From a virus: a stretch of 64,000 nucleotides of DNA. Position numbers and translations under genes: made by a program. The DNA lies in the UHGV virus genome UHGV-1343746. One strand, written 5' to 3'. The notes under the pieces were generated by a model. The model ran no database searches and had not been told where the DNA came from. It saw only the letters and a list, made by a program, of their open reading frames with translations. Numbering within the stretch: the first letter of the stretch is position 1; the number at the start of each line of letters is the position of its first letter. This document shows, piece after piece, positions 1 to 64,000 of this stretch.

Positions 1-222
1 CATTTTAATACCTCTTTCTCAAATTAACTTTTAACTCAACTATCAAGGAGTACAATCTTACAGACTTCGTACTCCCTTGTCAAACACTTTAAGCAGGTTT
101 CTTAGCTGCTTTACGAGCCGTCTTACCTGTACGAACTCGCTTCTGTACATAGTACTCAGCAGAGTGACCAGTGGTTGCTCTCATGGAATCGCCAAATACT
201 TTCTCGAATGCTTTAGAATGTT

Positions 223-504
223 TCATGAATCTCTCCGATATATTTCATATTCAAAATGTTTATTAGTCAAGGTAAAGATGTAAACTGTAGATAAACCATC
301 AATCGCTAATGCAAACTGCTCAACATTATCTTTTGATAAGTGTTCAAACTTTACTTCATGTCCCTTGTTGATGAGTACTTTACCGAACTGCTCTATCTTA
401 GTCAAGCACTCTTTTACAAAATTTTTTCTACTTTCTTCTGAATAGAAGGGTTCAAAACCCTCCTTCAGATAACTATCAATCAGTTTCGAACGGACAGTCA
501 TCAT
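223..504 (-). CDS. hypothetical protein (93 aa)
   Basis: ORF downstream of primase/helicase on same strand; no recognisable motif. Confidence 0.3.
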   Translation of the reverse strand: MMTVRSKLIDSYLKEGFEPFYSEESRKNFVKECLTKIEQFGKVLINKGHEVKFEHLSKDNVEQFALAIDGLSTVYIFTLTNKHFEYEIYRRDS

Positions 505-2467
505 TATCCTCGTTAATCACAGGTGGAATGGTGGAACTTTCACGTTGTTCTTGTGTGTAAATCTCTCCAGATTCACGGTCAAAATCAACATCTTCATAGT
601 GTGGCATAGAGTCATCGTAATGGTCTTCAGCCTCACCAATACCAAACTGCTGACGAATATTCTCTGCTGCACCATCAATATCAACACCACATCCAGCAGC
701 CTTTACAAGACGACCTGTATCTGGATTATACCAAGTGTGACCAGCAATACCAGTTGATTTACCATGACGACGACATTTTGTTAACTTGATTTTTGTCAAG
801 TTCTTTTTAACAGGGTCTGGGTCAACCTTGTTACGCATAAGCAAAATGTTGTTCATGGAAATCTGGAAGTATGCACCAGAACCCTTGATATCTTCTTCAG
901 AAATATCACCACCTTCAGAGTTAGCCTTTTGACCACCTGCACTCTTACGAACGTGACACACGTTTACCTGAGCATACTGATAACGCTTACAGCGACGAAG
1001 TAACTCAGACAGAACTTCTTCTTCATCTGTATCAGAGCGTGACAGCGCCAATGTAATAGGGTCAAGGATGATAATCTTACAATCAAGACTGTTAACCAGA
1101 TAGTCAACAAACTCCAGCAGGTTATCTTGGTCAATTGCCCCTTGGTGGTCTACGATGTGGATACGACGACCTTTTGACAACTCAGCATGTGCAACCTTAA
1201 TCTCATCCCAATTACGCTCATCGTAAGGAATCTCTGAAATCTGCTTACTAAGATGGATTGCACAGAGCATTTCCATAAGTTCTTCGTAAGTATCCTCTAC
1301 AGGAATTACACCGATGTTGTACTCAGTATCCTTCCATGCTTTGTAAATCATTTCACGAGTATATGCAGATTTACCTACAGATGAAGGTGCAGCAAGGGTT
1401 GTAATCTCGCCTAAACCATACCCGCCATAAGTCAGCTTATTCAAATCCCCGAAAGAATCTGGGAAAGGAATTAAAGGAATCTGACCACGATTCTTCATAG
1501 CATCGAAACCATCTGCAAAGTTCTTGATACCAGCAGGGCAGTAACGAGGTGCATTGTAGATTCGTTGTTTAAATCCTTCTAAGACTGTATCTTTGTCTTT
1601 GAAGAACTTAGTCCACCACTCACTAAGGTCTTTAATACCTTCAGGATACTGGAACAGTCTTACTTTTTCAATAGGTAAGATACCAGCAGCTTCCTTAGTT
1701 GCTTTAGCCCCTGCTTCATCATTATCAAAGCATAGGTAAATCTCATCAAAGGAAGTAATATACTGATAGTTCTCTTTGATGGACTTAACATTAGCACCGG
1801 ATGGTACAGAAACGTGGCAGTAATTCTTACGTCTAGACTTATCTTTAATTGCTAAAGAAGTCATGTAGATTGCTGTAGCACATTCCATCTCACCTTCCCA
1901 GATGAAAAGACGGTTACCACCTTCTGGAGCAATCCATGAACCGAACATAGCCAGTTCACCTTTAATATCTCCGACACCACCAGAAAAATCTTTCAACTTC
2001 CCACGTAAGTGCTCTTTATGATAGTCATCTGGATATTTGTGACGAACACGATAACCTACATGTTGCAACTTACCATCTTCATCCTTTTTGTATGTTGGAT
2101 AGAAATGTGCATCAATATCACCGTTATCATCAATATCAACTTTAATACCAAGACGCTCAAGGACTTTTGCAGGAATCTTCCTGTCTTTTAAATCCATTGC
2201 TTCTAGGTTTTCTTTCACATCATCTAAATCCATACCACGAAATGTACGGTTTTTATTCTCTGAACCTGAAGTATGAGTACTCACAATCTGCCCTTTATCA
2301 AAATCCCACTCTGGAAAACCTTTTCCACAACTGAAACATGTCATTGAATATGAACCGTCATCATGACGATATATAGAACCTGCATCTGAAGATAAACATT
2401 GAGGGCGTGGACATGCACAGTGACCTACAAATGTTCCAGCATCTTTCAGTTTTCTCTGTTTAGCCAT
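476..2467 (-). CDS. DNA primase/helicase, T7 gp4-like
   Basis: 663 aa; N-terminal Cys-rich zinc-binding segment (CACPRPQC...CFSCG), central TOPRIM-like region, C-terminal DnaB/RecA-like helicase motifs. Confidence 0.85.
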   Translation of the reverse strand: MAKQRKLKDAGTFVGHCACPRPQCLSSDAGSIYRHDDGSYSMTCFSCGKGFPEWDFDKGQIVSTHTSGSENKNRTFRGMDLDDVKENLEAMDLKDRKIPAKVLERLGIKVDIDDNGDIDAHFYPTYKKDEDGKLQHVGYRVRHKYPDDYHKEHLRGKLKDFSGGVGDIKGELAMFGSWIAPEGGNRLFIWEGEMECATAIYMTSLAIKDKSRRKNYCHVSVPSGANVKSIKENYQYITSFDEIYLCFDNDEAGAKATKEAAGILPIEKVRLFQYPEGIKDLSEWWTKFFKDKDTVLEGFKQRIYNAPRYCPAGIKNFADGFDAMKNRGQIPLIPFPDSFGDLNKLTYGGYGLGEITTLAAPSSVGKSAYTREMIYKAWKDTEYNIGVIPVEDTYEELMEMLCAIHLSKQISEIPYDERNWDEIKVAHAELSKGRRIHIVDHQGAIDQDNLLEFVDYLVNSLDCKIIILDPITLALSRSDTDEEEVLSELLRRCKRYQYAQVNVCHVRKSAGGQKANSEGGDISEEDIKGSGAYFQISMNNILLMRNKVDPDPVKKNLTKIKLTKCRRHGKSTGIAGHTWYNPDTGRLVKAAGCGVDIDGAAENIRQQFGIGEAEDHYDDSMPHYEDVDFDRESGEIYTQEQRESSTIPPVINEDNDDCPFETD

Positions 2468-2660
2468 TCACACCTCTTCGTTGTAGTTCTGCCTTAAGAC
2501 CGTTTTCAATCTTATCAAGCTCATGGATTTCTTCTGCAATCTCTTTCCTTCTTGAAGCGACCCTTTCAAGTCGCTCCATCATAACTTCTTTGGAAAGAGA
2601 TGAGAGTTCCACTGTACGGTGGTCAATTACTTTAAAGTTATTCTCTCTCATCTTCAACAC
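2460..2660 (-). CDS. hypothetical small coiled-coil protein
   Basis: 66-aa ORF overlapping primase start by 8 nt (operon-style coupling). Confidence 0.35.
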   Translation of the reverse strand: MLKMRENNFKVIDHRTVELSSLSKEVMMERLERVASRRKEIAEEIHELDKIENGLKAELQRRGVNG

Positions 2661-2663
2661 CTT

Positions 2664-3434
2664 TTATAGATTGATAATGGTTTTAAGTTTACTCTCTAAC
2701 TCTTCCATCGTTCCGTTATTCTGGATAATATCACGGGAGAAGTTAGTGGAGATACCACGTTCAGAGCTATGGGAAGCCACCTGAGTAGCATCTTTTCTTG
2801 TAATCTCAATTATCTGGCTATCGTAGCTTTGAAGGAACTCAGCTTCAATATCAAACCTTAAATCACATATCAGTGCAATACCTATGTGACTTTTCTTAAC
2901 GCAATCTCCATAGAATTTTTCAATACGTTCTGCCAAATCTGTAATCCAGAAACGCTCTCCAAGAATTTTACGGATAACCTCACTACCCCAGACTTGCTGT
3001 ATTTGTCTTGAGGAAATCATATATTCATTTTTCAAACCAAGCTTTGTAAGCAATGTAGGTTTACCAACTTTCTTTAACTCTTTGATAAGCCTGTCTGTGA
3101 TTTCCCCACAAAGTTTTGCATCTTCATGGATGCCCTTACTTTTCATGTTTAGCTGGAAAGCCCATGCCACACGGGAGTTAAGATTGTCAAAATCTAAGCT
3201 AAACTTTTTAGGTGTTTCTTTCGTATCACCATACAGGTCTTGCCAGTTCAAGTCAAAGATAAATCCAGCAGTTGCTTTTAAGTTATCGGCAAACGCAAAC
3301 ACTTTAACAGTGTATCCAGCCTCATTCAATAGATTTTTTACAATGCTGCAAGATGTATCCTTTCCAGAACGAGCTTTTCCAGTAAATGCAATAATACTTT
3401 TCATATCGTTCACTCCATAATAAAAAGCCCCCAA
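2664..3434 (-). CDS. deoxynucleoside monophosphate kinase-like P-loop protein
   Basis: N-terminal P-loop IIAFTGKARSGKDT resembling phage dNMP kinases. Confidence 0.6.
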   Translation of the reverse strand: MGAFYYGVNDMKSIIAFTGKARSGKDTSCSIVKNLLNEAGYTVKVFAFADNLKATAGFIFDLNWQDLYGDTKETPKKFSLDFDNLNSRVAWAFQLNMKSKGIHEDAKLCGEITDRLIKELKKVGKPTLLTKLGLKNEYMISSRQIQQVWGSEVIRKILGERFWITDLAERIEKFYGDCVKKSHIGIALICDLRFDIEAEFLQSYDSQIIEITRKDATQVASHSSERGISTNFSRDIIQNNGTMEELESKLKTIINL

Positions 3435-3461
3435 TTAAGGAGGCTTAAGGGTATGCCACAA

Positions 3462-4256
3462 TTATTGTAGTTTAGAACCAGTGAGTTCACGCTCAGACAT
3501 TGCTTCTAACTGCTGAACAAACTCTTCACCGAAGTTGATTGCAATCTTGGTGCTAAGAACTGCTGCACCAGTTTGGCTAAATACATCCCCGAGTGCTGCT
3601 GTATGAGCACCTTGTGAAATGCTCTCTACAAAGCTTGGGTCAGACTCTAACATTTTTGACACTTCAAGTAAAGCATGGATACCCATGATACTAAAGATAG
3701 CATTTAACAGTGAAGTTACCTTAACCTGAATAGGGTCTAAAGAGAGACCATTAGTAATCTCTGACAGCTTATTCATTGTCTCATCAGCATACTGAATTGC
3801 CTTGTCAGATACTTCATCAAAGCCCCAATCCAGTTTTGCATAACGTGGTGACTTATCATTCATACGCTTCTCTAGTGATGCCATTACAGCAGCAACTGGC
3901 GTACAAATAGCTTTCAGAATGTCTTCATCACTCATGTTATCAAGCTCTTTGATACCCTGCTCAGTAATCTGGATGTATCCACCTGAATACATTTCATCAA
4001 AGATATATGCTGCAAAAGCATCAACACCAATGAAGATGGTCTTCAGAGCATCAGTCTTATTAGACAGCAGGTATTCAACCTCTTTACGGAAATCTTCGTC
4101 ATTCTCTACAGCGTTTTTTACAACACGCAGAGATTCAGGGATAAATTTTCCTGACAGTGAGTTGCTACGCATAATGATAGCAAGAGTCTCAACAGTGTTC
4201 AGCATGAATGCTTCGTCGATACCTTTTTCTTCCAGAATCTCATTTACAGTTTTCAT
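3462..4256 (-). CDS. hypothetical protein (264 aa)
   Basis: long ORF in replication operon. Confidence 0.4.
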   Translation of the reverse strand: MKTVNEILEEKGIDEAFMLNTVETLAIIMRSNSLSGKFIPESLRVVKNAVENDEDFRKEVEYLLSNKTDALKTIFIGVDAFAAYIFDEMYSGGYIQITEQGIKELDNMSDEDILKAICTPVAAVMASLEKRMNDKSPRYAKLDWGFDEVSDKAIQYADETMNKLSEITNGLSLDPIQVKVTSLLNAIFSIMGIHALLEVSKMLESDPSFVESISQGAHTAALGDVFSQTGAAVLSTKIAINFGEEFVQQLEAMSERELTGSKLQ

Positions 4257-4680
4257 CTTTAATCTCTCTCATTTTGTTAATAGTAAGTCGTGATAATCTT
4301 AAGCTTTCTTGTGAAGAGAAGTCAAGTCCTTTTTCAGACCGTGGGAAGTAATTTCTGTCCCATGTATTCTCTGCATCCTGAAGCAGTTGGGATAGACTAT
4401 CTAAGTCCGTTCCATTTTGCAACTTATTTTTTAAGGTATCTATCAAAAAGATTGTGTCTTTCGCTTTACGTCTTTCTGAAGATATCTCTTTCATGTGCTC
4501 AAATACAGAACACTTCAAACCTTCATCGTATCCACTTGATAGTTCTATCTCATGCTGAACATCAACCATTCGACGATGTTGATAAGCATACTCCTTCTGA
4601 GCCTCAATGTAAAGTGCTTCAACTCTTTCTAAAGCTTGAACAAGGTTATTGATATCTGGGTGAACGTACATCCTCTGCAT
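4240..4680 (-). CDS. hypothetical protein (146 aa)
   Basis: ORF, first gene of minus-strand replication operon next to divergent intergenic region. Confidence 0.4.
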   Translation of the reverse strand: MQRMYVHPDINNLVQALERVEALYIEAQKEYAYQHRRMVDVQHEIELSSGYDEGLKCSVFEHMKEISSERRKAKDTIFLIDTLKNKLQNGTDLDSLSQLLQDAENTWDRNYFPRSEKGLDFSSQESLRLSRLTINKMREIKDENCK

Positions 4681-4939
4681 GATTGCCTCTGTTAAGTATC
4701 TATAAAGATTTTAATCTCTTATCTTTATGTATGTTATACATATAACTTTAAAGCTTTTTAAAAGCTATTAAAAATCTTTTAAGACTTTTAAAGAAACTGT
4801 ATAGTTAATCTATAAAGGGAGTCTATTAAGATAAAACCCACTTCGAAAAGACTAACACCTTGTCAAGCAGTTTGTCAACTTGCTTTTTGCAGAAAATTGC
4901 TGTAGGGTATTATCCAGAATGATTTGAGAGGGAGTAAAA

Positions 4940-7639
4940 ATGGACAATGTAGATTTCGAAAAATTACATTTGGTTGGTGATACAGAAACTGATGGGTTGC
5001 TCCTTGAGTTTACAAAAGCACACGTAATGGCTTTCGCAGACTATAAAGATGACAGTGACGAACCTGCTGTGTGGGTGTTCACTGATGAGCCTATCCTTGG
5101 TCACAAGTACACGAAGTACATCAAAGGTGGTCTGCGTGAAGGTGTTGAGTTTGCACTGAAAGCTAAACGCCTTTGCATCCACAATGGTTTGGGTTATGAC
5201 TGGTGGGTGTTTAATCACATTGCACCTGACCTGTGGAACTTTGAGAATCCTAAGTGTAAGCCTTGGAGTGACTTCTTTCAGGATTCACTTATCCAATCTC
5301 GCGTACAGTGGATGGATAGACCTACGCCAAAAGGTTACAAAGGTGCTCATGGTTTGGCTGCATGGGGTGCTCGTGTAGGTGTCCGTAAACCAGAGATTGA
5401 AGAGTGGGGTGTCTGGAATGCAGAGATTCTTACTCGTGTTGTAGAAGATATTAAGATTAACGCCAAAACTAAACGTGCTCTTGATAATGAGTACCTCAAG
5501 CTTAAGAAGTGTGGTGTTGACACTTATGAAACCTACATGCGAGCTAAAGAAACATCCTTCTGGATGAGTCAGCAAGCTATCAACGGTTGGAAAGCTGATG
5601 TAGAACTTATGCAGTTCCACGTTAAAGAACTTGACAAGTTAACTAATGAGTTGGCTGCTGAGGTTGAACCACACCTTCCACCAACTATTAAGACAAAAGG
5701 TAAAGTTACAGGTGAAGAATTTGCCAAGTCTTGGAACGAGTATGTAGATACATTTGGTCACGTTGACGGTTTAAAAAGGATTACCAAGTACCCTAAGACA
5801 AAGTATCGTGAACAGATGCGTGAAGGTGAGTTGAAGCAGTACCCTATTAAGCCATATGGTAAGCCAACTACAAAGATTTTTAATGTTGAGAAACGCAACT
5901 GCTACACTCCAACTAACACGGTCACAAAAGAAGAGTACCCTGAAGGTTTTGTAGCAATGAAAGATGCTCGTGCAGTTTGTAATGAACTGAATGAGAAGAT
6001 TGGCAAGAAGTGTAAAGATTGGAAGCCAGTTAAGACTGTGAAAACTGTGAAGTACTACAACGTTCACGTTGTTAATCACTTTGAGTTAGAGTCTAGTCGC
6101 TACACTGGTTTGATTGATGCACCATTCACACCAATTGAGTTTGAAGTTTCACGAATGACTCAGGTAGCTGTGGTGAAGGATTACTTAAAATCCGTTGGTT
6201 GGATTCCTGATGATTGGAACTATAAAAAAGATTCTGATGGTCGTCCTATCAAGGTTTGCAGATTCAAAGACAACAAAAAGATGATTCGCAAACATCCTAA
6301 GTGGGATGAGATGGTTGAGCGTTGTGGGTTGAACTATATTGAGCATGAAGGTGTCTATTACATCGAGCATAACTGGTCTGTTAAGAAGTACACAGATGTG
6401 CTTGAACCTTGCTTGATTAGGACTTCACCAAAGCTTACAGAGTCTTCTTATGATACAATCGAAGGTGAGCTTGGACAGAAGATTGCGAAGTACTATACTT
6501 TGATGCACCGACGCAGGACTATTGAGAACTCAAAGGATGATGAGAAAGGTTGGCTGAACCAGATTCGTCCAGATGGTCGTTTGAGTGCAGGTGCAATGGT
6601 GTTTGGTACTTCTACTGGACGTATGACTCAGTATGGTATTGTAAACGTACCTTCTGGTGCTGCTGTTTACGGTGAGCCAATGAGGGCAGTGTGGATTTGT
6701 GAAGAGGGAACCAACGTAGTATCTGTTGATATGAACTCTGCACAGCTTGTACTACTCTGTAACTTCATGGGTGATAAAGACTTCACCAAAGCGGTAACAG
6801 AGGGTAAAGAAGAGATTGAGTTTGTTCGTCAAGAGGATGGAAGATACTACTGCAAACACTTTGACCAGTATCTGAATCCAGAGATTGACAAGTATCTGCG
6901 TTATGACTCTGAAAACGATTTGTACGTAGTTTACTCAGGGACTGATGCTCACACTCTGAACAGTATCTACTTCAGCCTTAATGATGAGCAAGATATCTTG
7001 ACTTGTCGTGCTACTCAGGATGAGAATCTTCTTCATGAGATTAGCAAGGGACGTAAGAAAGCTAAGAATGGTATATATGCTTTGTTGTTCGGTGCAGGTG
7101 ATGAGAAGTTTGCCAAGACAATTAAAGCAGCAACTACTCAGGAAGGTGCATTGACTAAGCAGACTTACTTTGTGCGTTTGCCGAAGATTAAGAAACTGTT
7201 AGACAACTTGGAAGCTGATTTCAAAGCAACTAAGAAAGCACTTGAAGAGGTGTTTGGTAAGACTGCTGCAATCTCTAAAGGTGGTTTTGTGAAGGTTGCT
7301 GGGGCTTGGCTGTGGTGTAAGTCCCCACACAAACTCTTGAACTATTTGCTGATGGGTTCAGAAGCACAAGTTCAGAATGAAGCAATCAACCTTGCATGTC
7401 GTCGTATGATTGACGAAGGTTTGATGAAGTTGAATGGTCGTAAACCAGCTATTGGTGCTCGCTTACTCTGTGCTTACCACGATGAAACAAGCTGGGAATG
7501 TCCAGAGAGCATGACAGCAGATGTGAAAGCAGTAACTGACTGGTATTATGGTCAAGCATCTAAGAACCTTGGGCTAAGAAAAGAGACATTGGTCACAGGT
7601 GCAGGGAAAGTTGGTAAATCGTGGCTTGAAGTCCACTAA
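4940..7639 (+). CDS. DNA polymerase family A with 3'-5' exonuclease domain
   Basis: 899 aa; Exo I motif VGDTETDG near N-terminus; motif B-like RKKAKNGIYALLFG; motif C YHDE; SD GGGAG upstream. Confidence 0.85.
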   Translation: MDNVDFEKLHLVGDTETDGLLLEFTKAHVMAFADYKDDSDEPAVWVFTDEPILGHKYTKYIKGGLREGVEFALKAKRLCIHNGLGYDWWVFNHIAPDLWNFENPKCKPWSDFFQDSLIQSRVQWMDRPTPKGYKGAHGLAAWGARVGVRKPEIEEWGVWNAEILTRVVEDIKINAKTKRALDNEYLKLKKCGVDTYETYMRAKETSFWMSQQAINGWKADVELMQFHVKELDKLTNELAAEVEPHLPPTIKTKGKVTGEEFAKSWNEYVDTFGHVDGLKRITKYPKTKYREQMREGELKQYPIKPYGKPTTKIFNVEKRNCYTPTNTVTKEEYPEGFVAMKDARAVCNELNEKIGKKCKDWKPVKTVKTVKYYNVHVVNHFELESSRYTGLIDAPFTPIEFEVSRMTQVAVVKDYLKSVGWIPDDWNYKKDSDGRPIKVCRFKDNKKMIRKHPKWDEMVERCGLNYIEHEGVYYIEHNWSVKKYTDVLEPCLIRTSPKLTESSYDTIEGELGQKIAKYYTLMHRRRTIENSKDDEKGWLNQIRPDGRLSAGAMVFGTSTGRMTQYGIVNVPSGAAVYGEPMRAVWICEEGTNVVSVDMNSAQLVLLCNFMGDKDFTKAVTEGKEEIEFVRQEDGRYYCKHFDQYLNPEIDKYLRYDSENDLYVVYSGTDAHTLNSIYFSLNDEQDILTCRATQDENLLHEISKGRKKAKNGIYALLFGAGDEKFAKTIKAATTQEGALTKQTYFVRLPKIKKLLDNLEADFKATKKALEEVFGKTAAISKGGFVKVAGAWLWCKSPHKLLNYLLMGSEAQVQNEAINLACRRMIDEGLMKLNGRKPAIGARLLCAYHDETSWECPESMTADVKAVTDWYYGQASKNLGLRKETLVTGAGKVGKSWLEVH

Positions 7640-7700
7640 TAGTGTTGACAAGGTGCTCATGGAAGAGTACCTTATACTCTATATTGTATAGGAGACTTGT

Positions 7701-7901
7701 ATGACTATTTCAGAAATTGAAGTTCAACTGCAATGTGCTGGATACTCTCAAAGTGAGATTGAATCTATGTGCATCATCATTTGCAGTAGCCATAAGCACC
7801 TCAAGCTTTCTAATGAAAATCTTTTCAAGGTTGATATTTTTATCGCTGGGGGCAAAATTATCAAGGATAAGACAGGCTACCTTAAAGGTGAACGTCTATG
7901 A
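7701..7901 (+). CDS. hypothetical protein
   Basis: 66-aa ORF with SD GGAGA upstream. Confidence 0.4.
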   Translation: MTISEIEVQLQCAGYSQSEIESMCIIICSSHKHLKLSNENLFKVDIFIAGGKIIKDKTGYLKGERL

Positions 7902-8107
7902 GCCATCGTGGAAGAACTCATCTTGCCATGATGCAAGGGGCTTCAAAAGAGACTATCAAGAATCGGAAGAAAACTCTTTTTGACAGAATGAATAGACTCA
8001 TTGATAATGCAAGCCTACCTAACTCTGAAAAGGTTTTCTTGAAAGGGAATCTGAAGAGTATTGCACAGGAACTTATTGACATTGAATTTTGGAGACACCA
8101 AAAATGA
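7898..8107 (+). CDS. hypothetical protein
   Basis: 69-aa ORF, ATGA overlap with upstream ORF. Confidence 0.4.
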   Translation: MSHRGRTHLAMMQGASKETIKNRKKTLFDRMNRLIDNASLPNSEKVFLKGNLKSIAQELIDIEFWRHQK

Positions 8108-8295
8108 CATACGAAGAAGCTCTCGAAGCTATGAAACAGGGCAAGAAAGTTCGAAATGAAAATTTCACATCTGATGAGTTCTTTGAAATAAAAGACGGAA
8201 AGGTTGTATGTGAAATGGGTTACCCAATGGCTGCATGGTACAAGGGGGAACCTTGGCAGAAAACTGGATGGAGTATCTTTAATGAAACTTTATAG
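8089..8295 (+). CDS. hypothetical protein
   Basis: 68-aa ORF with SD GGAG upstream. Confidence 0.4.
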   Translation: METPKMTYEEALEAMKQGKKVRNENFTSDEFFEIKDGKVVCEMGYPMAAWYKGEPWQKTGWSIFNETL

Positions 8296-8425
8296 CATTT
8301 GGGGAAGAGTTGGTGAAGGTTATGACTGGACTCTTCTTAAAACAAATGTTAAAAGTAACGAGATAGCTTACTACAAAATCTATTACCATAAAACTTTTAG
8401 AGAGGTAGAGTATCGTGAGCAATAA
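8281..8425 (+). CDS. hypothetical small protein (ATG-start version of ORF 8204..8425)
   Basis: track ORF starts with TTG; internal ATG at 8281 preceded by GGAG. Confidence 0.25.
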
Positions 8426-8666
8426 AGAGCAAGAAGCTTTAGCAATCTTCAAGAGCGAAGACAAATCAATAGCTTTTGTCTCAGAGGCTTGGTGCAGGGA
8501 TTTGGGGTATGGTTGGTATCTCTTCTTATGCGCTAAGAAAGATGTTAAACCAGTTGATGAAACCCGATTCAAAGAACTGTATAATATCTGCCAAGAGGGT
8601 TATGAAGAACATTACGAAGGTTCTTTGAATCCTGTAAATTCAAAAGCTTCAGATTTATTTTATTGA
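8415..8666 (+). CDS. hypothetical protein
   Basis: 83-aa ORF, GTG start with GAGAGG upstream. Confidence 0.35.
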   Translation: MSNKEQEALAIFKSEDKSIAFVSEAWCRDLGYGWYLFLCAKKDVKPVDETRFKELYNICQEGYEEHYEGSLNPVNSKASDLFY

Positions 8667-8676
8667 GAGGTTTGAA

Positions 8677-8922
8677 ATGTTAAAATTATTGATACCAGCT
8701 TTAGTAGTCCTACTGGTTGGATGTAACCCTTCTTATGAGAATAAGGATGCTTCTTACAGACTTCCTCCAGAAATGCAAGACTGCAAGATTTATAAACTTA
8801 ATGGTGATGCCATTAGCAGGGATGTTATTGTAGTTCGCTGCCCAAATTCTCAGACGACAACTTCTTACAAGTATGGGAAGAATAGTCAGTCACACACCAC
8901 AGTTTTTGATGGGGGATATTAA
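8677..8922 (+). CDS. putative lipoprotein
   Basis: N-terminal signal peptide ending in lipobox LLVGC (MLKLLIPALVVLLVGCNPS). Confidence 0.5.
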   Translation: MLKLLIPALVVLLVGCNPSYENKDASYRLPPEMQDCKIYKLNGDAISRDVIVVRCPNSQTTTSYKYGKNSQSHTTVFDGGY

Positions 8923-8923
8923 T

Positions 8924-9130
8924 ATGCAGGTTCTGGTAAATTTTATCTATAAGTATGACGTTGTTCACTCAACTACAACTGTAGCACAACGTAACCCAAT
9001 AGTGCCACGAGAAGGTGAATGGGTAAGGATTGATGGTTGGACTTACACTGTAGAGAATATCATTCATAAGTTTGATGTTTGTGGAGACACACAAGTTATT
9101 GATGTAGAAATTGGTGGGAAACGTAAATGA
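8924..9130 (+). CDS. hypothetical protein
   Basis: ATG at 8924 preceded by GGGGGA; in frame with track ORF 8873..9130. Confidence 0.4.
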   Translation: MQVLVNFIYKYDVVHSTTTVAQRNPIVPREGEWVRIDGWTYTVENIIHKFDVCGDTQVIDVEIGGKRK

Positions 9131-10227
9131 CAATTCTGTACAAACAAAATAAAGATGGTTCTTTCAACGTCTGGTCATGTGTTGCTGTAGGTGATAAAGT
9201 AGTCACGACTTATGGTAAAGAAAATGGCAAGATGATGTTCGAAGAGTACACAGCAGAACCTAAGAACATCGGTAAAAAGAATGAGCGTAATGCTGAACAG
9301 CAAGCTCTCTTTGAAGTTGCTGCTAAGTACAAGAGGCAGGTTGACCGTAAAGGATATGCTTACACAAAATCTGAAGCAGAGAATGTTGAGAAGGTTGGTG
9401 TACAGCTTGCTCAGGATGCTTCCAAGATAAGTCACAAGAAGTATCTGGTATTCCCTGCCGATGCTCAACCTAAACTTGATGGTGTTCGTTGCAGGATTTC
9501 AAGAGATGCTGACTCAGAAAGTTTTACGGCATATTCTCGTGAGAACACGGTATACAACATTCCTGTAGAGTTGATTCCTGATGTTCTTCTTATGCTGAAA
9601 CTGCACAAAGATGTTGAGGATTTCGACGGGGAGATTTATGCTCATGGTTGGGACTTGGAAGATATTGTATCTATGATTAAGAATGCTGACAATCCAGACC
9701 GTCACCTTCTTAAATTCTACTGGTATGATATCTGTGACAAGACTAAATCTTGGCCTGAGCGTCGTGAAGTTATTGATAATTCACCAATCGTTGAACTCGG
9801 TGATGCTTGCAGGGTTGTACCTGTTCAGACAATCCGTGTTAACTCTTGGGAAGAATTTGATAATGCTCATGACAACTGGGTTAAACTCAAGTTTGAAGGG
9901 GCAATGTATCGGTCAATCTCACCAGATTCGTTCTATGAGTGTGGTCATCGCTCTTACTTCCTGATTAAGCACAAGAAGATGCACACACAGGAATTTAAAG
10001 TAACTGGTGTAAAGACTGATAAACGTGGTCATGGTAAGTTCGTTGTAGAGACTCTTCCTAACGTCTTTGTAGATGTTTCATGGAAAACTACACACGAGAA
10101 GAAAAAGTATCTTGCTGAACATCCTGAAGAGTTTATCGGGAAGCCTTTAACGGTTCAGTTCCAGAAGATGACTCGTAAGGGTTCTTTACAGTTCCCTGTT
10201 GGGCTAGTAATTCGAGACTATGAATAG
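9127..10227 (+). CDS. ATP-dependent DNA ligase
   Basis: 366 aa; adenylation motif I KLDG (QPKLDGVRC). Confidence 0.8.
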   Translation: MTILYKQNKDGSFNVWSCVAVGDKVVTTYGKENGKMMFEEYTAEPKNIGKKNERNAEQQALFEVAAKYKRQVDRKGYAYTKSEAENVEKVGVQLAQDASKISHKKYLVFPADAQPKLDGVRCRISRDADSESFTAYSRENTVYNIPVELIPDVLLMLKLHKDVEDFDGEIYAHGWDLEDIVSMIKNADNPDRHLLKFYWYDICDKTKSWPERREVIDNSPIVELGDACRVVPVQTIRVNSWEEFDNAHDNWVKLKFEGAMYRSISPDSFYECGHRSYFLIKHKKMHTQEFKVTGVKTDKRGHGKFVVETLPNVFVDVSWKTTHEKKKYLAEHPEEFIGKPLTVQFQKMTRKGSLQFPVGLVIRDYE

Positions 10228-10390
10228 AGGTTAGTATGTTTAGCACAATTATCCTGTTTGTTTTTGTTGTTTTATCATTATCTTACTTCATAAGTAAACT
10301 TTTAAGCATAACATACAAAGCAGCCTTAGCCCTTACTCTGTTATCATTTGTAGTAAATGCAGTAGTCAGAGAATTTTTAATATAAAGTTG

Positions 10391-10418
10391 TTGACATAGA
10401 AAATTTGGTGAGTATACT
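10391..10418 (+). promoter_or_regulatory. sigma70-like promoter TTGACA-16-TATACT
   Basis: perfect -35 hexamer and near-consensus -10 directly upstream of repeat units. Confidence 0.5.
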
Positions 10419-10448
10419 GAGCAGCATAAACCAACGGGTACTCACCAG

Positions 10449-10593
10449 CATCACTTAAGAGTCTTTGAAAAGGGTTTTAAGTGATGCTCGGTAAGGTTCG
10501 GTTCGGTTGGGTGTGGTATGGTCTGGTATGGCTGGGTTGGGTCTGGTCCGGTTTGGTGAGGGTAGTTAGTCTCAGCTACATTAAAATGAGACT
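10449..10593 (+). repeat. composite repeat unit 1: 10-bp-stem hairpin, ~15 GGTNN pentamers, hairpin with conserved loop
   Basis: CATCACTTAA/TTAAGTGATG stem; GGTAA GGTTC GGTTC GGTTG GGTGT GGTAT GGTCT...; hairpin AGTCTCA/TGAGACT with loop GCTACATTAAAA. Confidence 0.6.
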
Positions 10594-10731
10594 CACCTTT
10601 TTAAAAGGTCTTTAAAGAGGGTCTTTTAATGAGGTTTCGCTAGGTAGGGTAGTGTCCGGTTGGGTCTGGTAAGGTCAGGTTAGGTAAAGTGAGGTAAGGG
10701 TGGATGGTAGTAGCCACGTTAAAAATCTACC
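10594..10731 (+). repeat. composite repeat unit 2: motif GGTCTTTAAAGAGGGTCTTTT, ~13 GGTNN pentamers, hairpin
   Basis: hairpin GGTAG/CTACC with loop TAGCCACGTTAAAAAT. Confidence 0.6.
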
Positions 10732-10789
10732 AAGTTTCTAAAGAGTCTTCTGTTGAGGGTTCTTTACAAACAACTTAACAATCAACTAA

Positions 10790-11395
<606 letters not shown>

Positions 11396-11397
11396 TT

Positions 11398-11838
11398 ATG
11401 AATACAAAAGCATTAGCAGCAAAGTTCAGTTACGGTGATACTGTATCACACTCTGAGATGGACACCTTCTTAGGTATTGTGAAGCCGACTTATCAAGGTG
11501 ACATTGTTAAGTACGAAGATGAAATGAAAGCTTACGCACTTACACGCCTAAATCGACTTGAGAAGTTTATTGAGAAGCTTCTTAAAGAAGAGAAGATTTA
11601 TCTGGTCACTTCAATGGGTGTTGGTTATCGTGTGGTGGAACCTAAACATCAAGCAACTATTGCAAAACGTAAAATGTCTAGTAAGATTGGTCGTGCTTTA
11701 AAACAAGCCACTCAAGCGATTGAGAATGTGAACACTATGGCACTTAGTCATCAAGAACGTTCACGACTGATTGAACAGCAAAACCATTTAGCTGCCATGA
11801 AAGCTAACATTAACAAGCAACGTAGAAAACCTTTCTAA
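11398..11838 (+). CDS. hypothetical protein with basic C-terminal tail
   Basis: 146-aa ORF tightly coupled to upstream ORF; C-terminus KANINKQRRKPF. Confidence 0.5.
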   Translation: MNTKALAAKFSYGDTVSHSEMDTFLGIVKPTYQGDIVKYEDEMKAYALTRLNRLEKFIEKLLKEEKIYLVTSMGVGYRVVEPKHQATIAKRKMSSKIGRALKQATQAIENVNTMALSHQERSRLIEQQNHLAAMKANINKQRRKPF

Positions 11839-11849
11839 GTTGACTAGGT

Positions 11850-11872
11850 AGCCTCTTCGGAGGCTCCTTTTT
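11850..11872 (+). terminator. rho-independent terminator
   Basis: AGCCTC-TTCG-GAGGCT stem-loop followed by CCTTTTT. Confidence 0.6.
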
Positions 11873-11981
11873 AAAAGGTCTTTAAAAGGGTCTTTTAATG
11901 AGGCTGGGTTTGGTCTGGTTCGGTGTGGCAAGGTGGGGTTAGGTATGGGTAGTTAATCGGAGCTACATAAAAATTCGATTA
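11866..11981 (+). repeat. composite repeat unit 3: motif GGTCTTTAAAAGGGTCTTTT, ~9 GGTNN pentamers, hairpin
   Basis: hairpin TAATCG/CGATTA with loop GAGCTACATAAAAAT. Confidence 0.6.
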
Positions 11982-12107
11982 CATCACTTAAGAGTCTTTG
12001 AAAAGGGTTTTTAAGTGATGTTTGGTCGGGTGTGGTTCAGTCAGGTAAGGTTGGGCGAGGTCAGGTCGGGTGCGGAAGGATGGCAGTAGCCTTATAAAAA
12101 ATCTGCC
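11982..12107 (+). repeat. composite repeat unit 4: 10-bp-stem hairpin identical to unit 1, ~12 GGTNN pentamers, hairpin
   Basis: CATCACTTAA...TTAAGTGATG; hairpin GGCAG/CTGCC with loop TAGCCTTATAAAAAAT. Confidence 0.6.
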
Positions 12108-12125
12108 AAATAAGCTATAAAATCT

Positions 12126-12155
12126 GTTGACAAGTCAGGTGTTATAGCTTATTTT
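12126..12155 (+). promoter_or_regulatory. sigma70-like promoter TTGACA-18-TATTTT
   Basis: perfect -35 and weak -10 upstream of ORF 12196. Confidence 0.4.
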
Positions 12156-12195
12156 TATACTCAAATGTATACAAAATTTTATATAGGAGGTAGTT

Positions 12196-12576
12196 ATGAA
12201 AAAGTTACTTGTTGGTATCATTGCTCTTGGTATGAGTTTTAGTGCAGTGGCTATGAAGATGCCTGAAGCAAACTTTAGTGGTGTTGCTTTAGAATCTTGT
12301 AAGATTGTACAGAAAATTGCATCAAATGCTGGAGAGTTAACTAAACCGTTATCTGCTCAGACTGTTCAAGAAATGACTGATAAGATGGTTGACTACAACT
12401 ACCATTTTATGGGAGATTACTATGACAGATTAGCAGATGAGATGGTTACTCAGAACGTTGACCTTCTTGATAGTAAAGGTATCGAAACTGTAGAAGATGT
12501 GAAAGATAATTTTATGCGTGAGTCTTTCAAAGGTGTTCAATACTTTATTGAAAATCGTCACTGCATGGGTTTATAA
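12196..12576 (+). CDS. putative secreted protein
   Basis: N-terminal signal peptide MKKLLVGIIALGMSFSAVA; strong SD AGGAGG. Confidence 0.5.
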   Translation: MKKLLVGIIALGMSFSAVAMKMPEANFSGVALESCKIVQKIASNAGELTKPLSAQTVQEMTDKMVDYNYHFMGDYYDRLADEMVTQNVDLLDSKGIETVEDVKDNFMRESFKGVQYFIENRHCMGL

Positions 12577-12578
12577 TC

Positions 12579-12782
12579 ATGAAGAAGAACATCTGTAGAG
12601 TAGACTACGGTGAAGTAGTCGATGATGACGGAGTAGTTATTTACAGAGTTTGGGCAAGTGATTATTCAACCGTTGTAGAGTCTTTAGATAACTACATCAA
12701 TGGGACTCGTGAAAACGTCAGAGCAACTAATCTTGATTCGTTAATAGACACTTCTCGAAAACGGAGAAAGAAAGATGAATGA
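12579..12782 (+). CDS. hypothetical protein
   Basis: 67-aa ORF. Confidence 0.35.
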   Translation: MKKNICRVDYGEVVDDDGVVIYRVWASDYSTVVESLDNYINGTRENVRATNLDSLIDTSRKRRKKDE

Positions 12783-13074
12783 AGTCTTTGACCCATATGC
12801 ACCTCAAGATTCTTGGGAGGCTGATAGAGAGGCTGAAATGGAGAGTTATGTCTGTCCAATGGATATAGAAGAGATGAAAGACTTTGTATCTTTCAGATTC
12901 TCTAAAGAGATTGAGAAGCTAAAACTTTCTCAGGCTCAAGTAGCAACTGTTTGTGAAATCTCACAGAGTCGTGTGTCAAATATCATTAACGACCCTCAGA
13001 AGATTTCTTTAGAGTACATGCTTAATGCTTGTACAAAACTTGGTGTAAATTTTAACTTAAGGCTGGCAGATTAA
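12775..13074 (+). CDS. putative HTH DNA-binding protein
   Basis: acidic N-terminus plus helix-turn-helix-like LSQAQVATVCEISQSRVSNI. Confidence 0.45.
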   Translation: MNEVFDPYAPQDSWEADREAEMESYVCPMDIEEMKDFVSFRFSKEIEKLKLSQAQVATVCEISQSRVSNIINDPQKISLEYMLNACTKLGVNFNLRLAD

Positions 13075-13075
13075 T

Positions 13076-13435
13076 ATGAAACGTGAAAATGCAATCTTTA
13101 ACGATAACTTTGCAATTGGCTTCTATGGTAAACCAACTCCAGCAGAGAAGCTTTATGGTAATGCAATTCTGGAGACCTTGAAAGAGGTTTACACAACTGG
13201 TGGTATGAAACATACTGAAGCAAACCGTGTAAAAGGTTACATGGCAATTGGTTCTGCAATCTCTAACATCAAACTTGAAACTACAAGTGCTAAAAAGGTT
13301 CGAGACCACTTCATCAAAGAGTTGTCAGAGAACCTAGATGGTGTTGAAGTCAAGGCTGTCTGGTTAGATGTTGACGGTCACAACTACACAACTTTTGTGT
13401 TTAAAAATGAGGATATCAAATGTCTCTTCCCTTAA
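13076..13435 (+). CDS. hypothetical protein
   Basis: 119-aa ORF. Confidence 0.4.
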   Translation: MKRENAIFNDNFAIGFYGKPTPAEKLYGNAILETLKEVYTTGGMKHTEANRVKGYMAIGSAISNIKLETTSAKKVRDHFIKELSENLDGVEVKAVWLDVDGHNYTTFVFKNEDIKCLFP

Positions 13436-13923
13436 AACTCGATTTATACTTTGGGTACAGTGTATTGCAAGGCAGCATACTGTCACTACCAAAGTCAGAT
13501 TATCGTTGTGATTTAGGTTCTGTGAAACGTGCATCACACTTTAACAACAACATCTTAGGCTTGCAGACACTTCACAGGTGGCTTGAGGAAGATGGACGGT
13601 TGAATGAATATCTTCACCAACTAGAACTAGCCAAAGAAGAAGGGCATATGGGTTGGGATTTACTACCCCATCTGTACAAGCCTGCAAGCCCTATGGAGAT
13701 ACGCTATAACGAACAATCTGTTGAAAGTTATCGCAAATATAACCTAACTGTTGTATCAAGAGCTTGGAAGGAATATGAAAAACTCCGTGAAATCATTATA
13801 CAGACCATTGGAAAGCGTGTAGCAAAAGGTCTTGCTTATGATGAAAAGGTTGACTGGAAGACACAGAAGTGTATAAAATTCTTCAAGTACGATAATGACA
13901 AAGATACTTTTGTAGAGGTTTAA
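13420..13923 (+). CDS. hypothetical protein
   Basis: 167-aa ORF. Confidence 0.4.
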   Translation: MSLPLKLDLYFGYSVLQGSILSLPKSDYRCDLGSVKRASHFNNNILGLQTLHRWLEEDGRLNEYLHQLELAKEEGHMGWDLLPHLYKPASPMEIRYNEQSVESYRKYNLTVVSRAWKEYEKLREIIIQTIGKRVAKGLAYDEKVDWKTQKCIKFFKYDNDKDTFVEV

Positions 13924-13924
13924 C

Positions 13925-14440
13925 ATGAAAATTGGAATTACCCTTTGCCAGCCTGAAGCAGAGTTCTTGAAATCAATGTTGTCTGAGCATATGAAGTCCA
14001 CAAATCATACTGAGAAGACATTCTTGATTGACACTAATTATGATGCAGGAACTATTGAGTTCATTGATGAAGACACTGCTGATTCCTTGTGTGTTCTTCC
14101 TGCTCACTTATTTACTCCAGAGCTACGTGAGAGTCGTTCTATTGAAGTTAATCTGGAGCCAAGTATTGAACTGTACTCAGGTACACAGTATCCAAGAAGC
14201 TTTAAAGCATTGCTAAACATCTTTATAGCTGATATTGTAGAGATTGTTAAGCAGACTGAAGGTGGTCATGTAGTAACTGCTGAGTGTGAACAAGGCACTA
14301 TCAAACTGACAGGTGACTTTGGTTCTATGAGTTTCTTAGACTTTGTTCCAAAACACTTTGAAGATTTCCTGTCAAGTGAAGTTGATGACCTTGATTTCAT
14401 ACTAAAATTTGAACGCACTTTTAAGGTAAACAAAAAATGA
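13925..14440 (+). CDS. hypothetical protein
   Basis: 171-aa ORF. Confidence 0.4.
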   Translation: MKIGITLCQPEAEFLKSMLSEHMKSTNHTEKTFLIDTNYDAGTIEFIDEDTADSLCVLPAHLFTPELRESRSIEVNLEPSIELYSGTQYPRSFKALLNIFIADIVEIVKQTEGGHVVTAECEQGTIKLTGDFGSMSFLDFVPKHFEDFLSSEVDDLDFILKFERTFKVNKK

Positions 14441-14709
14441 AAATCTTAAGCGGAGTATCACAGTGTTACATGAATAATGGTGAGCCAGTTAAATGCTGCC
14501 ATTGTGGAGGTGAGAACTTCCAAGGTGAAGTTTCAGAGATTGTCTCTGGCAATATCGCTGAAGAGTACACCCGTTGCTGTGGATGTGGAAAGATTTTATC
14601 TTTTTGGGCTTATGGAAGTTATGAACCACAACCTCACCTTATTTACCATCCAAACAGGATTGTGAAGCGTGTTCTGAACTGGTTCATTATCAAAGGATTT
14701 ACAAAATGA
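14437..14709 (+). CDS. small Cys-rich zinc-finger-like protein
   Basis: CCHCGG...CCGCG cysteine pairs in 90 aa. Confidence 0.4.
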   Translation: MKILSGVSQCYMNNGEPVKCCHCGGENFQGEVSEIVSGNIAEEYTRCCGCGKILSFWAYGSYEPQPHLIYHPNRIVKRVLNWFIIKGFTK

Positions 14710-15251
14710 TTAAGTTAATTTTTGCAAGTGGTATTAACGGGGAGTTTGGCACAGCTACTGGAATGCCTTGGCCTCGTAATAAACAAGATATGGCAGAGTT
14801 TAAGAAGCAGACTGTTAACCAGTTAGTCTTGATGGGTAGCGAAACTTGGAAGACTCTTGGGAGCAAGCCTTTGCCAAACCGTGAGAACCTTGTCTTGACA
14901 AACTCTCTTGACTTTTATGGTCTGGATTTTAAAGATGACTCTTATTGTAAAGCAAGAGTTAAGCCTGAAGCTTTTGGGGCTTTCCTGAAGTATATTGATA
15001 GCTCTATTGATGAAGATGTTTTAGTAATCGGTGGAGCCAATATCTTAATCTCAGCTTTGCCGTATGCTGACGTAGTTTTCCACAGTGTTATTAAGGAAGT
15101 TACTGAAGAGGCTACTGTCAAGCTACCTTATGAGGGTTTCTTCCAGTACTTGTATGACACAGATTTATTTGCTAAAGTACAGTCCAAACCTTCAGAAGAT
15201 AAGTCTGTGGTGTTTGATACCTATGTTCCACAAGTAAGAGGACGTTTCTAA
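14706..15251 (+). CDS. dihydrofolate reductase
   Basis: 181 aa; N-terminus MIKLIFA...NGEFGTATGMPW typical of DHFR; adjacent to thymidylate synthase. Confidence 0.75.
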   Translation: MIKLIFASGINGEFGTATGMPWPRNKQDMAEFKKQTVNQLVLMGSETWKTLGSKPLPNRENLVLTNSLDFYGLDFKDDSYCKARVKPEAFGAFLKYIDSSIDEDVLVIGGANILISALPYADVVFHSVIKEVTEEATVKLPYEGFFQYLYDTDLFAKVQSKPSEDKSVVFDTYVPQVRGRF

Positions 15252-15252
15252 T

Positions 15253-16152
15253 ATGTCACAAGCGGATGTAAGCTACAAAGCTATTTTAAACCATGTTTTA
15301 TCAGTTGGTGAGTTGCGTAAAACCCGAACTGGCTCAGTGATTTCTACCTTTGCTCCACCTGAGTTCCGTTTTGATATGCGTAGTGGATTTCCTTTAATCA
15401 CCTCAAAACAAACATTTATGCGTCAAGTCCTCGGTGAAGCATTATGGTTTATGAACGGTGAAAACCAACTAGGCCATTTGCGTTACAGAACTTGGGGAGA
15501 GAACGACGGAGAGCGTTGGACTATCTGGACAGATGATTTTAAACGTTGGTTGAAAACAACCTATGCTACAGAGAATGATTGGCTGGAGGACGCTGGAGGA
15601 AGAATCTATGGAGTCCAATGGAGAGCCTACGAAGGTCATGGTGGCGTTGTTGTAGACCAGTTGAGTAATCTTGTAGAGAAGATGAGAAAGTCTCCTACAG
15701 ACCGTTACATGCTCGTTAACGCATGGAATGCAGCAGATATCTCAAGTAACTCTATGGCATTAGCACCTTGTCATGTACTTTTTCAGATTTATATCTCGAA
15801 CACTAATGAGGTGGATTTGAAATGGTATCAGCGCTCTTGTGATACATTCTTAGGGTTACCATTTAACATTGCTTCCTATGCCTTTATCTTGGAGGTGTTG
15901 TGTAAACTGACGGGATATACACCGCGATATCTGGTAGGGACTTATGGTGATACTCAAATCTATCAGAACCATATGTCGCAGGTTTTTCAGCTTCTTGGCA
16001 ATGAAGAGTTTCCAGCACCTAAGTTTGAAATTCATCAAGATTTAAAGTCTCTTGAAGATTTGAGACATATGACAGCAGATGACTTCCTAGGTGGGTTGAA
16101 AGGGTATAAACATGCTGGTAAGATTGAAGCACCTTTATCAGTAGGTAAGTAG
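15253..16152 (+). CDS. thymidylate synthase
   Basis: 299 aa; catalytic-cysteine motif ALAPCH, YQRSCD, FLGLPFNIASYA. Confidence 0.85.
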   Translation: MSQADVSYKAILNHVLSVGELRKTRTGSVISTFAPPEFRFDMRSGFPLITSKQTFMRQVLGEALWFMNGENQLGHLRYRTWGENDGERWTIWTDDFKRWLKTTYATENDWLEDAGGRIYGVQWRAYEGHGGVVVDQLSNLVEKMRKSPTDRYMLVNAWNAADISSNSMALAPCHVLFQIYISNTNEVDLKWYQRSCDTFLGLPFNIASYAFILEVLCKLTGYTPRYLVGTYGDTQIYQNHMSQVFQLLGNEEFPAPKFEIHQDLKSLEDLRHMTADDFLGGLKGYKHAGKIEAPLSVGK

Positions 16153-16154
16153 AA

Positions 16155-16190
16155 ACAAAAAAGGCTCCCGTAAAAAGGAGCCTTAGAATT
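16155..16190. terminator. bidirectional terminator hairpin between convergent genes
   Basis: AAGGCTCC/GGAGCCTT 8-bp stem with A-run upstream and T-rich downstream. Confidence 0.55.
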
Positions 16191-16563
16191 ATTTCTTTTT
16201 AGTGCTTTGGGTATTTTGTTCTGTAATTGCTTGCAAAGCTGATACAGATTGTGCTAAGTTGTTAACACTGTCAGAGAACTTATCAAGGGTCTTAGTCAAC
16301 TTAGCGTTTTCTCCCTTAACATTCTCTAGCTGAACTTTCTGGTTCTCCATCCCTAATTGTAGGAGCTTCATATCAGATTGTAAGTCACGAATAGCTGAAT
16401 AGTTACCTTTTGAGTAACCATCCAACTGCTGTAACTTATTTGTGATAGACACTTCCTGTTTACCATCAGAGACCTGCATTGTAGTGTACATACCAATTAC
16501 ACTGAAAATACCTACAACGATTGCACCAATATTATTCTTAAAAGCATCTTCAAGCCACTTCAT
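16189..16563 (-). CDS. membrane-anchored coiled-coil protein (spanin- or holin-like)
   Basis: N-terminal transmembrane segment IGAIVVGIFSVIGMY followed by coiled coil. Confidence 0.35.
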   Translation of the reverse strand: MKWLEDAFKNNIGAIVVGIFSVIGMYTTMQVSDGKQEVSITNKLQQLDGYSKGNYSAIRDLQSDMKLLQLGMENQKVQLENVKGENAKLTKTLDKFSDSVNNLAQSVSALQAITEQNTQSTKKK

Positions 16564-16757
16564 TATTTCTCACCTTTAAAAGCCTTTTCCAAGGTATCTA
16601 CAAATTCATCATCAATAGGTGTATCTGTTTTACTCGCAAGGTATCTTGCAAGCTTAAAGAACACTTTTTCAATCATGTATTCACTGAGAAGAGAAAAAAG
16701 AAGCTTCCAAAAGAATGCCCCAAGGTTTTTCATGAGGATTGCTAGAATGGTTGGCAT
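16563..16757 (-). CDS. small hydrophobic protein
   Basis: 64 aa with hydrophobic N-terminus, downstream of tail fibres. Confidence 0.35.
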   Translation of the reverse strand: MPTILAILMKNLGAFFWKLLFSLLSEYMIEKVFFKLARYLASKTDTPIDDEFVDTLEKAFKGEK

Positions 16758-16843
16758 TTAATCACCTTACTTCTTGAGCCAAGATGGTGAGAATACCTAC
16801 TAAGAAATATTAACACCATCTTGACAGTTAGTCAACAAGGTAA

Positions 16844-19222
16844 TTATGCAGTTCTTACCCAAGCCATTAATTTAATGTAAGTGTTAAGAACACTGAATGC
16901 TGCACCAGAACCAGTTGCACCAGTGTTACCACTGAATGTGTGGTTGTGAGAACCAATACCTACACCGTGACCGTGAGCACCTACCCAACTTGTTCTCCCT
17001 GTCCAAGTTCTTGATGCGTAGAAGTTGACAGGTGTACCATAAGTGAATTGTGAACCAGTATAACCCCTAGAGGCTTGTGAACCTGAGATAGCGAATGCCC
17101 CACTTGCTGTATAGAAGCTGTTTGCATCACTTCTGAAGAAACCAAAGTCACCAGAGATTTCCATGTTACCTCTGTCATGGTCGTGAGCACCTTGAGCGTC
17201 TGTGTACTTAGTGCCATAATCAAATGTACTTGTTGTTCCAGAGAAGCTATGAGTGTGCGCAGGAATATGACCAACACTTAGAGCCACCGTATCAGAACCA
17301 CCAAGACCTTTCACATCGGAACCATTTGCAGAACCGATTCTAATGGTTCTGTTTGCACCCTCTGTCAAGTAAGTCCAAGTAGTGCCTGGGAAAGCTGTAT
17401 TTGGGTTGACATTAGAAGCAAAGAACGTCACAATACCAACTGGATACACTTTCTTAAGGTCTGTAGAGTCAGTTACAGCGGAAGCAATACGTTGGTCTAC
17501 TTCAGCCTTGGTGTAAGCACCAAGTTCAGAGGGTGTAGGTTTGTCTTGGTCTGTGTAGATTTTAGCCCAAACCTCTTCAAAACCAAATCCATCCCTTGCT
17601 GTTCTATAATAGATTCCAGTATTCTTGTAGTTAAATTTAAACTGTGCAGTCGGTGTAGATGTACCAACTCCAAGGTGCATTTGGTAAACTAAGTGAGTAG
17701 ACCCACCAGTTGAATTTGTAACACTGTACAAACCTGTTTTTGCATTCCAAGCAATACCTGTTGCATCACCGACTTCGGTTCCAGTTCCAGATACACCAGA
17801 CAACATATATCTTGAGTTTGCAGCAGACTGTGTGTAGTATCTTGAGTCAAAGTTTGACCAATCTGTAGGCTGAACCTGACCAGTTACTGATACGCTTCTG
17901 TTGAACATGAAAGTGTCAGCAATTTCTAACTGTACACCACCACTTGAATAGTTGTACAGGAACAGAGAATTTGGCCTACTGCCTTCACCGTTACCAATAT
18001 ACCAACGTCTGTTGCCGTCTGCATTAGCGCCAACAATATACAGTGATGAATTAGCTGTCCCACTTTGCAATGTGAAAGCAGCATCTGTAGTAACAATAGT
18101 TTGTGGGTTAGTAAAAACGTTTGCAGCATTAGTTCTTGCAAGCACGTTCGTTAAAGAGCTTGGAACATATCTTGTATCAAAGTTTGCGAAGTCACTTGGT
18201 TTTACCTGACCAGATACATTAATAGCTTTGTTAAATGAAAACTCTGTAGCAATTTTCAAGTTAACATTTGTCATCTGGTTTGCTAAAACAATCTCAGACT
18301 GCGTACCATCTGGTTGACCCACATACCAAGCACCTGTCCCAGCACTGTTGTAACCACGCATAAATAATGCAGCATTCTCTGAAGCCGCTCTTAAGTTAAG
18401 TGCATTACTATCTGCAATAACATAAGTCTTCCCGTTGAAGTTGTTAACCCCAACAAAGTTATTACTTGCATTAAGTCTTGCAAATCTCTGGTCAGCAGCA
18501 GTCTGTGTAAAGAATCTTGCATCAAGGTTGTTCCAGTTATTAGGCTGAACCTGACCATTGATTTCAAAGTTCTTGTCAACACTAACAGAGTTTGTACCAA
18601 GAGTCAACGTAGCACCTTTGCTGTTAACTAATGTAACATCAGTCCCAGAAGTCAAGTTACCAACTGTGAATCTCAAAGCATTATTTGAGTCTCTTGCTTC
18701 AATATATGCTCCACCATCTGGTAAGATACTTTTAAGTGTCAAACCAACACCGTTGATATTAATGATTTGTCTTGCCAAGAAGGTATTTTCAGTTTCCTTC
18801 ATAGCATATCTTGCATCATTTTCAGTGTTAGTTCTCATACCTAATTCATTAGGAGATGGTTTATTAAGTGTGTGGTAAACTGTTGCAGACCTTGTGGCAT
18901 CATTTACAGTTAATCTTAAAGCACTTGCATTAATTCTAAAGGTCTTGGCAGTGTCACCGAGAATAACCTCAGAAGAACCTGTCGGGTCTAATAAGTCTTT
19001 TCCACCGTATCTTAATTTAACGATGCCAAGATTCCCTGTCATATCCCCACCAGTTAGTTGTAAGAATCTTTCTAGTTTGAAAGAGGCAAGGAAATTTGCA
19101 TAGGTCATTTTACGGTCTTCATCACCTAGCATATCAGACCTTTTGATAATTCTTAGGTGAAGTAAATCTTCTGAGCGAACTGTATCAATACTGTTTAGCT
19201 CACTTAGCTTATATTCAGCCAT
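16844..19222 (-). CDS. tail fibre protein
   Basis: 792 aa; C-terminal His-rich HxH repeats (AHDHD, AHGHGVGIGSHNH); paralogous C-terminus to 19268..20443. Confidence 0.7.
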   Translation of the reverse strand: MAEYKLSELNSIDTVRSEDLLHLRIIKRSDMLGDEDRKMTYANFLASFKLERFLQLTGGDMTGNLGIVKLRYGGKDLLDPTGSSEVILGDTAKTFRINASALRLTVNDATRSATVYHTLNKPSPNELGMRTNTENDARYAMKETENTFLARQIININGVGLTLKSILPDGGAYIEARDSNNALRFTVGNLTSGTDVTLVNSKGATLTLGTNSVSVDKNFEINGQVQPNNWNNLDARFFTQTAADQRFARLNASNNFVGVNNFNGKTYVIADSNALNLRAASENAALFMRGYNSAGTGAWYVGQPDGTQSEIVLANQMTNVNLKIATEFSFNKAINVSGQVKPSDFANFDTRYVPSSLTNVLARTNAANVFTNPQTIVTTDAAFTLQSGTANSSLYIVGANADGNRRWYIGNGEGSRPNSLFLYNYSSGGVQLEIADTFMFNRSVSVTGQVQPTDWSNFDSRYYTQSAANSRYMLSGVSGTGTEVGDATGIAWNAKTGLYSVTNSTGGSTHLVYQMHLGVGTSTPTAQFKFNYKNTGIYYRTARDGFGFEEVWAKIYTDQDKPTPSELGAYTKAEVDQRIASAVTDSTDLKKVYPVGIVTFFASNVNPNTAFPGTTWTYLTEGANRTIRIGSANGSDVKGLGGSDTVALSVGHIPAHTHSFSGTTSTFDYGTKYTDAQGAHDHDRGNMEISGDFGFFRSDANSFYTASGAFAISGSQASRGYTGSQFTYGTPVNFYASRTWTGRTSWVGAHGHGVGIGSHNHTFSGNTGATGSGAAFSVLNTYIKLMAWVRTA

Positions 19223-19267
19223 TTATAAATCCTCTTTCTAGGGGCTACACAGCCCCTTATAAAATAA

Positions 19268-20443
19268 TTACGCAGTTCTCTTCCAAACATATACAACATA
19301 AGAAGGTTGCTCAATATTAAATGCTTGTCCAGCACCAAATGCACCAGTTGTACCTGAGTGAGTGTGCTCAGAAGATTGAACTGTCACAGTACCTGAGTGG
19401 CCATGTGAACCAATTGCAACGCTGTGTCCATGTGCTCCGATATACACACTGTGAGAGTGGTTACCACCAACTGAAGAGTTAACATTGAAGGTATGTGTGT
19501 GAACCCCATCAAAGTCTGTATATGACGCATTCCCAACACCTGCATCAGCCGTTGCCGTAATAGCATTCACACCACCCCTGTCAGAACCCCTCAATGGAAT
19601 CCTGTGGCTGTGACTACCAGCACTGCTTACAGAACCATTAACGTTATGAGCGTGGCTTCCAGAGTCGTTTGTGGCCTTAGAACCGTAATCAAAACTTGAT
19701 GTGCTCTTAGTCCCATAGTCAAAGCTAGAAATTACTACTGTTGCATTATGGGAGTGTCCACCACCAGTTAACAATACAGAGTGTGTGTGACTTGGAATGT
19801 TATTTTGTGTAAGTGTTACAGTAGCAGAACCAAATACTGATTCTACAGGTCTTGTATCTGTGTCATAACCGACAAGAGACCTTCCTTTAGAAACTAACTC
19901 CCAAGTACCACCACAAAGTAAATATGTAGATGGGTTTGCAGGGTTAACTGACAAATGAATAGTACCAATCGGATAGCTATTCTGGATAGCCCTGTATAAA
20001 GCATTCACAGCTTTTGCAGTAGCATACTTATCAGCATCTTCAGAGTAAGAGTTTGAATATGTCCAGTTTTGAATATTAGACAAACCTACTTGAATCTTGT
20101 TAGTGTTGTGAGGGTTATTCTTGTCATTAATGTGATTCTGGATAAGAGCATTAACTTCATCACTTGATAGAATATTAAGGTTCTGCCTAGCCTCTTCAAC
20201 ACTAACCACGTCTGACAAGTTATTAGCAGCCACTAATTGGAGTGCGTTAACAACATTACCAAGTTCTACGTGAACCTTTGTAACACCGTGTGGGTTATTT
20301 CTTAAAGATGCGTGTGGAGCAAGTAATTGCTCAAGTGTGCATCGTTTATCCTCAATACCTTGCTTAAGGTGAAAGATATCACTTAAATCAATAGGCAACG
20401 AGGCTTGAGGTAATGCACTAATTTGAATTTCACCGACTGGCAT
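19268..20443 (-). CDS. tail fibre protein (short)
   Basis: 391 aa; repeated HxH motifs (HTHS, GHSH, SHAH, SHSH, HGHS, EHTHS); C-terminus VWKRTA. Confidence 0.7.
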   Translation of the reverse strand: MPVGEIQISALPQASLPIDLSDIFHLKQGIEDKRCTLEQLLAPHASLRNNPHGVTKVHVELGNVVNALQLVAANNLSDVVSVEEARQNLNILSSDEVNALIQNHINDKNNPHNTNKIQVGLSNIQNWTYSNSYSEDADKYATAKAVNALYRAIQNSYPIGTIHLSVNPANPSTYLLCGGTWELVSKGRSLVGYDTDTRPVESVFGSATVTLTQNNIPSHTHSVLLTGGGHSHNATVVISSFDYGTKSTSSFDYGSKATNDSGSHAHNVNGSVSSAGSHSHRIPLRGSDRGGVNAITATADAGVGNASYTDFDGVHTHTFNVNSSVGGNHSHSVYIGAHGHSVAIGSHGHSGTVTVQSSEHTHSGTTGAFGAGQAFNIEQPSYVVYVWKRTA

Positions 20444-20445
20444 TA

Positions 20446-20745
20446 TTAGCTCCCTTTATATTCGTATGTGTAAAGGTTAGTCGTGCTAGTGGGTGCAGTT
20501 CCTGTTACTGTGTCAATTAATTCCCAACCATTGGAAACTAAATCAGGTTGCTCCATAGCAAATGAACGAACCTCTCCAACCGTACCATTTACTTTGTTAA
20601 GCAAATAGTTGATAATATAGTTAAACCACTGACGACCCATAGGCTCACCCCTTAATAGGCCAGTGGCTTGAATTTCTGGAGGTGGTAAAACTTTAAGCTG
20701 GTTACCATCAGCATCAACTGTATCTGTAGACCATGAAAGAGACAT
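20446..20745 (-). CDS. tail fibre-associated protein
   Basis: 99-aa ORF between baseplate and fibre genes. Confidence 0.35.
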
Positions 20746-21641
20746 TATGAACTTCCTTCTTGTTGAGATTTATCTTTTCTGCCTTTGACGATTTGGGCGA
20801 CTTCTGCCATAATCCCATAATCACCACCTGCTACTGTTTCTTTACCAGCAATGAAATAGTCGTTGCTATTGTTTGTTTTGCTGACTTTTAAATAATCTTT
20901 ACTGGTACTTCCACCAGTTTTATCCACTCTTACATAACCATCTCTTACACCTGCATCTGCAAAACTACCTAATTTATTTGCTTCTAGAGAGCCACCTGTG
21001 TTGTTCGTAATAAGACCCTTGTTAGTGTTTGTTACAAACCAGTTATTGTTCTCATCAGTAATTGCCAGAGATGAATCGGCAACCTCTACAGGAGTCCAAG
21101 CAGTACCATTTAAGGTAACATCTCTAAGGATAACTGCTGAACCAATAGTTGTTGCAGCAATCTTAGAAAGTGTGTATGCTGTATCTAACACGTTATTACG
21201 AGTGTTTACACGGATAACAATTCCACCAGTCATTGGCGTAATGTGCTCAAAAATCTGACTGAATGATGCGTTGTAAAGGGTCATAACAGCCCTTTGTAAG
21301 AAGCTTGGTGTGGTGTCAGAACGTCTTAAGAAAATTTGAATGTAGAGGATAGCTCTGTAAGTGTCATCATCAGCACCAATAGGTCTAGGGACTTTAATCA
21401 AAGCCCCGATGTTATCAAGTTGTGTGCCAACACCTACACGAATATTTCTTTCAGTATATAACTGATTACTGATATCCTCTAATAATTGTAACTCATCTGT
21501 GATAGATTTCAATAGACTCGTGTAAATAAACTTATCTTTGAATTGAGTTACAGTTCTTTCGTCCAATGTTTTCTCATAAAAGTTTTCAATCTTTTTAAAC
21601 ATTGTTACTCCTTGGTAATTGTATACTGTGAGCTTTCCCAA
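20745..21641 (-). CDS. baseplate/tail protein (P2 gpI-like position)
   Basis: 298 aa immediately after J-like gene. Confidence 0.4.
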
Positions 21642-23074
21642 ACAGTGTACTGGTCACCATCAATAGTGATTCTTGAAGTTGTGTACTGCCCCTCAGCAGG
21701 TGGAATTGCTTGGTTATTTGAAAGTGCAACCTTAATCTCATTAATCTCGATACCTTGAATCACATCATAGATATGTCCATAGATTCTGTTAGGGATTACA
21801 TCGTTACCAACTTTCAAAGTTCTACCGTAGGCATTAATACCTTGAACAATTCTGTCATGAATATCCTGTTCAGGGATGTTAAGAGTTTCTTCATCGTAAA
21901 GAGAGTAAGTAACCTTGACAAAAACGTATTTAGGCATTGGTCTACTAAAGTAAACGTCGTGAGGGAGAGAACCTAAGTCATATGCAGTCCCAAAGATTGA
22001 ACCATATGGGCGAATACCAGCAGGTTTCGTGTCCCAGATTGCCTGTGCAATATTATCATTCTGACCACCAACTACAACAATCTTAAAAGACTTCGGAGGA
22101 AGACCGTCAGAGTTTGTTGTCTCAGTATCATTTTCTACACCAGAAGCATCAGACACACCTTGAACTCTCTTGACAGCAGCTACAATAGCATCTAGAGTAC
22201 CTACACCAGTAACAGCCAGAGATTCTAAGTAACGTTGTCTCAGTTCTGTGTCAGTTTCCTCATCACGACCTGTTGTCAAGTCATATCTGTTGAAAACACT
22301 ATCAAGACCATCTACAGTTGTTTCAATCTCAATCAAGGTTCCTGCCAGAGTCTGGATAGCTCCAGTTTCATCTGCTACAACGTCACTGATTGAAGTAATC
22401 TTTGTAAATGTTAAGAATGTCGTTGCAGTAACAACCATAGGGTTAGTTCTGGCAATGATATCTCCAGTGTCTTTATAGATTCTCAGAACTGAACCATCAT
22501 TAGTAACTTCAGCCTTTGCAATAATACCACCATTAATAGCATCTGCAAGTTTCTGTAGCAATGTTGTAATGGTATCAGAACTAGTCGGCTGATATGAATA
22601 CTCAATGTTGTCAATGATAATAACATAGTTTGCATCTGTTCGTAAAGAGTTAACTTCTAAGTTTGCCTCTACACAGTAAGATGGAGTCAGTGTGAAAGTT
22701 GACACAGGGTAAAAGATGTTACCTGCTGTGCTTCTTAATCTTGTAGTGGCTGGTACAGGAGCACCAGAATTACCAGTGAACTCAGCTTGACCTCTTGTAG
22801 CCTGTGCCACATATCTGTATACAGCATTCAAAGCTGTTACATCATCTAAACTGAATCCTTCAGCTTTGTCAATAGTACCACCATCATAGATTTCTGACAA
22901 GATTTCATGAACGTCTGCAAGACCTCGGCAAACAGAAGCTAAGAATAACCCAAGTTCGCTATCTTCAGAAACATCAAGGTTTGGTGAGATATCTCTATAC
23001 AGACTTGCTTTAACATCATCCAAGATTTCTTGATATCTTTTTGTTTGTAAACCTGTAGTTGTTAATCCAGCCAT
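21605..23074 (-). CDS. baseplate protein J-like
   Basis: 489 aa; position and size in V-W-J-I gene order. Confidence 0.5.
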
Positions 23075-23489
23075 TAAATGTTTACCTCTGTATTAATTTC
23101 AACATCGTCAGCAGTTGTCGTTGCATTAAATCTTACTGACACTTTTCTCATTGCATTATCCATTGTTGAAGAGTAGTTGTAGATGTTTGTTACATCTCTC
23201 GTTTCAACAAGGTAACCTTTCATATAATTATCAAAAATAGAGGTCTTCTGCTTGAACTTCGCAAGCTGTAAATAAGGGAATCCAGCAGATGTATTAAAGA
23301 ATACTTCTCCAGCCCTTAGAAGACACCTAATATGTAATCTTTGAGCTACCTGAGTAGCTTTATCGTCTTCTGGGATAATTCTAATCTGATTACCCGTAAT
23401 TTTTAAATCTCCGTGAGCAACGTATACAGAATCATTTCCTAATTTAGCTACGTAGTCACCACCAAGATTGATTGCAAAATCTGTTTTCA

Positions 23490-23490
<1 letters not shown>
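23074..23490 (-). CDS. baseplate protein W/gp25-like
   Basis: 138 aa between V-like and J-like genes. Confidence 0.45.
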
Positions 23491-26251
<2,761 letters not shown>

Positions 26252-26252
<1 letters not shown>

Positions 26253-28489
26253 TATTCATCCTCTGGGTAGCTAGAGTTTAACAGAATATCTTCCTGACTC
26301 TTATCAGTGATATCCACCATCTTAGTAGCAATCTGCTTACCATCCAGATTAAAGGAAACGTGAAGCGTCTGCTTAGTTTGCAATGGTAGTCCAGAAGGAG
26401 TCATCATCATAGGTGTCTGGTTAAACTTGTTTGCAAAGTTATTTAGAGACTCAGACAGGTTGTTCATGATAATATCCCAATTTGACAAACCATTATCAAC
26501 TCTCTGAATATTTCCAGAAGTGTCTGTGGTATATTGTGCAAACTGAAGTTGTCCATTCTGGTCAAAGAACATTGGACGTTTTGGATTAGTGATTCCTGAG
26601 ATAGCTTCATTGAAAGGATTAGGTGTATTAACTTCGCTAAATCTCTTTCCAGCATTCTTATCAACTGAACCAGATAACATTAATGCAGAACCACCTACAC
26701 CAAGAGCCATTCTGGTTGCTGATACACCAGCCGTTGTAGCTGCTGTTTCTGCTGCTGTAGTTAATCCAAACTTCTGTGCAATCTTAGCTAAGATACCTTC
26801 TTCAAAGATACTCTTGACAAATGCTACAGTACCACCAAAGATTTTAGCGACTTTTGTAATAGCTGCAATTGAAACACCAATAGCGGTGAACGTAGCAACT
26901 AACTCAGCAGAATCCTTGATTAGTTTCTGTTGACTAGCATCTAATTCCTTGAAATAACCCATTGAGGTGTAGTACAATGAAGAAATGCGGTACATGATAT
27001 CTGTCACGAAGTCTAGGAGGTTACTTGCACCTTTTAAAAGGTAACCGATACCTGTACCAAGTGCTTCAGATGTACCAAGGGAACCTTGCAAGAACATTGC
27101 AACTGAGTTAGAGAGTTGTGAAATACCTTCGCTAGAGTTGTTAAACAAAGCTACAAGGGTGTTATCCCACATTGCCTTTGCTTGACCCATAGAGGTAGCT
27201 GTCTGCTTAGAAACTGCATTCATACCACCTGCTGCTTCAACAAGCTCTCTCATTTTTTCTGAGACTTTTGGTAGAACGTCTTTTGCAAGAAGCTGACCAT
27301 CTTTCATCATCTTGTCAAGTTCTTGTGGAGTTTTACCAATAGCATCAGAGAATAACTGAACAGCACCTGCCAAACGGTCACCTAACTGTCCACGAAGTTC
27401 TTCAGCCTGAATCTTACCTTTAGATGCCATTTGCTGGAAAGCAACCATGATACCTTTCAAGTCTTCATCAGAAGCACCACGAATACGTGAGAACATAGCA
27501 GCATTCTTATAGAACTCTTGAGTCCCTTTAAAACCTAACTCTGGTTGAGCACCAGCAGCGAAGTTTGAGTACTGCTTCATAGTGTCTGTGTAGTTCTGAC
27601 CAATCTGGTGAGAGAACGTAGCAGCGAACATTCTAGCTTGCTGTGTATCCCCTCCAAAGATAGCTGTTGAGGCTAACTGTGCAGACTGTCTCTTTACACC
27701 TGCATCAATAGTCTTCTGAGCTAATTCCAGCATAGCATACGCTGAAACAAAACCACCTACAAGCTGTCTTAGTGAAGAGTTTGCTCTGTCTTGTAACCAA
27801 GCTGACTCTCTGACTGCCTTAAGTCTAGCATTTTCTGCAATAACCCAACGTTTGGTAGTGTCAATGAGTTTCTTAACTTCCATCTCATACTCACCAACTT
27901 TACCACTACCTTTGTACTTATTATAGATTCCTTGTAAGCTTCCTCTGAAGGAAGTAGCCATTTGGTTACCTTGTCCACCAATTGTTTCAAGACGACGAGT
28001 CAAACCAGAATAGAAGTTGTTATTAAACATTCTTTCCATTTGTCTTTGAGCAATATCAGGTCTAACTCTAGGTGAACCACCACCTCCAACCGGAGGGATA
28101 GTATTACCACGGCCTCTACCAACTCCACCACGAACATTGACTTTACCTTCAACATTCATAGCTTGTCTTAGAGCCTTATTAATTTCTTTGGCTGTTTTCT
28201 TACCCTGTGTTTCTAATCTACGAAGTGATTTTACACCTTGTGAATCTAAATTCATAGCATTGTTTAGGGATTTATTGATTCTGCCTGAAGCAGTCTGAGC
28301 GTTTTTTACAAGTCTGTTTAGAGCGTCTTGTGAACTTCTATTAGGCTTCACATCAAAGGCTTTATTGATATTGCGTTCGATACGTTGAGCAGACTGCATA
28401 GCCATTTTCTCAACTCTTTGCAAACCCTTAACAACCTTTTCACTGAATCCAAGTTCAACAATAAAACTATCAACTGTATATTGTGCCAT
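26252..28489 (-). CDS. tail tape measure protein
   Basis: 745 aa; Ala/Gly/Ser-rich, long helical segments, after chaperone pair. Confidence 0.75.
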
Positions 28490-28716
28490 TAAATTTTACC
28501 TGCTTTTCTGAGTTCGTTGTAAGCCATTTCTTCTTTATATGACTTCTGGATTTCTAAATACTGACGTAGAGATAATAAATCAACGAAGGTCATATCAAAA
28601 AGTTGGTTGAGTGTTTCTTTACACCCATCCATACCATAAATAGCAAGCACAAATTTCATCTCATCTGCTTCATCATAAGTTGCCTTTACAGCCCCGTCAG
28701 TCAGCGGGGTCTGCAT
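28489..28716 (-). CDS. tail assembly chaperone, frameshift extension (T-like)
   Basis: 75-aa ORF in -1 frame relative to upstream chaperone. Confidence 0.55.
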   Translation of the reverse strand: MQTPLTDGAVKATYDEADEMKFVLAIYGMDGCKETLNQLFDMTFVDLLSLRQYLEIQKSYKEEMAYNELRKAGKI

Positions 28717-28724
28717 AGAATAAC

Positions 28725-29126
28725 TTAAGCTTCCTGCTGAGAAGTTAGGCTTTTGAAAATGCTTGCCTCGAAAAAACTTCCGAAGTTTGCCTCCAAAGCA
28801 AAAGCTAAGAAGTCAATAAATTCACCGTAGTTCGCTTGGAAGTAACTATCAATTTTCAGTGGGAAGTCATTAACTGTTGCCCCCTGAAATAGTGTCTCTG
28901 CCATTGCATCAATATCTAGTTCATCAACCTTTTCAAAGCAAGCTTCAACGAGTTCTTTAAATGGGATTTTAGCTTCCCCATCTTTAGAGGTTAAACCAGA
29001 GAACATCTGTGCAAATGCTGGTACAACTGCTTTACCAAGTTTCATAGAGATACGAATACCATCTCTTGCTCCAAGAAGAATAATAGTTACCTTCTTGCCG
29101 TTAATCATTTTAGTTTCAGTCTTCAT
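28725..29126 (-). CDS. tail assembly chaperone (G-like)
   Basis: 133 aa between tube and tape measure; slippery site near 3' end. Confidence 0.6.
   Translation of the reverse strand: MKTETKMINGKKVTIILLGARDGIRISMKLGKAVVPAFAQMFSGLTSKDGEAKIPFKELVEACFEKVDELDIDAMAETLFQGATVNDFPLKIDSYFQANYGEFIDFLAFALEANFGSFFEASIFKSLTSQQEA
28770..28776 (-). other. -1 programmed frameshift slippery heptamer T_TTT_TTC
   Basis: minus-strand TTTTTTC in zero-frame register; -1 frame stays open into 28489..28716. Confidence 0.55.
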
Positions 29127-29149
29127 TGTGATTCCTTAAAAGTTATGCT

Positions 29150-29189
29150 ATAAAAACACAAAAGGGGAAGACCTTTTACAGTCTCCCCC
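29150..29189 (-). terminator. rho-independent terminator after tail tube gene
   Basis: minus-strand hairpin GGGGAGAC...GUCUUCCCC followed by UUUUGUGUUUUUAU. Confidence 0.55.
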
Positions 29190-29202
29190 TTATTAGGATT
29201 TG

Positions 29203-29649
29203 TTAAACGCTTGACGCAGGGATTGTTGAAGTGTAGTCTAACTTCTCACAACCGAAAATCCAAGTTTTCGAGTTCTGGTCACGACCTAATTCAATCTGTG
29301 GAAGCTCTTGCAACCAAGCATTAATACCTGTTGCCAGAACTGAACCAGATGGGTCGTAAATTACAAAGTTAGATGAGATATCTTCTTCAAGTTCCATGTC
29401 ATCTTGTTTAGCTTGAATTGCAGAAAGCATCTGGTTTGATAGAGAAGTCTGCATTAGCTCAATCTCAATCGTACCTGTCTTGTCTGCATTTCTTGTCAGA
29501 GCCACTTGACCACCTGCACCTACAACTTGCGTAACAAGTGGAGAGTTTCTCTGAAGACGCAAGAATGAGTCTGGTGCAAAACCTTCAATGGCAATGCCAT
29601 TCCAGCTACAAACTACATCTTTAGGGGAATATTGCTGATACATAGCCAT
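29203..29649 (-). CDS. tail tube protein
   Basis: 148 aa directly downstream of sheath-sized gene, followed by terminator. Confidence 0.5.
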   Translation of the reverse strand: MAMYQQYSPKDVVCSWNGIAIEGFAPDSFLRLQRNSPLVTQVVGAGGQVALTRNADKTGTIEIELMQTSLSNQMLSAIQAKQDDMELEEDISSNFVIYDPSGSVLATGINAWLQELPQIELGRDQNSKTWIFGCEKLDYTSTIPASSV

Positions 29650-29663
29650 TCCTAATTACTCCT

Positions 29664-31016
29664 TTATTCGTAAGCCACTGTGCCTTTCAAGTCAACATCC
29701 AAGATAGCCCCTGCAAGAATACCGTGGAAGGTAATGTCTTTCAGGATACGTGCTTTCTTATCTGCCAATGCAACTTGTGAGGCTTTAGGAACAGTAACGG
29801 TGTAAGTTGACAAAAAGTTTCTGTTAACTGCTCGCTGAAGAGATGTTTCAATGACCTGACGAATACGGGTAATACCAGTATCATCATAAGTAATCTTACC
29901 ACCCTTCTGATTAATTAGCAAGTCTCTCAGAGATGTTTTCAAATCAGATTCAAGCCAATCAACACCACGTACAATATCAATCCATTCACCACCAGAAGTG
30001 ATACCTCTGCGCACTACAGGAACCCCACCATCGAGGTCAATGAAGTTACAGCTACGGGTATCCAAAGCTGACTTCTGAATGCTTGTCAGTGGTCTCTGGT
30101 TAGCAGGTTGTAGGGATGCTGCAACACCAGTTAACTGAGCGTTACCCCAAGCAATTGAACCTGCATCGTATGGAGCACCATATGCAATGTAAGCCATTTC
30201 TGGGTAGTCAAACTCGGCTGTGTGATGCCACAAGCAAACTGTACGAGTGTACTTGCTCTTAGCTAACTGTGCCGGAACATCTGTTGCAGAGGTCAAATCA
30301 GTGCCTTGTAGAGCCTTAACGTCAGCATTAGCTGTGAAGAAAATCTTCTTACGAGCCTGAATCTCTGAAGCCATTGCCAAGACAAACTGTTGAGTTCTGT
30401 CTTCTGCTGAGATGAAGTACCAATCTGTTGAATATGTTTCAATGGATGCCAGAGCAGCAGAAGCCGTGTCAGCAGTTGTTGCTGCAATAGACGTTGTAGG
30501 TGTAATAGATGTTACTTTTACGAAGTCATTATCACCAGCTTTAGTAATAATCATCGTCGCAGAAGCACCAGTACCTGTTACACTAGCATTAACACCATCT
30601 TTAATTGTTGGGCTTGCTTCAATCTGTGATTTAAACTCATTCAAGACAATAAGTGCTGTGTCGTTTTCTTTTGCAGTGTACTGGAATGGCTGAGAAACAC
30701 CACCACCGATAGCAACTGTCAATGAATATTCACTTCCTTCAGCCACTGTGTCAGGAATAGAAACAGTATATTGCATAGTTCTTCTACCAATATACAGTTG
30801 AGTTACTTTTGGAGTTTGGCTCCATAGCTGTTTTGCAGCTTTATACGCAGCAGTACTTTCATCAAAGTCTTCAGCTACTTCTGTTAATGAAGTATAACCA
30901 CGGATTCTTTCTTCAAAGTTATCTGTTGAAGCAAGGAATAATGGTAAACCAAAACCTTCTCTTGTAGTTCCTGCTGTGTTCAATGTAATATCTACATTAA
31001 CAATTGGATTCCACAT
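29664..31016 (-). CDS. tail sheath protein
   Basis: 450 aa immediately upstream of tube gene; contractile-tail gene order. Confidence 0.5.
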   Translation of the reverse strand: MWNPIVNVDITLNTAGTTREGFGLPLFLASTDNFEERIRGYTSLTEVAEDFDESTAAYKAAKQLWSQTPKVTQLYIGRRTMQYTVSIPDTVAEGSEYSLTVAIGGGVSQPFQYTAKENDTALIVLNEFKSQIEASPTIKDGVNASVTGTGASATMIITKAGDNDFVKVTSITPTTSIAATTADTASAALASIETYSTDWYFISAEDRTQQFVLAMASEIQARKKIFFTANADVKALQGTDLTSATDVPAQLAKSKYTRTVCLWHHTAEFDYPEMAYIAYGAPYDAGSIAWGNAQLTGVAASLQPANQRPLTSIQKSALDTRSCNFIDLDGGVPVVRRGITSGGEWIDIVRGVDWLESDLKTSLRDLLINQKGGKITYDDTGITRIRQVIETSLQRAVNRNFLSTYTVTVPKASQVALADKKARILKDITFHGILAGAILDVDLKGTVAYE

Positions 31017-31616
31017 TTATTTTACCCCTTTGGAGTCTACATCTAGATGGATAGTATATTCTGGTGGCTCCTGTCCTTCCTCGTAAACCAATTCACCATC
31101 CACAATGATACGTTCGATAATACTTCCACGTTCATCTTTTAATACTGAATTTTTTACAAGGGTTACAACAAGAGGTGCAGAATTTTCAAAATCTGTGTTG
31201 AGATAAGTATAATCATTTGGGATAGCCCCTGTATCAAGTACTGAAGCACCTGTCATGTCAGCTAGATAATCTCTTGTAGTACTCATCTCTAATCTTTGTT
31301 TTAGCTCAAGCATAATACTGTGAGCACCTTTACCATTTACAGTAATCAGTACAGGAATCTGGAAAGCAATTCTGTAACAAACTACATCATCTTCCACGAA
31401 CTTATCAAGAACCCAACCATAAGGTGTGGTAGCATCTTGACAGTATACTGTAATAAAAGGCTGGTCTGGTTTTAGACCTTTATCATTGGAATTATCTGAA
31501 GGGTAAGCCCTAATAACATTTGGTCTGTTATTCTTGTCTCTCGCTAAACGGTGACCAATAACATCAACCAAAACTCGGACAATACCTTTCTCAAGTTCTG
31601 CTGTTTCTAACTGCAT
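31017..31616 (-). CDS. tail completion/neck protein
   Basis: 199 aa between head and tail modules. Confidence 0.35.
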   Translation of the reverse strand: MQLETAELEKGIVRVLVDVIGHRLARDKNNRPNVIRAYPSDNSNDKGLKPDQPFITVYCQDATTPYGWVLDKFVEDDVVCYRIAFQIPVLITVNGKGAHSIMLELKQRLEMSTTRDYLADMTGASVLDTGAIPNDYTYLNTDFENSAPLVVTLVKNSVLKDERGSIIERIIVDGELVYEEGQEPPEYTIHLDVDSKGVK

Positions 31617-31992
31617 TCATCTTATCCCTTCTAATAATGATATACTCATAATGGGATGTGTGAGCTAATTGTTCAGACCAATCCATTGTCATAAAGACTT
31701 CGTATTCGTGTCCCTTAATCATGACAATATCAGCTTCAGTCCAATCAACATCATCAGACGTTCTTAACTCAGCTACAGTGAAAAGGATTCTTGTATCTGT
31801 CAGTCTGATACCTTCAGGTAAAACAATCTGTGTACCATTCTTTACAGAACCCTTAATATAAGGTTGAATATTACCTTTGCAGTTAATTGATACAACATCC
31901 TGTGAAGCTACCCAATCACCATCTTCATTGTAATGACCATCTTCAGATACCTTTCTTTTAACTACAAAGCTGTGTCTATTTAAGAGTCTCAT
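31591..31992 (-). CDS. head-tail joining protein
   Basis: 133-aa ORF. Confidence 0.35.
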   Translation of the reverse strand: MRLLNRHSFVVKRKVSEDGHYNEDGDWVASQDVVSINCKGNIQPYIKGSVKNGTQIVLPEGIRLTDTRILFTVAELRTSDDVDWTEADIVMIKGHEYEVFMTMDWSEQLAHTSHYEYIIIRRDKMNAVRNSRT

Positions 31993-32471
31993 TTTTTAAT
32001 ACCTTTCTTAGTAGAGATTTTATAAGCAAGGTTATCTCGTAAATCTCCAGTTTCCACAAGAGGGGCATTGAAGCCTTTCTTTTTAACTGTAGATGGAGCG
32101 TTAGGAGGCAATATAGCCGTATTACCAAAACCTCTTTTAATTGCTTTCTGAGCACTCTTTGCAAATGCTTCTAAAGTATCTGAGGGGTCAGTATTAAGAC
32201 TGTTTAATTGCTTATAGAGATTCTTCTTAGTCTGCTCTAACAAGGTCTGTCTGTGTAACATCATAGTAATTTCAAACAACCTACGATATACTTTACCTGA
32301 AGCTGCTGGTACACCAATAACTTCATGTAAGTACATTAAAGCAGAGTAAGAAAAACCAGAGCTATGTTGACCTTGTTCCTGAAAATACCCAACTTGAGCA
32401 TTAGCCGTATGCAAGTTCTTCATAGCCCCGACTAATTTAGCTCTAGCGGGGTGAATAACCCTTTTAACCAT
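31989..32471 (-). CDS. head-tail joining protein
   Basis: 160-aa ORF. Confidence 0.35.
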   Translation of the reverse strand: MVKRVIHPARAKLVGAMKNLHTANAQVGYFQEQGQHSSGFSYSALMYLHEVIGVPAASGKVYRRLFEITMMLHRQTLLEQTKKNLYKQLNSLNTDPSDTLEAFAKSAQKAIKRGFGNTAILPPNAPSTVKKKGFNAPLVETGDLRDNLAYKISTKKGIKK

Positions 32472-32920
32472 TATTCATCTCGCTCGATAATAAATACACC
32501 ATTGACACGTTCACAGTAATCTCTACCGTTGTATCTAACAGCATCGCCATATTCAGTATATTTCTTGACAGAGCAAGGATTTTGACGACGCATATCAATA
32601 TCACACTGGTTAATACCACCCGCATAAGGGAGGCCACTAACAGAGCTTTTAACTAGGTCGTCATAGACAGCTTTCAGAGATTTGAATCTGGAAGAGTTTC
32701 GTAAATAAACACCACCAACTTTCTCATCTCCCATCTTGGCTACTTGAAAGAGTAAATATTTAAGAGCTTTGATGGCTGCTTTCTTTTCATCCTTTCCAGA
32801 TTCTTGGTAGAACCACTCTAGCACCGATTGGTCAATGAGGATTTCATTGTTGTCAGTATCGGTGCAGAGGATTCGAACTCTATCAAGAGGGTTATTAGCG
32901 GGGTCGCCTGTATAACACAT
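32471..32920 (-). CDS. head completion/adaptor protein
   Basis: 149-aa ORF directly downstream of capsid gene. Confidence 0.35.
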   Translation of the reverse strand: MCYTGDPANNPLDRVRILCTDTDNNEILIDQSVLEWFYQESGKDEKKAAIKALKYLLFQVAKMGDEKVGGVYLRNSSRFKSLKAVYDDLVKSSVSGLPYAGGINQCDIDMRRQNPCSVKKYTEYGDAVRYNGRDYCERVNGVFIIERDE

Positions 32921-32942
32921 TTATAACCCTCCTTTCAAGTTA

Positions 32943-34046
32943 TTACTCAGCGTCTGAACGAACGTCAACAAGCAGTTGAGGACGTGTGCAGTATGGCAGC
33001 ATGTAAGAGTGGGCTTCGAAGTCAATACCTTCGTCACGGTCTTTCTCATATTCGAACACATACAGTTCCTGACCCAGAGTGTTTGCATAACCCATCTTAG
33101 GACATGGAGCGTAAGCAACTTCGAAGATGTTGTTAGCTTCACCCAACATTGCTACGTTAGGGAATGCGTGACCTACACCAACATTAGTATCAGATACACC
33201 GTCAATGCTAACCAGAGTATGAGTCTTACCACGCTTATCTTTGAACTTACCGTTGTACTGTACGAATACAACACCACCGTAGTAGAAGCGGTTCATGTGA
33301 GCCTGAACACCATCAGTACCACCAGTTCTCAGAGAACCAGTAATCTGTTGCCAAGCCAGCGGAGTCTGCTGTGCAAGGTATGCGTCACGAATCTTAGGAT
33401 GCTTGATAAGCTTGCTGAAGAAAGTTCTGTCAACAACGATGTGAATTTCTTCACCGTTGATTACAGTACCTGTCTTAGCTTCATCTTCCATGTGCATACG
33501 CAGGTCTTCAATGTGCGCATCGATATCAGAGTTCGGGTTGTCCAAGTCGAAGTAGATAGTCTTCTTAGTTACATCGAACTGCTTGTACAGGTCTGCGTAC
33601 AGAACACCGTTAGCGTCGATAACTTTACCCTTCAGGGCTTGCATAAACAAGAACTCACGAGTAATATCAAACTTGGTACGAATCTTCATCAGCTTCTTAG
33701 CACGTACAACTGCTTCAGTAGTCAGTTCATTTGCAGTGCCTGGCTGACGAACACCCTGAATCTCATCAGGAGTGATGCTCTCAACTTCCTTGAAGTACAT
33801 CATCGGGAAGCTAATCTGACGAACACGCTCAGGAGCGCTAGTCTCAGCTTTACGGCTGGTACGGTCTACCGCATCCAGTAAGCTGATATCCCAATCAGTC
33901 AAGTCCATCAGGAAAGTAGTCTGTGTTTGTGGAGCAGAACGGAACAGTCCCAGACCAGAGATATATCCGTAAGTATTTGGAATAGACTGGACTTCACCAG
34001 TTAAGTCAGCAAGGAAAAATCTGCTTTTTTCAGAATTAGTCAACAT
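32943..34046 (-). CDS. major capsid protein (lambda gpE-like)
   Basis: 367 aa; lambda-like gene order protease/scaffold, decoration, capsid. Confidence 0.7.
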   Translation of the reverse strand: MLTNSEKSRFFLADLTGEVQSIPNTYGYISGLGLFRSAPQTQTTFLMDLTDWDISLLDAVDRTSRKAETSAPERVRQISFPMMYFKEVESITPDEIQGVRQPGTANELTTEAVVRAKKLMKIRTKFDITREFLFMQALKGKVIDANGVLYADLYKQFDVTKKTIYFDLDNPNSDIDAHIEDLRMHMEDEAKTGTVINGEEIHIVVDRTFFSKLIKHPKIRDAYLAQQTPLAWQQITGSLRTGGTDGVQAHMNRFYYGGVVFVQYNGKFKDKRGKTHTLVSIDGVSDTNVGVGHAFPNVAMLGEANNIFEVAYAPCPKMGYANTLGQELYVFEYEKDRDEGIDFEAHSYMLPYCTRPQLLVDVRSDAE

Positions 34047-34077
34047 TGTAAAATTCTCCAGAATGTCTTATTATTAA

Positions 34078-34455
34078 TTACAGGCCAGTTGGGACGAAAT
34101 CAATACCTTTCGCCTTAAGAGCAGACTTGACAGCAGCAGCATCAACACTATCTGCCAGAGTTAGCATGTCTTTCAGTTCAGCGTCACGGTAAATACCAAC
34201 AACTTTTAACTGACCGTGGTAAGACAGTTGTAGGTCTGCGTAGAAGTTAACGATACATACAGAATCTGCCTGAGCTTCTTCACCTGCTGCAACTTTAGTA
34301 CCATCAGCTTTCAGAACTTCACCTACACGATACTCAGTGCTGGCTACTGGAGCGTACTCTTTACGAGAGTGACCAGTTGGTGTAATCTGTTCCCAAAGGA
34401 TGATATCGTTCAGAGGTTCTCTGTTACCTAATTTAGTAAAACCTTGATATGCCAT
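34078..34455 (-). CDS. head decoration protein (lambda gpD-like)
   Basis: 125 aa between protease and capsid. Confidence 0.5.
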   Translation of the reverse strand: MAYQGFTKLGNREPLNDIILWEQITPTGHSRKEYAPVASTEYRVGEVLKADGTKVAAGEEAQADSVCIVNFYADLQLSYHGQLKVVGIYRDAELKDMLTLADSVDAAAVKSALKAKGIDFVPTGL

Positions 34456-34467
34456 TATTTGTGTTCC

Positions 34468-35814
34468 TTATTTGATAAGAGTTTTCAAAGCATTCTGGAG
34501 AGCCAGTTTGCGTTGGTCAGCGTTAGCATTAGCATTTGCTTCTGGAGCGGTGTCTTTACCGTCATCCACTTCTGCTTCGCCGTCATTGCCAAGTTCTTCC
34601 ATAGCGTTTGAGTGTTCCAGAACAGCACCAGCAGTTTCTTTCAGCTTAGTGATTTCAGAATCCTTCTCAGACATGGCAGAAGCATGGGACGCGATAGTTT
34701 CATTAAGTTTCTGGTTAGCACCTTCCATAGCATTCATAAACAGAACACTCAGAGGGTTGTCAAGACCAGCACCTAAAATAGCTGTTGCAGCTTCTTTTGC
34801 ATCAAACCCAAAAGCTTCAGCAGATGCAGAAATCTTACCAGTTAAATCTGTAAGAACTGCTTCCTGTTCCTTAGCTTTCATTTGAGCAACCTGAAGACGC
34901 AGAGCTTCTAGTTCTTGCTTTTCTTGTTCAGTCATTTCTTCACCTGAATTGTTTGTGTTTAAACTTACAGGAGCTTCTTCAGAACCTTGTAAGTAATTTA
35001 AGAAATCATCTTGAGACATGATAGAGTTAATTAAACCAAGTTCAAGAGCTTCCTGAGCAGAATAAACATTCGCCTCAGTATTCTTTACAGCTTCTTCAGA
35101 GATATTACGTGAGTCTGCAACAAAACTAGTAAAAGTCTTGTAAGTGTCATCAATTCTCTTTTGAAGTCTATTCTTGCTTTCTTCTGATAATGCTTGGAAT
35201 GGGGAACCCATACCTTTAAATTCACCAGCTTTAATAACGTTAATAGTTACGCCATTCTTTTCAAATGCTTTAGTTAATTCTTGGTGAACCATAATCACAC
35301 CAATTGAACCAACATCTGCATCTGGTGATGCAATAATTTCTTCAGCGGAAGATGCAAGAGCATATGCAGCAGAGCAAGCAAACTCATCTACATAAGCAAT
35401 AATTTTCTTTTGGCCTCTTGAAGCCATGATGTGACGTGCCAACTCAAAACAACCTGACGCTTCACCACCACCTGAATCAACGTGCAGCACGATAGTCTTA
35501 ATAGACTCATCTGCTAGGGCTTCGTCAAAGCCTCTGCGTAAACCTTCATAAGAACTTAGTCCACCAGTACACATTGCATCCATGAAGGTCATACGATGTG
35601 TTAGGCCACCCATAATAGGGATGATAGCAATGTCTTCTTTAACTTTTAAAAGACTCCTTGCTTCACCTTTTGGCTTATCGAAGTTTACTGCTGCTTGTAC
35701 CTCACCTAACAAGCGGTTATTAACATAAGTCGCTGCTGAGTGGGCTAATGATTCTGTAGCTAGTAAAGGTTGGTTGAATAATCTGTCAGCAAGTCTGAAG
35801 ATATTCGAACTCAT
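34468..35814 (-). CDS. prohead protease (S49/ClpP-like) fused to scaffold-like domain
   Basis: 448 aa; N-terminal peptidase region (HVDSGGGEASG...ACSAAYALA), C-terminal charged coiled-coil. Confidence 0.7.
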   Translation of the reverse strand: MSSNIFRLADRLFNQPLLATESLAHSAATYVNNRLLGEVQAAVNFDKPKGEARSLLKVKEDIAIIPIMGGLTHRMTFMDAMCTGGLSSYEGLRRGFDEALADESIKTIVLHVDSGGGEASGCFELARHIMASRGQKKIIAYVDEFACSAAYALASSAEEIIASPDADVGSIGVIMVHQELTKAFEKNGVTINVIKAGEFKGMGSPFQALSEESKNRLQKRIDDTYKTFTSFVADSRNISEEAVKNTEANVYSAQEALELGLINSIMSQDDFLNYLQGSEEAPVSLNTNNSGEEMTEQEKQELEALRLQVAQMKAKEQEAVLTDLTGKISASAEAFGFDAKEAATAILGAGLDNPLSVLFMNAMEGANQKLNETIASHASAMSEKDSEITKLKETAGAVLEHSNAMEELGNDGEAEVDDGKDTAPEANANANADQRKLALQNALKTLIK

Positions 35815-35825
35815 TTTTACTCACC

Positions 35826-36158
35826 CTATTTATTTAAGTCAATGGATACTGAAGAGATAACATAAATTCCTTCTTCAGCAAAGAACTGAGGGCTACTTAG
35901 AGCACCTGTTGCCACGCACTTAGAGTTGTCATCCCATAAGCTAAAATGAGAAACTGTAGCAGAAGCCGGAACAGTAATATTAACTGTGTCTTCTGAGGCA
36001 ATTAATCCATTATTAGGTTCTGAGAAGAAGATAGCCACTGGCTGAGTAACCTTGTTTGCTGTAGGGTCTGCCGTTGGGTCTACATTGTGTAATACAATAG
36101 TTGTCGGGGTTAGTGTGGCTAGGATTTTATTCTTACCATCAATCGTTAATGTTCCCAT
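35826..36158 (-). CDS. hypothetical head protein
   Basis: 110-aa ORF. Confidence 0.35.
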   Translation of the reverse strand: MGTLTIDGKNKILATLTPTTIVLHNVDPTADPTANKVTQPVAIFFSEPNNGLIASEDTVNITVPASATVSHFSLWDDNSKCVATGALSSPQFFAEEGIYVISSVSIDLNK

Positions 36159-36658
36159 TAATTAAACCTTACTTTTTGTTTAAGGATTGTTGAATGGTTA
36201 CCAGATTCATCTACCACATTTACAATCATATCATAAACTTTACCTTTGACAAGTACTTTGTAATCATTTTGTGAAAAAATGTACTCAAGTCTGTTAGACT
36301 CTTTATTTACTGTCATTGGAGATTGAAATGCTGTATCAATGGTAATGAATGCAGCTTCAACACTATTAACGTTAACACGTTTATTCTCACAGTTATATAA
36401 CTTTACACCCAAAAGGCATGAACTGTCAAATGGAATTTTAACAATTTCGTTACAATTGTTTGAAATAAACTGTTTTCCGCTCATTGGAGCATCAAGTAAC
36501 CTGCAAATAGTGAAAACGTCAGAGGTTCCACCATCACTAACATACCCTGAAAGGCTGACCCTTGAGCCAGCCTCTACAGTTAATTCATCAGTGATAATTA
36601 AGACACCTCTATAAGAATGCACTCGCGTAGCATTGGAAATAGAGATAACTTCTGCCAT
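36158..36658 (-). CDS. hypothetical head protein
   Basis: 166-aa ORF. Confidence 0.35.
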   Translation of the reverse strand: MAEVISISNATRVHSYRGVLIITDELTVEAGSRVSLSGYVSDGGTSDVFTICRLLDAPMSGKQFISNNCNEIVKIPFDSSCLLGVKLYNCENKRVNVNSVEAAFITIDTAFQSPMTVNKESNRLEYIFSQNDYKVLVKGKVYDMIVNVVDESGNHSTILKQKVRFN

Positions 36659-38124
36659 TATTTGTTTGCCTTATTAGCTGTACTTGGGTCTTTAGCTGAA
36701 GGAGTATTAGCAGTCCCTTCTCCAGCAGTTTGATAACCATCACCAGAACGACTTTGAGTGTTTGGAGATAGTTTCTCAGATACTGGTTTAGACTCATCAG
36801 CAGGTTCAAGGTCAAGATATTCTCTAAGCTTGTCAGACAATGGCTTGTCAACTTCCAGAGCACCAACTGCAACTGTTTTCTGAATGAATGATGCAATAGC
36901 TTCAAGGTCTGGTGTCTCAATATCATCGTACACAATTTCTACGTGTTCTTCATCATCCCACATATTTAGTGCATAAGTCTGAGCAACCAAATCACGGTTA
37001 ATTACATTCTTCACTTGCTTCAGAAGAATATCAACTGACATTGCCAGTAAGCTTGTCTTAGAATCTGCCAGAGAGAATGAGCCATACTTTGACTGTCCCA
37101 TAGCAAGAACATCAGACATAAACGCCATCATAATTTGCTTAGAGTATCTATCAATGATAGAACCTGTATCATAAGCTTTAGCACCCTGTCGAGAAACTAA
37201 TGAGAACTCAAAGATATCTTCTTTAGTTTCTGGGTCGATAAATCTAGGCCAAATTAAACCTGCTCTGTCATTAGCAATTAAATCATTTACTACTTCTTGG
37301 CAGTATTTAACAAAAGCTTTCTTTTCAGGTTCTGCATCTTCACCTAAGTAATCAGGTGGAAGACCAATCTTTGGCATACCTACTAAGTCTCTGGAAACAC
37401 CAACTGCTTCAAACTCTTCAATTTGAACTTTGTATTTCCAAGGAACATAAGCATTAAGCAATGGTGAACGTCCCTCTGGGTTACCATATTCATCGTCATA
37501 CTTGAACAATAAGAATTTACTTCTAGGAAGCTTTCTTGTCAATGGTTGTTCACCAAGATTAATTGCTCCTGCAATATGGGAAACATTACGCAGGTTCTGT
37601 CTAACACCAATAACTTTTCTATAGTCAGAGTCAAAGTACCATTTGTCTAATGTAGTCTGATTACGGATTGGTAATTTAGCCCAACCAATTAAACCATCAT
37701 TATATTTTGAAGGGTACTTACCTTTCTTGCCTTGACGTTTCTTATAAACTTTCTCGTTTACACAGAAACCGTAAGTACAGAATGACATTACAGAGTTAAT
37801 AAAGTCAGCCCAATCGTGCTCCATGTCATTCATTAGTGAGTTAAAGAAATTAGCCCTTTCAATCATCTTGGCATCTTTCTCTTTTCCCTTCGGTGGTACG
37901 AATCTCCAGTTAACCTTTCTGACAAACATCTTAATAATATTTACAGAGGCTGCTACTGAAGGGTCTCTCATCATAAGCTGGAAAGTCTTAATACTTTCTG
38001 GTAATCTTAAAGCCTGTCTAGGTTCTTCATAGATTCTTCCTGAGCGAACTTTAAGGCCAAGACTCCCAACCTCACCCATTCTGAATGGAGGAAGGCTTTC
38101 TTGTGTTTCTGTGATATCTGCCAT
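36658..38124 (-). CDS. portal protein
   Basis: 488 aa immediately downstream of large terminase. Confidence 0.7.
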   Translation of the reverse strand: MADITETQESLPPFRMGEVGSLGLKVRSGRIYEEPRQALRLPESIKTFQLMMRDPSVAASVNIIKMFVRKVNWRFVPPKGKEKDAKMIERANFFNSLMNDMEHDWADFINSVMSFCTYGFCVNEKVYKKRQGKKGKYPSKYNDGLIGWAKLPIRNQTTLDKWYFDSDYRKVIGVRQNLRNVSHIAGAINLGEQPLTRKLPRSKFLLFKYDDEYGNPEGRSPLLNAYVPWKYKVQIEEFEAVGVSRDLVGMPKIGLPPDYLGEDAEPEKKAFVKYCQEVVNDLIANDRAGLIWPRFIDPETKEDIFEFSLVSRQGAKAYDTGSIIDRYSKQIMMAFMSDVLAMGQSKYGSFSLADSKTSLLAMSVDILLKQVKNVINRDLVAQTYALNMWDDEEHVEIVYDDIETPDLEAIASFIQKTVAVGALEVDKPLSDKLREYLDLEPADESKPVSEKLSPNTQSRSGDGYQTAGEGTANTPSAKDPSTANKANK

Positions 38125-38136
38125 TCTTTCTACCTA

Positions 38137-39753
38137 TTATCGTCTTAGCCCCTGATATGGGTTACTCTTCATAATATCTGTATGAGCACCCATTGAAGGT
38201 GGCTTGAATAGTTTAACTTCGTTTAGACTGTTGAAAGCATCACTGGTAGCATCCACTTGGTCATCCTTAGTACGACCATCGCCACAAAAACCTTCTAGTT
38301 CTTGGAAATATGCTTCATTCCAAGAGCCTCTAACAATTTTGACAAGTCCTGCCTCAGAAGCAGCAGAGAAACCCGCAAAACGGGTGACTTTATCTTTATT
38401 TGTTGGTTTAGCTCTTGCTCGGAAACCTTTCTCAGCAAGTTTTCTAATAAGGGAGGTTGCGTAGGATTTACCAGCAGCGCCGGGGTCTTGAGGGATAAAA
38501 ATACCTGTGCGCTTACCATCACCTTCAGCAGTTTGGTTAATTTGTGTTTCAACTCCAGAAGGTCTATCTCTAAATCTTACTACGTTAATCACATAATAGC
38601 AACCATCTTTTTTAGATTTACCCATTTTAACACCTGCTGTCCAGTCAGGGTTAGGGTTAACCTCAGAAGGTAATGTTGCTGCTAAGTCCCATGCTCTTAC
38701 GTCAAATACGTCTGCTGGAACACTATCAACAATTTCACACCATTGCCTTTGCCAGTAGTTTGAACCTTCAGCACGAGCTTTCCAGTTACCAAAACGTAAA
38801 CGTGCAACGTTAACTGGTGTGTTGTTTTCTAATTTACCACGATACTTAGGTTCAAGGAAATCTAGAATAGGGTTGTCATCAATTGTACCGGAAATAAAGG
38901 TATATGTTTGAGGAATCTCAAGAGGGAACATTTCAAGAATTTTATCTCTATCCCAATCAGAAACCATGACACCATCATTCATAACATACCAACGAATCCT
39001 ACCGCACTTCTCTGGGTCTGGATATCCAGCATCATCTAGGAAAGGTTCTACCCAATCATAAATAAAGTGGTCTCTATCTGGGTTCATTGAGATTTTCATA
39101 TATGAGTCACCTTCAGCACCAGAACGTAAACGTGTCTGAAGATATGAAATCTGTGAAGCCGAGAAGTGTGTACCTTCGTCGAAATAAATAGCTGAGTATT
39201 CGATACCTTGGTGACCTTCTGAGTGTTTCTCAAGTTCCAAATAAGTAAACTTGATAGTTGCTCCAGAAGGGAAAGTGATAGTCATTTTCTGTTCATGTGG
39301 AACTCCACCAAACTTACCAAATAACTTCTTAGCCGCAGGCCATAGACCACCTTGTAACTGTGTTGTATTTCGACGGAAATAAACAGCATTATAGTTTGGG
39401 TCTTCAATGAACCTTAGTGAGTCCATTAATAGGGCAGCAGTCTTACCAGCACCAGCAGCACCACCATATAGTACCAAGTCAGCATTAGTGTTCAAGAATA
39501 CCTCTTGAGAGCCAGGCTGTGGAGCTACATAGTTCTTGTCAGTCATCAATTTAAAGATGAGTCTTACTTGGTCTGGGGTGTATCTTAATAAAGTCAGAAT
39601 TTGAGTTGGAAGGAATTTAGAGGGGTCTTTACCAAAGGATTTGATAATATCTTTTACTTCTTCAGAAAGCCCCAACTCACCTGCTAGGACTTTCCTTACA
39701 TCTTCCACTCGCTTCTGCTTAATAACATTTAAGTCCATTAAGCACCTCTGCAA
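38137..39753 (-). CDS. terminase large subunit
   Basis: 538 aa; Walker A-like LYGGAAGAGKTAAL near N-terminus, nuclease-sized C-terminal domain. Confidence 0.8.
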   Translation of the reverse strand: MQRCLMDLNVIKQKRVEDVRKVLAGELGLSEEVKDIIKSFGKDPSKFLPTQILTLLRYTPDQVRLIFKLMTDKNYVAPQPGSQEVFLNTNADLVLYGGAAGAGKTAALLMDSLRFIEDPNYNAVYFRRNTTQLQGGLWPAAKKLFGKFGGVPHEQKMTITFPSGATIKFTYLELEKHSEGHQGIEYSAIYFDEGTHFSASQISYLQTRLRSGAEGDSYMKISMNPDRDHFIYDWVEPFLDDAGYPDPEKCGRIRWYVMNDGVMVSDWDRDKILEMFPLEIPQTYTFISGTIDDNPILDFLEPKYRGKLENNTPVNVARLRFGNWKARAEGSNYWQRQWCEIVDSVPADVFDVRAWDLAATLPSEVNPNPDWTAGVKMGKSKKDGCYYVINVVRFRDRPSGVETQINQTAEGDGKRTGIFIPQDPGAAGKSYATSLIRKLAEKGFRARAKPTNKDKVTRFAGFSAASEAGLVKIVRGSWNEAYFQELEGFCGDGRTKDDQVDATSDAFNSLNEVKLFKPPSMGAHTDIMKSNPYQGLRR

Positions 39754-39759
39754 ATAGAA

Positions 39760-39966
39760 TTATTCAGAAACTTCTTCAGATTCCTGTTTAGGTTCTACAC
39801 CAAACTTTTCATCTACTAAATTAAGAAGTTTATCCATCGTTGCTTCTTGTGGGTTAATACCAGTTGCAACAATTAAACGTTCAGCCACAGCCATTACAGT
39901 TGCCTGAAGCATCTGAGCCTGTTTCTGAGTTTCATATAGTTCTTTGTAAACATTAGTCTCGTTCAT
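39760..39966 (-). CDS. hypothetical small protein upstream of terminase
   Basis: 68-aa acidic ORF with SD GGAGAA. Confidence 0.4.
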   Translation of the reverse strand: MNETNVYKELYETQKQAQMLQATVMAVAERLIVATGINPQEATMDKLLNLVDEKFGVEPKQESEEVSE

Positions 39967-40002
39967 TGTATTTCTCCAAAATTAAAGTTATAGTGATTCT
40001 CC

Positions 40003-40028
40003 TGAAAAAAGACGGTGCAGAGACCGTC
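40003..40028 (-). terminator. terminator-like hairpin
   Basis: minus-strand GACGGU...ACCGUC followed by UUUUUUCAGG. Confidence 0.4.
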
Positions 40029-40091
40029 AAGGAGAAACCACAATGTATGCCAGAGACATACTGTATAGGCCTTCCTATAAAGTATAACTCT

Positions 40092-40153
40092 ATAAAAAAG
40101 CCCTGTCTAAAAATACTCTCCGGTAGCGAAAGGGAGAATACTCATAGCAGGGC
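40092..40153 (-). terminator. terminator-like long hairpin at 3' end of tRNA cluster
   Basis: GCCCUG...CAGGGC enclosing inner helix, followed by UUUUUUAU on minus strand. Confidence 0.45.
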
Positions 40154-40185
40154 ATAATAACTTTGAGAGAGATATTAATATAAAT

Positions 40186-40261
40186 TGGAGTATCGGAAGG
40201 GACTCGAACCCTCATAAACCTGTTTTGCAGACAGGCACATAACCATTTCTGACACCGACAC
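40186..40261 (-). tRNA. tRNA-Cys(GCA)
   Basis: manual fold: sense T-loop TTCGAGT, anticodon loop CTGCAAA, 7-bp acceptor stem, CCA encoded. Confidence 0.7.
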
Positions 40262-40267
40262 ATAATT

Positions 40268-40360
40268 TGGAGGAAGATACCAGACTTGAACTGGTACGCC
40301 GATTTCTCGGTTACTGGCAGTTTAGCAAACTGCTCCCTTACCTTTTAGGGTTAATCTTCC
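40268..40360 (-). tRNA. tRNA-Ser(GCU), long variable arm
   Basis: T-loop TTCAAGT; anticodon loop TTGCTAA; ~93 nt with variable-arm hairpin. Confidence 0.7.
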
Positions 40361-40361
40361 A

Positions 40362-41096
40362 TTATTTGTTCAGAGCTTCTTTCATCTCTGGAGTTGCGAT
40401 AGTATCAATCACACCAGTTTTACATGAATCATCAAACCAGCTTGGTAGAACATTCGCAAGGAAACCATTAATATTTGTTTTCAGGTATTCTGCAATCAGT
40501 GCTGCTTCATCTGCAATCATCTGAGTTACTTCATTAGCATATGCAGTAATCTTTGCAATACCCTCATTAATCGCTGTAACGGCCTGTGTAGCGAGTTCAG
40601 AGATTGTATCTAGTCCTTGGTCGATTGCATCTTGCAAATCGCTTAGAACGCTATTTACAGCGTCTATGGAGGTATTAATCAAATCCATCGCTTTATTACC
40701 GTACTCGGTAGCTACGCCCATGATACCGCTAAACGGTGTACATCCAACCTGTTCACCTGCTGCTCCCATAACGTTAGAGTAACCTTTAGCTACTTGCATA
40801 CGTTGTGAAAACTCATCTACAGACTTTTGTCCATACTCAGTGAGTGTACTTGTCGTTGAAGTTGTACTTCCAAGGCTTGTTGTGAAGCTTCCTAATAAGG
40901 CTGTTGTCAGTCCAGCAGCAACTAAAATCTGTTGTGTGGCTGGGTCTGTTACAGAACTAATTGAGTTAACTAATGATTGAGAGGCAGCTATAGTACCACC
41001 AAGAACTGCTGCACCAGTAATAAGAGGGTTTGAAAAACCATTACCAGTTTTAAGGAGATTAAAAATCTCTTTACTTTGTTCTGTCATCTCTTTCAT
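40362..41096 (-). CDS. Ala/Ser/Thr-rich protein with hydrophobic segments, embedded in tRNA cluster
   Basis: track ORF trimmed to ATG at 41096 because the listed N-terminus overlaps tRNA-Phe. Confidence 0.45.
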   Translation of the reverse strand: MKEMTEQSKEIFNLLKTGNGFSNPLITGAAVLGGTIAASQSLVNSISSVTDPATQQILVAAGLTTALLGSFTTSLGSTTSTTSTLTEYGQKSVDEFSQRMQVAKGYSNVMGAAGEQVGCTPFSGIMGVATEYGNKAMDLINTSIDAVNSVLSDLQDAIDQGLDTISELATQAVTAINEGIAKITAYANEVTQMIADEAALIAEYLKTNINGFLANVLPSWFDDSCKTGVIDTIATPEMKEALNK

Positions 41097-41114
41097 TATG
41101 CACCTATAAAGTTG

Positions 41115-41189
41115 GTAGCCCATCGGGATTTGAACCCTGTTCTCATGTTTTTCAGACACGCGCTTTAACCATATAAGCTAATTGAGCTA
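41115..41189 (-). tRNA. tRNA-Phe(GAA)
   Basis: T-loop TTCAAAT; anticodon loop CTGAAAA; acceptor TAGCTCA/TGGGCTA. Confidence 0.65.
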
Positions 41190-41195
41190 TTAAAT

Positions 41196-41272
41196 TGGGG
41201 TGACCTACGGGAATCGAACCCGTATAGACCATGTTCACAGCATGGGTCATTATCCATTTATGATAAGGCCAC
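41196..41272 (-). tRNA. tRNA-His(GUG)
   Basis: T-loop TTCGATT; anticodon loop CTGTGAA; CCA encoded. Confidence 0.7.
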
Positions 41273-41303
41273 ATTTAAGGACTCTCGTAAGAACCCTTAG
41301 AAG

Positions 41304-41379
41304 TGGCAGCAGTATAAGGATTTGAACCTTAATCTTTCAGCTTCAGAGGCTGGAGCATTGCCAGTTATGCTATACTGCT
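41304..41379 (-). tRNA. tRNA-Gln(CUG)
   Basis: T-loop TTCAAAT; anticodon loop CTCTGAA. Confidence 0.65.
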
Positions 41380-41385
41380 AATATT

Positions 41386-41456
41386 TGGTACTCCATATCG
41401 GATTCGAACCGATACATAACACAGATTTTAAATCTGGCCTCTCTGCCAATTGGAGT
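41386..41456 (-). tRNA. atypical tRNA-like gene, candidate anticodon UAA
   Basis: good T-arm and 6/7 acceptor stem, but only ~68 nt without CCA; anticodon region is palindrome CAGATTTTAAATCTG; truncated D-arm. Confidence 0.4.
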
Positions 41457-41466
41457 AATGGAGCAT

Positions 41467-41541
41467 TGGCGGGGGATGATGGAATTGAACCATCTTCTTC
41501 GATTTCAAAGACCGAGGTTTTAACCTTGTAAACTAATCCCC
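41467..41541 (-). tRNA. tRNA-Gln(UUG)
   Basis: T-loop TTCAATT; anticodon loop CTTTGAA; positions 1-72 mismatched. Confidence 0.6.
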
Positions 41542-41550
41542 TATTAAATT

Positions 41551-41627
41551 TGGTGCAGAATAGAGGATTCGAACCCCTAACAAACAACTTCGTAGATTGC
41601 TGTTCTATCCATTTGAACTAATTCTGC
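41551..41627 (-). tRNA. tRNA-Arg(ACG)
   Basis: T-loop TTCGAAT; anticodon loop CTACGAA; perfect acceptor stem. Confidence 0.7.
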
Positions 41628-41628
41628 A

Positions 41629-41871
41629 TTATCCGATAAGGACACCATAAAGTTTTAACTCTTCATTAGTGTCTCTTCTGCTTAAGACTGACTCTCTAAA
41701 ATCTTTAGCAATATTCTTTCGAGATTCCTGTCTAGCTTTCTTCTTATCTCTTCTGAGAAAGCGTCTACGATGGTCTGTACGCCACTTGTAGTAATCTTCT
41801 TCACCATCGTGAGAAGCGCAGCAGCCACAACTTGCAATTTCAACTTTACCATGTCTACCATAAGGCTTCAT
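41629..41871 (-). CDS. small basic Cys-containing protein embedded in tRNA cluster
   Basis: 80 aa, Arg/Lys-rich with CGCC...H cluster. Confidence 0.4.
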   Translation of the reverse strand: MKPYGRHGKVEIASCGCCASHDGEEDYYKWRTDHRRRFLRRDKKKARQESRKNIAKDFRESVLSRRDTNEELKLYGVLIG

Positions 41872-41887
41872 AGGAATCTCCTAAAAT

Positions 41888-41965
41888 TGGTGTTCCAAGA
41901 CGGATTCGAACCGTCACTAATACAAGGTTTGAGCTTGCATCCTCTACCAATTGGGATACTGGAAC
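41888..41965 (-). tRNA. tRNA with anticodon CAA (Leu-type) but short variable arm
   Basis: T-loop TTCGAAT; anticodon loop CTCAAAC; ~75 nt without CCA. Confidence 0.55.
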
Positions 41966-41966
41966 T

Positions 41967-42040
41967 TGGTACTCGCTGAAGGACTTGAACCTTCTTCACC
42001 AACTTGTAAGGATGGGGCTTTACCATATAAACTAAGCGAG
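41967..42040 (-). tRNA. tRNA-Val(UAC)
   Basis: T-loop TTCAAGT; anticodon loop CTTACAA. Confidence 0.6.
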
Positions 42041-42136
42041 CTTTGAAGAGGTCTGAAGCTGTGCCGCTAACTCAACTCCGTGGAATTTGTTACGGTCTTC
42101 AGTTGACTCAAGCGGTCTTTCACTTGACCTCAAAAT

Positions 42137-42212
42137 TGGTGCTCCCACAAGGATTCGAACCCTGATAAGTTGCTTACAAGGCAACCGTAATAGCCAATTA
42201 TACGATAAGAGC
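42137..42212 (-). tRNA. tRNA-Thr(UGU)
   Basis: T-loop TTCGAAT; anticodon stem GTTGC/GCAAC with loop CTTGTAA. Confidence 0.7.
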
Positions 42213-42218
42213 ATTGTT

Positions 42219-42293
42219 TGGAGCATCCAGAGGGAATCGAACCCTCAACCTCAGTTTGGAAGACTGTAATTTTCCCATTTAAACTATGGATGC
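42219..42293 (-). tRNA. tRNA-Gly(UCC)
   Basis: T-loop TTCGATT; anticodon loop CTTCCAA; perfect acceptor stem. Confidence 0.7.
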
Positions 42294-42299
42294 ACTAAT

Positions 42300-42375
42300 T
42301 GGTGGAGAAGCAGGGAATTGAACCCTGTACTTAAGTTTGCAAAACTTATGTTTTAACCATGTAAACTACATCCCC
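42300..42375 (-). tRNA. tRNA-Ala(UGC)
   Basis: T-loop TTCAATT; anticodon loop TTTGCAA; G3-U70 wobble pair present. Confidence 0.7.
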
Positions 42376-42381
42376 ATTGTT

Positions 42382-42457
42382 TGGTACAGGTGGAGTGAAT
42401 TGAACCCATCGTCTTACTGATTAAGAGTCAGCCGCATAACCATTTTGCTACACCTGC
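42382..42457 (-). tRNA. tRNA-Lys(CUU)
   Basis: anticodon loop CTCTTAA; acceptor stem good; T-stem weakly paired. Confidence 0.55.
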
Positions 42458-42464
42458 ATTAATT

Positions 42465-42542
42465 TGGTAGGAGACAAGGGATTCGAACCCTCAAACACCA
42501 ACTTCTAAGGATGGTAGGTTTACCAATTACCGTCAATCTCCC
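42465..42542 (-). tRNA. tRNA with anticodon UAG (Leu-type) but short variable arm
   Basis: T-loop TTCGAAT; anticodon loop CTTAGAA; ~75 nt without CCA. Confidence 0.55.
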
Positions 42543-42797
42543 ATTAAATCTTTGTAGAGAACTGCTAAGACGCCAAAGCAACAATGGTATCAAATGCCTT
42601 AACAATTCTCTAAAAAGACCTATTGGCCTTTGCGTAGTCTTCTTTAATCCGGTGACTAGAACCTTTGGAGAGCTTGATATTATCTCTTCTCCGTGACACC
42701 TACTAGGTGCTTTGTCAGTGCCGTGTACGCCAATACACGAAGAGGAAACCTGAAACACTTGCCCGAACAGCGAGTCTCAGCTTTAAATCTTATTAGG

Positions 42798-42881
42798 CGG
42801 TAGATAAAGGAGTCGAACCCTCACCGTATCTCTACAATGGCAACTGTTTTCAAGACAGTTTGGCTTCCATTAGCCGCTACC
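42798..42881 (-). tRNA. tRNA-Ser(UGA), long variable arm
   Basis: T-loop TTCGACT; anticodon stem ACTGT/ACAGT with loop CTTGAAA; ~84 nt, no CCA encoded. Confidence 0.6.
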
Positions 42882-42898
42882 TACCCCTAATAAGACTT

Positions 42899-42981
42899 TG
42901 GCATGGGACGGAGGATTCGAACCCCTTTGAGTAAGTTTTGGAGGCTTACGCACATGCCTTAGTGTCTTAACATCGTCCCAT
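42899..42981 (-). tRNA. tRNA, long (about 83 nt), anticodon unresolved (CCA/Trp candidate)
   Basis: T-loop TTCGAAT; perfect acceptor match GTCCCAT; internal fold ambiguous. Confidence 0.5.
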
Positions 42982-43146
42982 ACTATAATTCGAAGCTTAC
43001 CCTGTTATCTCAACACTGTCAAGCTTCTTCTCAGATTATTTACATGTTCTGGAAAACATGAGATACAGACCACCTCCTTATGAGATTGACTTTTTCAAGT
43101 CAATGCGGAGACCCATAAAGGTCGTCATAGTAATCTGCTAACTAAC

Positions 43147-43223
43147 TGGCACACCCTACAGGATTCGAACCTGTAACTGACGGTTTAGAAGACCGTTGCT
43201 CTATCCGTTTGAACTAAGGGTGC
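43147..43223 (-). tRNA. tRNA-Arg(UCU)
   Basis: T-loop TTCGAAT; anticodon stem ACGGT/ACCGT with loop CTTCTAA. Confidence 0.7.
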
Positions 43224-43500
43224 ATTAACATTTTAAAGAGCACTCATTGCATTTAAGCCAAGCCCCATAAGGGATGCTCTTTAGAATGTTGCCCACTTTA
43301 TTAATCATACCGTGGGCTAGTACGCCAAATTCTTTAACAGGGAGTTGGAATACCCTGCTGGTGTTTAGCCTATTAAGCTACTGCCAGAAAAACATTATCG
43401 TTTGCATTTATTTTTAAGTTTTTAAAATAGACGCTACGCTAACGAAAACTAAGGTTATCTTAAAGTGGTCACATCTGAATGTCAACAACTTTATGAAATT

Positions 43501-43576
43501 TGGTACTGGTAGGTGGAATCGAACCACCGATATTCCCTTATCAGGGGAGTGTTATAACCTTCTTAACTATACCAGC
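43501..43576 (-). tRNA. tRNA-Ile(GAU)
   Basis: T-loop TTCGATT; anticodon loop CTGATAA. Confidence 0.65.
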
Positions 43577-43578
43577 AT

Positions 43579-43655
43579 TGGAGGTTCAGGTGGGAATCGA
43601 ACCCACATTCATAGGGCTTATGAAACCCTTGCATTACCTTATCTGCGACTGAACC
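43579..43655 (-). tRNA. tRNA-Met(CAU)
   Basis: T-loop TTCGATT; anticodon loop TTCATAA with GGG/CCC stem; perfect acceptor stem. Confidence 0.65.
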
Positions 43656-51805: not shown

Positions 51806-52399
51806 ATGAGTGTACACATTAAAGAAAATGGTGGAGTTGATTCTCCACAAGTTGCATTAGTCCAACACTACGGAAATGTTCAGGGTGTGCTTGCTGCGTT
51901 CCAGCCAAACATTAACTCACCAGCAAAAGTTGCCAAATTGACTATGGATGTGAACAATATCTCTGCATGTGTCATTGAAGATGTGCAGTACTTTAAGTTC
52001 TCATCTAAAGAAGTTGATGAAGCACTTCTGAAGTATCGTTTAGACCTTGAGAAAGACATTAACCACCAAGAGGTTGTGAAACTGTTTGGTGACCTACATG
52101 ATATGCTTGATAAAGTCCACAAGCGTACATATTACATGAATGGTGGTTCAGTTATCACTACGTACACTTCCCCATTCACTAAAGAGGTCATCTTAACCGA
52201 TGATGAGCAGTTCTTTGTTATGACTGCTTCAAGCTCAGATTGGTGGATGAAGAACACAGGAATGAAGACGATTATTGAAGCTATTCGTCAGCATATCCCA
52301 AACTTCAGCCCTTGGAAGGGTGCTTCTGATGACTTCATAGCTATCCTTGAAGATGTTCGAAGCAGAAAAAGTAAATTACTGCCTAGAAAATATACTTGA
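51806..52399 (+). CDS. hypothetical protein
   Basis: 197-aa ORF. Confidence 0.4.
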   Translation: MSVHIKENGGVDSPQVALVQHYGNVQGVLAAFQPNINSPAKVAKLTMDVNNISACVIEDVQYFKFSSKEVDEALLKYRLDLEKDINHQEVVKLFGDLHDMLDKVHKRTYYMNGGSVITTYTSPFTKEVILTDDEQFFVMTASSSDWWMKNTGMKTIIEAIRQHIPNFSPWKGASDDFIAILEDVRSRKSKLLPRKYT

Positions 52400-52425
52400 C
52401 AGTAATATCTAGAATTTTGTATGAT
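52396..52425 (+). promoter_or_regulatory. sigma70-like promoter TTGACA-18-TATGAT
   Basis: consensus -35 and good -10 upstream of ORF 52470. Confidence 0.45.
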
Positions 52426-52469
52426 GGGAGCTATCGAAAGGTGGTTCCCTTTTTTATTGGAGAGATAAA

Positions 52470-53210
52470 ATGGTTAAAGTTAAAGAGACAGACACAATTT
52501 ACATTTATGTAAAGGCTTCACCAGCCCAAAGAACTAAGGCATTTGTTACGTATGTGTCTGATAGCGGGGTTGTGTACTTCCGACCTATGAAGACATTACA
52601 TTTCAAGATTTATCCAGCAACATCACTTGGTCCAGAAGCACACTTATGGGCTGGTAAAGTCTATTCGACCACTGATATTGAAAACTTAACCTTCACAGGA
52701 AGCTTCAGAAAGCTTCTGGGTATTTCTTTACAAGATACTGTGGTAGGGGATGAAGAAGAAACTGAAAAGGCAACTTTTGAGGCAACTCCGACTCTGAAGA
52801 AAGAGGCAACTCCAAAGGTTAGAACGATTGATGTTACTATAGAGGCTCCTACACACAGACTTGCAGATGTACCTGAGCAAGAGTCTCGATACCAAACTAA
52901 AGAAGATGGTCATCAAACTCTGGTTGTAGATAACGTCAGAGATTACTTCAAGTATTTCTGTGATGCAAATCCACATAGTCATGCTTGGACTACACCACAA
53001 AAGAAATTTAACTCCATGTTGACCAGCGCTTGTGAAGATGCTAAAAAGAATGTGGAAGAGTTAAAAGAAGCAATCAGTGTCACAGACCATGTGGTTAATA
53101 AGAATGACATTGAGTACACAGTGAGGATGATGTTAAAAGCTGGTTTCACACCTTATCAGATTGCTGAAGAGATTCAAAGGCAATTCTACAACGCAATGGT
53201 GAAAGAATGA
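52470..53210 (+). CDS. hypothetical protein
   Basis: 246-aa ORF. Confidence 0.4.
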   Translation: MVKVKETDTIYIYVKASPAQRTKAFVTYVSDSGVVYFRPMKTLHFKIYPATSLGPEAHLWAGKVYSTTDIENLTFTGSFRKLLGISLQDTVVGDEEETEKATFEATPTLKKEATPKVRTIDVTIEAPTHRLADVPEQESRYQTKEDGHQTLVVDNVRDYFKYFCDANPHSHAWTTPQKKFNSMLTSACEDAKKNVEELKEAISVTDHVVNKNDIEYTVRMMLKAGFTPYQIAEEIQRQFYNAMVKE

Positions 53211-53425
53211 AAAAGTTTACAACTCTAGGTGAATACTGGAAGCTCTCTGTTTCTGAGCAGTACAGACGAGCTAAGAAGACTAAACAGTGTTATGGCAAAT
53301 TTGCCAGAGGTGATATCTTAGTATGTACTGAAGAGTCACTTAAGAACGTTACTCCCAGAGGTAAGACATTCCAGAGAATGATTGATAGAGAGTGGAATGC
53401 ACGATTAAAGAGGATTGAACAATGA
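53207..53425 (+). CDS. hypothetical protein
   Basis: 72-aa basic ORF. Confidence 0.35.
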   Translation: MKKFTTLGEYWKLSVSEQYRRAKKTKQCYGKFARGDILVCTEESLKNVTPRGKTFQRMIDREWNARLKRIEQ

Positions 53426-53928
53426 TTTATGAAGATTCAAGAGACCAAATTTCTTATGAGAAGTCAAGACACCATGTATCTTTCAAGATTGTGAAAGCAA
53501 ACGGTGATAAAGGAACTATTTCACACTTCGGAGGTGAAAATTGGTTTGGTACAGGATGTTTTGAAGGTTACAGCAGAGAATACTTGAAAGCTTTCTACAG
53601 AGACTTCTCAGCAGACTACAACGAGCTTATCAATCTTGAAAATAAGCGTAGAAATGCTGAACATAATACCAGAGGGTGGGCAGGAATAGCAATCATGTTA
53701 TCTGTATTCCTTGCTATGATTTGTGTAATCTCCTTCGGTGGCATGTACATGCAGGATTTAACGTTTAACCAAGCTGAGAAGAAAATTTCTGAGATTTGGT
53801 TCTTGTATGTGATTCCAATAGTTGGTATCATCCTCTCATGTTGGAGAATGACAACTTACAAGAAGAAGATTGTAGAGTTTGAGAGTAAGTTTGAAGAGGT
53901 AAGTAAAGAATGCAACCTAAAATTTTAG
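53422..53928 (+). CDS. putative membrane protein
   Basis: two hydrophobic segments (AGIAIMLSVFLAMICVISFGG, FLYVIPIVGIILSCW). Confidence 0.4.
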   Translation: MIYEDSRDQISYEKSRHHVSFKIVKANGDKGTISHFGGENWFGTGCFEGYSREYLKAFYRDFSADYNELINLENKRRNAEHNTRGWAGIAIMLSVFLAMICVISFGGMYMQDLTFNQAEKKISEIWFLYVIPIVGIILSCWRMTTYKKKIVEFESKFEEVSKECNLKF

Positions 53929-53998
53929 TAGTTTGTATCCGCTATGCTATTGCGGAAATGATTAACCAGAAAATCTTAAAAGATATCTCGGAGGGTAA

Positions 53999-54181
53999 AT
54001 GATTAGAACACCTATCAAACCTTTTGGATTTGAAACCTTAGAAGAGTTCAAAGAATACCTTGACAAAGGATTCTACAACGAACAACCTGTAACGGTTCTG
54101 AAAGCTGACTTAGCACAACTTGTAGACCTTGCTATTGCAGCAACGGCTAAGAAGAAATCTGCTAAGAAAGATAAAGAGTAA
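53999..54181 (+). CDS. hypothetical protein
   Basis: 60-aa ORF with SD GGAGGG. Confidence 0.35.
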   Translation: MIRTPIKPFGFETLEEFKEYLDKGFYNEQPVTVLKADLAQLVDLAIAATAKKKSAKKDKE

Positions 54182-54222
54182 TTTCGAAGGGGTGTAACAG
54201 CCCCTTTCATTGAGGAAATTTT

Positions 54223-54519
54223 ATGACACCAGAAAGTAGAGGCGTGAAGGGTATTCATCCACCAGAAGGTGGTTGGAAAGACAATACCTTCTATATTGTG
54301 GAAGTTGCTTACAAACCACTTAACATGATTCATAAAGCAATGTTCTACACTGGATTCTGTGATGAAAAAGGTGTGCCACAAGGTTATAACTGGCTTATGA
54401 ATGGTGGTTATGAAGACCTTTGCAGTATCCAAGAGGCTTATTACTTGAAAGCAGTTGCAGAGTTACCTGAAGAGTTTCAAATTGAGAGAGATGAGGATTG
54501 GAACGATGAAGAGTGTTAA
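54223..54519 (+). CDS. hypothetical protein
   Basis: 98-aa ORF with SD GAGGAA. Confidence 0.4.
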   Translation: MTPESRGVKGIHPPEGGWKDNTFYIVEVAYKPLNMIHKAMFYTGFCDEKGVPQGYNWLMNGGYEDLCSIQEAYYLKAVAELPEEFQIERDEDWNDEEC

Positions 54520-54940
54520 AGAGGTAGTACGTAAAGCTTTGCTTAACAACGGGACTAAAGATGATATGTATAAAGATATCGTTGCAGAATTTGGTTGTTC
54601 CAGACATGCTGCAAAGGTTCTTCTTCATAGCTTTATCTGGGAGTGTTCAGAAGCTTACATGCAATCTGTAATAACTGAAGGGCTTGATATGTCTCTATCT
54701 GAATGCTTCAAAGAAGAGGCTAAAGTTAGTTCCATAAAGCTAAACACACTCTATATTGTAGAAACTGTGGATACAGGTGAACCAGTAGGCACAATACATA
54801 TCGAAAGTGTGTGTGATGGTAAGTTTCTTGGTTATGGTGAAGCAAACGCATATAGTGCATTCTCAACCGCACACTGGATAGTTGAAAATGATGGGTATAT
54901 TCAGGTCAATGGTAAAAACACTTTCAAACTTAAGATGTGA
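54506..54940 (+). CDS. hypothetical protein
   Basis: in-frame ATG at 54506 (MKSVKEVV) overlapping upstream stop. Confidence 0.4.
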   Translation: MKSVKEVVRKALLNNGTKDDMYKDIVAEFGCSRHAAKVLLHSFIWECSEAYMQSVITEGLDMSLSECFKEEAKVSSIKLNTLYIVETVDTGEPVGTIHIESVCDGKFLGYGEANAYSAFSTAHWIVENDGYIQVNGKNTFKLKM

Positions 54941-55608
54941 TTATGGGACACCTACTGAAGAAGAGTTGGAAGAACTTAACAGATATGGTTCCACATCTGA
55001 AGAGGAAGAGAAAGAACTCCGAAGAGTGGGAAGCAATTACTAAGAAATGCTTTAAGGATTTGATAGAGATGAAAAAGTTTGAACTTGAAAGGAAGTATCT
55101 GGTACTTAGCCTAGATGATATCAACACACATCTTGACGAAAGTGAGAAGTGGTCTTTAGACTTACTTGTTAATCGACTTAAGATGGAACGAGAAGATTCA
55201 GGTAAAGAGCCACTTGAAGGTGTCTTTGTCAAGAAGTCTTATCCGTTCTATGAAGATACTTTGAAGAAACTTGAGATGTATGTTAAGCAGCAGAACCGTA
55301 AAGAGTTCTCTATGATTTCTCTTGGTGGACAACAAATGCTGGTTATGGAAGATATAAACCCTAAGAGAACCAACAAAGGTGTTTGTATCAAGGTCACAGG
55401 TAAAGAAGAATTTGTTGAATATGACATACTCAGACACATTATAGATGGTTTGGGTGTTGTACTGAACATGAATGAATACCATATTAGTTCACACCCGATT
55501 AAGGGTGACCAGATAATGATTCAGGTAAGAGAACGTCATAATGGGTTCACACACTTCTTCCAGACTTCTAAAACTTCATTGCAAACTATGCTTAGTGAAG
55601 TGATGTAA
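54937..55608 (+). CDS. hypothetical protein
   Basis: 223-aa ORF, last gene of plus-strand block. Confidence 0.4.
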   Translation: MIMGHLLKKSWKNLTDMVPHLKRKRKNSEEWEAITKKCFKDLIEMKKFELERKYLVLSLDDINTHLDESEKWSLDLLVNRLKMEREDSGKEPLEGVFVKKSYPFYEDTLKKLEMYVKQQNRKEFSMISLGGQQMLVMEDINPKRTNKGVCIKVTGKEEFVEYDILRHIIDGLGVVLNMNEYHISSHPIKGDQIMIQVRERHNGFTHFFQTSKTSLQTMLSEVM

Positions 55609-55616
55609 AACTATAC

Positions 55617-55640
55617 AGCCCCTTAATTGGGGCTTTTTAT
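55617..55640 (+). terminator. rho-independent terminator
   Basis: AGCCCC-TTAATT-GGGGCT followed by TTTTTAT. Confidence 0.65.
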
Positions 55641-55655
55641 TGAGTAAAATTTACG

Positions 55656-55679
55656 AAATTTATAATTTTTATAAAATTT
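55656..55679. repeat. AT-rich palindrome AAATTTATAATTTTTATAAAATTT
   Basis: near-identical copy at 56119-56143. Confidence 0.5.
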
Positions 55680-55763
55680 GGGATTCACTCCGTTCATCTT
55701 GGGTCACCATGATATGTGATAAAATATCTATACCCTTCTAAACACCCTCTCTAAGCATCATCT

Positions 55764-55987
55764 CTATATAGTATTATATAGTATCTATATAGCCTCTTAG
55801 TACCTAAATAGTGCTCTCTATATAGCCCTCTATAAAGCCTTCTAAGCCTACCATTAATCAACCATATACAATCACCTTCCTAACCTCTTCCTAGCCCCTT
55901 AGAAGCTCCTATAGCCATCTTAATCTCTAGGTAAACGATAGTACCCTATATAGCAGAATCACTAGGTATTACTAAGCCTCTATATAG
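55764..55987. repeat. cluster of about six CTATATAG palindromic octamers
   Basis: CTATATAG at 55764, 55785, 55818, 55946, 55980 plus CTATAAAG variants. Confidence 0.55.
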
Positions 55988-56118
55988 ACTGTTATATAAC
56001 ACTAAACAGGTATTCCCTGTAAAGGCTTATCCTACAAGGTCTAACACGGTACTAACAAGGTCTCTTATAAGCCTGTTAATTCCTGTTTTATATAAGATAG
56101 TGTATAGATAGTTATTCA

Positions 56119-56143
56119 GAATTATAAAATTTTTATAAAATAG
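56119..56143. repeat. AT-rich palindrome, second copy
   Basis: GAATTATAAAATTTTTATAAAATAG. Confidence 0.5.
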
Positions 56144-56220
56144 ACTAGGTAGTGTTTATTTAGGGGTCTTTGGAGAATCTGAAAAATATCTACAGAGGGT
56201 GTATATCTGCTTGGTAGCCC

Positions 56221-56740
56221 TTAACAGCCCTGTAACATCCCCTTTGCAGTTTATTAAAATATCATTAACAAGCTCTTAACAACTCTCTCAAGCCTTTAAC
56301 ATCTCTTCAAAGTTCTTAACAGTTTCTTAACAGAACTAACAAGGGCTTAACAAGTCTGTAACATTACTAACAAGAGTCTAACAAGTTGCTTATAAGTTGC
56401 TAAATAGTTAAATCTTAAGAGTTATTTTGTTAAGATAATTAACAAGATGCTAACAAGTTCTAAACCTTTTTAACAAGCTATTAACATGGTCACTATCTCT
56501 TGGTCTATAGTTCCCTTCCCTTCTTAGTGATTCTCTTAAAAGCCCTCTTAAAAGCTCTGTATAGCTCTGTATAGCCTCTTCTAAGCTTCTCCCTAGTAAC
56601 TACACCCCAACTACCTGTATAGCTCTTTATAGGGCTTTCTAGGGGCTTATACAGGGACTTCAAAGAGTCTAACAAGCTTTTAACATACCTCTAACAAGGA
56701 TTTAACTGAGGCTTAACAAGTCTCGCTAGGGGCTAACAAG
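56221..56740. repeat. iteron-like array: about 20 copies of (C)TAACA(AG)
   Basis: CTTAACAAG/CTAACAAG/TTAACAT repeated at roughly 10-12 or 20-bp spacing. Confidence 0.55.
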
Positions 56741-56810
56741 TCCATAATAAGCATAACTATGTAGCATTTGTTAAGATTTTGTTAAGAGAATGTAAAGGGG
56801 GCTAACTTTT

Positions 56811-56865
56811 ACGTTACTTTTACGTTACTTTTACGTTACTTTTAAGCATCTTTTACGTTACTTTG
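56811..56865. repeat. tandem 11-mer ACGTTACTTTT, three perfect copies plus one displaced
   Basis: ACGTTACTTTT ACGTTACTTTT ACGTTACTTTT aagcatc TTTTACGTTACTTTG. Confidence 0.7.
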
Positions 56866-57191
56866 AAGACTCCATAACATTCTTTAAAGCTATTATCAAG
56901 CCCCTGTTTAACCATTCACAAGATTCTATCCAGCTTATAAGCTTACTCCCTTATAAGATTCTTTTAAGGCTCTAGAAAGCTCTATAAAGGGCTTTTAAGA
57001 AGTGGTTAATATGATTGCTTAAGATGAGATGATAAGCCCGTATAGAGCGTTATAGAGCGTTTTAGGGATTGCCCTTCCCTTTCGGGTTATGGGCTTATAT
57101 TTAAGTGGATTTGATAAGAGGATATAGAGTAAGCTATAGAGTTATTATTCTAAATGTATGGGATAGATTCTAGGAAGGTTTCTTTATAGAC

Positions 57192-57215
57192 GTAAAAAGC
57201 CCCATCTAAGGGGCT
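57192..57215 (-). terminator. rho-independent terminator for minus-strand small-gene block
   Basis: minus-strand AGCCCC-UUAGAU-GGGGCU followed by UUUUUAC. Confidence 0.6.
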
Positions 57216-57256
57216 GTAAAGGTGTCTGGGGCTATTTGCCCCGTTGCGGCGACTTG

Positions 57257-57508
57257 TTAGTTATTGAAGCCGTCAACTTCATAGTAAAGCGTGATAAGAG
57301 AATCACCCCAATAGTAAGAGGATACGCCATCCTTTAAGACTTCCTGTTTAGTTTCTTTCCAGAATGTTTCCGATGGGTTATAGTCCTGAATAGTTGCTTT
57401 TAGACACATATCAACCATGCCGAAAGCATCACCAGTGCCAACCATATCGAACTTAACATCTAATACATGGAAGCCAAAATTGTTAACAGTTGCGCGGATA
57501 GTAGCCAT
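57257..57508 (-). CDS. hypothetical small protein
   Basis: 83-aa ORF; conserved GGAGAATCTGAAAATG initiation region. Confidence 0.45.
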   Translation of the reverse strand: MATIRATVNNFGFHVLDVKFDMVGTGDAFGMVDMCLKATIQDYNPSETFWKETKQEVLKDGVSSYYWGDSLITLYYEVDGFNN

Positions 57509-57573
57509 TTTCAGATTCTCCAGTTTAGGAATTTAGGTTAGTGGGGAAGTCTCCCTCCCCGTTGAAAGTAATA
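57509..57573 (-). promoter_or_regulatory. upstream hairpin cassette, class II
   Basis: minus-strand GGGGAGGGAGACUUCCCC hairpin plus CUAAACUGGAGAAUCUGAAAAUG. Confidence 0.5.
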
Positions 57574-57837
57574 TTAATTCATTGCTGCATAAGTTGCAAG
57601 TCTTTTTTCATTGTATTTTGTAAGAATCTCACAAGATAAAACGTCATACTTTGCAACGGCTTCAGATTTAGTTAAACCGAAATGGCTTACAATTTCACCA
57701 TTCATGAATCCGACTACTTCATAAGATTCTGCGATGATTTCACCGTTGAACCAATCACTTTCAATACGTTTGCAAAGTTGGATATCTTCTTTGTCAGTAC
57801 CGATTTGTAACAGGATAGTGATTTCTTGATTATTCAT
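57574..57837 (-). CDS. hypothetical small protein
   Basis: 87-aa ORF preceded by class II cassette. Confidence 0.45.
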   Translation of the reverse strand: MNNQEITILLQIGTDKEDIQLCKRIESDWFNGEIIAESYEVVGFMNGEIVSHFGLTKSEAVAKYDVLSCEILTKYNEKRLATYAAMN

Positions 57838-57897
57838 TTTCTAGTCTCCAGTTTAGGATTGTTGGGGAAGGTCATTCCCTCCCCGTTGATAAGTACT
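57838..57897 (-). promoter_or_regulatory. upstream hairpin cassette, class II
   Basis: GGGGAAGGTCATTCCCTCCCCGTTGA on plus strand. Confidence 0.5.
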
Positions 57898-58425
57898 TTA
57901 CAGATTTATGATGATTTCGTCAAGGGAATTTTCTAAGTTTTTTAAAGATTGTTCGTAAAGCCTAATTCCCCTACTTAATGCTTCCCCTAACGTAATTTTA
58001 AATACAGTTGTTGGGTAGTCACTTGTAAAGATGTTTTCCACTTCATAGAGTGGGTATTGTTGGTTACCCGTTCCCATAGCATACATACCTGTATAGTGAA
58101 TTGCAATAAAAAGATTATGGGACTTAATAGAGCGCTCATAAGCCATTTTAAAGCGGTTTAACTCGTTTTTAGTTGCCTTAATAGCCATTTCGTGAATTTC
58201 TGCGACTATAGCCATATAATCATTCAGAATGAGAGAAATAGCCCCCATAAAGTTGTTGGCTGTTACCGCTTTTACATTTGGTCGGTGTACATAAAACTTC
58301 TTACCTTCCCCTTTTGTGATAACTGCAAAAACTTTGCTCTTTAAGGTAAATTCCCAAGTATCTTTACAAGGCTTGCTCATCACTTCACGGCTACGGATTG
58401 CATTAACAGCATTAAACTTATTCAT
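57898..58425 (-). CDS. hypothetical protein
   Basis: 175-aa ORF preceded by class II cassette. Confidence 0.45.
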   Translation of the reverse strand: MNKFNAVNAIRSREVMSKPCKDTWEFTLKSKVFAVITKGEGKKFYVHRPNVKAVTANNFMGAISLILNDYMAIVAEIHEMAIKATKNELNRFKMAYERSIKSHNLFIAIHYTGMYAMGTGNQQYPLYEVENIFTSDYPTTVFKITLGEALSRGIRLYEQSLKNLENSLDEIIINL

Positions 58426-58489
58426 TCTAGATTCTCCAGTTTAGGAATTTTGTTTAGTGGGGAAGTTTCCCTCCCCGTTGATGAATACT
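58426..58489 (-). promoter_or_regulatory. upstream hairpin cassette, class II
   Basis: GGGGAAGTTTCCCTCCCCGTTGATGAATACTTTAC on plus strand. Confidence 0.5.
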
Positions 58490-58630
58490 TTACTTGTTTT
58501 GATTCTGCATTGCAAGTAGTTTTTTATCAAAAACTTTATCTGAGATTTCACCAATGATGAGCATTGCTAATGGCAACACAACAGAAACAATCATACCGCA
58601 AAGGATAGGGTTTTTAATGATATCTAACAT
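58490..58630 (-). CDS. small hydrophobic protein (46 aa), absent from ORF track
   Basis: ATG at 58630 carries the same conserved initiation region; predicted single transmembrane segment. Confidence 0.4.
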   Translation of the reverse strand: MLDIIKNPILCGMIVSVVLPLAMLIIGEISDKVFDKKLLAMQNQNK

Positions 58631-58826
58631 TTAGTGATTCTCCAGTTTAGGAAGTTGCCTTTTGAAGATACTATATAGATATGATTAGACCTTTGCAAGT
58701 ACTTTTTACGCTTATCTATAAAGAATCTATTAAGTTAATCCCTTTTAGATAAACCCCCTCGAACAAAGTTACACTTGTCAAGGGGCATTGTCAATAGTTT
58801 TTCAAAAGATTTTTATAAGTTGTTGA

Positions 58827-59168
58827 TTAGCTTATAAAGATTTTTTCTGGCTTAACATAGGTTAATGACTGTTTTTTAAGCAAATCAGACCAAATGAGCG
58901 CGGCAATGTGACTATATCCCTTTTCTCTTAACTCCTGCATAGCTGATTTGCGAGTTTCGAAACGTGTAGCATAGTATTCAGTGTTAAGGGTAGTTTTATT
59001 CCCTTCATTGTCAACATGTACAATCTGCATCACTTGAAAGGGGCTTACATCTTCTCCCCTGTTCCATTGCTCAAAGTACTTGAGACACTGCATAGGTTTC
59101 ATTTTGTCGTTAACTTGGGTAGACCATGACGAATTTTCTTTATCGGTGATAATTGTTACATAGGCCAT
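58827..59168 (-). CDS. hypothetical protein
   Basis: 113-aa ORF preceded by class I cassette. Confidence 0.45.
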   Translation of the reverse strand: MAYVTIITDKENSSWSTQVNDKMKPMQCLKYFEQWNRGEDVSPFQVMQIVHVDNEGNKTTLNTEYYATRFETRKSAMQELREKGYSHIAALIWSDLLKKQSLTYVKPEKIFIS

Positions 59169-59253
59169 TTTCAGATTCTCCAGTTTAGGATTGTTGGTAA
59201 AGCTCTTTCTCTGGGGCTTAAGATACTAGCTTTTAAACCCCATGTAAAGCACT
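59169..59253 (-). promoter_or_regulatory. upstream hairpin cassette, class I
   Basis: plus-strand GGTAAAGCTCTTTCTCTGGGGCTTA...AAACCCCATGTAAAGCACTTTA. Confidence 0.5.
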
Positions 59254-59451
59254 TTAATAAATTCTATCCATCAGATTATTCACGGCCATAATTGCATTAT
59301 CTTTGAAGTGTGGATGACTGCTATTCTGTGAGAATAGTATTTCTCCATTGTATACTATTTTTAGGTCTATCTTTGAACCTTCCATGTTAAGGTTACACTC
59401 TACACCTTTTAAACACCACAAGGTAGAAAGTTTTTGCATCAGTGATAACAT
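59254..59451 (-). CDS. hypothetical small protein
   Basis: 65-aa ORF preceded by class I cassette. Confidence 0.4.
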   Translation of the reverse strand: MLSLMQKLSTLWCLKGVECNLNMEGSKIDLKIVYNGEILFSQNSSHPHFKDNAIMAVNNLMDRIY

Positions 59452-59542
59452 TTTAGATTCTCCAGTTTAGGATTGTTGGTAAAGCTCTTTATCTGGGGCT
59501 TATCTTATCTAACTATAAACCCCATGTAAAGCACTTTATTAG
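59452..59542 (-). promoter_or_regulatory. upstream hairpin cassette, class I
   Basis: GGTAAAGCTCTTTATCTGGGGCTTATCTTATCTAACTATAAACCCCATGTAAAGCACTTTATT. Confidence 0.5.
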
Positions 59543-59764
59543 TTATTTGTAGTAATAATATGTAAACTCATTTATCAGGCTTCCAGCCTCATCATTATAC
59601 TGCTTATGACTAGCCAGATAACCGCCATTAGCTAGAATTTCATCAATCAACTTTTTAGCGTCATCATTGGGAATTCTAACAGGGTTATTAAACGGTTGTA
59701 AATAGGTACGACGAACATTTGAGAATTTAAAATCAATGGTTTTTACGTTGAGGACTTGCAACAT
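59543..59764 (-). CDS. hypothetical small protein
   Basis: 73-aa ORF preceded by class III cassette. Confidence 0.45.
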   Translation of the reverse strand: MLQVLNVKTIDFKFSNVRRTYLQPFNNPVRIPNDDAKKLIDEILANGGYLASHKQYNDEAGSLINEFTYYYYK

Positions 59765-59848
59765 TTTTGAATCTCCAGTTTAGGATTGTTGGGGCTTCTA
59801 ACTTACCCCGTTGATGAGTACTCTACTGGTTTGCGTTTTCAGTGTCAA
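59765..59848 (-). promoter_or_regulatory. upstream hairpin cassette, class III
   Basis: GGGGCTTCTAACTTACCCCGTTGATGAGTACTCTAC. Confidence 0.5.
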
Positions 59849-60079
59849 CTACTTTTCTATAAGAATTTCATAATCACCATTCACACTATCAAAGTAAATG
59901 CCATAATCATCTTCTGATTTATAGTAGCACTGTATATCATCCGATGCTGGGTAGTCTTGCCTTGCTATCTGACAGGCAACAATAGCATTATTTTCGCTAC
60001 CTGTAAACTCTTCTAAACCTTTAAAGTTGCATTGTGAACCATTGCAGATAGATAGAATAAGATAGATTGTTGTAAGCAT
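59849..60079 (-). CDS. small secreted Cys-containing protein
   Basis: 76 aa; hydrophobic N-terminus MLTTIYLILSICNGSQC. Confidence 0.4.
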   Translation of the reverse strand: MLTTIYLILSICNGSQCNFKGLEEFTGSENNAIVACQIARQDYPASDDIQCYYKSEDDYGIYFDSVNGDYEILIEK

Positions 60080-60142
60080 CTTTTAAGCCTCTTGTAAGCC
60101 CCTATGCGGGGCTTTTCTAGTGAACTGGTATGATTCTATGGT

Positions 60143-60700
60143 TTATGCTGTTAAGTCGCTTATAGCCGTTTCTGTTACGTTGAATTGCATTGTGTCAAAG
60201 ATATCACAATATACATTGCTCATCTCATCGCTACGTTGGATTATTGCCACAATGTTGCGTAATTCATCCGGTATATAACCTAAGTTCCTATTATTCAGGT
60301 TAGGGACAAAGAAAGGCGCATACATAGCATTAAATTCAGTTGTGTAAACCTTTTTAATCCATTCTTTATCGAAATACTCTGTAAAGCTTGCTACGTCGCT
60401 CATGTTCTCACAGCTCCAGTCATCTTGTAATTCATCTTCTGGAATATCAAGTTCCAAGATAACAAGTTTTTGTGACTTCATTTGATAGGCTGCTGTAATG
60501 CTTGCACTGTCAAGCGCGTTTTTAATACCTTCATCTATGATTTGTTCGTCATCCAGATTTTCTACATCATAGAACTTGCTAACAGGGTAGACATAAAAAC
60601 ATCCATCCATATCAGAGCAATTCCAGACTCCTGATGGTTTATCACCGCCATTCATAAGGTTTACAAAGTTTTCTTGTGTAGTACCATGAAAGCATTTCAT
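60143..60700 (-). CDS. hypothetical acidic protein
   Basis: 185-aa ORF preceded by class I cassette. Confidence 0.45.
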   Translation of the reverse strand: MKCFHGTTQENFVNLMNGGDKPSGVWNCSDMDGCFYVYPVSKFYDVENLDDEQIIDEGIKNALDSASITAAYQMKSQKLVILELDIPEDELQDDWSCENMSDVASFTEYFDKEWIKKVYTTEFNAMYAPFFVPNLNNRNLGYIPDELRNIVAIIQRSDEMSNVYCDIFDTMQFNVTETAISDLTA

Positions 60701-60784
60701 TTTAGATTCTCCAGTTTAGGATTGTTGGTAAAGCTCTTTATCTGGGGCTTATCTTATCTAATTATAAACCCCATGTAAAGCACT
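60701..60784 (-). promoter_or_regulatory. upstream hairpin cassette, class I
   Basis: near-identical to 59452..59542. Confidence 0.5.
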
Positions 60785-61033
60785 TTATTTAGTTTTCTTT
60801 GTAAAGATTAGTTTAACGGCAACAGTTGGTAACTCTTCAATACTTGTGAACAAAGTCACTTTTTGAGTCTTGACATTATAGCCATACTTTGAACCATAAG
60901 CCGTAAAACGGTTTACAATGTAACTGTAAGTTTTTGCAGTGTTATCTGGCATATGGTATAAAAACGGCTTGCCAAGGTTATCAAGTTGTGTTAAGAGTCG
61001 GCAAGTGTCAGGGATATTCAACATATTAAACAT
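60785..61033 (-). CDS. hypothetical small protein
   Basis: 82-aa ORF preceded by class III cassette. Confidence 0.45.
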   Translation of the reverse strand: MFNMLNIPDTCRLLTQLDNLGKPFLYHMPDNTAKTYSYIVNRFTAYGSKYGYNVKTQKVTLFTSIEELPTVAVKLIFTKKTK

Positions 61034-61118
61034 TTTCAGATTCTCCAGTTTAGGATTGTTGGGGCTTCTAACTTACCCCGTTGATGAGTACTCTACTACT
61101 ATGCTTTTGCAATGTCAA
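61034..61118 (-). promoter_or_regulatory. upstream hairpin cassette, class III
   Basis: identical core to 59765..59848. Confidence 0.5.
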
Positions 61119-61526
61119 TCAAATCTCTGAATAAATTGCATCGCAGATTTCACGGAAAACTTCCACCGGTAAGTTACGCTGTAACCATGTTGCAAAGAAA
61201 TCAGCAATTGCAAAGTTTGCATCAAAATCAACACATAGCCACACTTTAACAGCAAATCTAAACATTTTCAAGTCAAGTTCTTTATTCATTACTTTTGACT
61301 TTGACAGCATTTCCTTCATCTCATATTGAGCACCGTCAATTATAGCTCCTGCTGCTACATCTTGCAAGGATTCTTTAAGCTGTTTTGTGTCTACTACTGC
61401 GCCCTGAATTTTACCGATGATATTATGTAGTGTTTCGTCTGGTGCTGCTGATGTTACAATGTTGATGCGGTTAATGGTCAAACGTGCTTTCAAAATTGCA
61501 ACTTCTTTGTGATTAACATTAGTCAT
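61119..61526 (-). CDS. hypothetical protein
   Basis: 135-aa ORF preceded by class I cassette. Confidence 0.45.
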   Translation of the reverse strand: MTNVNHKEVAILKARLTINRINIVTSAAPDETLHNIIGKIQGAVVDTKQLKESLQDVAAGAIIDGAQYEMKEMLSKSKVMNKELDLKMFRFAVKVWLCVDFDANFAIADFFATWLQRNLPVEVFREICDAIYSEI

Positions 61527-61615
61527 TTTCTAGTCTCCAGTTTAGGTTAGTTTTAGATAAATCTCTTTATCTGGGGCTATCTTAGCAACTTGATAACCCC
61601 ATGTAAAGCAATTTA
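61527..61615 (-). promoter_or_regulatory. upstream hairpin cassette, class I variant
   Basis: TCTTTATCTGGGGCTATCTTAGCAACTTGATAACCCCATGTAAAGCAATTTATT. Confidence 0.5.
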
Positions 61616-61888
61616 TTAGACTAAATACAATTTTTTACCACTAACAATAATGTAACTTACGCCGCTATTACTGTAAACATCTTGATAAATTCTGCGTAAC
61701 TTTCCAAGGTATCGAACTTTCCAAGATGTAGGAATTTTCTTTCCATATCCTGTGGCGGTTTTTTGTAGACCTGCTACCTGCCAATCTAATAGGTGCTGTT
61801 CTGCTCTTAACTCTTCAAAGTTTAATACACCGTCTATATAGTGTTTTAAAGTTACGTTCAAAGTTCGACCGTCATTAGTAGTATACAT
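61616..61888 (-). CDS. hypothetical small protein
   Basis: 90-aa ORF preceded by class III cassette. Confidence 0.45.
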   Translation of the reverse strand: MYTTNDGRTLNVTLKHYIDGVLNFEELRAEQHLLDWQVAGLQKTATGYGKKIPTSWKVRYLGKLRRIYQDVYSNSGVSYIIVSGKKLYLV

Positions 61889-61947
61889 TTTCAGATTCTC
61901 CAGTTTAGGATTGTTGGGGCTTCTATCTTGCCCCGTTGATGAATACT
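61889..61947 (-). promoter_or_regulatory. upstream hairpin cassette, class III
   Basis: GGGGCTTCTATCTTGCCCCGTTGATGAATACTTTAC. Confidence 0.5.
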
Positions 61948-62295
61948 TTACTTGTTTTGATTCTGCATTGCAAGCTCTTTTTTATTAATTTCTTGCGCTA
62001 TCACGATATAATAATCTTTCAGGTTTATATCTTGAATTGACTCAAGAAGTATGTCATAATCACTGATTAATTTAAAATCACCGTCTAGGATGTTATCAAT
62101 CCGGTATGTTTCTGCTTTGAATCGAAAGCTCATCTCTAAGCGTTTCAATTGTTCTAAGCTTAAACGCTCTAGAAAGCCCCGTACAAGGTTTATTTTTAAA
62201 TCCCTTGTAAGTGCCTTATTAGCTATACTGTGCGCTTGTAAGGCTTTATAGAGCGCCATAATAGAGATAAAAATTGCAACGTATGTGATTAACAT
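61948..62295 (-). CDS. hypothetical protein with N-terminal hydrophobic segment
   Basis: 115 aa; MLITYVAIFISIMALY. Confidence 0.4.
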   Translation of the reverse strand: MLITYVAIFISIMALYKALQAHSIANKALTRDLKINLVRGFLERLSLEQLKRLEMSFRFKAETYRIDNILDGDFKLISDYDILLESIQDINLKDYYIVIAQEINKKELAMQNQNK

Positions 62296-62585
62296 TTGTT
62301 TTTACCTTTGTGGAATAGTTTACCAGTGTGACTAATTTCATAAGAGTCTATCATATCTTTTGTGGATTTAATAGATGATTTATTAGCATTATCATAGATA
62401 TCTATCTGAAGCAATGGTTTTTTGTATTCCTTACAAAAGTTCCATACACAAATCACAACTTCCCTTTTGTCAATCTTTCCGTGATACCATTCCACAGATT
62501 CACTTTGACGTCGCATAGATTCAATAAACTGAATGTTATTTAATAACTGACTCAATTTAGTTCTAACGTTTGCGGCAATAAACAT
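62289..62585 (-). CDS. hypothetical small protein
   Basis: 98-aa ORF preceded by class I cassette. Confidence 0.45.
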   Translation of the reverse strand: MFIAANVRTKLSQLLNNIQFIESMRRQSESVEWYHGKIDKREVVICVWNFCKEYKKPLLQIDIYDNANKSSIKSTKDMIDSYEISHTGKLFHKGKNKC

Positions 62586-62669
62586 TTTAGATTCTCCAGT
62601 TTAGGATTGTTGGTAAAGCTCTTTATCTGGGGCTATCTTAGCAACTTGATAACCCCATGTAAAGCACTT
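62586..62669 (-). promoter_or_regulatory. upstream hairpin cassette, class I
   Basis: same core as 61527..61615. Confidence 0.5.
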
Positions 62670-63182
62670 TTAGATATTAAAGATATTCATAACAGAGTCT
62701 TTCAAGGCTTCTAAACGTTCCATTACTTCAGATTCTCCATCGGAGTTAGAAACTTCCTCTTCTAATCGTGAATCTAAATCTTCCCCGTCAAGATAACACC
62801 AATCGAAACCATAAGCAAGTGAAAAGCTATTTAATACCGTATTACCTTCTTTATCTTCTACCTTTGCAAATAGCACATAGCTGTTAGCTTCTAAATCTCT
62901 TTGTAATTCATCTTGTAAGCTCTTGTAAGCCTCTATAGATGGATTTTCGCGGCCTTGTTTAGCATAATCACTCATCAATTGGGAAAGGCTGTAATGCTGT
63001 GGAATTGCATATTTGTACCCGTTACGCTCTGGATTTTTAAGTTTGATTGTAACCCCGCCTTTGTGCTCATCGGTAAACTTCCAATTTTCCACACAATGGG
63101 ATGCTTCACAAATATTAACAGCTTCATAGATGATAGTGAATTTTTCTTTTTGAACTTCAAAGGTAGCTTCAACGTATGACAT
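62670..63182 (-). CDS. hypothetical acidic protein
   Basis: 170-aa ORF preceded by class I cassette. Confidence 0.45.
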   Translation of the reverse strand: MSYVEATFEVQKEKFTIIYEAVNICEASHCVENWKFTDEHKGGVTIKLKNPERNGYKYAIPQHYSLSQLMSDYAKQGRENPSIEAYKSLQDELQRDLEANSYVLFAKVEDKEGNTVLNSFSLAYGFDWCYLDGEDLDSRLEEEVSNSDGESEVMERLEALKDSVMNIFNI

Positions 63183-63274
63183 ATTAAGATTCTCCAGTTT
63201 AGGACTATTGGTTAGTAAAGCTCTTTATCTGGGGCTTATACTAGCAACTTATAAACCCCATGTAAAGCACTTTA
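63183..63274 (-). promoter_or_regulatory. upstream hairpin cassette, class I
   Basis: GGTTAGTAAAGCTCTTTATCTGGGGCTTATACTAGCAACTTATAAACCCCATGTAAAGCACTTTATC. Confidence 0.5.
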
Positions 63275-63532
63275 TCAGATTAAATTGTCAGTTAATGACA
63301 AGTGCATTTTATAACCTTTCTTCGTGTAGACATTAGTTCTACCGATTGCCCTTACACCTTTGAAAAGGTCATAGGAGCTACGTTTTAAAGTAATTTCCTT
63401 ATCACATTTTACGCCCCATCTTACAGCAGATTCTTTTCCGTTGTCAACCACTTTACCATTTAATTTTTTAGCAGTTGCGCGAGCGTCATCACGAGATTTT
63501 GCAGATACAATGATGTTTTTGATAGTAGCCAT
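63275..63532 (-). CDS. hypothetical small basic protein
   Basis: 85-aa ORF preceded by class I cassette. Confidence 0.45.
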   Translation of the reverse strand: MATIKNIIVSAKSRDDARATAKKLNGKVVDNGKESAVRWGVKCDKEITLKRSSYDLFKGVRAIGRTNVYTKKGYKMHLSLTDNLI

Positions 63533-63623
63533 TTTTGATACTCCAGTTTAGGTTATTGTTTGGTAAAGCTCTTTATCTGGGGCTTATCTTATCTAACTAT
63601 AAACCCCATGTAAAGGACTTTAT
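63533..63623 (-). promoter_or_regulatory. upstream hairpin cassette, class I
   Basis: near-identical to 59452..59542. Confidence 0.5.
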
Positions 63624-63941
63624 TTAGTTAATTTTGAAAACTGTAACGTAGCCGTCACTACCAATAGTTTGAGATACTCCAGCTTTCTCTACATCATACC
63701 CCATTTTATCAAGATGGTACATTGCATCTTCATACCCATATTTACCGCCTTGATAGCGTCTTTTTTCACATCTTATCACAGTTTTACCACGTCCTGCAAT
63801 AGCATTTATGATAGCTTTTTCACCGGATAATGTACCGTCAAGCATAGTAGCTTTGTAGTGGTTAATACGGTTACCATTAACATCATACTTAAAATTGTAA
63901 GCGTGAACAACAATTATTTTTCCTTTGAAGTTTTCTTTCAT
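63624..63941 (-). CDS. hypothetical protein
   Basis: 105-aa ORF. Confidence 0.45.
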   Translation of the reverse strand: MKENFKGKIIVVHAYNFKYDVNGNRINHYKATMLDGTLSGEKAIINAIAGRGKTVIRCEKRRYQGGKYGYEDAMYHLDKMGYDVEKAGVSQTIGSDGYVTVFKIN

Positions 63942-64000
63942 AGTTTCCTCTAAGATACTACGAAAGTTTTCTTTGTTGATAAATTTAGGCGCACGATATT

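Follow-up and report, generated by a model that had tools for sequence, protein, structure and literature searches.

The 64-kb viral sequence analysed here (referred to throughout, at its full length, as the window) carries a short tRNA-like element on its minus strand, and the question this raises is whether the element is a non-canonical tRNA, perhaps a suppressor or a tRNA mimic, or an ordinary tRNA gene with misplaced boundaries. A preliminary description gave its extent as 41386–41456, approximately 68 nt without CCA, and regarded it as atypical. ARAGORN, run on the 64-kb window, calls a tRNA-Leu(taa) on the minus strand at 41386–41464, and the Rfam tRNA model RF00005 aligns over its full length (model positions 1–71 of 71) at 41389–41464. 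Both agree with the earlier view that a tRNA-like gene is present on this strand, and the CCA is indeed encoded (41388–41386, corresponding to TGG at 41386–41388 on the plus strand), but they place the 5′ end at 41464, 8 nt past the previous limit of 41456. The complete gene is thus 76 nt plus the encoded CCA, or 79 nt. A canonical cloverleaf found by covariance models, which the preliminary description had set against its own atypical tRNA, is what RF00005 returns, at 46.9 bits (gathering score, 29; whole-window E = 7e-7). Neither the ARAGORN run nor the tRNAscan-SE annotation of the same gene in GenBank records bears out the atypical class. The flagged stretch is an ordinary phage tRNA-Leu(UAA) gene that was mis-bounded, and it has been annotated and published already. 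We are highly confident that it is a functional gene for a canonical cloverleaf tRNA-Leu(UAA), carried by a Felix O1-like phage (Ounavirinae, genus Mooglevirus) of Shigella, Citrobacter and E. coli; the gene product would be expressed, processed, charged by LeuRS and of benefit to the phage.

The acceptor stem is formed by GCUCCAU (positions 1–7, at 41458–41464), which was omitted from the earlier description, and AUGGAGU at 41390–41396; all seven positions are paired, with a G1·U72 wobble, rather than the six of seven previously proposed. The segment at 41386–41396 holds this 3′ strand, the discriminator A73 (41389) and the CCA. Single-base connectors U8 and A9 precede the D stem, and G26 follows the D-arm. 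The D-arm itself (41439–41455) had been thought truncated to about 12 nt, but as drawn by ARAGORN it is a full 17 nt, with a 3-bp stem (CUC/GAG; C13·A22 is unpaired) and an 11-nt loop, CAAUUGGCAGA, that includes A14, A15, G18 and G19. In the anticodon arm (41421–41437, from ARAGORN and the RF00005 alignment) the stem CCAGA/UCUGU has a C27·U43 mismatch at the top and four Watson-Crick pairs, and the loop UUUAAAA contains U33, the anticodon U34 A35 A36 (41430–41428) and A37; the earlier reading of a 7-nt loop with U33 and a UAA (Leu) anticodon was therefore correct. The variable region, GUUAUGU (41414–41420), is 7 nt, ends in U48 and lacks a long arm. The T-arm (41397–41413), with a 5-bp AUCGG/CCGAU stem and a UUCGAAU loop, is perfect, as had been stated. 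The conserved tertiary and loop nucleotides are all present (U8, A14, G18G19, U33, a purine at 37, the T-loop UUCGAAU and a 15–48 pair). The single-sequence minimum free energy fold is a partial cloverleaf (-20.8 kcal/mol, z = -2.1) with the anticodon helix extended through U32–A38 and U33–A37, and is uninformative alone. A permissive Rfam search of 41300–41560 found nothing beyond the tRNA, save one chance sub-threshold match.

The shorter structure can be traced to a sequence repeat. The motif CUCCA occurs twice in the gene, at positions 2–6 and 10–14, and only for this reason can ACUCCAA (positions 9–15) be mispaired with the 3′ acceptor strand; that pairing is the source of the 6/7 stem, the 68-nt length and the truncated D-arm. 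A truncated tRNA or mimic of about 68 nt, with this alternative acceptor and a minimal D-arm, is consistent with the present sequence, in which ACUCCAA does pair at 6 of 7 positions with AUGGAGU, but the pairing stems from the internal repeat, and both the covariance model and ARAGORN take in the 8 nt upstream. The two folds also differ in how they fare among relatives. A pattern scan of IMG/VR (T-loop GGTTCGAATCC, 12–17 nt, loop UUUAAAA, 9 nt, D-loop GGYAGA) yielded 31 loci, in nearly all of which ARAGORN reports a short tRNA-Leu(taa) of 73–79 nt, and an alignment of 24 sequences was prepared, comprising 23 distinct relatives and the window copy. Across these 24, the truncated acceptor helix is paired in 44.6% of cells as against 98.8% for the canonical one, in which 6 of the 7 pairs show compensatory change, and we consider the truncated structure exceedingly improbable.

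The same 24 sequences support the cloverleaf as a whole, which is paired in 98.1% of cells and has compensatory changes, altering both sides, in 17 of its 20 pairs. All 500 shuffles fall short of the covariation score, and only 26–48% of cells pair in slid controls. The D stem is 100% paired, with all 3 pairs covarying, and the T stem is 99.2% paired. U8–A14, at positions left free by the search pattern, is invariant (24/24), and so is A73, which the pattern did not demand either. The Levitt pair 15–48 covaries, being A–U in 21 sequences and G–C in 3 with zero mismatched combinations, and G1·U72 is found in 15 of the 24.

The gene belongs to a well-sampled phage group in which it is already known as one of 26 routinely annotated tRNAs. 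Over the surrounding 2 kb, identity to phages in Mooglevirus and Felixounavirus (hosts Shigella, Citrobacter, E. coli and Salmonella) is 93–98%, and the 79 nt are 100% identical, and annotated as tRNA-Leu, in Shigella phages Sf13 and Sf19, Citrobacter phage Mordin, and Henu11 and Henu12. The number of phage records matching the gene is 262, and most of those listed carry a tRNA-Leu annotation. Shigella phage Silverhawkium has the same gene order as the window, with a feature labelled "tRNA-Leu TAA; predicted by tRNAscan-SE" between tRNA-Gln(TTG) and tRNA-Gln(CTG), and this place in the cluster between two tRNA-Gln genes is shared by the tRNA-Leu(TAA) genes of the Ounavirinae (Sf13, Sf14, Silverhawkium, Mordin, Moogle, Felix O1 and wV8). 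A 2025 paper covers all 26 tRNAs of Sf14, a close relative; there Leu_TAA gets its best score from the Leu isotype model (60.2) and has the same anticodon loop as the host's (PMC12482277). In the Felix O1 genome paper, Leu[TTA] is one of the codons whose translation the phage tRNAs are expected to assist (PMC3185647).

One annotated tRNA-Leu among these relatives, in Salmonella phage FM4b (PP068124.1, 26110–26188; L140, 49–127), is a hybrid in which the first 13 nt correspond to Leu(CAA) and the rest to Leu(UAA). It has a tRNA-Val directly upstream, and its acceptor and D stems are left with mismatches. The hybrid looks as if recombination between the two D-loops, which share CCAATTGG, had deleted the intervening DNA.

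The anticodon region does contain the palindrome noted previously, a 15-nt, odd-centred sequence, CAGATTTTAAATCTG (41422–41436 on the plus strand), which consists of the four Watson-Crick pairs of the anticodon stem together with the loop UUUAAAA. Within that loop U33 and A37 are standard and the UAA anticodon fixes U34 and A36, such that a free choice exists only at U32/A38. E. coli leuZ has the identical loop, which is likewise palindromic (GGGAUUUAAAAUCCC), and the anticodon loop of the S. flexneri host tRNA is also TTTAAAA (PMC12482277, Table 8). In wV8, Shy and FM4b (Felixounavirus) and in Mooglevirus SFPB, position 32 (41432 in the window) is a C rather than the U of the window, giving the loop CUUAAAA and breaking the extended palindrome. 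This is the sole difference between the window and wV8 copies, and most Felixounavirus copies are likewise one base off (98.7% identical), consistent with C32 in place of U32 and otherwise with no substantive difference. Because leuZ shares both the loop and the palindrome, and relatives with C32 break it, the palindrome is a by-product of the UAA anticodon and not a selected feature.

The loop UUUAAAA also contains UUA at positions 33–35, and with the anticodon taken one register over the tRNA would read UAA as an ochre suppressor, as the preliminary description had suggested. The anticodon of a 7-nt loop is at positions 34–36, however, which here are UAA, and the identical loop is carried by E. 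coli leuZ, an ordinary Leu tRNA. Stop codon usage, which had been proposed as a check, gives the same answer. Among the 77 ORFs of a crude, non-overlapping set covering 51 kb of the 64 kb, 53 end in TAA, 17 in TGA and 7 in TAG, so most of these genes would be damaged by an ochre reader; ORFs are also dense under the standard code, with a coding share of approximately 80% of the window. From the loop register and the use of TAA as the main stop codon we reject the ochre suppressor, to which we assign virtually no chance.

Bacterial tRNA-Leu species are class II tRNAs with a long variable arm. The tRNA-Leu(UAA) in the window departs from this, as its variable region GUUAUGU is 7 nt compared with 15 nt in leuZ, and this is the one genuinely unusual feature of the gene, albeit one that is common to many phage tRNA clusters. 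All three tRNA-Leu genes of the phage, CAA (41888–41965), UAG (42465–42542) and UAA (41386–41464), all on the minus strand, are short (78–79 nt) with variable regions of 5–7 nt, whereas class II arms are retained in its tRNA-Ser (90 and 93 nt) and tRNA-Tyr (85 nt) genes. The junction joining acceptor to D stem is irregular in the Leu(UAG) gene, whose Rfam score is only 40 bits.

Short-arm Leu(UAA) genes with a leucine-type D-loop are common in diverse phage tRNA clusters (L003–L048, IMG/VR), and those in other phage clusters (IMG/VR L003–L033 and Lactobacillus phage Bacchae) share the architecture of the window gene, including the GGYAGA D-loop, A73 and the 15–48 pair. The variable loop is 5 nt in 18 of the 24 aligned sequences, and the 7 nt of the window is the longest. 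Bacchae has three tRNA-Leu genes of 74–75 nt beside tRNA-Ser genes of 88 nt. In many of the IMG/VR phage clusters the Leu(CAA) and Leu(UAG) genes still have long arms, in contrast to the window, where all three Leu tRNAs are short, and T5, checked as a possible precedent, has a single tRNA-Leu(UAG) of 85 nt that keeps the long arm. Among GTDB genomes (L049–L136), the chromosomes of Actinomadura and Spirillospora and Phycisphaerae MAGs carry solitary short-arm Leu(UAA) genes, and short-arm copies also lie within tRNA arrays (L062, L099 and L104).

Leu(UAA) loci recovered from IMG/VR by the restricted pattern include 31 with a short arm and 15 with a long arm, and from 185,579 bacterial and archaeal species, with one genome per species, 24 and 64 respectively; these counts are bounded by the pattern (exact T-loop GGTTCGAATCC, loop UUUAAAA, D-loop GGYAGA) and are not a census. 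Among distinct sequences the ratio of short to long arms is 24:13 in viral contigs and 21:57 in genomes (odds ratio 5, p = 2e-4). The short variable region, seen in all three Leu tRNAs of this phage and in Leu(UAA) genes of many unrelated phage clusters, could be no accident but a phage-enriched redesign of the tRNA, from which escape from a host factor or, at least, efficient charging by LeuRS could follow, although we think this quite unlikely. If it were true, the phage tRNA would escape a host factor recognising the class II arm, in parallel with the T5 tRNA-Tyr, which escapes Septu and retron-Eco7, both of which cleave the variable loop; at a minimum, enterobacterial LeuRS would efficiently charge a type-I-like tRNA-Leu in vivo, contrary to the view that the E. 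coli enzyme (EcLeuRS) accepts only type II. The loss of the arm raises the question of a role in defence evasion, for which there is a precedent in kind. We found no papers describing short-arm tRNA-Leu in phages in the literature searched.

The absence of the arm bears directly on charging. Overall, the phage tRNA-Leu(UAA) is only 58% identical to E. coli leuZ, and the two differ in length (79 nt and 87 nt, with a 7-nt variable region and a 15-nt variable arm, respectively), but they share G1·U72, U8, the D-loop pattern NAAUYGGYAGA on a 3-bp stem, the loop UUUAAAA, U48, A73 and CCA. The D-loops (GAAUCGGUAGA in leuZ and CAAUUGGCAGA in the phage) are of the same length and near-identical in pattern. 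A blastn search of 5,426 E. coli genomes with the phage tRNA (E <= 10) gave zero matches, so that a recent host origin or a prophage copy is rejected. Leucine identity in E. coli has been reviewed as A73 together with the hinge and elbow elements A15–U48, G18G19, A20a, G18:U55, G19–C56 and U54:A58, with neither the anticodon nor the long arm taking part (PMC9976931). All the sequence-level elements of that list are present in the phage tRNA, among them the leucine-type D-arm and elbow (3-bp D stem, A15–U48, G18G19 and A20a), and the A36–A37–A38 motif used by TrmL is present too. The conserved identity elements argue for charging by the host LeuRS, as judged from the sequence.

An alternative is that this UAA-anticodon tRNA, having no class II arm, is charged poorly or with another amino acid such as lysine. 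The variable region is just 7 nt, and E. coli LeuRS has been described as charging only type II tRNAs, failing in one study to leucylate a heterologous type I substrate, the S. coelicolor tRNA-Leu(CAA) (PMC6614811); for the Sf14 homologue, the tRNAscan-SE isotype score for Lys (54.2) is second to, and near, the top score of 60.2 for Leu (PMC12482277, Table 2). However, this tRNA has the leucine-type D-arm, A15–U48, A73 and G1·U72, all of them conserved, and the arm is considered dispensable for E. coli LeuRS (PMC9976931). Moreover, the wrong amino acid at approximately 2% of codons would be strongly counter-selected, and yet over 250 genomes retain the gene. Mischarging or poor charging is accordingly very unlikely in our estimation. 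The S. coelicolor tRNA-Leu(CAA) and the human mitochondrial tRNA-Leu(UUR) similarly combine a leucine anticodon with the lack of a long variable arm (PMC6614811), but these type I tRNAs have a dedicated or adapted LeuRS, whereas the enzyme serving the phage is presumed to be enterobacterial; the phage tRNA also differs from them in keeping the E. coli-type D-loop and A73, and in having 7 rather than 5 nt in the variable region. A coliphage tRNA-Leu that lacks the class II arm but has the LeuRS identity elements is a natural test of the need of E. coli LeuRS for the arm in vivo. The literature searched yielded no data on expression, processing or aminoacylation of Ounavirinae tRNAs.

Codon usage is in keeping with a tRNA that serves phage translation. 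The codon TTA is used 21.3 times per 1000 codons in the 77 window ORFs compared with 14.4 in 44 E. coli K-12 CDS, and accounts for 27% of Leu codons versus 13%, whereas the CTG share is 14% versus 47%; in Sf14, TTA is also significantly more used by the phage (PMC12482277), and the Felix O1 paper points the same way (PMC3185647). This codon bias is directly observed, as are the identity, cloverleaf structure and conservation of the gene. The canonical tRNA-Leu(UAA) would be transcribed with its neighbours in the tightly packed minus-strand cluster and excised by host RNase P and 3′ nucleases, needing no CCA addition because the CCA is encoded. Host LeuRS would then charge it with leucine, the likely recognition elements being A73, G1·U72 and the leucine-type D-loop and elbow (U8–A14, A15–U48 and G18G19), and it is predicted to decode UUA, plus UUG by wobble. 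The UUA share of Leu codons in the AT-rich phage genes, approximately twice that of the host, suggests that the phage tRNA supplements or replaces the host leuZ-type tRNA during infection. This would add to the usual picture in which phage tRNAs supply codons, here UUA, that AT-rich phage genes overuse relative to the host.

The same gene could instead bring its main benefit by replacing the host tRNA pool after destruction of the host genome, or by conferring tRNA-nuclease resistance through the short variable region. In the Sf14 study, the favoured view is that late infection depends on the phage tRNA pool (PMC12482277), and a further point in favour is the enrichment of short-arm Leu(UAA) in viral contigs over genomes (24:13 and 21:57, p = 2e-4). 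Against the latter, the anticodon loop is the same as the host's, so there would be no escape from an anticodon nuclease (PMC12482277), and the long arms of the phage's own tRNA-Tyr and tRNA-Ser have been kept. We know of no enterobacterial nuclease that targets the variable arm of tRNA-Leu, which also counts against resistance. We view these other benefits as unlikely to be the main one, and favour the supply of UUA-decoding capacity by the tRNA-Leu(UAA).

The gene lies in a cluster of 26 tRNA genes identified by ARAGORN on the minus strand (40186–45351), with a tRNA-Gln(UUG) gene 2 nt upstream and a tRNA-Gln(CUG) gene 6 nt downstream. Its closest paralogue within the cluster is Leu(CAA), at 68% identity. 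At least 25 of the 26 cluster tRNAs have an encoded CCA, and this, along with the tight spacing, fits polycistronic transcription and cutting by host RNase P and 3′ nucleases. A scan of the cluster for sigma-70 promoters and terminators gave 13 promoter-like sites compared with 13.2 expected, with no excess over shuffled sequence. The strongest candidates are a near-consensus sigma-70-like site, TTGACA-18-TATAGT with a TG, at 45408–45379 (minus strand), immediately 5′ of the first tRNA, and, directly beyond the last tRNA at 40028–40011 (minus strand), a terminator-like GC hairpin with a T-run behind it; both are statistically unsupported, and they may be the bounds of the tRNA transcription unit.

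Two protein-coding genes are associated with the cluster. A 471-aa ORF directly upstream of the first tRNA (45517–46932, minus strand) matches PHROG 850 ('RNA-binding protein') and the Pfam domains DUF2828 and DUF7788 and, given where it lies, may be linked with the tRNAs. The other, within the cluster between tRNA-Asp and tRNA-Tyr (44319–44747, minus strand), encodes an HNH endonuclease (PHROG 23251, E = 6e-68), recalling the tRNA region of T5, where HNH genes are likewise interspersed.

Follow-up and report, generated by a model that had tools for sequence, protein, structure and literature searches.

The tRNA-Leu genes of E. coli K-12 (leuZ, leuX, leuW, leuV and leuU) are 85-87 nt long, with a variable region of 13-15 nt folded into a stem-loop, the class II design. 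The tRNA-Leu(UAG) of phage T5, which lies in a coliphage tRNA cluster, follows it with 85 nt, a long arm and a 13-nt variable region. The tRNA-Leu of phage T4, again from a coliphage tRNA cluster, is also class II.

The long arm is nevertheless not among the elements by which the E. coli leucyl-tRNA synthetase (LeuRS) recognises its substrate. The identity set consists of A73, A15:U48, G18G19, A20a and the tertiary contacts that link the D loop with the T loop, and uses neither the anticodon nor the long variable arm (PMC9976931). Truncated tRNA-Leu without anticodon and variable arms is still active (PMC9976931), and an engineered minimal E. coli tRNA-Leu of this kind is charged and edited by the E. 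coli enzyme (EcLeuRS) if A73 and the D/T contacts are kept (Larkin et al. 2002, in PMC9976931). [quoted passage not shown]

Short-armed tRNA-Leu has been described in a few natural settings. The type I tRNA-Leu(CAA) of Streptomyces coelicolor has a 5-nt variable loop and was leucylated by a bacterial LeuRS in experiment; U8:A14 is important in this tRNA, and its variable loop needs at least 5 nt (PMC6614811). The tRNA-Leu of animal mitochondria, for instance human mt-tRNA-Leu(UUR), is also armless and is identified mainly by A73 and A14 (PMC9976931); it has a floppy, reduced structure and is served by a dedicated mitochondrial LeuRS. A mycobacterial tRNA cluster contains a tRNA-Leu(TAG) with a short variable loop, mentioned in passing for this actinobacterial host in a paper that offers no analysis of identity or distribution (PMC6582537); apart from this remark, our literature search found no description of short-arm tRNA-Leu in phages as such. 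Here we analyse tRNA-Leu genes of this type in a 64,000-nt stretch of a viral genome (UHGV-1343746), hereafter the window.

Three short tRNA-Leu genes in a Felix-O1-like phage

The window carries a cluster of 26 phage tRNA genes at 40186..45351 on the minus strand, recognised by ARAGORN and matched by Rfam family RF00005; nearly all have an encoded CCA, and small ORFs lie in between. The cluster region is 92-97% identical to Mooglevirus and Felixounavirus phages of Shigella, Citrobacter, Escherichia and Salmonella, and, judged by its sequence, the window is a Felix-O1-like phage of the Mooglevirus/Felixounavirus type (Ounavirinae). Shigella phage KPS64 has this cluster annotated as well, and its record lists, from tRNAscan-SE, the three genes discussed below as tRNA-Leu TAA, CAA and TAG. 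In the record of Erwinia phage phiEa104, one short Leu-anticodon tRNA is labelled "undetermined". The three genes of the window are type I tRNA-Leu, a known kind, and public records already call them tRNA-Leu, their armless design having gone largely unremarked.

The preliminary description of this locus had pointed to two short genes with leucine anticodons, at 41888..41965 and 42465..42542, and ARAGORN returned precisely these coordinates, anticodons and anticodon loops. The first, on the minus strand, is a type I tRNA-Leu(CAA) of 78 nt including the encoded CCA, also matched by Rfam. Its anticodon lies at 41929..41931 in the loop CUCAAAC, on a stem of five pairs of which one is G.U. It has U8 and A9, the D arm UCCCAAUUGGUAGAGGA with C13.A22, A73 and an encoded CCA. 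The variable region, AUUAGU, occupies 41916..41921 (minus strand; from segmentation and the Rfam alignment) and its 6 nt end in U48.

The second gene, at 42465..42542 on the minus strand (ARAGORN, Rfam), is a tRNA-Leu(UAG) of the same length, 78 nt with encoded CCA, and its anticodon is at 42505..42507 in the loop CUUAGAA. Its variable region, UGUUU, was placed by segmentation at 42493..42497 (minus strand), is 5 nt long and also ends in U48, so that the 5-6 nt originally read for the two genes is correct. The 5-bp anticodon stem read for both stands only for the CAA gene, since a U30.U40 mismatch leaves the UAG gene with four pairs of five. This gene has U8 and G9, G1.U72, A73 and an encoded CCA, and the most plausible reading of its D stem is A10-U25, a bulged C, G-C, G-C and U-A. 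It carries A37, in place of the G37 of host leucine tRNAs that read CUN codons. It is the least regular and the weakest of the genes.

A third short gene, a tRNA-Leu(UAA) of 79 nt at 41386..41464 on the minus strand (ARAGORN, Rfam), was missing from the original list. Its anticodon at 41428..41430 sits in the loop UUUAAAA, identical to that of E. coli leuZ, and it has U8 and A9, C13.A22, G1.U72, A73, an encoded CCA and a variable region of 7 nt at 41414..41420.

The serine and tyrosine genes of the same cluster serve as internal comparators and, as had been noticed, retain a long variable arm. ARAGORN places tRNA-Ser(GCU) at 40268..40360 (93 nt), tRNA-Ser(UGA) at 42796..42885 (90 nt) and tRNA-Tyr(GUA) at 44770..44854 (85 nt), all on the minus strand. 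Bacterial TyrRS binds the long arm. None of the leucine genes has the variable region of more than 10 nt, forming a stem-loop, that marks class II (6 nt in CAA, 5 in UAG, 7 in UAA). The class II core, U8-G9 with a purine13.A22 pair, is likewise absent from the UAA and CAA genes, which have A9 and C13.A22; G9 occurs only in the UAG gene.

The preliminary description had left room for the folds being wrong. This option can be set aside, as ARAGORN, Rfam and the covariation of 109 relatives (see below) all support both the folds and the anticodons. Against RF00005 the CAA, UAG and UAA genes score 46.5, 40.0 and 46.9 bits (gathering score 29), with E-values of 1e-9 for CAA and 8e-8 for UAG on small regions, and each aligns over its full length to the cloverleaf with the anticodon given by ARAGORN. 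No alternative fold or anticodon with a higher score was found for any of the three. Minimum free energy folds of the single sequences were not cloverleaves (z-scores -2.1, -2.0 and -0.3), and were judged uninformative for tRNAs and set aside. We also dropped the Rfam alignment of the UAG gene in one respect: it moves the 5' end by one base and gives a U discriminator, which removes one base from the acceptor stem and shifts the CCA from its register.

The likeness to the host genes lies in the elements outside the arm. With E. coli leuZ (UAA), leuX (CAA) and leuW (UAG), the phage genes share the anticodons and the D loop A14 A15 U16 U17 G18 G19 N20 A20a, and with E. coli tRNA-Leu in general the non-Watson-Crick 13:22, U48, A73 and the frequent G1.U72. 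They differ by lacking the variable stem-loop and, in the UAA and CAA genes, by A9 and C13.A22 where E. coli has G9 and purine13.A22; at position 37, leuW has G and the phage UAG gene A. Compared with its hosts, then, whose tRNA-Leu genes are all of the long-armed type, the phage does possess unusual leucine tRNAs, as had been proposed.

A conserved and covarying family

Since BLAST is too insensitive for tRNAs, motif scans combined with ARAGORN were used in its place to find relatives. By BLAST, the CAA gene matches only Ounavirinae among cultured phages; it is present in 291 phage records (about 290 Ounavirinae genomes), at 95-99% identity in 248 of them. A more distant genus, Kolesnikvirus (Erwinia phage phiEa104 and phage phi63_307), also has three short leucine genes; two have the anticodons CAA and UAA, and the third has AAG, which reads CUU, in place of UAG.

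We scanned IMG/VR for the D-arm motif of the window's leucine genes and searched the resulting 120 loci for tRNAs with ARAGORN. This yielded 204 Leu-anticodon tRNAs of at most 80 nt (131 different sequences) on contigs between 6 kb and 476 kb long; the motif was located 98 times in short leucine tRNAs and never in long ones. From these relatives we aligned 109 unique short leucine tRNAs of unrelated viral contigs, each less than 80% identical to the window genes. Under a cloverleaf with a short variable loop, 93.6% of the cells of this alignment are paired, and there are 787 double-sided changes, at least one for each of the 21 pairs. The covariation score is 0.955, compared with 0.217 after shuffling and at most 0.18 when the partners are slid. 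Positions 13 and 22 are unpaired in 107 of the 109 sequences; U8, A14, A35 and U48 never vary, and A15, G18, G19, A20a and A73 are conserved at 90% or more.

A covariance model of type I tRNA-Leu (R1) was built from the same alignment, and thus without the phage group of the window. It gives the CAA, UAA and UAG genes 75.5, 74.6 and 53.7 bits, which is 29.0, 27.7 and 13.7 bits above the general tRNA model. For the other cluster tRNAs scored by both models, the difference ranges from +1.8 (His) to -26.7. The best R1 score in the cluster after CAA and UAA is 56.7 bits, and the 53.7 bits of the UAG gene, although 13.7 above the general model, fall inside the range of non-Leu (Arg, Glu) tRNAs. Aligned to R1, this gene has all 7 bp of its acceptor stem, A73, and in the D stem just one bulged base, which among relatives is C or U without compensation.

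Two short designs can be told apart in viruses. Long viral leucine tRNAs have U8-G9 in 72 of 74 cases, with G.A or A.A at 13.22. Among 159 short ones, 127 have U8-A9 and 118 have C13.A22, and the variable loop is 5 nt long in 91 of 119; a minority subfamily (27 of 159) has U8-G9, as in the long type, and G13.A22. The UAA and CAA genes of the window belong to the majority type (A9, C13.A22), and the UAG gene resembles the minority type, with an extra bulged base; the variable loops of all three, of 5-7 nt, end in U48. This pattern suggests that the UAA and CAA genes on one side and the UAG gene on the other may have had two separate origins inside one cluster.

The mismatch, the bulge and the lowest scores of the UAG gene would suit the view that the three genes encode tRNA-like RNAs with little or no charging by the enterobacterial LeuRS, acting as decoys or regulators or left over from an ancestral host range, with the UAG gene perhaps decaying; the failure of EcLeuRS with one type I tRNA-Leu from nature (PMC6614811) can be cited in its favour as well. 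We regard it as very unlikely. The genes are conserved near-perfectly over hundreds of virulent phage genomes, and compensatory changes have kept their stems paired. Even in the UAG lineage of the window the anticodon stem takes the forms CCAUC/GUUGG, CCUCG/CGAGG and UCUCG/CGAGA, and therefore three of its pairs have changed on both sides. The discriminator A73, the CCA end and every LeuRS determinant are strictly kept, and the anticodons fit the codon bias of the phage. That virulent phages infecting E. coli, Shigella and Salmonella conserve the genes so strictly argues rather that the three tRNAs are probably charged.

Distribution of short-arm tRNA-Leu

Because a scan with the D-arm motif is biased towards short leucine tRNAs, a Leu-independent survey was made, in which 120 viral loci were sampled by the T arm GGTTCGATTCC followed by CCA. 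In this sample, short tRNAs account for 29 of 68 tRNA-Leu genes, but for none of 37 tRNA-Ser and none of 14 tRNA-Tyr genes (29/68 against 0/51, Fisher test, p = 6e-9). The short design is less unusual than the preliminary description had supposed. Full-length matches annotated as tRNA-Leu occur in cultured phages of Lactobacillus, Pseudomonas, Bacillus, Vibrio, Aeromonas and Salmonella.

A search of one genome per prokaryotic species with a type I-specific tRNA-Leu pattern returned at least 120 loci. Among the matches listed, most are from Actinomycetota (among them Nocardia, Mycobacterium, Gordonia, Rhodococcus, Corynebacterium, Bifidobacterium and Arthrobacter), the anticodons are mostly UAA and CAA, and the type I tRNA-Leu is the only tRNA at no fewer than 101 loci, so that it is an ordinary chromosomal gene there. 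The D-arm motif of the phage genes, CCAAUUGGYAGAGR, together with a short variable loop, is found in single chromosomal genes of many Actinomycetota among these matches. The S. coelicolor tRNA-Leu(CAA), the only such case with experimental data (PMC6614811), fits this distribution.

Charging by the host synthetase

All three window genes have A73, U8, A14, A15, U48, G18G19 and A20a, the full set of nucleotides known to be used by E. coli LeuRS, with a tertiary pairing that we infer from the sequence. The comparison of discriminator base and tertiary pairs, which had been proposed as a check, therefore came out in favour of leucine. The features retained are exactly those of the minimal tRNA-Leu, A73 and the D/T tertiary contacts, the difference being that the minimal molecule is artificial and was studied in vitro. 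Unlike in the mitochondrial tRNAs with their reduced structure, elbow and core are fully canonical in the phage tRNAs.

Other identities find little room. Pair 3:70 is U-A, U-A and G-C in the three genes, so that the G3:U70 of tRNA-Ala is missing and alanine is excluded; the lack of a long arm with G73 excludes serine, and that of G-1/C73 histidine. The remaining synthetases, including those for Lys, Ile and Arg, depend on their own anticodons (PMC9976931). Shigella phage Sf14 has a cluster about 95% identical to that of the window, with the same three leucine anticodon loops, and its published tRNAscan-SE isotype scores place leucine first for all three genes: 67.4 for TAG (Ile2 65.7, Lys 63.4), 49.1 for CAA (next Lys, 36.1) and 60.2 for TAA (next Lys, 54.2) (PMC12482277). 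The variable region is never mentioned in that report.

The charging identity of these tRNAs had been considered open. They are indeed unusual for their host, but the identity is not seriously in doubt, and leucylation is probable. LeuRS ignores both the arm and the anticodon while all its known determinants are present; the Sf14 isotype scores put leucine first and no alternative fold scores higher; and short-arm tRNA-Leu recurs naturally in phages and in Actinomycetota. Each of these points weakens the premise. An aminoacyl-tRNA synthetase, LeuRS included, was sought among the ten largest ORFs of the window, which covers all but about 25 kb of the genome, and none was found; with no synthetase among these ten, charging would fall to the host enzyme.

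The one experimental result that runs the other way is that EcLeuRS did not leucylate the S. coelicolor type I tRNA-Leu(CAA) in vitro, and the authors state that it charges type II tRNA-Leu only (PMC6614811). At position 48 the Streptomyces tRNA has C, and its A73 plays no part in identity (PMC6614811), whereas the phage genes have both A73 and the U48 that the E. coli enzyme requires; the negative result may for this reason not transfer to them. The settings differ too: the window genes belong to a virulent phage of enterobacteria, hosts in which all tRNA-Leu is type II.

Codon use and decoding

Leucine codon usage in the 55 long ORFs of the window is 26% UUA, 16.5% UUG, 27.7% CUU, 5% CUC, 9.7% CUA and 15% CUG. 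In E. coli, CUG makes up about half of the leucine codons and CUA about 4%. As phage usage differs from that of E. coli in this way, the UAA, CAA and UAG anticodons cover codons that the phage over-uses.

These codons are meant as leucine. In the large terminase gene (TerL), 20 of 27 UUA, UUG and CUA codons align with leucine in the 69%-identical phiEa104 orthologue, which writes the aligned leucines with all six leucine codons; the partners of the remaining codons are isoleucine, methionine, valine and one arginine. The alignment bears on a further reading, in which the three tRNAs would be charged with an amino acid other than leucine and UUA, UUG or CUA would be recoded during infection. 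Formally, a class I body with a leucine anticodon is not the normal substrate of E. coli LeuRS, and the second-best isotype scores in Sf14 are those of Lys, Ile2 and Arg (PMC12482277). We consider recoding extremely improbable, since leucine is the top isotype model (PMC12482277), the Lys, Ile and Arg synthetases need their own anticodons (PMC9976931), the TerL codons match leucines in the orthologue irrespective of which of the six codons is used there, and host tRNAs read the same codons as leucine throughout infection.

Discussion

The explanation that we favour, and hold with considerable confidence, is that the three genes are functional type I leucine isoacceptors, charged by the host LeuRS and decoding codons of the UUA, UUG and CUA type. 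Host LeuRS would charge the three tRNAs through A73 and the tertiary elements of the D loop and elbow. The UAA and CAA anticodons would add decoding of UUA and UUG, and the UAG anticodon that of CUA and probably of CUG and CUU, in an AT-rich phage that appears to use these leucine codons far more than its host. Our analysis establishes the genes and their folds, the identity nucleotides that are kept, the covariation across the family and the codon bias; we infer that the genes are expressed and leucylated by an enterobacterial LeuRS, and likewise the selective reason for which the arm was lost.

As to this loss, the simplest reading of a pattern confined to leucine is that the arm was lost where it is tolerated and kept where it is needed. 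On this reading, phage tRNA-Leu can lose it because LeuRS does not need it, and phage tRNA-Ser and tRNA-Tyr keep it because their synthetases do.

One might instead see the short arm as an adaptation, by which the phage tRNAs escape a host factor that recognises host tRNA-Leu, be it a defence nuclease, a toxin or a processing or regulatory factor, with charging by LeuRS unchanged and with the altered flanks of the anticodon loop also contributing. This is compatible with functional isoacceptors charged by the host and differs only in the reason for the arm loss. It would account for type I tRNA-Leu being very frequent in phages whose hosts have type II, and the CAA and UAG genes do depart from the host in their anticodon loops, at positions 32, 37 and 38, changes of a sort linked to anticodon-nuclease resistance (PMC12482277). 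No bacterial nuclease specific for class II tRNA-Leu turned up, however. Bacterial nucleases of the Schlafen type, targeting class II tRNAs as human SLFN11 does, were considered as a candidate and set aside, since the bacterial Schlafen that has been studied cuts Lys, Ala, Met, Val, Phe and Ile tRNAs, with no preference for class II (PMC13056530). Moreover, the same design is a single-copy chromosomal gene in Actinomycetota, where the evasion argument does not apply, and a neutral loss would be expected to hit, as is seen, just the one family whose synthetase pays no heed to the arm. We therefore think an adaptive origin of the short arm unlikely, if less so than a failure of charging. A bolder proposal deserves about the same small credence: phages would systematically strip tRNA-Leu down to the minimal set of LeuRS, the enterobacterial LeuRS would charge the product efficiently, and armlessness would be selected because it makes the tRNA invisible to an arm-recognising host factor. 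If that were true, the claim in print that type II tRNA-Leu is all that E. coli LeuRS charges would be overturned.

On the favoured explanation, of functional leucine isoacceptors, the consequences are plainer. If the phage tRNAs are charged by the enterobacterial LeuRS, the statement that EcLeuRS charges type II only is too strong. Short Leu-anticodon tRNAs in phage clusters are not to be dismissed as pseudogenes or as "undetermined". Textbooks and annotation habits make bacterial tRNA-Leu a class II tRNA, yet hundreds of phages infecting E. coli, Salmonella and Shigella keep a short version. Our sampling suggests that about two in five phage tRNA-Leu genes are short, and phage tRNA-Ser and tRNA-Tyr never were in the sample. 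Phages thus offer a natural experiment whose outcome matches the identity rules worked out in vitro, LeuRS ignoring the arm that SerRS and bacterial TyrRS use.

The acceptor end of the short Leu tRNAs

Among the 109 unique viral tRNA-Leu sequences with a short variable region in our alignment A1 (each less than 80% identical to the genes of the window), 44 close the acceptor stem with a G1.U72 wobble (columns 1 and 79). The UAA and UAG Leu genes of the window do so too, as do leuZ and leuU of E. coli. As PMC6614811 mentions that the CP1 domain contacts G1-U72/A73, the wobble may be relevant to LeuRS.

Possible recombination, and a short Leu tRNA with anticodon AAG, in related phages

The UAA Leu gene of Salmonella phage FM4b (5001..5079 of locus L002) appears to be chimeric: its 5' portion (GUUCCAG UA UCCC) derives from the CAA gene, the 3' portion from the UAA one, and the acceptor stem that results contains a G7.A66 mismatch. 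The Arg-ACG and Gln-UUG genes, whose place is between the CAA and UAA Leu genes, are absent here. Taken together, the chimeric gene and the missing pair suggest that recombination between the two short Leu paralogues caused a deletion. Kolesnikvirus has, where the window has UAG, a short Leu tRNA whose anticodon is AAG, with an unmodified-type A34. Erwinia phage phiEa104, of this genus, has short Leu tRNAs at 5532..5609 and 5778..5854 of locus L003; in its RefSeq record the short UAA Leu gene is entered as 'tRNA-Undet'.

Other genes in and beside the tRNA cluster

A tRNA-like sequence on the minus strand of the window (44007..44081) just misses the threshold of the Rfam general tRNA model RF00005 (28.8 bits, threshold 29) and scores 12.5 bits on R1, the covariance model built from A1. 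Its T arm is good (GAAGGTTCGATTCCTTC) and the rest is poor; a decayed tRNA gene is the probable reading. In phage KPS64 the tRNA-Asp and tRNA-Tyr genes are only 6 nt apart, whereas in the window (44237..44312 and 44770..44854) an ORF of 142 aa (44319..44747, minus strand), for which a Pfam search gave no match, intervenes. This ORF is probably a mobile insertion; HNH homing endonucleases are annotated within the tRNA cluster of relatives.

Two further protein genes lie on the minus strand. Between tRNA-Ser(GCU) and tRNA-Phe, a 253-aa DUF7217 protein (40362..41123, 282.7 bits) is encoded inside the cluster; its annotation in relatives is putative membrane protein. Immediately upstream of the cluster, a 471-aa protein (45517..46932) matches DUF2828 and DUF7788; its counterpart is recorded as vWA-containing in KPS64 and as an 'RNA-binding protein' in FM4b. 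Because its position adjoining the tRNA genes is conserved, it may have an RNA-related role.

Short-Leu D arms with other anticodons

Four tRNAs of IMG/VR contigs (L013 511..585, L017 667..741, L075 2495..2569 and L081 2678..2752) combine the short-Leu D arm (CCCCAAUUGGUAGAGGG) with a variable loop of 5 nt, yet their anticodons are those of His (GUG) or Asn (GUU), the His members carrying C as discriminator. It is possible that a tRNA body has here been taken over for another identity inside phage clusters.

Follow-up and report, generated by a model that had tools for sequence, protein, structure and literature searches.

The window analysed here, a 64-kb stretch of DNA (64,000 nucleotides), could be assigned to a Felix O1-like myophage of the Ounavirinae, of Mooglevirus type, and it carries the 26-tRNA cluster typical of this group. 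The region under study, at positions 55641-57191, adjoins the lysozyme-side genes on the plus strand and a block of small early-type genes on the minus strand, and the genes flanking it encode small proteins without known function. Megablast searches showed that the best DNA matches of the region are the Shigella phages Sf13, Sf17, and Sf18 (about 94% identity) and that Citrobacter Mooglevirus phages match it at about 90%, the best matches overall ranging from 89 to 94%, while Felixounavirus and Suspvirus phages match it at 73-85%. Altogether, the region was found in about 255-257 Ounavirinae records.

The only ORFs that overlap 55641-57191 are 33, 36, and 56 amino acids long, and alignment with relatives revealed indels of 1, 11, and 22 bp, which would break any reading frame in the region. 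The initial annotation had seen no credible ORF here, and these results agree with it: the region is without coding signal and its repeats are far above chance, while its GC content is 33-36% vs. 39% for the window. The annotation also held that terminators close both sides, and this proved correct. A rho-independent terminator on the plus strand (55609-55640; stem 55617-55634 followed by a T-run) closes the lysozyme-side cluster of late and small genes, and a convergent one on the minus strand (57193-57221; stem 57215-57198 followed by a T-run) closes the cluster of small early-type genes. The two together form a 29-nt inverted repeat, the site orthologous to the left one carries a terminator annotation in phages Michonne and wV8, and terminator-like sites numbered 5 vs. 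1.0 expected. Short ORFs or hypothetical proteins have been annotated inside the region in several deposited genomes, and they might imply, as might its high sequence conservation, that it is transcribed as regulatory DNA, non-coding RNA, or a source of small peptides. However, these ORFs vary between records and are exposed to the frame-breaking indels of 1, 11, and 22 bp, both terminators face inwards, sigma-70-like sites (8) do not stand out from shuffled sequences (6.7 ± 3.2), and an Rfam search of the region gave no match at E ≤ 1, which leaves this explanation very improbable.

Several repeat families occupy the region, and the elements described in the initial annotation were recovered with minor corrections of their counts. 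The AT-rich palindrome TTTTTATAAAAT, which had been noted as duplicated, lies at 55666 and 56130 and has no other copy in the 64 kb. The octamer CTATATAG is indeed repeated, with a cluster at 55764-55987, but the region holds five exact copies, out of seven in the whole window, instead of the roughly six initially counted. Similarly, an array of about 20 (C)TAACAAG units at helical spacing had been proposed, of which the array itself and its 11-bp phasing were confirmed: TAACAAG is found in exact form 13 times in the region, always on the plus strand and 12 times within 56213-56802, against an expectation of about 0.15 in 590 bp (scaled from whole-window shuffles giving 16.7 per 64 kb on both strands), and its core TAACA has 21 copies within the same segment, at spacings of 9, 11, 20, 22, and 33 bp. 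Written as (C)TTAACA(AG), the units of 56213-56802 comprise 21 direct and 3 inverted ones, the latter at 56428 in the middle of the array and at 56769 and 56780 at its right end. The 11-bp Fourier power was 5.58 in the array and 5.85 in the right flank, both higher than in any equally sized background window (mean 1.9, sd 0.75, maxima 5.55 and 5.41). The tandem 11-mer was also borne out, as ACGTTACTTTT forms 5.5 copies at 56805-56864 according to Tandem Repeats Finder (three exact and two degenerate units), and so were the doubled short sequences, CTGTATAGC being present in three copies and TATAGAGCGT in two, both confined to the region within the window. The copy number of the ACGTTACTTTT array differs among the aligned relatives, from 2 in Michonne to more than 10 in FO1a, and in these alignments the array behaves like a spacer of variable copy number.

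Direct terminal repeats (DTRs) have been reported for several Felix O1-type phages, including UAB_Phi87 (608 bp, from Bal31 digestion and run-off sequencing; PMC4837284), Pr103Blw (581 bp, from PhageTerm; PMC8303462), Ro111lw (613 bp; PMC6454146), and E9 and I14.1 (from PhageTerm; PMC11737134). We compared the region with these and other records, a comparison with related phages that had also been proposed as a check in the initial annotation, and the results showed that the central 590 bp of the region are orthologous to the DTR of Felix O1-like relatives. The printed DTR of UAB_Phi87, which was taken from the supplement of the paper (Fig S1B of PMC4837284; the GenBank record JN225449.1 opens in the tRNA cluster, not at a physical end), aligns over its full length to 56211-56793 with 74% identity. 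In the record of Pr103Blw, the first and last 581 bp are annotated as DTR, and we confirmed that the two copies are identical and map to 56213-56802; in the orientation of the window this DTR begins with GGTAGCCCTTAACA and ends with AAGGGGGC, strings that are located at window positions 56213 and 56802. The BLAST tables further revealed that several records break exactly inside the region used as query. When 56213-56802 served as query, its bases 1 to 590 matched the beginning of four records, namely 580/581 bp in E9 and I14.1 and 628/651 bp in NBEco004 and NBEco005. Other matches of this query are the final 588 bp of GE_vB_7A and a 618-bp feature of UAB_69 annotated as "DTR." The end of the E9 record and the start of the NBEco004 record agree with the limits 56213-56802 to the base, the UAB_69 feature agrees within 2 nt per end, and the limits of all seven (Pr103Blw, E9, I14.1, NBEco004, NBEco005, GE_vB_7A, and UAB_69) fall within 2 nt of them; additional records end about 30 nt or less from the right boundary. 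For comparison, published DTR end positions vary by 2-8 nt between methods, which is also the uncertainty of the boundaries given here. The Erwinia phages Fifi106 and Fifi318 were tried as end markers as well and were rejected: both were reportedly opened at PhageTerm position 1, yet neither starts at a repeat, the Fifi106 record beginning in coding-looking sequence and the Fifi318 record shortly ahead of the TerL operon. Termini of Felixounavirus phages are absent from the BASEL and Danish wastewater papers.

The limits of the array thus coincide, within 2-9 nt per end, with those of the DTRs mapped in relatives, which argues that the "iteron" array of the initial annotation is a terminal repeat and that its suggestion of a genome terminus or packaging junction was well founded. 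At the level of orthology, these agreements demonstrate the identity and the limits of the terminal repeat at 56213-56802, and from them we infer the termini of the phage in the window, at 74-94% identity to the relatives concerned. Taken together, it is very probable that 55641-57191 represents the Ounavirinae concatemer junction and 56213-56802 the single junction copy of a DTR of about 590 bp, with the phased TTAACA units as a putative packaging array. A search of the 64-kb window for a second copy of the segment returned none. A single copy is what would be expected of a circular or concatemer-type assembly, which collapses the junction, and is not in itself proof of duplication.

The alignments showed that the parts of the region follow the order of a right-end flank, a single orthologous copy of the DTR, and a left-end flank, the arrangement known from concatemers and circularised assemblies. 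The left non-coding flank in the window (55641-56212) contains the palindromes at 55666 and 56130, the CTATATAG cluster, and a near-invariant block of 41 nt at 56036-56076, and it ends with the conserved boundary flank ...GTATATCTGCTT (56201-56212) directly before the start of the DTR. The string TATATCTGCTT, which occurs once in the window, adjoins the first base of the DTR in Pr103Blw, E9, and UAB_69, and also in the Erwinia phage phiEa21-4. The DTR ortholog itself (56213-56802; 590 bp, one copy in the window) is for the most part made up of (C)TTAACA(AG) units in phase. At its right end lies the boundary element TTGTTAAGATTTTGTTAAGAGAATGTAAAGGGGGC (56768-56802), which carries inverted TAACA units at 11-bp spacing and ends at the predicted cut site GGGGGC^TA (the caret marks the boundary); it is nearly invariant in Mooglevirus, Felixounavirus, and Suspvirus and recognisable in phiEa21-4, and AAGGGGGCTA has a single occurrence in the window. 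The right non-coding flank (56803-57191) contains the ACGTTACTTTT array at 56805-56864, the doubled TATAGAGCGT at 57041-57060, and conserved blocks. In the mature chromosome, 55641-56212 and 56803-57191 would be the unique non-coding DNA that follows the repeat inwards from either end. The outermost genes, marked by the convergent terminators, are read in the direction of the respective chromosome ends.

Comparison with relatives showed that the whole non-coding block is strongly conserved in the aligned sequences. Its nucleotide identity to Felixounavirus and Suspvirus is 78-81%, whereas that of the flanking coding DNA is 54-77%, and the protein encoded on the left flank of the region is only about 50% identical among relatives. 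Across nine related phages of three genera, 61% of the columns in the left flank and 57% of those in the right flank are invariant. Within the DTR, 88% of the columns in TAACA cores are invariant vs. 54% of the rest (Fisher p = 5e-13; nine related sequences in a repeat-guided alignment, which tends to pair repeats with repeats), and the spacers between the cores vary freely. Several indels in the array measure 11 or 22 bp, so that its units stay in register. The units are direct over most of 56213-56802 and switch to the inverted orientation next to the right boundary, which would give a similar motif polarity at both tips of the mature DNA. The conserved cores and the 11-bp phasing suggest a protein-binding array, probably one that serves packaging. 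This pattern of kept cores and variable spacers, in a region better conserved than the adjacent genes, is hard to reconcile with the notion that the repeats are neutral by-products of slippage in a gene-free spacer or of decayed mobile elements and have no sequence-specific function. The free variation in copy number of the 11-mer array by the right boundary and the small palindromic insertions gained or lost in relatives would suit such an origin, but motif, spacing, and boundaries also persist in Kolesnikvirus despite the patchy similarity described below, and we consider neutrality of the repeats a highly improbable explanation.

The concatemer-junction interpretation was extended to the Erwinia phages of the genus Kolesnikvirus by means of the conserved boundary flanks (left, ...GTATATCTGCTT^; right, ...AATGT(T/A)AAGGGGGC^TA). 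Phage phiEa21-4 possesses a syntenic non-coding gap of 1.2 kb that contains both boundary motifs, and from these motifs alone its DTR was placed at 17028-17466 (439 bp). At least 10 separately deposited Kolesnikvirus records (SPARTY, vEam_PM_6, vEam_PM_21, vEam_PM_27, vEam_W_28, vEam_S_24, MM7, Roscha1, Hena2, and Prophecy) start or end at this predicted segment, within 0-9 nt, and most of them hold two places that match it, which indicates that the boundary rule holds across the subfamily. The predicted phiEa21-4 DTR is similar to Felix O1-type records only in patches, with about 70% identity over about one third of its length. Nevertheless, it displays the same TAACA motif with a similar series of spacings, 14 direct and 7 inverted units being present in 439 bp, and its right flank contains a different phased motif, TTAGAA, in 12 copies.

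In the initial annotation, the iteron-like repeats and the AT-rich palindromes were read as the signature of a replication origin. According to this reading, the region would be, or would also hold, an origin at which the TAACAAG units act as initiator iterons and the palindromes as an unwinding element; the many phased direct repeats, the two conserved AT-rich palindromes, the low GC content (33-36% vs. 39% in the window), and the very strong conservation of the non-coding sequence are compatible with it, and so is the case of T7, in which minor origins and promoters adjoin the genome ends, such that one and the same place can serve as origin and as junction. On the other side, the limits of the array are those of the terminal repeat, which already accounts for its position. 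Like iteron origins of plasmids and the lambdoid ori, the region has multiple direct repeats adjoining AT-rich sequence, but its units are cores of 5-8 nt at a spacing of 9-11 bp instead of iterons of 17-22 bp, and no initiator gene is adjacent, the neighbours encoding small proteins without known function. The palindromes at 55666 and 56130 are accompanied by a single DnaA box with one mismatch in the region, and the total of such boxes in the window is below chance, i.e., there is no enrichment. Cumulative GC skew, which had been recommended as a check, is at a local maximum at the region, not at a minimum, and every change of its sign in the window coincides with a switch of the gene strand; it tracks gene orientation, so that it contains no origin signal and cannot discriminate between the readings, and no orientation-independent skew minimum was seen at the region. 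The inference of an origin from these repeats is therefore unsupported, and we regard an origin in the region as unlikely.

To return to the junction, the window encodes a T4-like large terminase (TerL) at 38137-39753, which matches phrog_979 and Terminase_6N/6C and is 69% identical to the TerL of phiEa21-4. By these profile matches and this identity it probably belongs to the DTR clade of Felix O1-type phages, whose TerL falls in a DTR cluster (PMC4837284). Among the ORFs upstream of TerL, searches of PHROGs and Pfam gave no match to a TerS family; a 68-aa ORF at 39760-39966 matches phrog_4397 (function not known) and a 265-aa ORF matches DUF7217. We found no small terminase or other DNA-binding protein that could be connected with the TTAACA motif, and a scan with the IHF consensus showed no enrichment and no canonical site in the region. 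We propose that during packaging the terminase would cut the left boundary at ...CTGCTT^GGTAGCCC and the right boundary at ...AAGGGGGC^TA, and that DNA synthesis would duplicate the repeat in the T7-type manner, such that each virion DNA would carry the repeat at both ends. For T7-type phages, duplication of the repeat by DNA synthesis is described in PMC4925675, which cites Chung et al. (1990). The phased TTAACA units, which combine conserved cores with free spacers and an 11-bp register, are predicted to be the sites of a protein conserved in the subfamily, which would assemble on the junction or wrap it; the likeliest binders would be a small-terminase-like packaging factor that has escaped recognition or an end-binding protein. 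The repeat may in addition enable end-to-end recombination or annealing and thereby the formation of concatemers. A wider generalisation, which we offer tentatively and regard as possible but rather doubtful, is that all Ounavirinae DTRs, from the Felix O1-like phages to the Kolesnikviruses, are phased and oriented TTAACA arrays of about 20 sites on which a candidate subfamily-wide protein polymerises, and that the strongly conserved flanks might also hold an origin. A small terminase of cryptic type would be one candidate for the polymerising protein, and a factor that binds or protects the chromosome ends would be another. If this were true, it would represent a design of packaging or end handling in which the terminal repeat doubles as the recognition array.

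As the DTR of this group has already been published and is annotated in relatives, the repeat is a feature of a known kind, and the findings on the junction do not overturn current understanding. The internal motif array of the DTR has been printed, without discussion there (Fig S1B of PMC4837284). A full-text literature search with TAACAAG yielded nothing but primer noise, a comparative Felixounavirus paper makes no mention of repeats or termini, and our limited literature search found no discussion of the phased TTAACA architecture, its conservation in four genera, or the boundary motifs. Felix O1-type phages are widely used in the diagnostics and biocontrol of Salmonella and E. coli, while many of the deposited sequences begin at an arbitrary position and spurious ORFs are annotated across the region in some of them. 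The boundary motifs, conserved in four genera, would provide a simple sequence rule for the true genome ends, by which the Kolesnikvirus ends were correctly predicted. Moreover, 56213-56802 marks what is probably a compact cis-acting region for engineering and packaging work, and the TTAACA array, in which cores are conserved and an 11-bp register is kept, may serve as a handle on the missing DNA-recognition component of the terminase system.

The closest counterparts of the segment 56213-56802 are the orthologous DTRs of the Felix O1-like phages UAB_Phi87 (608 bp), Pr103Blw (581 bp), Ro111lw (613 bp), and UAB_69 (618 bp), which have in common with it the boundaries ...CTGCTT^GGTAGCCC and AAGGGGGC^TA as well as the flanking non-coding blocks, and which are likewise located between the lysozyme-side and early-gene clusters. 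They differ from it in length, which ranges from 581 to 628 bp partly through steps of 11 or 22 bp, and the Felixounavirus DTRs have only 74-78% identity to it. Phased repeats also make up the sites recognised by terminases in lambda, with the R-sites of cosB, which act with IHF, and in SPP1, with its pacL and pacR boxes. In these systems, as here, short, helically phased, and oriented motifs flank the cut site of the terminase, and by analogy such motifs suggest the assembly of a protein oligomer or the wrapping of DNA. About 20 units over 590 bp are present here vs. 3-7 units over 100-200 bp in those sites, and, unlike lambda cosB, the region has no canonical IHF site, protein binding being putative. 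The herpesvirus "a" sequence, as it is described in PMC10763189, is a terminal direct repeat of reiterated DR arrays with pac1 and pac2 flanking. It resembles the present junction in that most of the terminal repeat is composed of short units reiterated in tandem, while its edges hold conserved unique signals for cleavage and packaging, and in that the copy number of repeats differs between strains; the lineage is unrelated and the sequences, sizes, and enzymes are different, so the likeness is one of analogy only.

The junctions of T7 and T3 provide the remaining comparison. Their terminal repeat, treated by Dunn and Studier in 1983 and Chung et al. in 1990, is said to be 160-230 bp long, with SRL and SRR arrays beside it and pac in the adjoining unique DNA. 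A short non-permuted terminal repeat on unit-length genomes, present in one copy at the concatemer junction, and non-coding arrays of short repeats at this junction would be features common to both systems. In contrast, the repeat of the present phage is longer by a factor of 3-4, is itself composed of the motif array, and is accompanied by a T4-like TerL (Terminase_6N/6C) and no recognised TerS. T7-type junctions also possess the phage RNA-polymerase promoters phiOL and phiOR and undergo transcription-dependent processing. The sigma-70 promoter signal at the present junction is not above chance, and as the phage in the window is a myovirus, presumed to be without a phage RNA polymerase, the transcription-dependent mechanism of T7 is not simply transferable to it. 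In T7-type phages the repeat is required for concatemer formation and end maturation, according to PMC4925675. The remark in the initial annotation that short-repeat arrays adjoin concatemer junctions in T7-like genomes proved a good lead, as the region is best read as a DTR junction.

The conserved TTAACA array that makes up the direct terminal repeat (DTR) ortholog is accompanied by a different phased motif in the Erwinia phage phiEa21-4. The right flank of its junction (16472-17027) carries 12 copies of TTAGAA(G), against 21 in 50 kb, and these copies are spaced 10-12 bp apart. This points to a second, lineage-specific putative binding array beside the TTAACA array.

Within the non-coding junction (window 55641-57191), the tandem array adjoining the right DTR boundary (window 56805-56864) differs in copy number among the relatives, with about 5 units of 11 nt each in the window and 2 units in the alignment of Michonne, while FO1a carries at the aligned position a far longer array with units of roughly 33 nt. 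Small palindromic insertions were observed in the junctions of UAB_69, SUSP2, wV8, and Michonne, at sites that differ among these relatives and align to window positions 55625, 56400-56430, 56890, and 57070-57200. The junction alignment revealed two types, the 22-bp GGGATTGGTAACAATACCAATT and a GGATTCGATAGAATCTATC-like element of approximately 25 bp, neither of which was found in the window. By appearance, these insertions look like tiny mobile hairpin elements.

Several GenBank records, including those of ESh20, E9, pEC-M719-6WT.1, and Michonne (gp111), annotate 2-8 "hypothetical proteins" within the junction. Since these open reading frames (ORFs) are not conserved among the records and are broken by indels, they probably represent over-annotation.

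On the minus strand, a 68-aa conserved ORF (39760-39966; phrog_4397, function unassigned) lies immediately upstream of the gene for the terminase large subunit (TerL, 38137-39753), in the position expected of a small terminase relative to TerL. No recognisable DNA-binding family was found for this ORF. Also on the minus strand and just upstream of TerL is a cluster of 26 tRNA genes (40186-45351), which is interrupted by a 265-aa DUF7217 ORF (40362-41159).

On the other side of the junction, the early-type block of small genes (57200-64000, minus strand) has a conserved cassette that recurs about 10 times between genes and combines a ribosome binding site and start context, AGATTCTCCAGTTTAGGATTGTTGG as read on the plus strand, with a hairpin, TTATCTGGGGCT...CCCCATGTAAAG, in every copy. 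In Felix O1, direct repeats of 57 bp have been described in the spacers that separate early genes (PMC3185647), and the cassette matches them.

Follow-up and report, generated by a model that had tools for sequence, protein, structure and literature searches.

Organization of the small-gene block

The window analyzed here, a 64,000-nucleotide stretch of UHGV virus genome UHGV-1343746, derives from a Felix O1-like myovirus of the Ounavirinae, genus Mooglevirus, and shows 97% identity to Shigella phage Sf13. It contains a minus-strand block of small genes (A-Q) at 57506-63623, in which the leader string CCTAAACTGGAG occurs 14 times without mismatch, always on the minus strand (57518-63552) and nowhere else in the window. 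Shuffled sequences gave a mean of 0.36 and a maximum of 3 occurrences, bearing out the near-invariant initiation region reported in a preliminary description of this DNA. A 12-nt leader core is identical across all 14 units, and a longer string, AACAATCCTAAACTGGAG, is present in eight of them. A GGGG…CCCC hairpin cassette accompanies 13 of the 14 genes with this leader, the remaining one, gene N, having the leader/RBS module and a promoter without a hairpin; the earlier count of at least 14 small genes, each with a hairpin cassette, therefore holds for the leader but not for the hairpin. In every case the hairpin follows a stop codon and precedes the next RBS. Two further ORFs within the block have no cassette: a 115-aa ORF (61948-62295) that overlaps its upstream gene, and a 76-aa ORF (59849-60079) with a hairpin of a different kind. 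With 14 copies of the leader and 13 hairpins, the reusable cassettes are real and their earlier observation is confirmed. Coordinates of all units are given in Table 1.

Table 1. Cassettes and associated features of the small-gene block (all on the minus strand; +1 positions are predicted).
Feature	Extent	-35	-10	Hairpin	+1	SD	ATG	Remarks
Gene B (85 aa), class I	63530..63623	TTTACA 63614-63609	TAAGAT 63591-63586	63607-63579	A 63578	GGAG 63544-63541	63532	
Gene C (170 aa), class I	63180..63274	63266-63261	TAGTAT 63243-63238	63259-63231	63230	63195-63192	63182	
Gene D (98 aa), class I	62583..62669	62663-62658	TAAGAT 62640-62635	62656-62629	62628		62585	28-nt hairpin variant GGGGTTATC…GATAGCCCC
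Gene F (90 aa), type B (class III)	61886..61973	TTGCAA 61973-61968	TAAAGT 61950-61945	61934-61916	61937	61901-61898	61888	-35 and spacer within last codons of gene E; TAA of -10 is gene E stop
Gene G (135 aa), class I	61524..61615	61607-61602	TAAGAT 61584-61579	61600-61573	61572		61526	Leader variant GATAAAGAGATTTATC, 6-bp stem possible
Gene H (82 aa), type B (class III)	61031..61118	TTGACA 61118-61113	TAGAGT 61095-61090	61079-61061	61082		61033	
Gene I (185 aa), class I	60698..60784	60779-60774	TAAGAT 60756-60751	60772-60744	60743		60700	
Gene K (73 aa), type B (class III)	59762..59848	TTGACA 59848-59843	TAGAGT 59825-59820	59809-59791	59812		59764	
Gene L (65 aa), class I	59449..59542	59530-59525	TAAGAT 59507-59502	59523-59495	59494		59451	
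Gene M (113 aa), class I	59166..59253	59248-59243	TATCTT 59225-59220	59241-59213	59212		59168	Hairpin GGGGTTTAA…TTAAGCCCC
Conserved non-coding element	58699..58826							In the 196-nt gap; identity 79-93% across Ounavirinae
Gene N (46 aa), hairpin-less unit	58628..58698	TTGCAA 58698-58693	TATAGT 58675-58670		58663	58643-58640	58630	17-nt spacer; shared RBS module
Gene O (175 aa), type B (class II)	58423..58515	TTGCAA 58515-58510	TAAAGT 58492-58487	58476-58459	58479		58425	-35 within last codons of gene N; TAA of -10 is gene N stop
Gene P (87 aa), type B (class II)	57835..57923	TTGACG 57923-57918	TAAAGT 57900-57895	57884-57864	57887		57837	Stem 8 bp including one G·U; TAA of -10 is gene O stop
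Gene Q (83 aa), type B (class II)	57506..57599	TTGCAA 57599-57594	TAATAT 57576-57571	57560-57543	57563		57508	TAA of -10 is gene P stop
Canonical intrinsic terminator	57198..57215							After gene Q, closes the block; AGCCCCTTAGATGGGGCT then TTTTT

The ten largest of the 17 block proteins (A-G, I, M, O) had no significant Pfam match and fall into PHROGs of unknown function, giving no support to their designation as host-takeover genes. The sole functional hint for the block comes from Felix O1, in which four homologues are expressed early: ORFs 16, 20, 21 and 22, corresponding to genes C, G, M and O, reach their maximum at 5 min post infection, while the homologous ORFs 17, 19 and 23 peak at 25 min, not 5, in semi-quantitative RT-PCR (PMC3185647).

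Hairpin classes and predicted promoter architecture

The three stem sequences reported earlier were recovered as class I (seven copies, upstream of B, C, D, G, I, L and M), class II (GGGGAGGG…CCCC; three copies, O, P and Q) and class III (GGGG(T/C)AAG…GCCCC; three copies, F, H and K), but classes II and III differ in stem sequence and share one architecture, designated here type B (six copies), class I being type A. In type A (TTTACA-17-TAnnnT) the hairpin lies within the spacer and over the -10; in type B (TTGnnn-17-TAnnnT) it follows exactly 10 nt after the -10. Stems measure 5-9 bp, and the folding energies of the 13 hairpins run from -6.5 to -15 kcal/mol (z-scores against shuffles, -1.8 to -3.7). 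As the preliminary description had noted, no U-run follows any of the 13 (0-2 T within 10 nt after the stem), and the same is true of the stems in more than 100 homologous copies, in contrast to the block-end terminator with its TTTTT. A 14-nt direct repeat, ATAAAG(T/A)GCTTTAC, flanks the class I hairpin on both sides, each copy being itself palindromic. Class I also has a conserved 16-nt element, GATAAAGAGCTTTACC, at +2 to +17, which repeats in direct orientation the motif that covers the -35.

A consensus scan returned TTTACA-17-TAAGAT/TAGTAT/TATCTT at all seven class I sites, and TTGACA/TTGACG/TTGCAA-17-TAnAGT for type B. Each of the 14 units has a sigma-70-type promoter site, followed 7-8 nt later by a CA dinucleotide. 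Four type B units have their -35 and spacer inside the end of the upstream ORF, whose stop codon also supplies the first bases of the -10. Among Ounavirinae loci, the 69 distinct class I copies all have TTTACA and a TAnnnT at 17-18 nt, the loop bases beside these hexamers being variable. The 43 distinct type B copies have TTGnnn in all but one case (TAGACA) and invariably a 17-nt spacing to TAnnnT; their hairpin starts exactly 10 nt past the -10 in 43/43, a fixed spacing that could reflect common descent instead of selection. Because transcript mapping for any Ounavirinae phage was not found in the searchable literature, the use of these promoters, their start sites and the RNA ends are predictions, and we infer promoter activity and start sites from motif geometry. 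Given 14 units with sigma-70-type promoters of fixed geometry, the block is therefore more plausibly a stack of 14 transcription units than one processed polycistron.

This also bears on the 196-nt gap at 58631-58826, which had been described as free of the cassette and as the possible site of an internal promoter. The gap exists and lacks the cassette hairpin, but it carries the shared RBS module (58640-58651), together with two promoter-like sites and a strongly conserved element. Within the latter, a stem (CCCCTTGA…TCGAGGGG) surrounds a TTGACA-17-TAACTT site, and a long imperfect hairpin (TTATCTA…TAGATAA) lies downstream. Promoter-like sites are thus present, but they are not specific to the gap, since all 14 units carry one.

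Covariation of the stems

The class I stem comprises 9 bp, with positions 10-11 unpaired. Positions 7 (TA 50 / AT 18), 8 (AT 49 / TA 18) and 9 (TA 23 / CG 16 / AT 16) show double compensatory changes, the copies being paralogues as well as orthologues, so that these counts are not independent events. At variable stem positions, 97.2% of cells are paired, versus 74.3±3.1% in arm permutations (0/2000 reached the observed value), and pairing in a slid register amounts to 29-46%. Pairing reaches 98.5% on the sense strand versus 89.2% on the antisense strand, the difference owing to T·G wobbles. Across the Ounavirinae, in which the hairpins are conserved with compensatory stem changes, the promoter hexamers are positionally invariant, and the stem arms co-vary, with wobbles on the sense strand only. 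Covariation and sense-only wobbles together point to a structure at the RNA level.

Cassettes as probable recombination points

Differences in gene order between phages involve entire units of cassette plus gene. Synteny breaks relative to Moogle, Mordin, SUSP2 and Felix O1 fall within cassettes, with 27-31-nt overlaps that correspond to the RBS module. Genes I, K and M have type A in some phages and type B in others, and the hairpin of gene F has changed although protein identity exceeds 90%. Empty fused cassettes were found in two relatives; in Mordin, one fused cassette is joined exactly at the 14-nt direct repeats. The -10 and hairpin of the gene K cassette equal those of the gene H cassette, unlike Sf13 at the same site, which suggests gene conversion between the two. 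Since 30-60 nt of each cassette are near-identical, cassettes can provide substrates for homologous recombination or gene conversion, and sequence comparison indicates that they are crossover points for gene gain, loss and swap. The modular shuffling proposed earlier is hence backed by breakpoint mapping and by cassette swapping between orthologous genes.

The cassette anatomy is conserved in all Ounavirinae genera, Erwinia phages included, and stem pairing is kept even though protein identity between the flanking ORFs has fallen to 50-75%. A search of 185,579 bacterial and archaeal genomes returned no instance of the class I motif, which was found exclusively on Ounavirinae-sized viral contigs.

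Discussion

Promoter-early stem-loops (PeSLs) have been described in the T4-type phages RB49/phi1, T4/PST and KVP40/nt-1 (Arbiol et al. 2010, PMC2839356; Comeau et al. 2014, PMC4122927), and the resemblance to them raised in the preliminary description holds when the cassettes are set beside actual RB49 PeSLs. In both systems, composite intergenic elements populate ORFan-rich hyperplastic regions, bound the indels between related phages, and run from an upstream stop in an A-rich stretch through a sigma-70 -35/-10 with a 17-nt spacer and a stem-loop to the SD and ATG; the stem-loop is often GGGG…CCCC and occupies the interval from -35 to -10, covers the -10 or comes immediately after it. The likeness extends to short motifs, as in RB49 227/228 (TAAAAAGTAG-TTGACA-…GGGGGTAG-TAAGAT-ACTCCC-ATCGAAAC…AGGAGAATCAAAATG), and the T4/PST consensus TTTACW-N17-TAYWAT (PMC4122927) matches class I. 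The lineage, however, is Ounavirinae and not Straboviridae, and the cassettes have no BLAST-detectable homology to T4-type phages. The units here are also far more uniform, as their identical leader core attests, four type B units embed the -35 and spacer in the upstream ORF, and the type B hairpin follows the predicted start instead of preceding it. Promoter, terminator and mini-circle activities have been measured for PeSLs (PMC2839356; PMC4122927), whereas the promoters here are predicted from sequence. PeSL-like elements have no earlier report in Felix O1-like phages, where they were noted only as "direct repeats".

Other systems share fewer features. Lambdoid morons (promoter-gene-terminator units inserted between genes) are likewise self-contained units that express accessory genes of unknown function and are gained and lost by phage genomes, but they have unrelated flanks and canonical terminators and are thought to move via illegitimate recombination (PMC2839356), whereas the flanks here form a repeated family supplying homology for exchange. 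Integron/attC arrays also place single ORFs of promoterless size between imperfect hairpin repeats, with variable cassette-like content; here, in contrast, an integrase is absent, each unit has its own promoter, and crossovers fall in a 27-31-nt homologous segment and not at a defined cleavage point. REP/BIME and Neisseria Correia elements are short repeated intergenic hairpins that affect mRNA ends and may include parts of promoters, but they are dispersed chromosomal elements, whereas the class I motif was absent from the 185,579 bacterial and archaeal genomes searched.

We consider it probable that the block consists of promoter-hairpin-leader expression cassettes, with stem-loops at transcript ends, that double as recombination substrates. 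Each cassette would comprise an A-rich stretch with a sigma-70 -35/-10 and 17-nt spacer, recognised by the host RNA polymerase without modification; a GC-clamped stem-loop; a transcription start at C(-1)A(+1), 7-8 nt past the -10; and a fixed, essentially unstructured leader ending CCTAAACTGGAG-N8-9-ATG. The stem-loops would act as sense-strand RNA structures, not as protein-binding DNA sites, and we read them as transcript-end elements. Because it is located inside the spacer and overlaps the -10, the type A stem-loop would be missing from its own mRNA and present only 3' in read-through transcripts from upstream units; the type B stem-loop would begin ~3 nt past the predicted start and be 5'-terminal. 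A stable hairpin near the 5' end is known to protect an mRNA from 5'-end-dependent decay by RNase E/RppH, and the 5'-terminal stem-loop of the E. coli ompA 5'UTR is reportedly an mRNA stabiliser. Type B resembles ompA in its stable hairpin ~3 nt from the predicted 5' end, but its hairpins are shorter (5-8 bp) and also lie 3' on the read-through RNA of the upstream gene, its start site is predicted, and stabilisation is presumed. The chances are about even that type B is a 5' protective hairpin blocking such decay. Equally balanced is a role of both types as a 3' barrier or partial attenuator on read-through RNA from the previous unit, which would insulate stacked units without full termination. 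The model leaves the class I element at +2 to +17 unaccounted for.

Under the model of the PeSL authors, which we regard as rather unlikely here, the stem-loops are efficient terminators or attenuators and genes are transcribed almost solely from their own promoters, with no build-up of transcription along the block. One PeSL GGGG…CCCC stem-loop did cut downstream lacZ as much as rrnB T1 (PMC2839356), read-through damping seems necessary with 14 co-directional promoters against one canonical terminator, and the position of the hairpins between stop codon and RBS would suit it. However, the stems, like their homologues, are U-less in a phage that has a textbook hairpin-plus-U-run at the block end, and a type B hairpin at ~+3 to +21 of its own transcript would, if it terminated efficiently, abort its own mRNA. 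Given the measured PeSL termination, the hairpins may nonetheless terminate more than our model assumes.

A reading built on the preliminary description has a single long early polycistron that starts at upstream (or gap) promoters, with hairpins for RNase III/RNase E processing or regulation and cassettes that are not promoters; it now appears improbable. The lack of U-runs and the AU-rich single-stranded leader after each stem, a typical RNase E context, agree with it, as do the sense-specific wobbles in implying a selected RNA-level structure. RNase III substrates, though, usually need roughly two helical turns, and the 5-9 bp stems fall well short of this, making RNase III processing unlikely. 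Moreover, an invariant -35 and TAnnnT at 17-18-nt spacing (69/69, 43/43) would be superfluous for processing, the conserved TA of the -10 sits in an otherwise variable loop, and RB49 PeSLs of the same anatomy are proven very strong promoters (PMC2839356).

Less credible still is a DNA-level element, in which the inverted and 14-nt direct repeats bind a phage protein or serve recombination, either as an operator shutting off early promoters or as an integron-attC-like folded site, shuffling being site-specific. The palindromic direct repeats around the class I hairpin and the Mordin junction fit this view, and the PeSL authors speculated on a GGGG…CCCC-binding recombination protein (PMC2839356). 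Yet several compensatory stem variants coexisting in one genome fit base-pairing and not recognition by one protein, T·G wobbles are incompatible with dyad symmetry in duplex DNA, breakpoints lie mostly in the identical RBS module, as for plain homologous recombination, and no recombinase was linked to the block among the ten scanned proteins. Passive leftovers of serial duplication of one upstream region, with no selected function for the hairpin, are already disfavoured and scarcely believable, for although highly similar copies and evident gene conversion mean that similarity alone proves no function, the anatomy spans all Ounavirinae genera, compensatory changes have kept pairing while ORFs diverged, and the motif is confined to Ounavirinae-sized viral contigs.

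Under the preferred reading of promoter-hairpin-leader cassettes, the block would be an early, hyperplastic region in which nearly each small ORFan is its own expression unit, and recombination among cassettes would delete, duplicate, insert and re-promoter these ORFans.

Repeated cassettes in a block of ORFan genes

The phage is a Felix O1-like myovirus of the genus Mooglevirus (Ounavirinae), and the 6.7 kb around its block of small minus-strand genes share 97% identity with Shigella phage Sf13 and 84-88% with Citrobacter phages Moogle and Mordin. The block, which is preceded by the region that holds the rII, spanin and macro-domain genes in these genomes, comprises 17 ORFs, labelled here A to Q. 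All ten of the block proteins that were scanned (A-G, I, M and O) matched PHROGs of unknown function, and none of these ten of 17 had a significant match in Pfam. A cassette is understood here as a predicted sigma-70-type promoter, a GGGG…CCCC hairpin and a shared leader and ribosome-binding-site (RBS) module leading to the ATG, and a unit as a cassette together with its gene.

The pattern of cassettes is real and well above chance. The initiation region that the preliminary description had called nearly invariant, CCTAAACTGGAG, occurs in 14 exact copies, all of them on the minus strand between 57518 and 63552, versus a mean of 0.36 and a maximum of 3 in shuffled sequences, and the intergenic regions are linked by families of direct repeats of 44-108 nt. 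Reading of the sequence placed seven class I, three class II and three class III hairpins where they had been described, with folding energies of -6.5 to -15 kcal/mol that lie mostly well under those of shuffled sequences. The genes said to carry cassettes, at least 14, thus correspond to 14 units with the leader but to only 13 hairpins, since the unit of gene N, located in the 196-nt gap that separates this gene from gene M, has the common leader without a stem-loop. Two genes are without a cassette, namely E, which overlaps D, and J, which is preceded by another hairpin. Searches with the Rfam 15 covariance models returned only three sub-threshold chance matches in positions 56800-64000 at E≤1 (E 0.28-0.77), and only tRNAs across the whole window at the gathering score.

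Several other features of the window were recorded (see table). Gene J (76 aa) has its own Shine-Dalgarno (SD) sequence (AGAGG), and its upstream hairpin, AAGCCCCGCATAGGGGCTT, is followed on the plus (antisense) strand by TTTTC and looks like a terminator of antisense transcription within the block. Gene A is truncated at the window end; its PHROG profile aligned from position 22, and the Sf13 homolog has 126 aa. The block extends past position 64000, where Sf13 carries the class I cassette of gene A and one more cassette of the second architecture described below (type B). Elsewhere, 26 clustered tRNA genes were identified with ARAGORN, 24 of them confirmed by Rfam, which is typical for Felix O1-like genomes.

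Positions of features in and around the gene block
Feature	Position	Strand	Remarks
Clustered tRNA genes	40186-45351	minus	26 genes
Repeat-rich region, 1.65 kb	55610-57256		no ORF >56 aa
Convergent terminator hairpins bounding this region	55611-55639, 57193-57221		
Tandem ACTTTTACGTT units	56805-56875		five 11-bp units
Canonical terminator closing the block	57215-57198	minus	only minus-strand terminator called by scan
End of gene N overlapping the next cassette	58487-58532	minus	
Predicted gene N promoter, TTGCAA-17-TATAGT	58698-58670	minus	in the 196-nt gap, with shared RBS module
Conserved non-coding element, ~130 nt	58699-58826	minus	between genes M and N, upstream of gene N promoter
Hairpin upstream of gene J	60089-60117		
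End of gene E overlapping the next cassette	61945-61990	minus	
Class I hairpins with flanking direct repeat	63231-63274, 63579-63623		also at other class I sites
Truncated gene A	63624-64000		

Predicted promoters in every unit

A promoter had initially been proposed only for the gap; a -35/-10 pair with a 17-nt spacer was instead found in each of the 14 units, with a C(-1)A(+1) dinucleotide 7-8 nt downstream, and every unit is therefore predicted to carry a sigma-70-type promoter. A consensus scan identified TTTACA-17-TAAGAT, TAGTAT or TATCTT at all seven class I sites, and TTGACA-17-TAGAGT, TTGACG-17-TAAAGT and TTGCAA-17-TATAGT in other units. In class I, the hairpin starts one base past the -35, and the final bases of the -10 fall within its right arm; because the predicted start is the A directly after CCCC, the hairpin lies outside the mRNA of its own unit. 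The remaining hairpins begin exactly 10 nt past the -10, at about +3 from the predicted start. Since classes II and III share this placement, the three classes originally distinguished reduce to two architectures, class I and a type B (six copies) with differing stems. Units F, O, P and Q, four of the six type B copies, have their -35 and spacer within the last codons of the upstream gene, whose TAA stop provides the first three bases of the -10. This explains why proteins E and N, which are otherwise unrelated, end in the same tail, LAMQNQNK, and implies that an exchange of cassettes would also swap C-terminal tails. Protein E has 115 aa and protein N 46 aa.

The class I unit is made up of a 29-nt inverted repeat carrying the -10, placed between 14-nt direct repeats (ATAAAGnGCTTTAC), with the flank supplying the -35. 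The upstream repeat copy, ATAAAG(T)GCTTTAC, spans the stop codon and the -35, and the downstream copy, ATAAAG(A)GCTTTAC, lies at approximately +3 to +16 of the predicted mRNA and is near-invariant across the subfamily. Each copy is itself a near-palindrome, and the downstream one is unaccounted for by a promoter/RBS model. A reading of the flanking palindromes (TAAAGnGCTTTA) as RNA hairpins found no support: an A·C mismatch is present in their common variant, folding of the class I leader is not superior to that of shuffled sequences (z = 0.05), and there is almost no variation.

The 196-nt gap had been described as free of a cassette and as containing TTGACA-like hexamers with a possible internal promoter. 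The gene N unit indeed lacks the cassette hairpin, and the gap holds promoter-like sites, but the shared RBS module is present. A second TTGACA was dropped as a promoter on reading the sequence, because no TAnnnT follows at 16-18 nt. The conserved element of the gap shows 79-93% identity from Mooglevirus to Felix O1, a level above that of the genes on either side. Within it, a CCCCTTGA…TCGAGGGG stem surrounds TTGACA-17-TAnnTT and is followed by a long imperfect TTATCTA…TAGATAA hairpin; the element has no conserved ORF and no U-run. Its consensus fold has 26 pairs (-22.75 kcal/mol) and zero compensatory pairs, the element being so nearly invariant that it offers no covariation by which to assess structure. 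It might serve as a small RNA or an operator, or in another role.

Past the end of the block, the repeat-rich region bounded by convergent terminator hairpins contains short repeats of the TTAACAAG/CTAACAAG type and CTCTATATAG motifs in addition to its tandem units. In 257 Ounavirinae records the region is conserved and carries no annotation; two of these records start inside it, near window position 56800, so that it may hold a genome terminus or a replication origin.

Conservation and covariation across the Ounavirinae

The distribution of the cassettes was assessed at several levels. Within IMG/VR, the class I motif was found only on viral contigs of 54-90 kb and type B only on contigs of 51-94 kb, and the class I motif was not found in 185,579 bacterial and archaeal genomes. 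BLAST searches with a cassette matched 288 GenBank phage records, essentially all from Ounavirinae, Erwinia phages included, and no T4-type phage was among them. From the fetched Ounavirinae loci, 69 distinct class I and 43 distinct type B copies were collected, and both the hairpins and the promoter motifs are conserved in these relatives. All 69 class I copies have TTTACA and, at 17-18 nt, a TAnnnT whose TA lies within an otherwise variable loop. Among type B copies, TTGnnn is present in 42 of 43 (the other has TAGACA), and the 17-nt spacer with TAnnnT and the 10-nt distance from -10 to hairpin are present in all 43.

Pairing was evaluated with the arms anchored at GGGG/CCCC, with permutation and slide controls; a MAFFT alignment of class I cores was set aside, as it kept the -10 in register and shifted the right arm of 28-nt variants. 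The class I stem has 9 bp, with positions 10-11 unpaired, and shows double compensatory changes at position 7 (TA 50, AT 18), position 8 (AT 49, TA 18) and position 9 (TA 23, CG 16, AT 16), counts that come from related copies and are hence not independent events. At variable positions 97.2% of cells are paired, versus 74.3±3.1% in arm permutations (0 of 2000 reach 97.2%), and sliding the register drops pairing to 29-46%. In class I, position 5 is mostly a T·G wobble, and G·T pairs also occur in the stems of type B; because of these wobbles, pairing is higher on the sense strand (98.5%) than on the antisense strand (89.2%). The wobbles, together with the coexistence of several stem variants within one genome, argue for a structure formed in sense-strand RNA (or single-stranded DNA) rather than for a duplex DNA site recognized by one protein.

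Shuffling of cassette-plus-gene units

Genes A to Q follow one conserved order from Mooglevirus to Felix O1, a backbone from which individual phages differ by complete units, each a cassette with its gene. Genes A, B, H, K, L and N are missing in Moogle. Mordin has no L and carries an additional gene, gene B is present in duplicate in one relative, and the set retained by Felix O1 comprises C, D, E, F, G, M, O and Q. When the window was compared by BLAST with Moogle, Mordin, SUSP2 and Felix O1, nearly all block ends fell inside cassettes, and adjacent blocks overlapped in the subject by 27-31 nt, corresponding to the shared RBS module. Orthologous genes may carry different cassettes: I, K and M alternate between class I and type B among phages, and for gene F the hairpin type differs between orthologs with 91-97% protein identity. 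In the window, the -10 and hairpin of the gene K cassette are those of the gene H cassette, unlike in the 97%-identical Sf13, which indicates recent gene conversion. Empty fused cassettes in two relatives (…AAAATG|CTTTACATGGGG… and …GAGCTTTACCAA|CTTTACATGGGG…) look like footprints of unequal crossing-over between cassettes. One of them (fetched locus L004, ~6870-6960) runs as a complete class I cassette through the ATG into the CTTTACA of the next cassette, beside the duplicated gene B; the other (Mordin locus, ~2937-3001) joins two class I cassettes at the GCTTTAC repeat. These breakpoints, cassette-type swaps, conversion and fused cassettes bear out the modular shuffling originally suggested. 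The evidence for promoter and recombination functions of the cassettes, purely computational in nature, is strong.

Possible roles of the stem-loops

Host RNA polymerase would initiate at each cassette early in infection. In Felix O1, RT-PCR found ORFs 16, 20, 21 and 22, the homologs of C, G, M and O, to be maximal at 5 min, and the homologs of D, F and Q to peak at 25 min (PMC3185647). Early use of the cassette promoters is thus supported indirectly, by the 5-min homologs. The mRNAs of type B units would begin with a 5'-terminal stem-loop, a structure that in E. coli protects mRNA against 5'-end-dependent decay, and which may have the same effect here. In both types, RNA reading through from the preceding unit would also carry the stem-loop on its 3' side, and there the structure could act as a 3' barrier or partial attenuator.

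Full termination at the cassette hairpins seems unlikely. As previously described, none of the 13 hairpins is followed by a U-run (0-2 T within the next 10 nt), so that, although stems exist, none has the stem with immediate U-run of an intrinsic (Rho-independent) terminator and canonical termination is not predicted; the terminator after gene Q, with its TTTTT, indicates that a textbook terminator is used where needed. A terminator at about +3 to +21 would, in addition, abort the transcripts of type B units themselves. A role of the hairpins as efficient insulating terminators is less probable, though not remote; one stem-loop of the promoter-early stem-loop (PeSL) cassettes of T4-type phages reduced downstream expression as a strong terminator would (PMC2839356). 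The preliminary description had favored processing or regulatory structures. Processing of a single polycistronic transcript is improbable, since the invariant promoter geometry would serve no purpose in such a transcript and the cassette stems, of 5-9 bp, are too short for RNase III, whose processing sites are long, roughly 20-bp double-stranded stems.

Comparison with promoter-early stem-loops

In T4-type phages, PeSLs are intergenic composites of ORFan-rich hyperplastic regions, in which an upstream stop codon within an AT-rich stretch is followed by sigma-70 boxes, a stem-loop, often GGGG…CCCC, placed between or over the boxes or just past the -10, and an SD sequence and ATG; experimentally they are strong promoters, and they recombine into indels and mini-circles (PMC2839356). 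All sequence-level defining features of PeSLs are found in the cassettes, while PeSL activities are known from T4-type phages. The units are intergenic, and the hyperplastic, ORFan-rich region varies by whole units among relatives. An A-rich (A)ATAAAGTGC, containing or following the upstream stop codon, precedes TTTACA; sigma-70-like -35 and -10 boxes, predicted from sequence, are spaced by ~17 nt; a stable stem-loop occupies a defined position relative to the promoter in the 13 hairpin-bearing units; all units end in GGAG-N8-9-ATG; and the elements appear to mediate indels and replacements. The likeness to T4-type cassettes initially noted is upheld by RB49 PeSLs, which, once extracted, showed the same layout and shared short motifs (AAAGTG before the -35, a TAAGAT -10, CATCAA/CATCGA near the start, and GGAGAATCAAAATG), and by the T4/PST PeSL promoter consensus TTTACW-N17-TAYWAT (PMC4122927), which is the same as that of class I. 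The most fitting description of the cassettes is that of an Ounavirinae counterpart to PeSLs; their lineage differs from the T4-like myoviruses to which PeSLs have so far been tied, a difference of taxonomic scope and not of mechanism.

Similar arrangements occur at other loci. In Felix O1, the rIIA-rIIB intergenic region upstream of rIIB (locus ~2290-2370) contains TAAAGTGC-TTGACA-AGGGGCTTTGAAGCCCCT-TAGAAT, a promoter whose spacer is occupied by a GGGG…CCCC hairpin, as in the most frequent layout of RB49-type PeSLs; cassette-like promoters are therefore not confined to the ORFan block. In Salmonella phage GE_vB_MG (Vequintavirinae, locus ~520-625), a partial gene C homolog is preceded by TTGACG-17-TACTAT and then by …ATCA-GGGCG…CGCCC, SD and ATG, so that a promoter with a 5' hairpin also occurs outside Ounavirinae and T4-like phages. 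A T4-type homolog of block ORFans, sought as a sign of cross-family transfer, was not seen for the two proteins tried, and a 172-kb match to a block ORFan was rejected as a T4-like phage, being a Vequintavirinae (rV5-like) genome. It is very improbable that the class I unit serves virulent phages as an actively mobile capture element, integrase-independent or served by an unrecognized site-specific system, that, like integron attC sites or MITEs, folds in single-stranded DNA, forms ORFan mini-circles and moves genes between phage families, in which case the likeness to the rV5-like gene C promoter-hairpin and to RB49 PeSL motifs would reflect transfer and not convergence.

In prior annotation, the 57-bp class I unit and a 39-bp type B promoter appear in the Felix O1 paper as direct repeats, and the promoters predicted there include neither of them (PMC3185647). 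The wV8 record annotates cassette sites as DR_1-DR_9, which the wV8 paper does not discuss, the Mordin record annotates a 14-bp repeat, and the generic BPROM counts of one paper include Ounavirinae cassette sites. In the searchable literature, no paper was found that links PeSLs to Ounavirinae, and no transcription start site or RNA-seq data for Felix O1-like phages.

Implications for Ounavirinae and related phages

Describing these sites as cassettes corrects the annotation of Felix O1-type genomes, in which the region shows only direct repeats and few promoters. The Ounavirinae version stands out as unusually clean: it has 14 units in a row, hairpins in two placements, one natural control that lacks the hairpin and an identical leader, and there are hundreds of sequenced relatives with compensatory changes and swaps; it is therefore a good natural system for studying the role of a stem-loop inside or just after a promoter. 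For the engineering of Felix O1-like therapeutic phages, the cassettes also offer ready standard parts and sites at which recombination can be predicted. With this finding, a T4-specific concept is carried over to another subfamily of phages, and no new principle is revealed. If the predictions hold, PeSL-type cassettes would not be peculiar to T4-like phages, but a general solution by which unrelated virulent enterobacterial myoviruses express, insulate and shuffle accessory ORFans.
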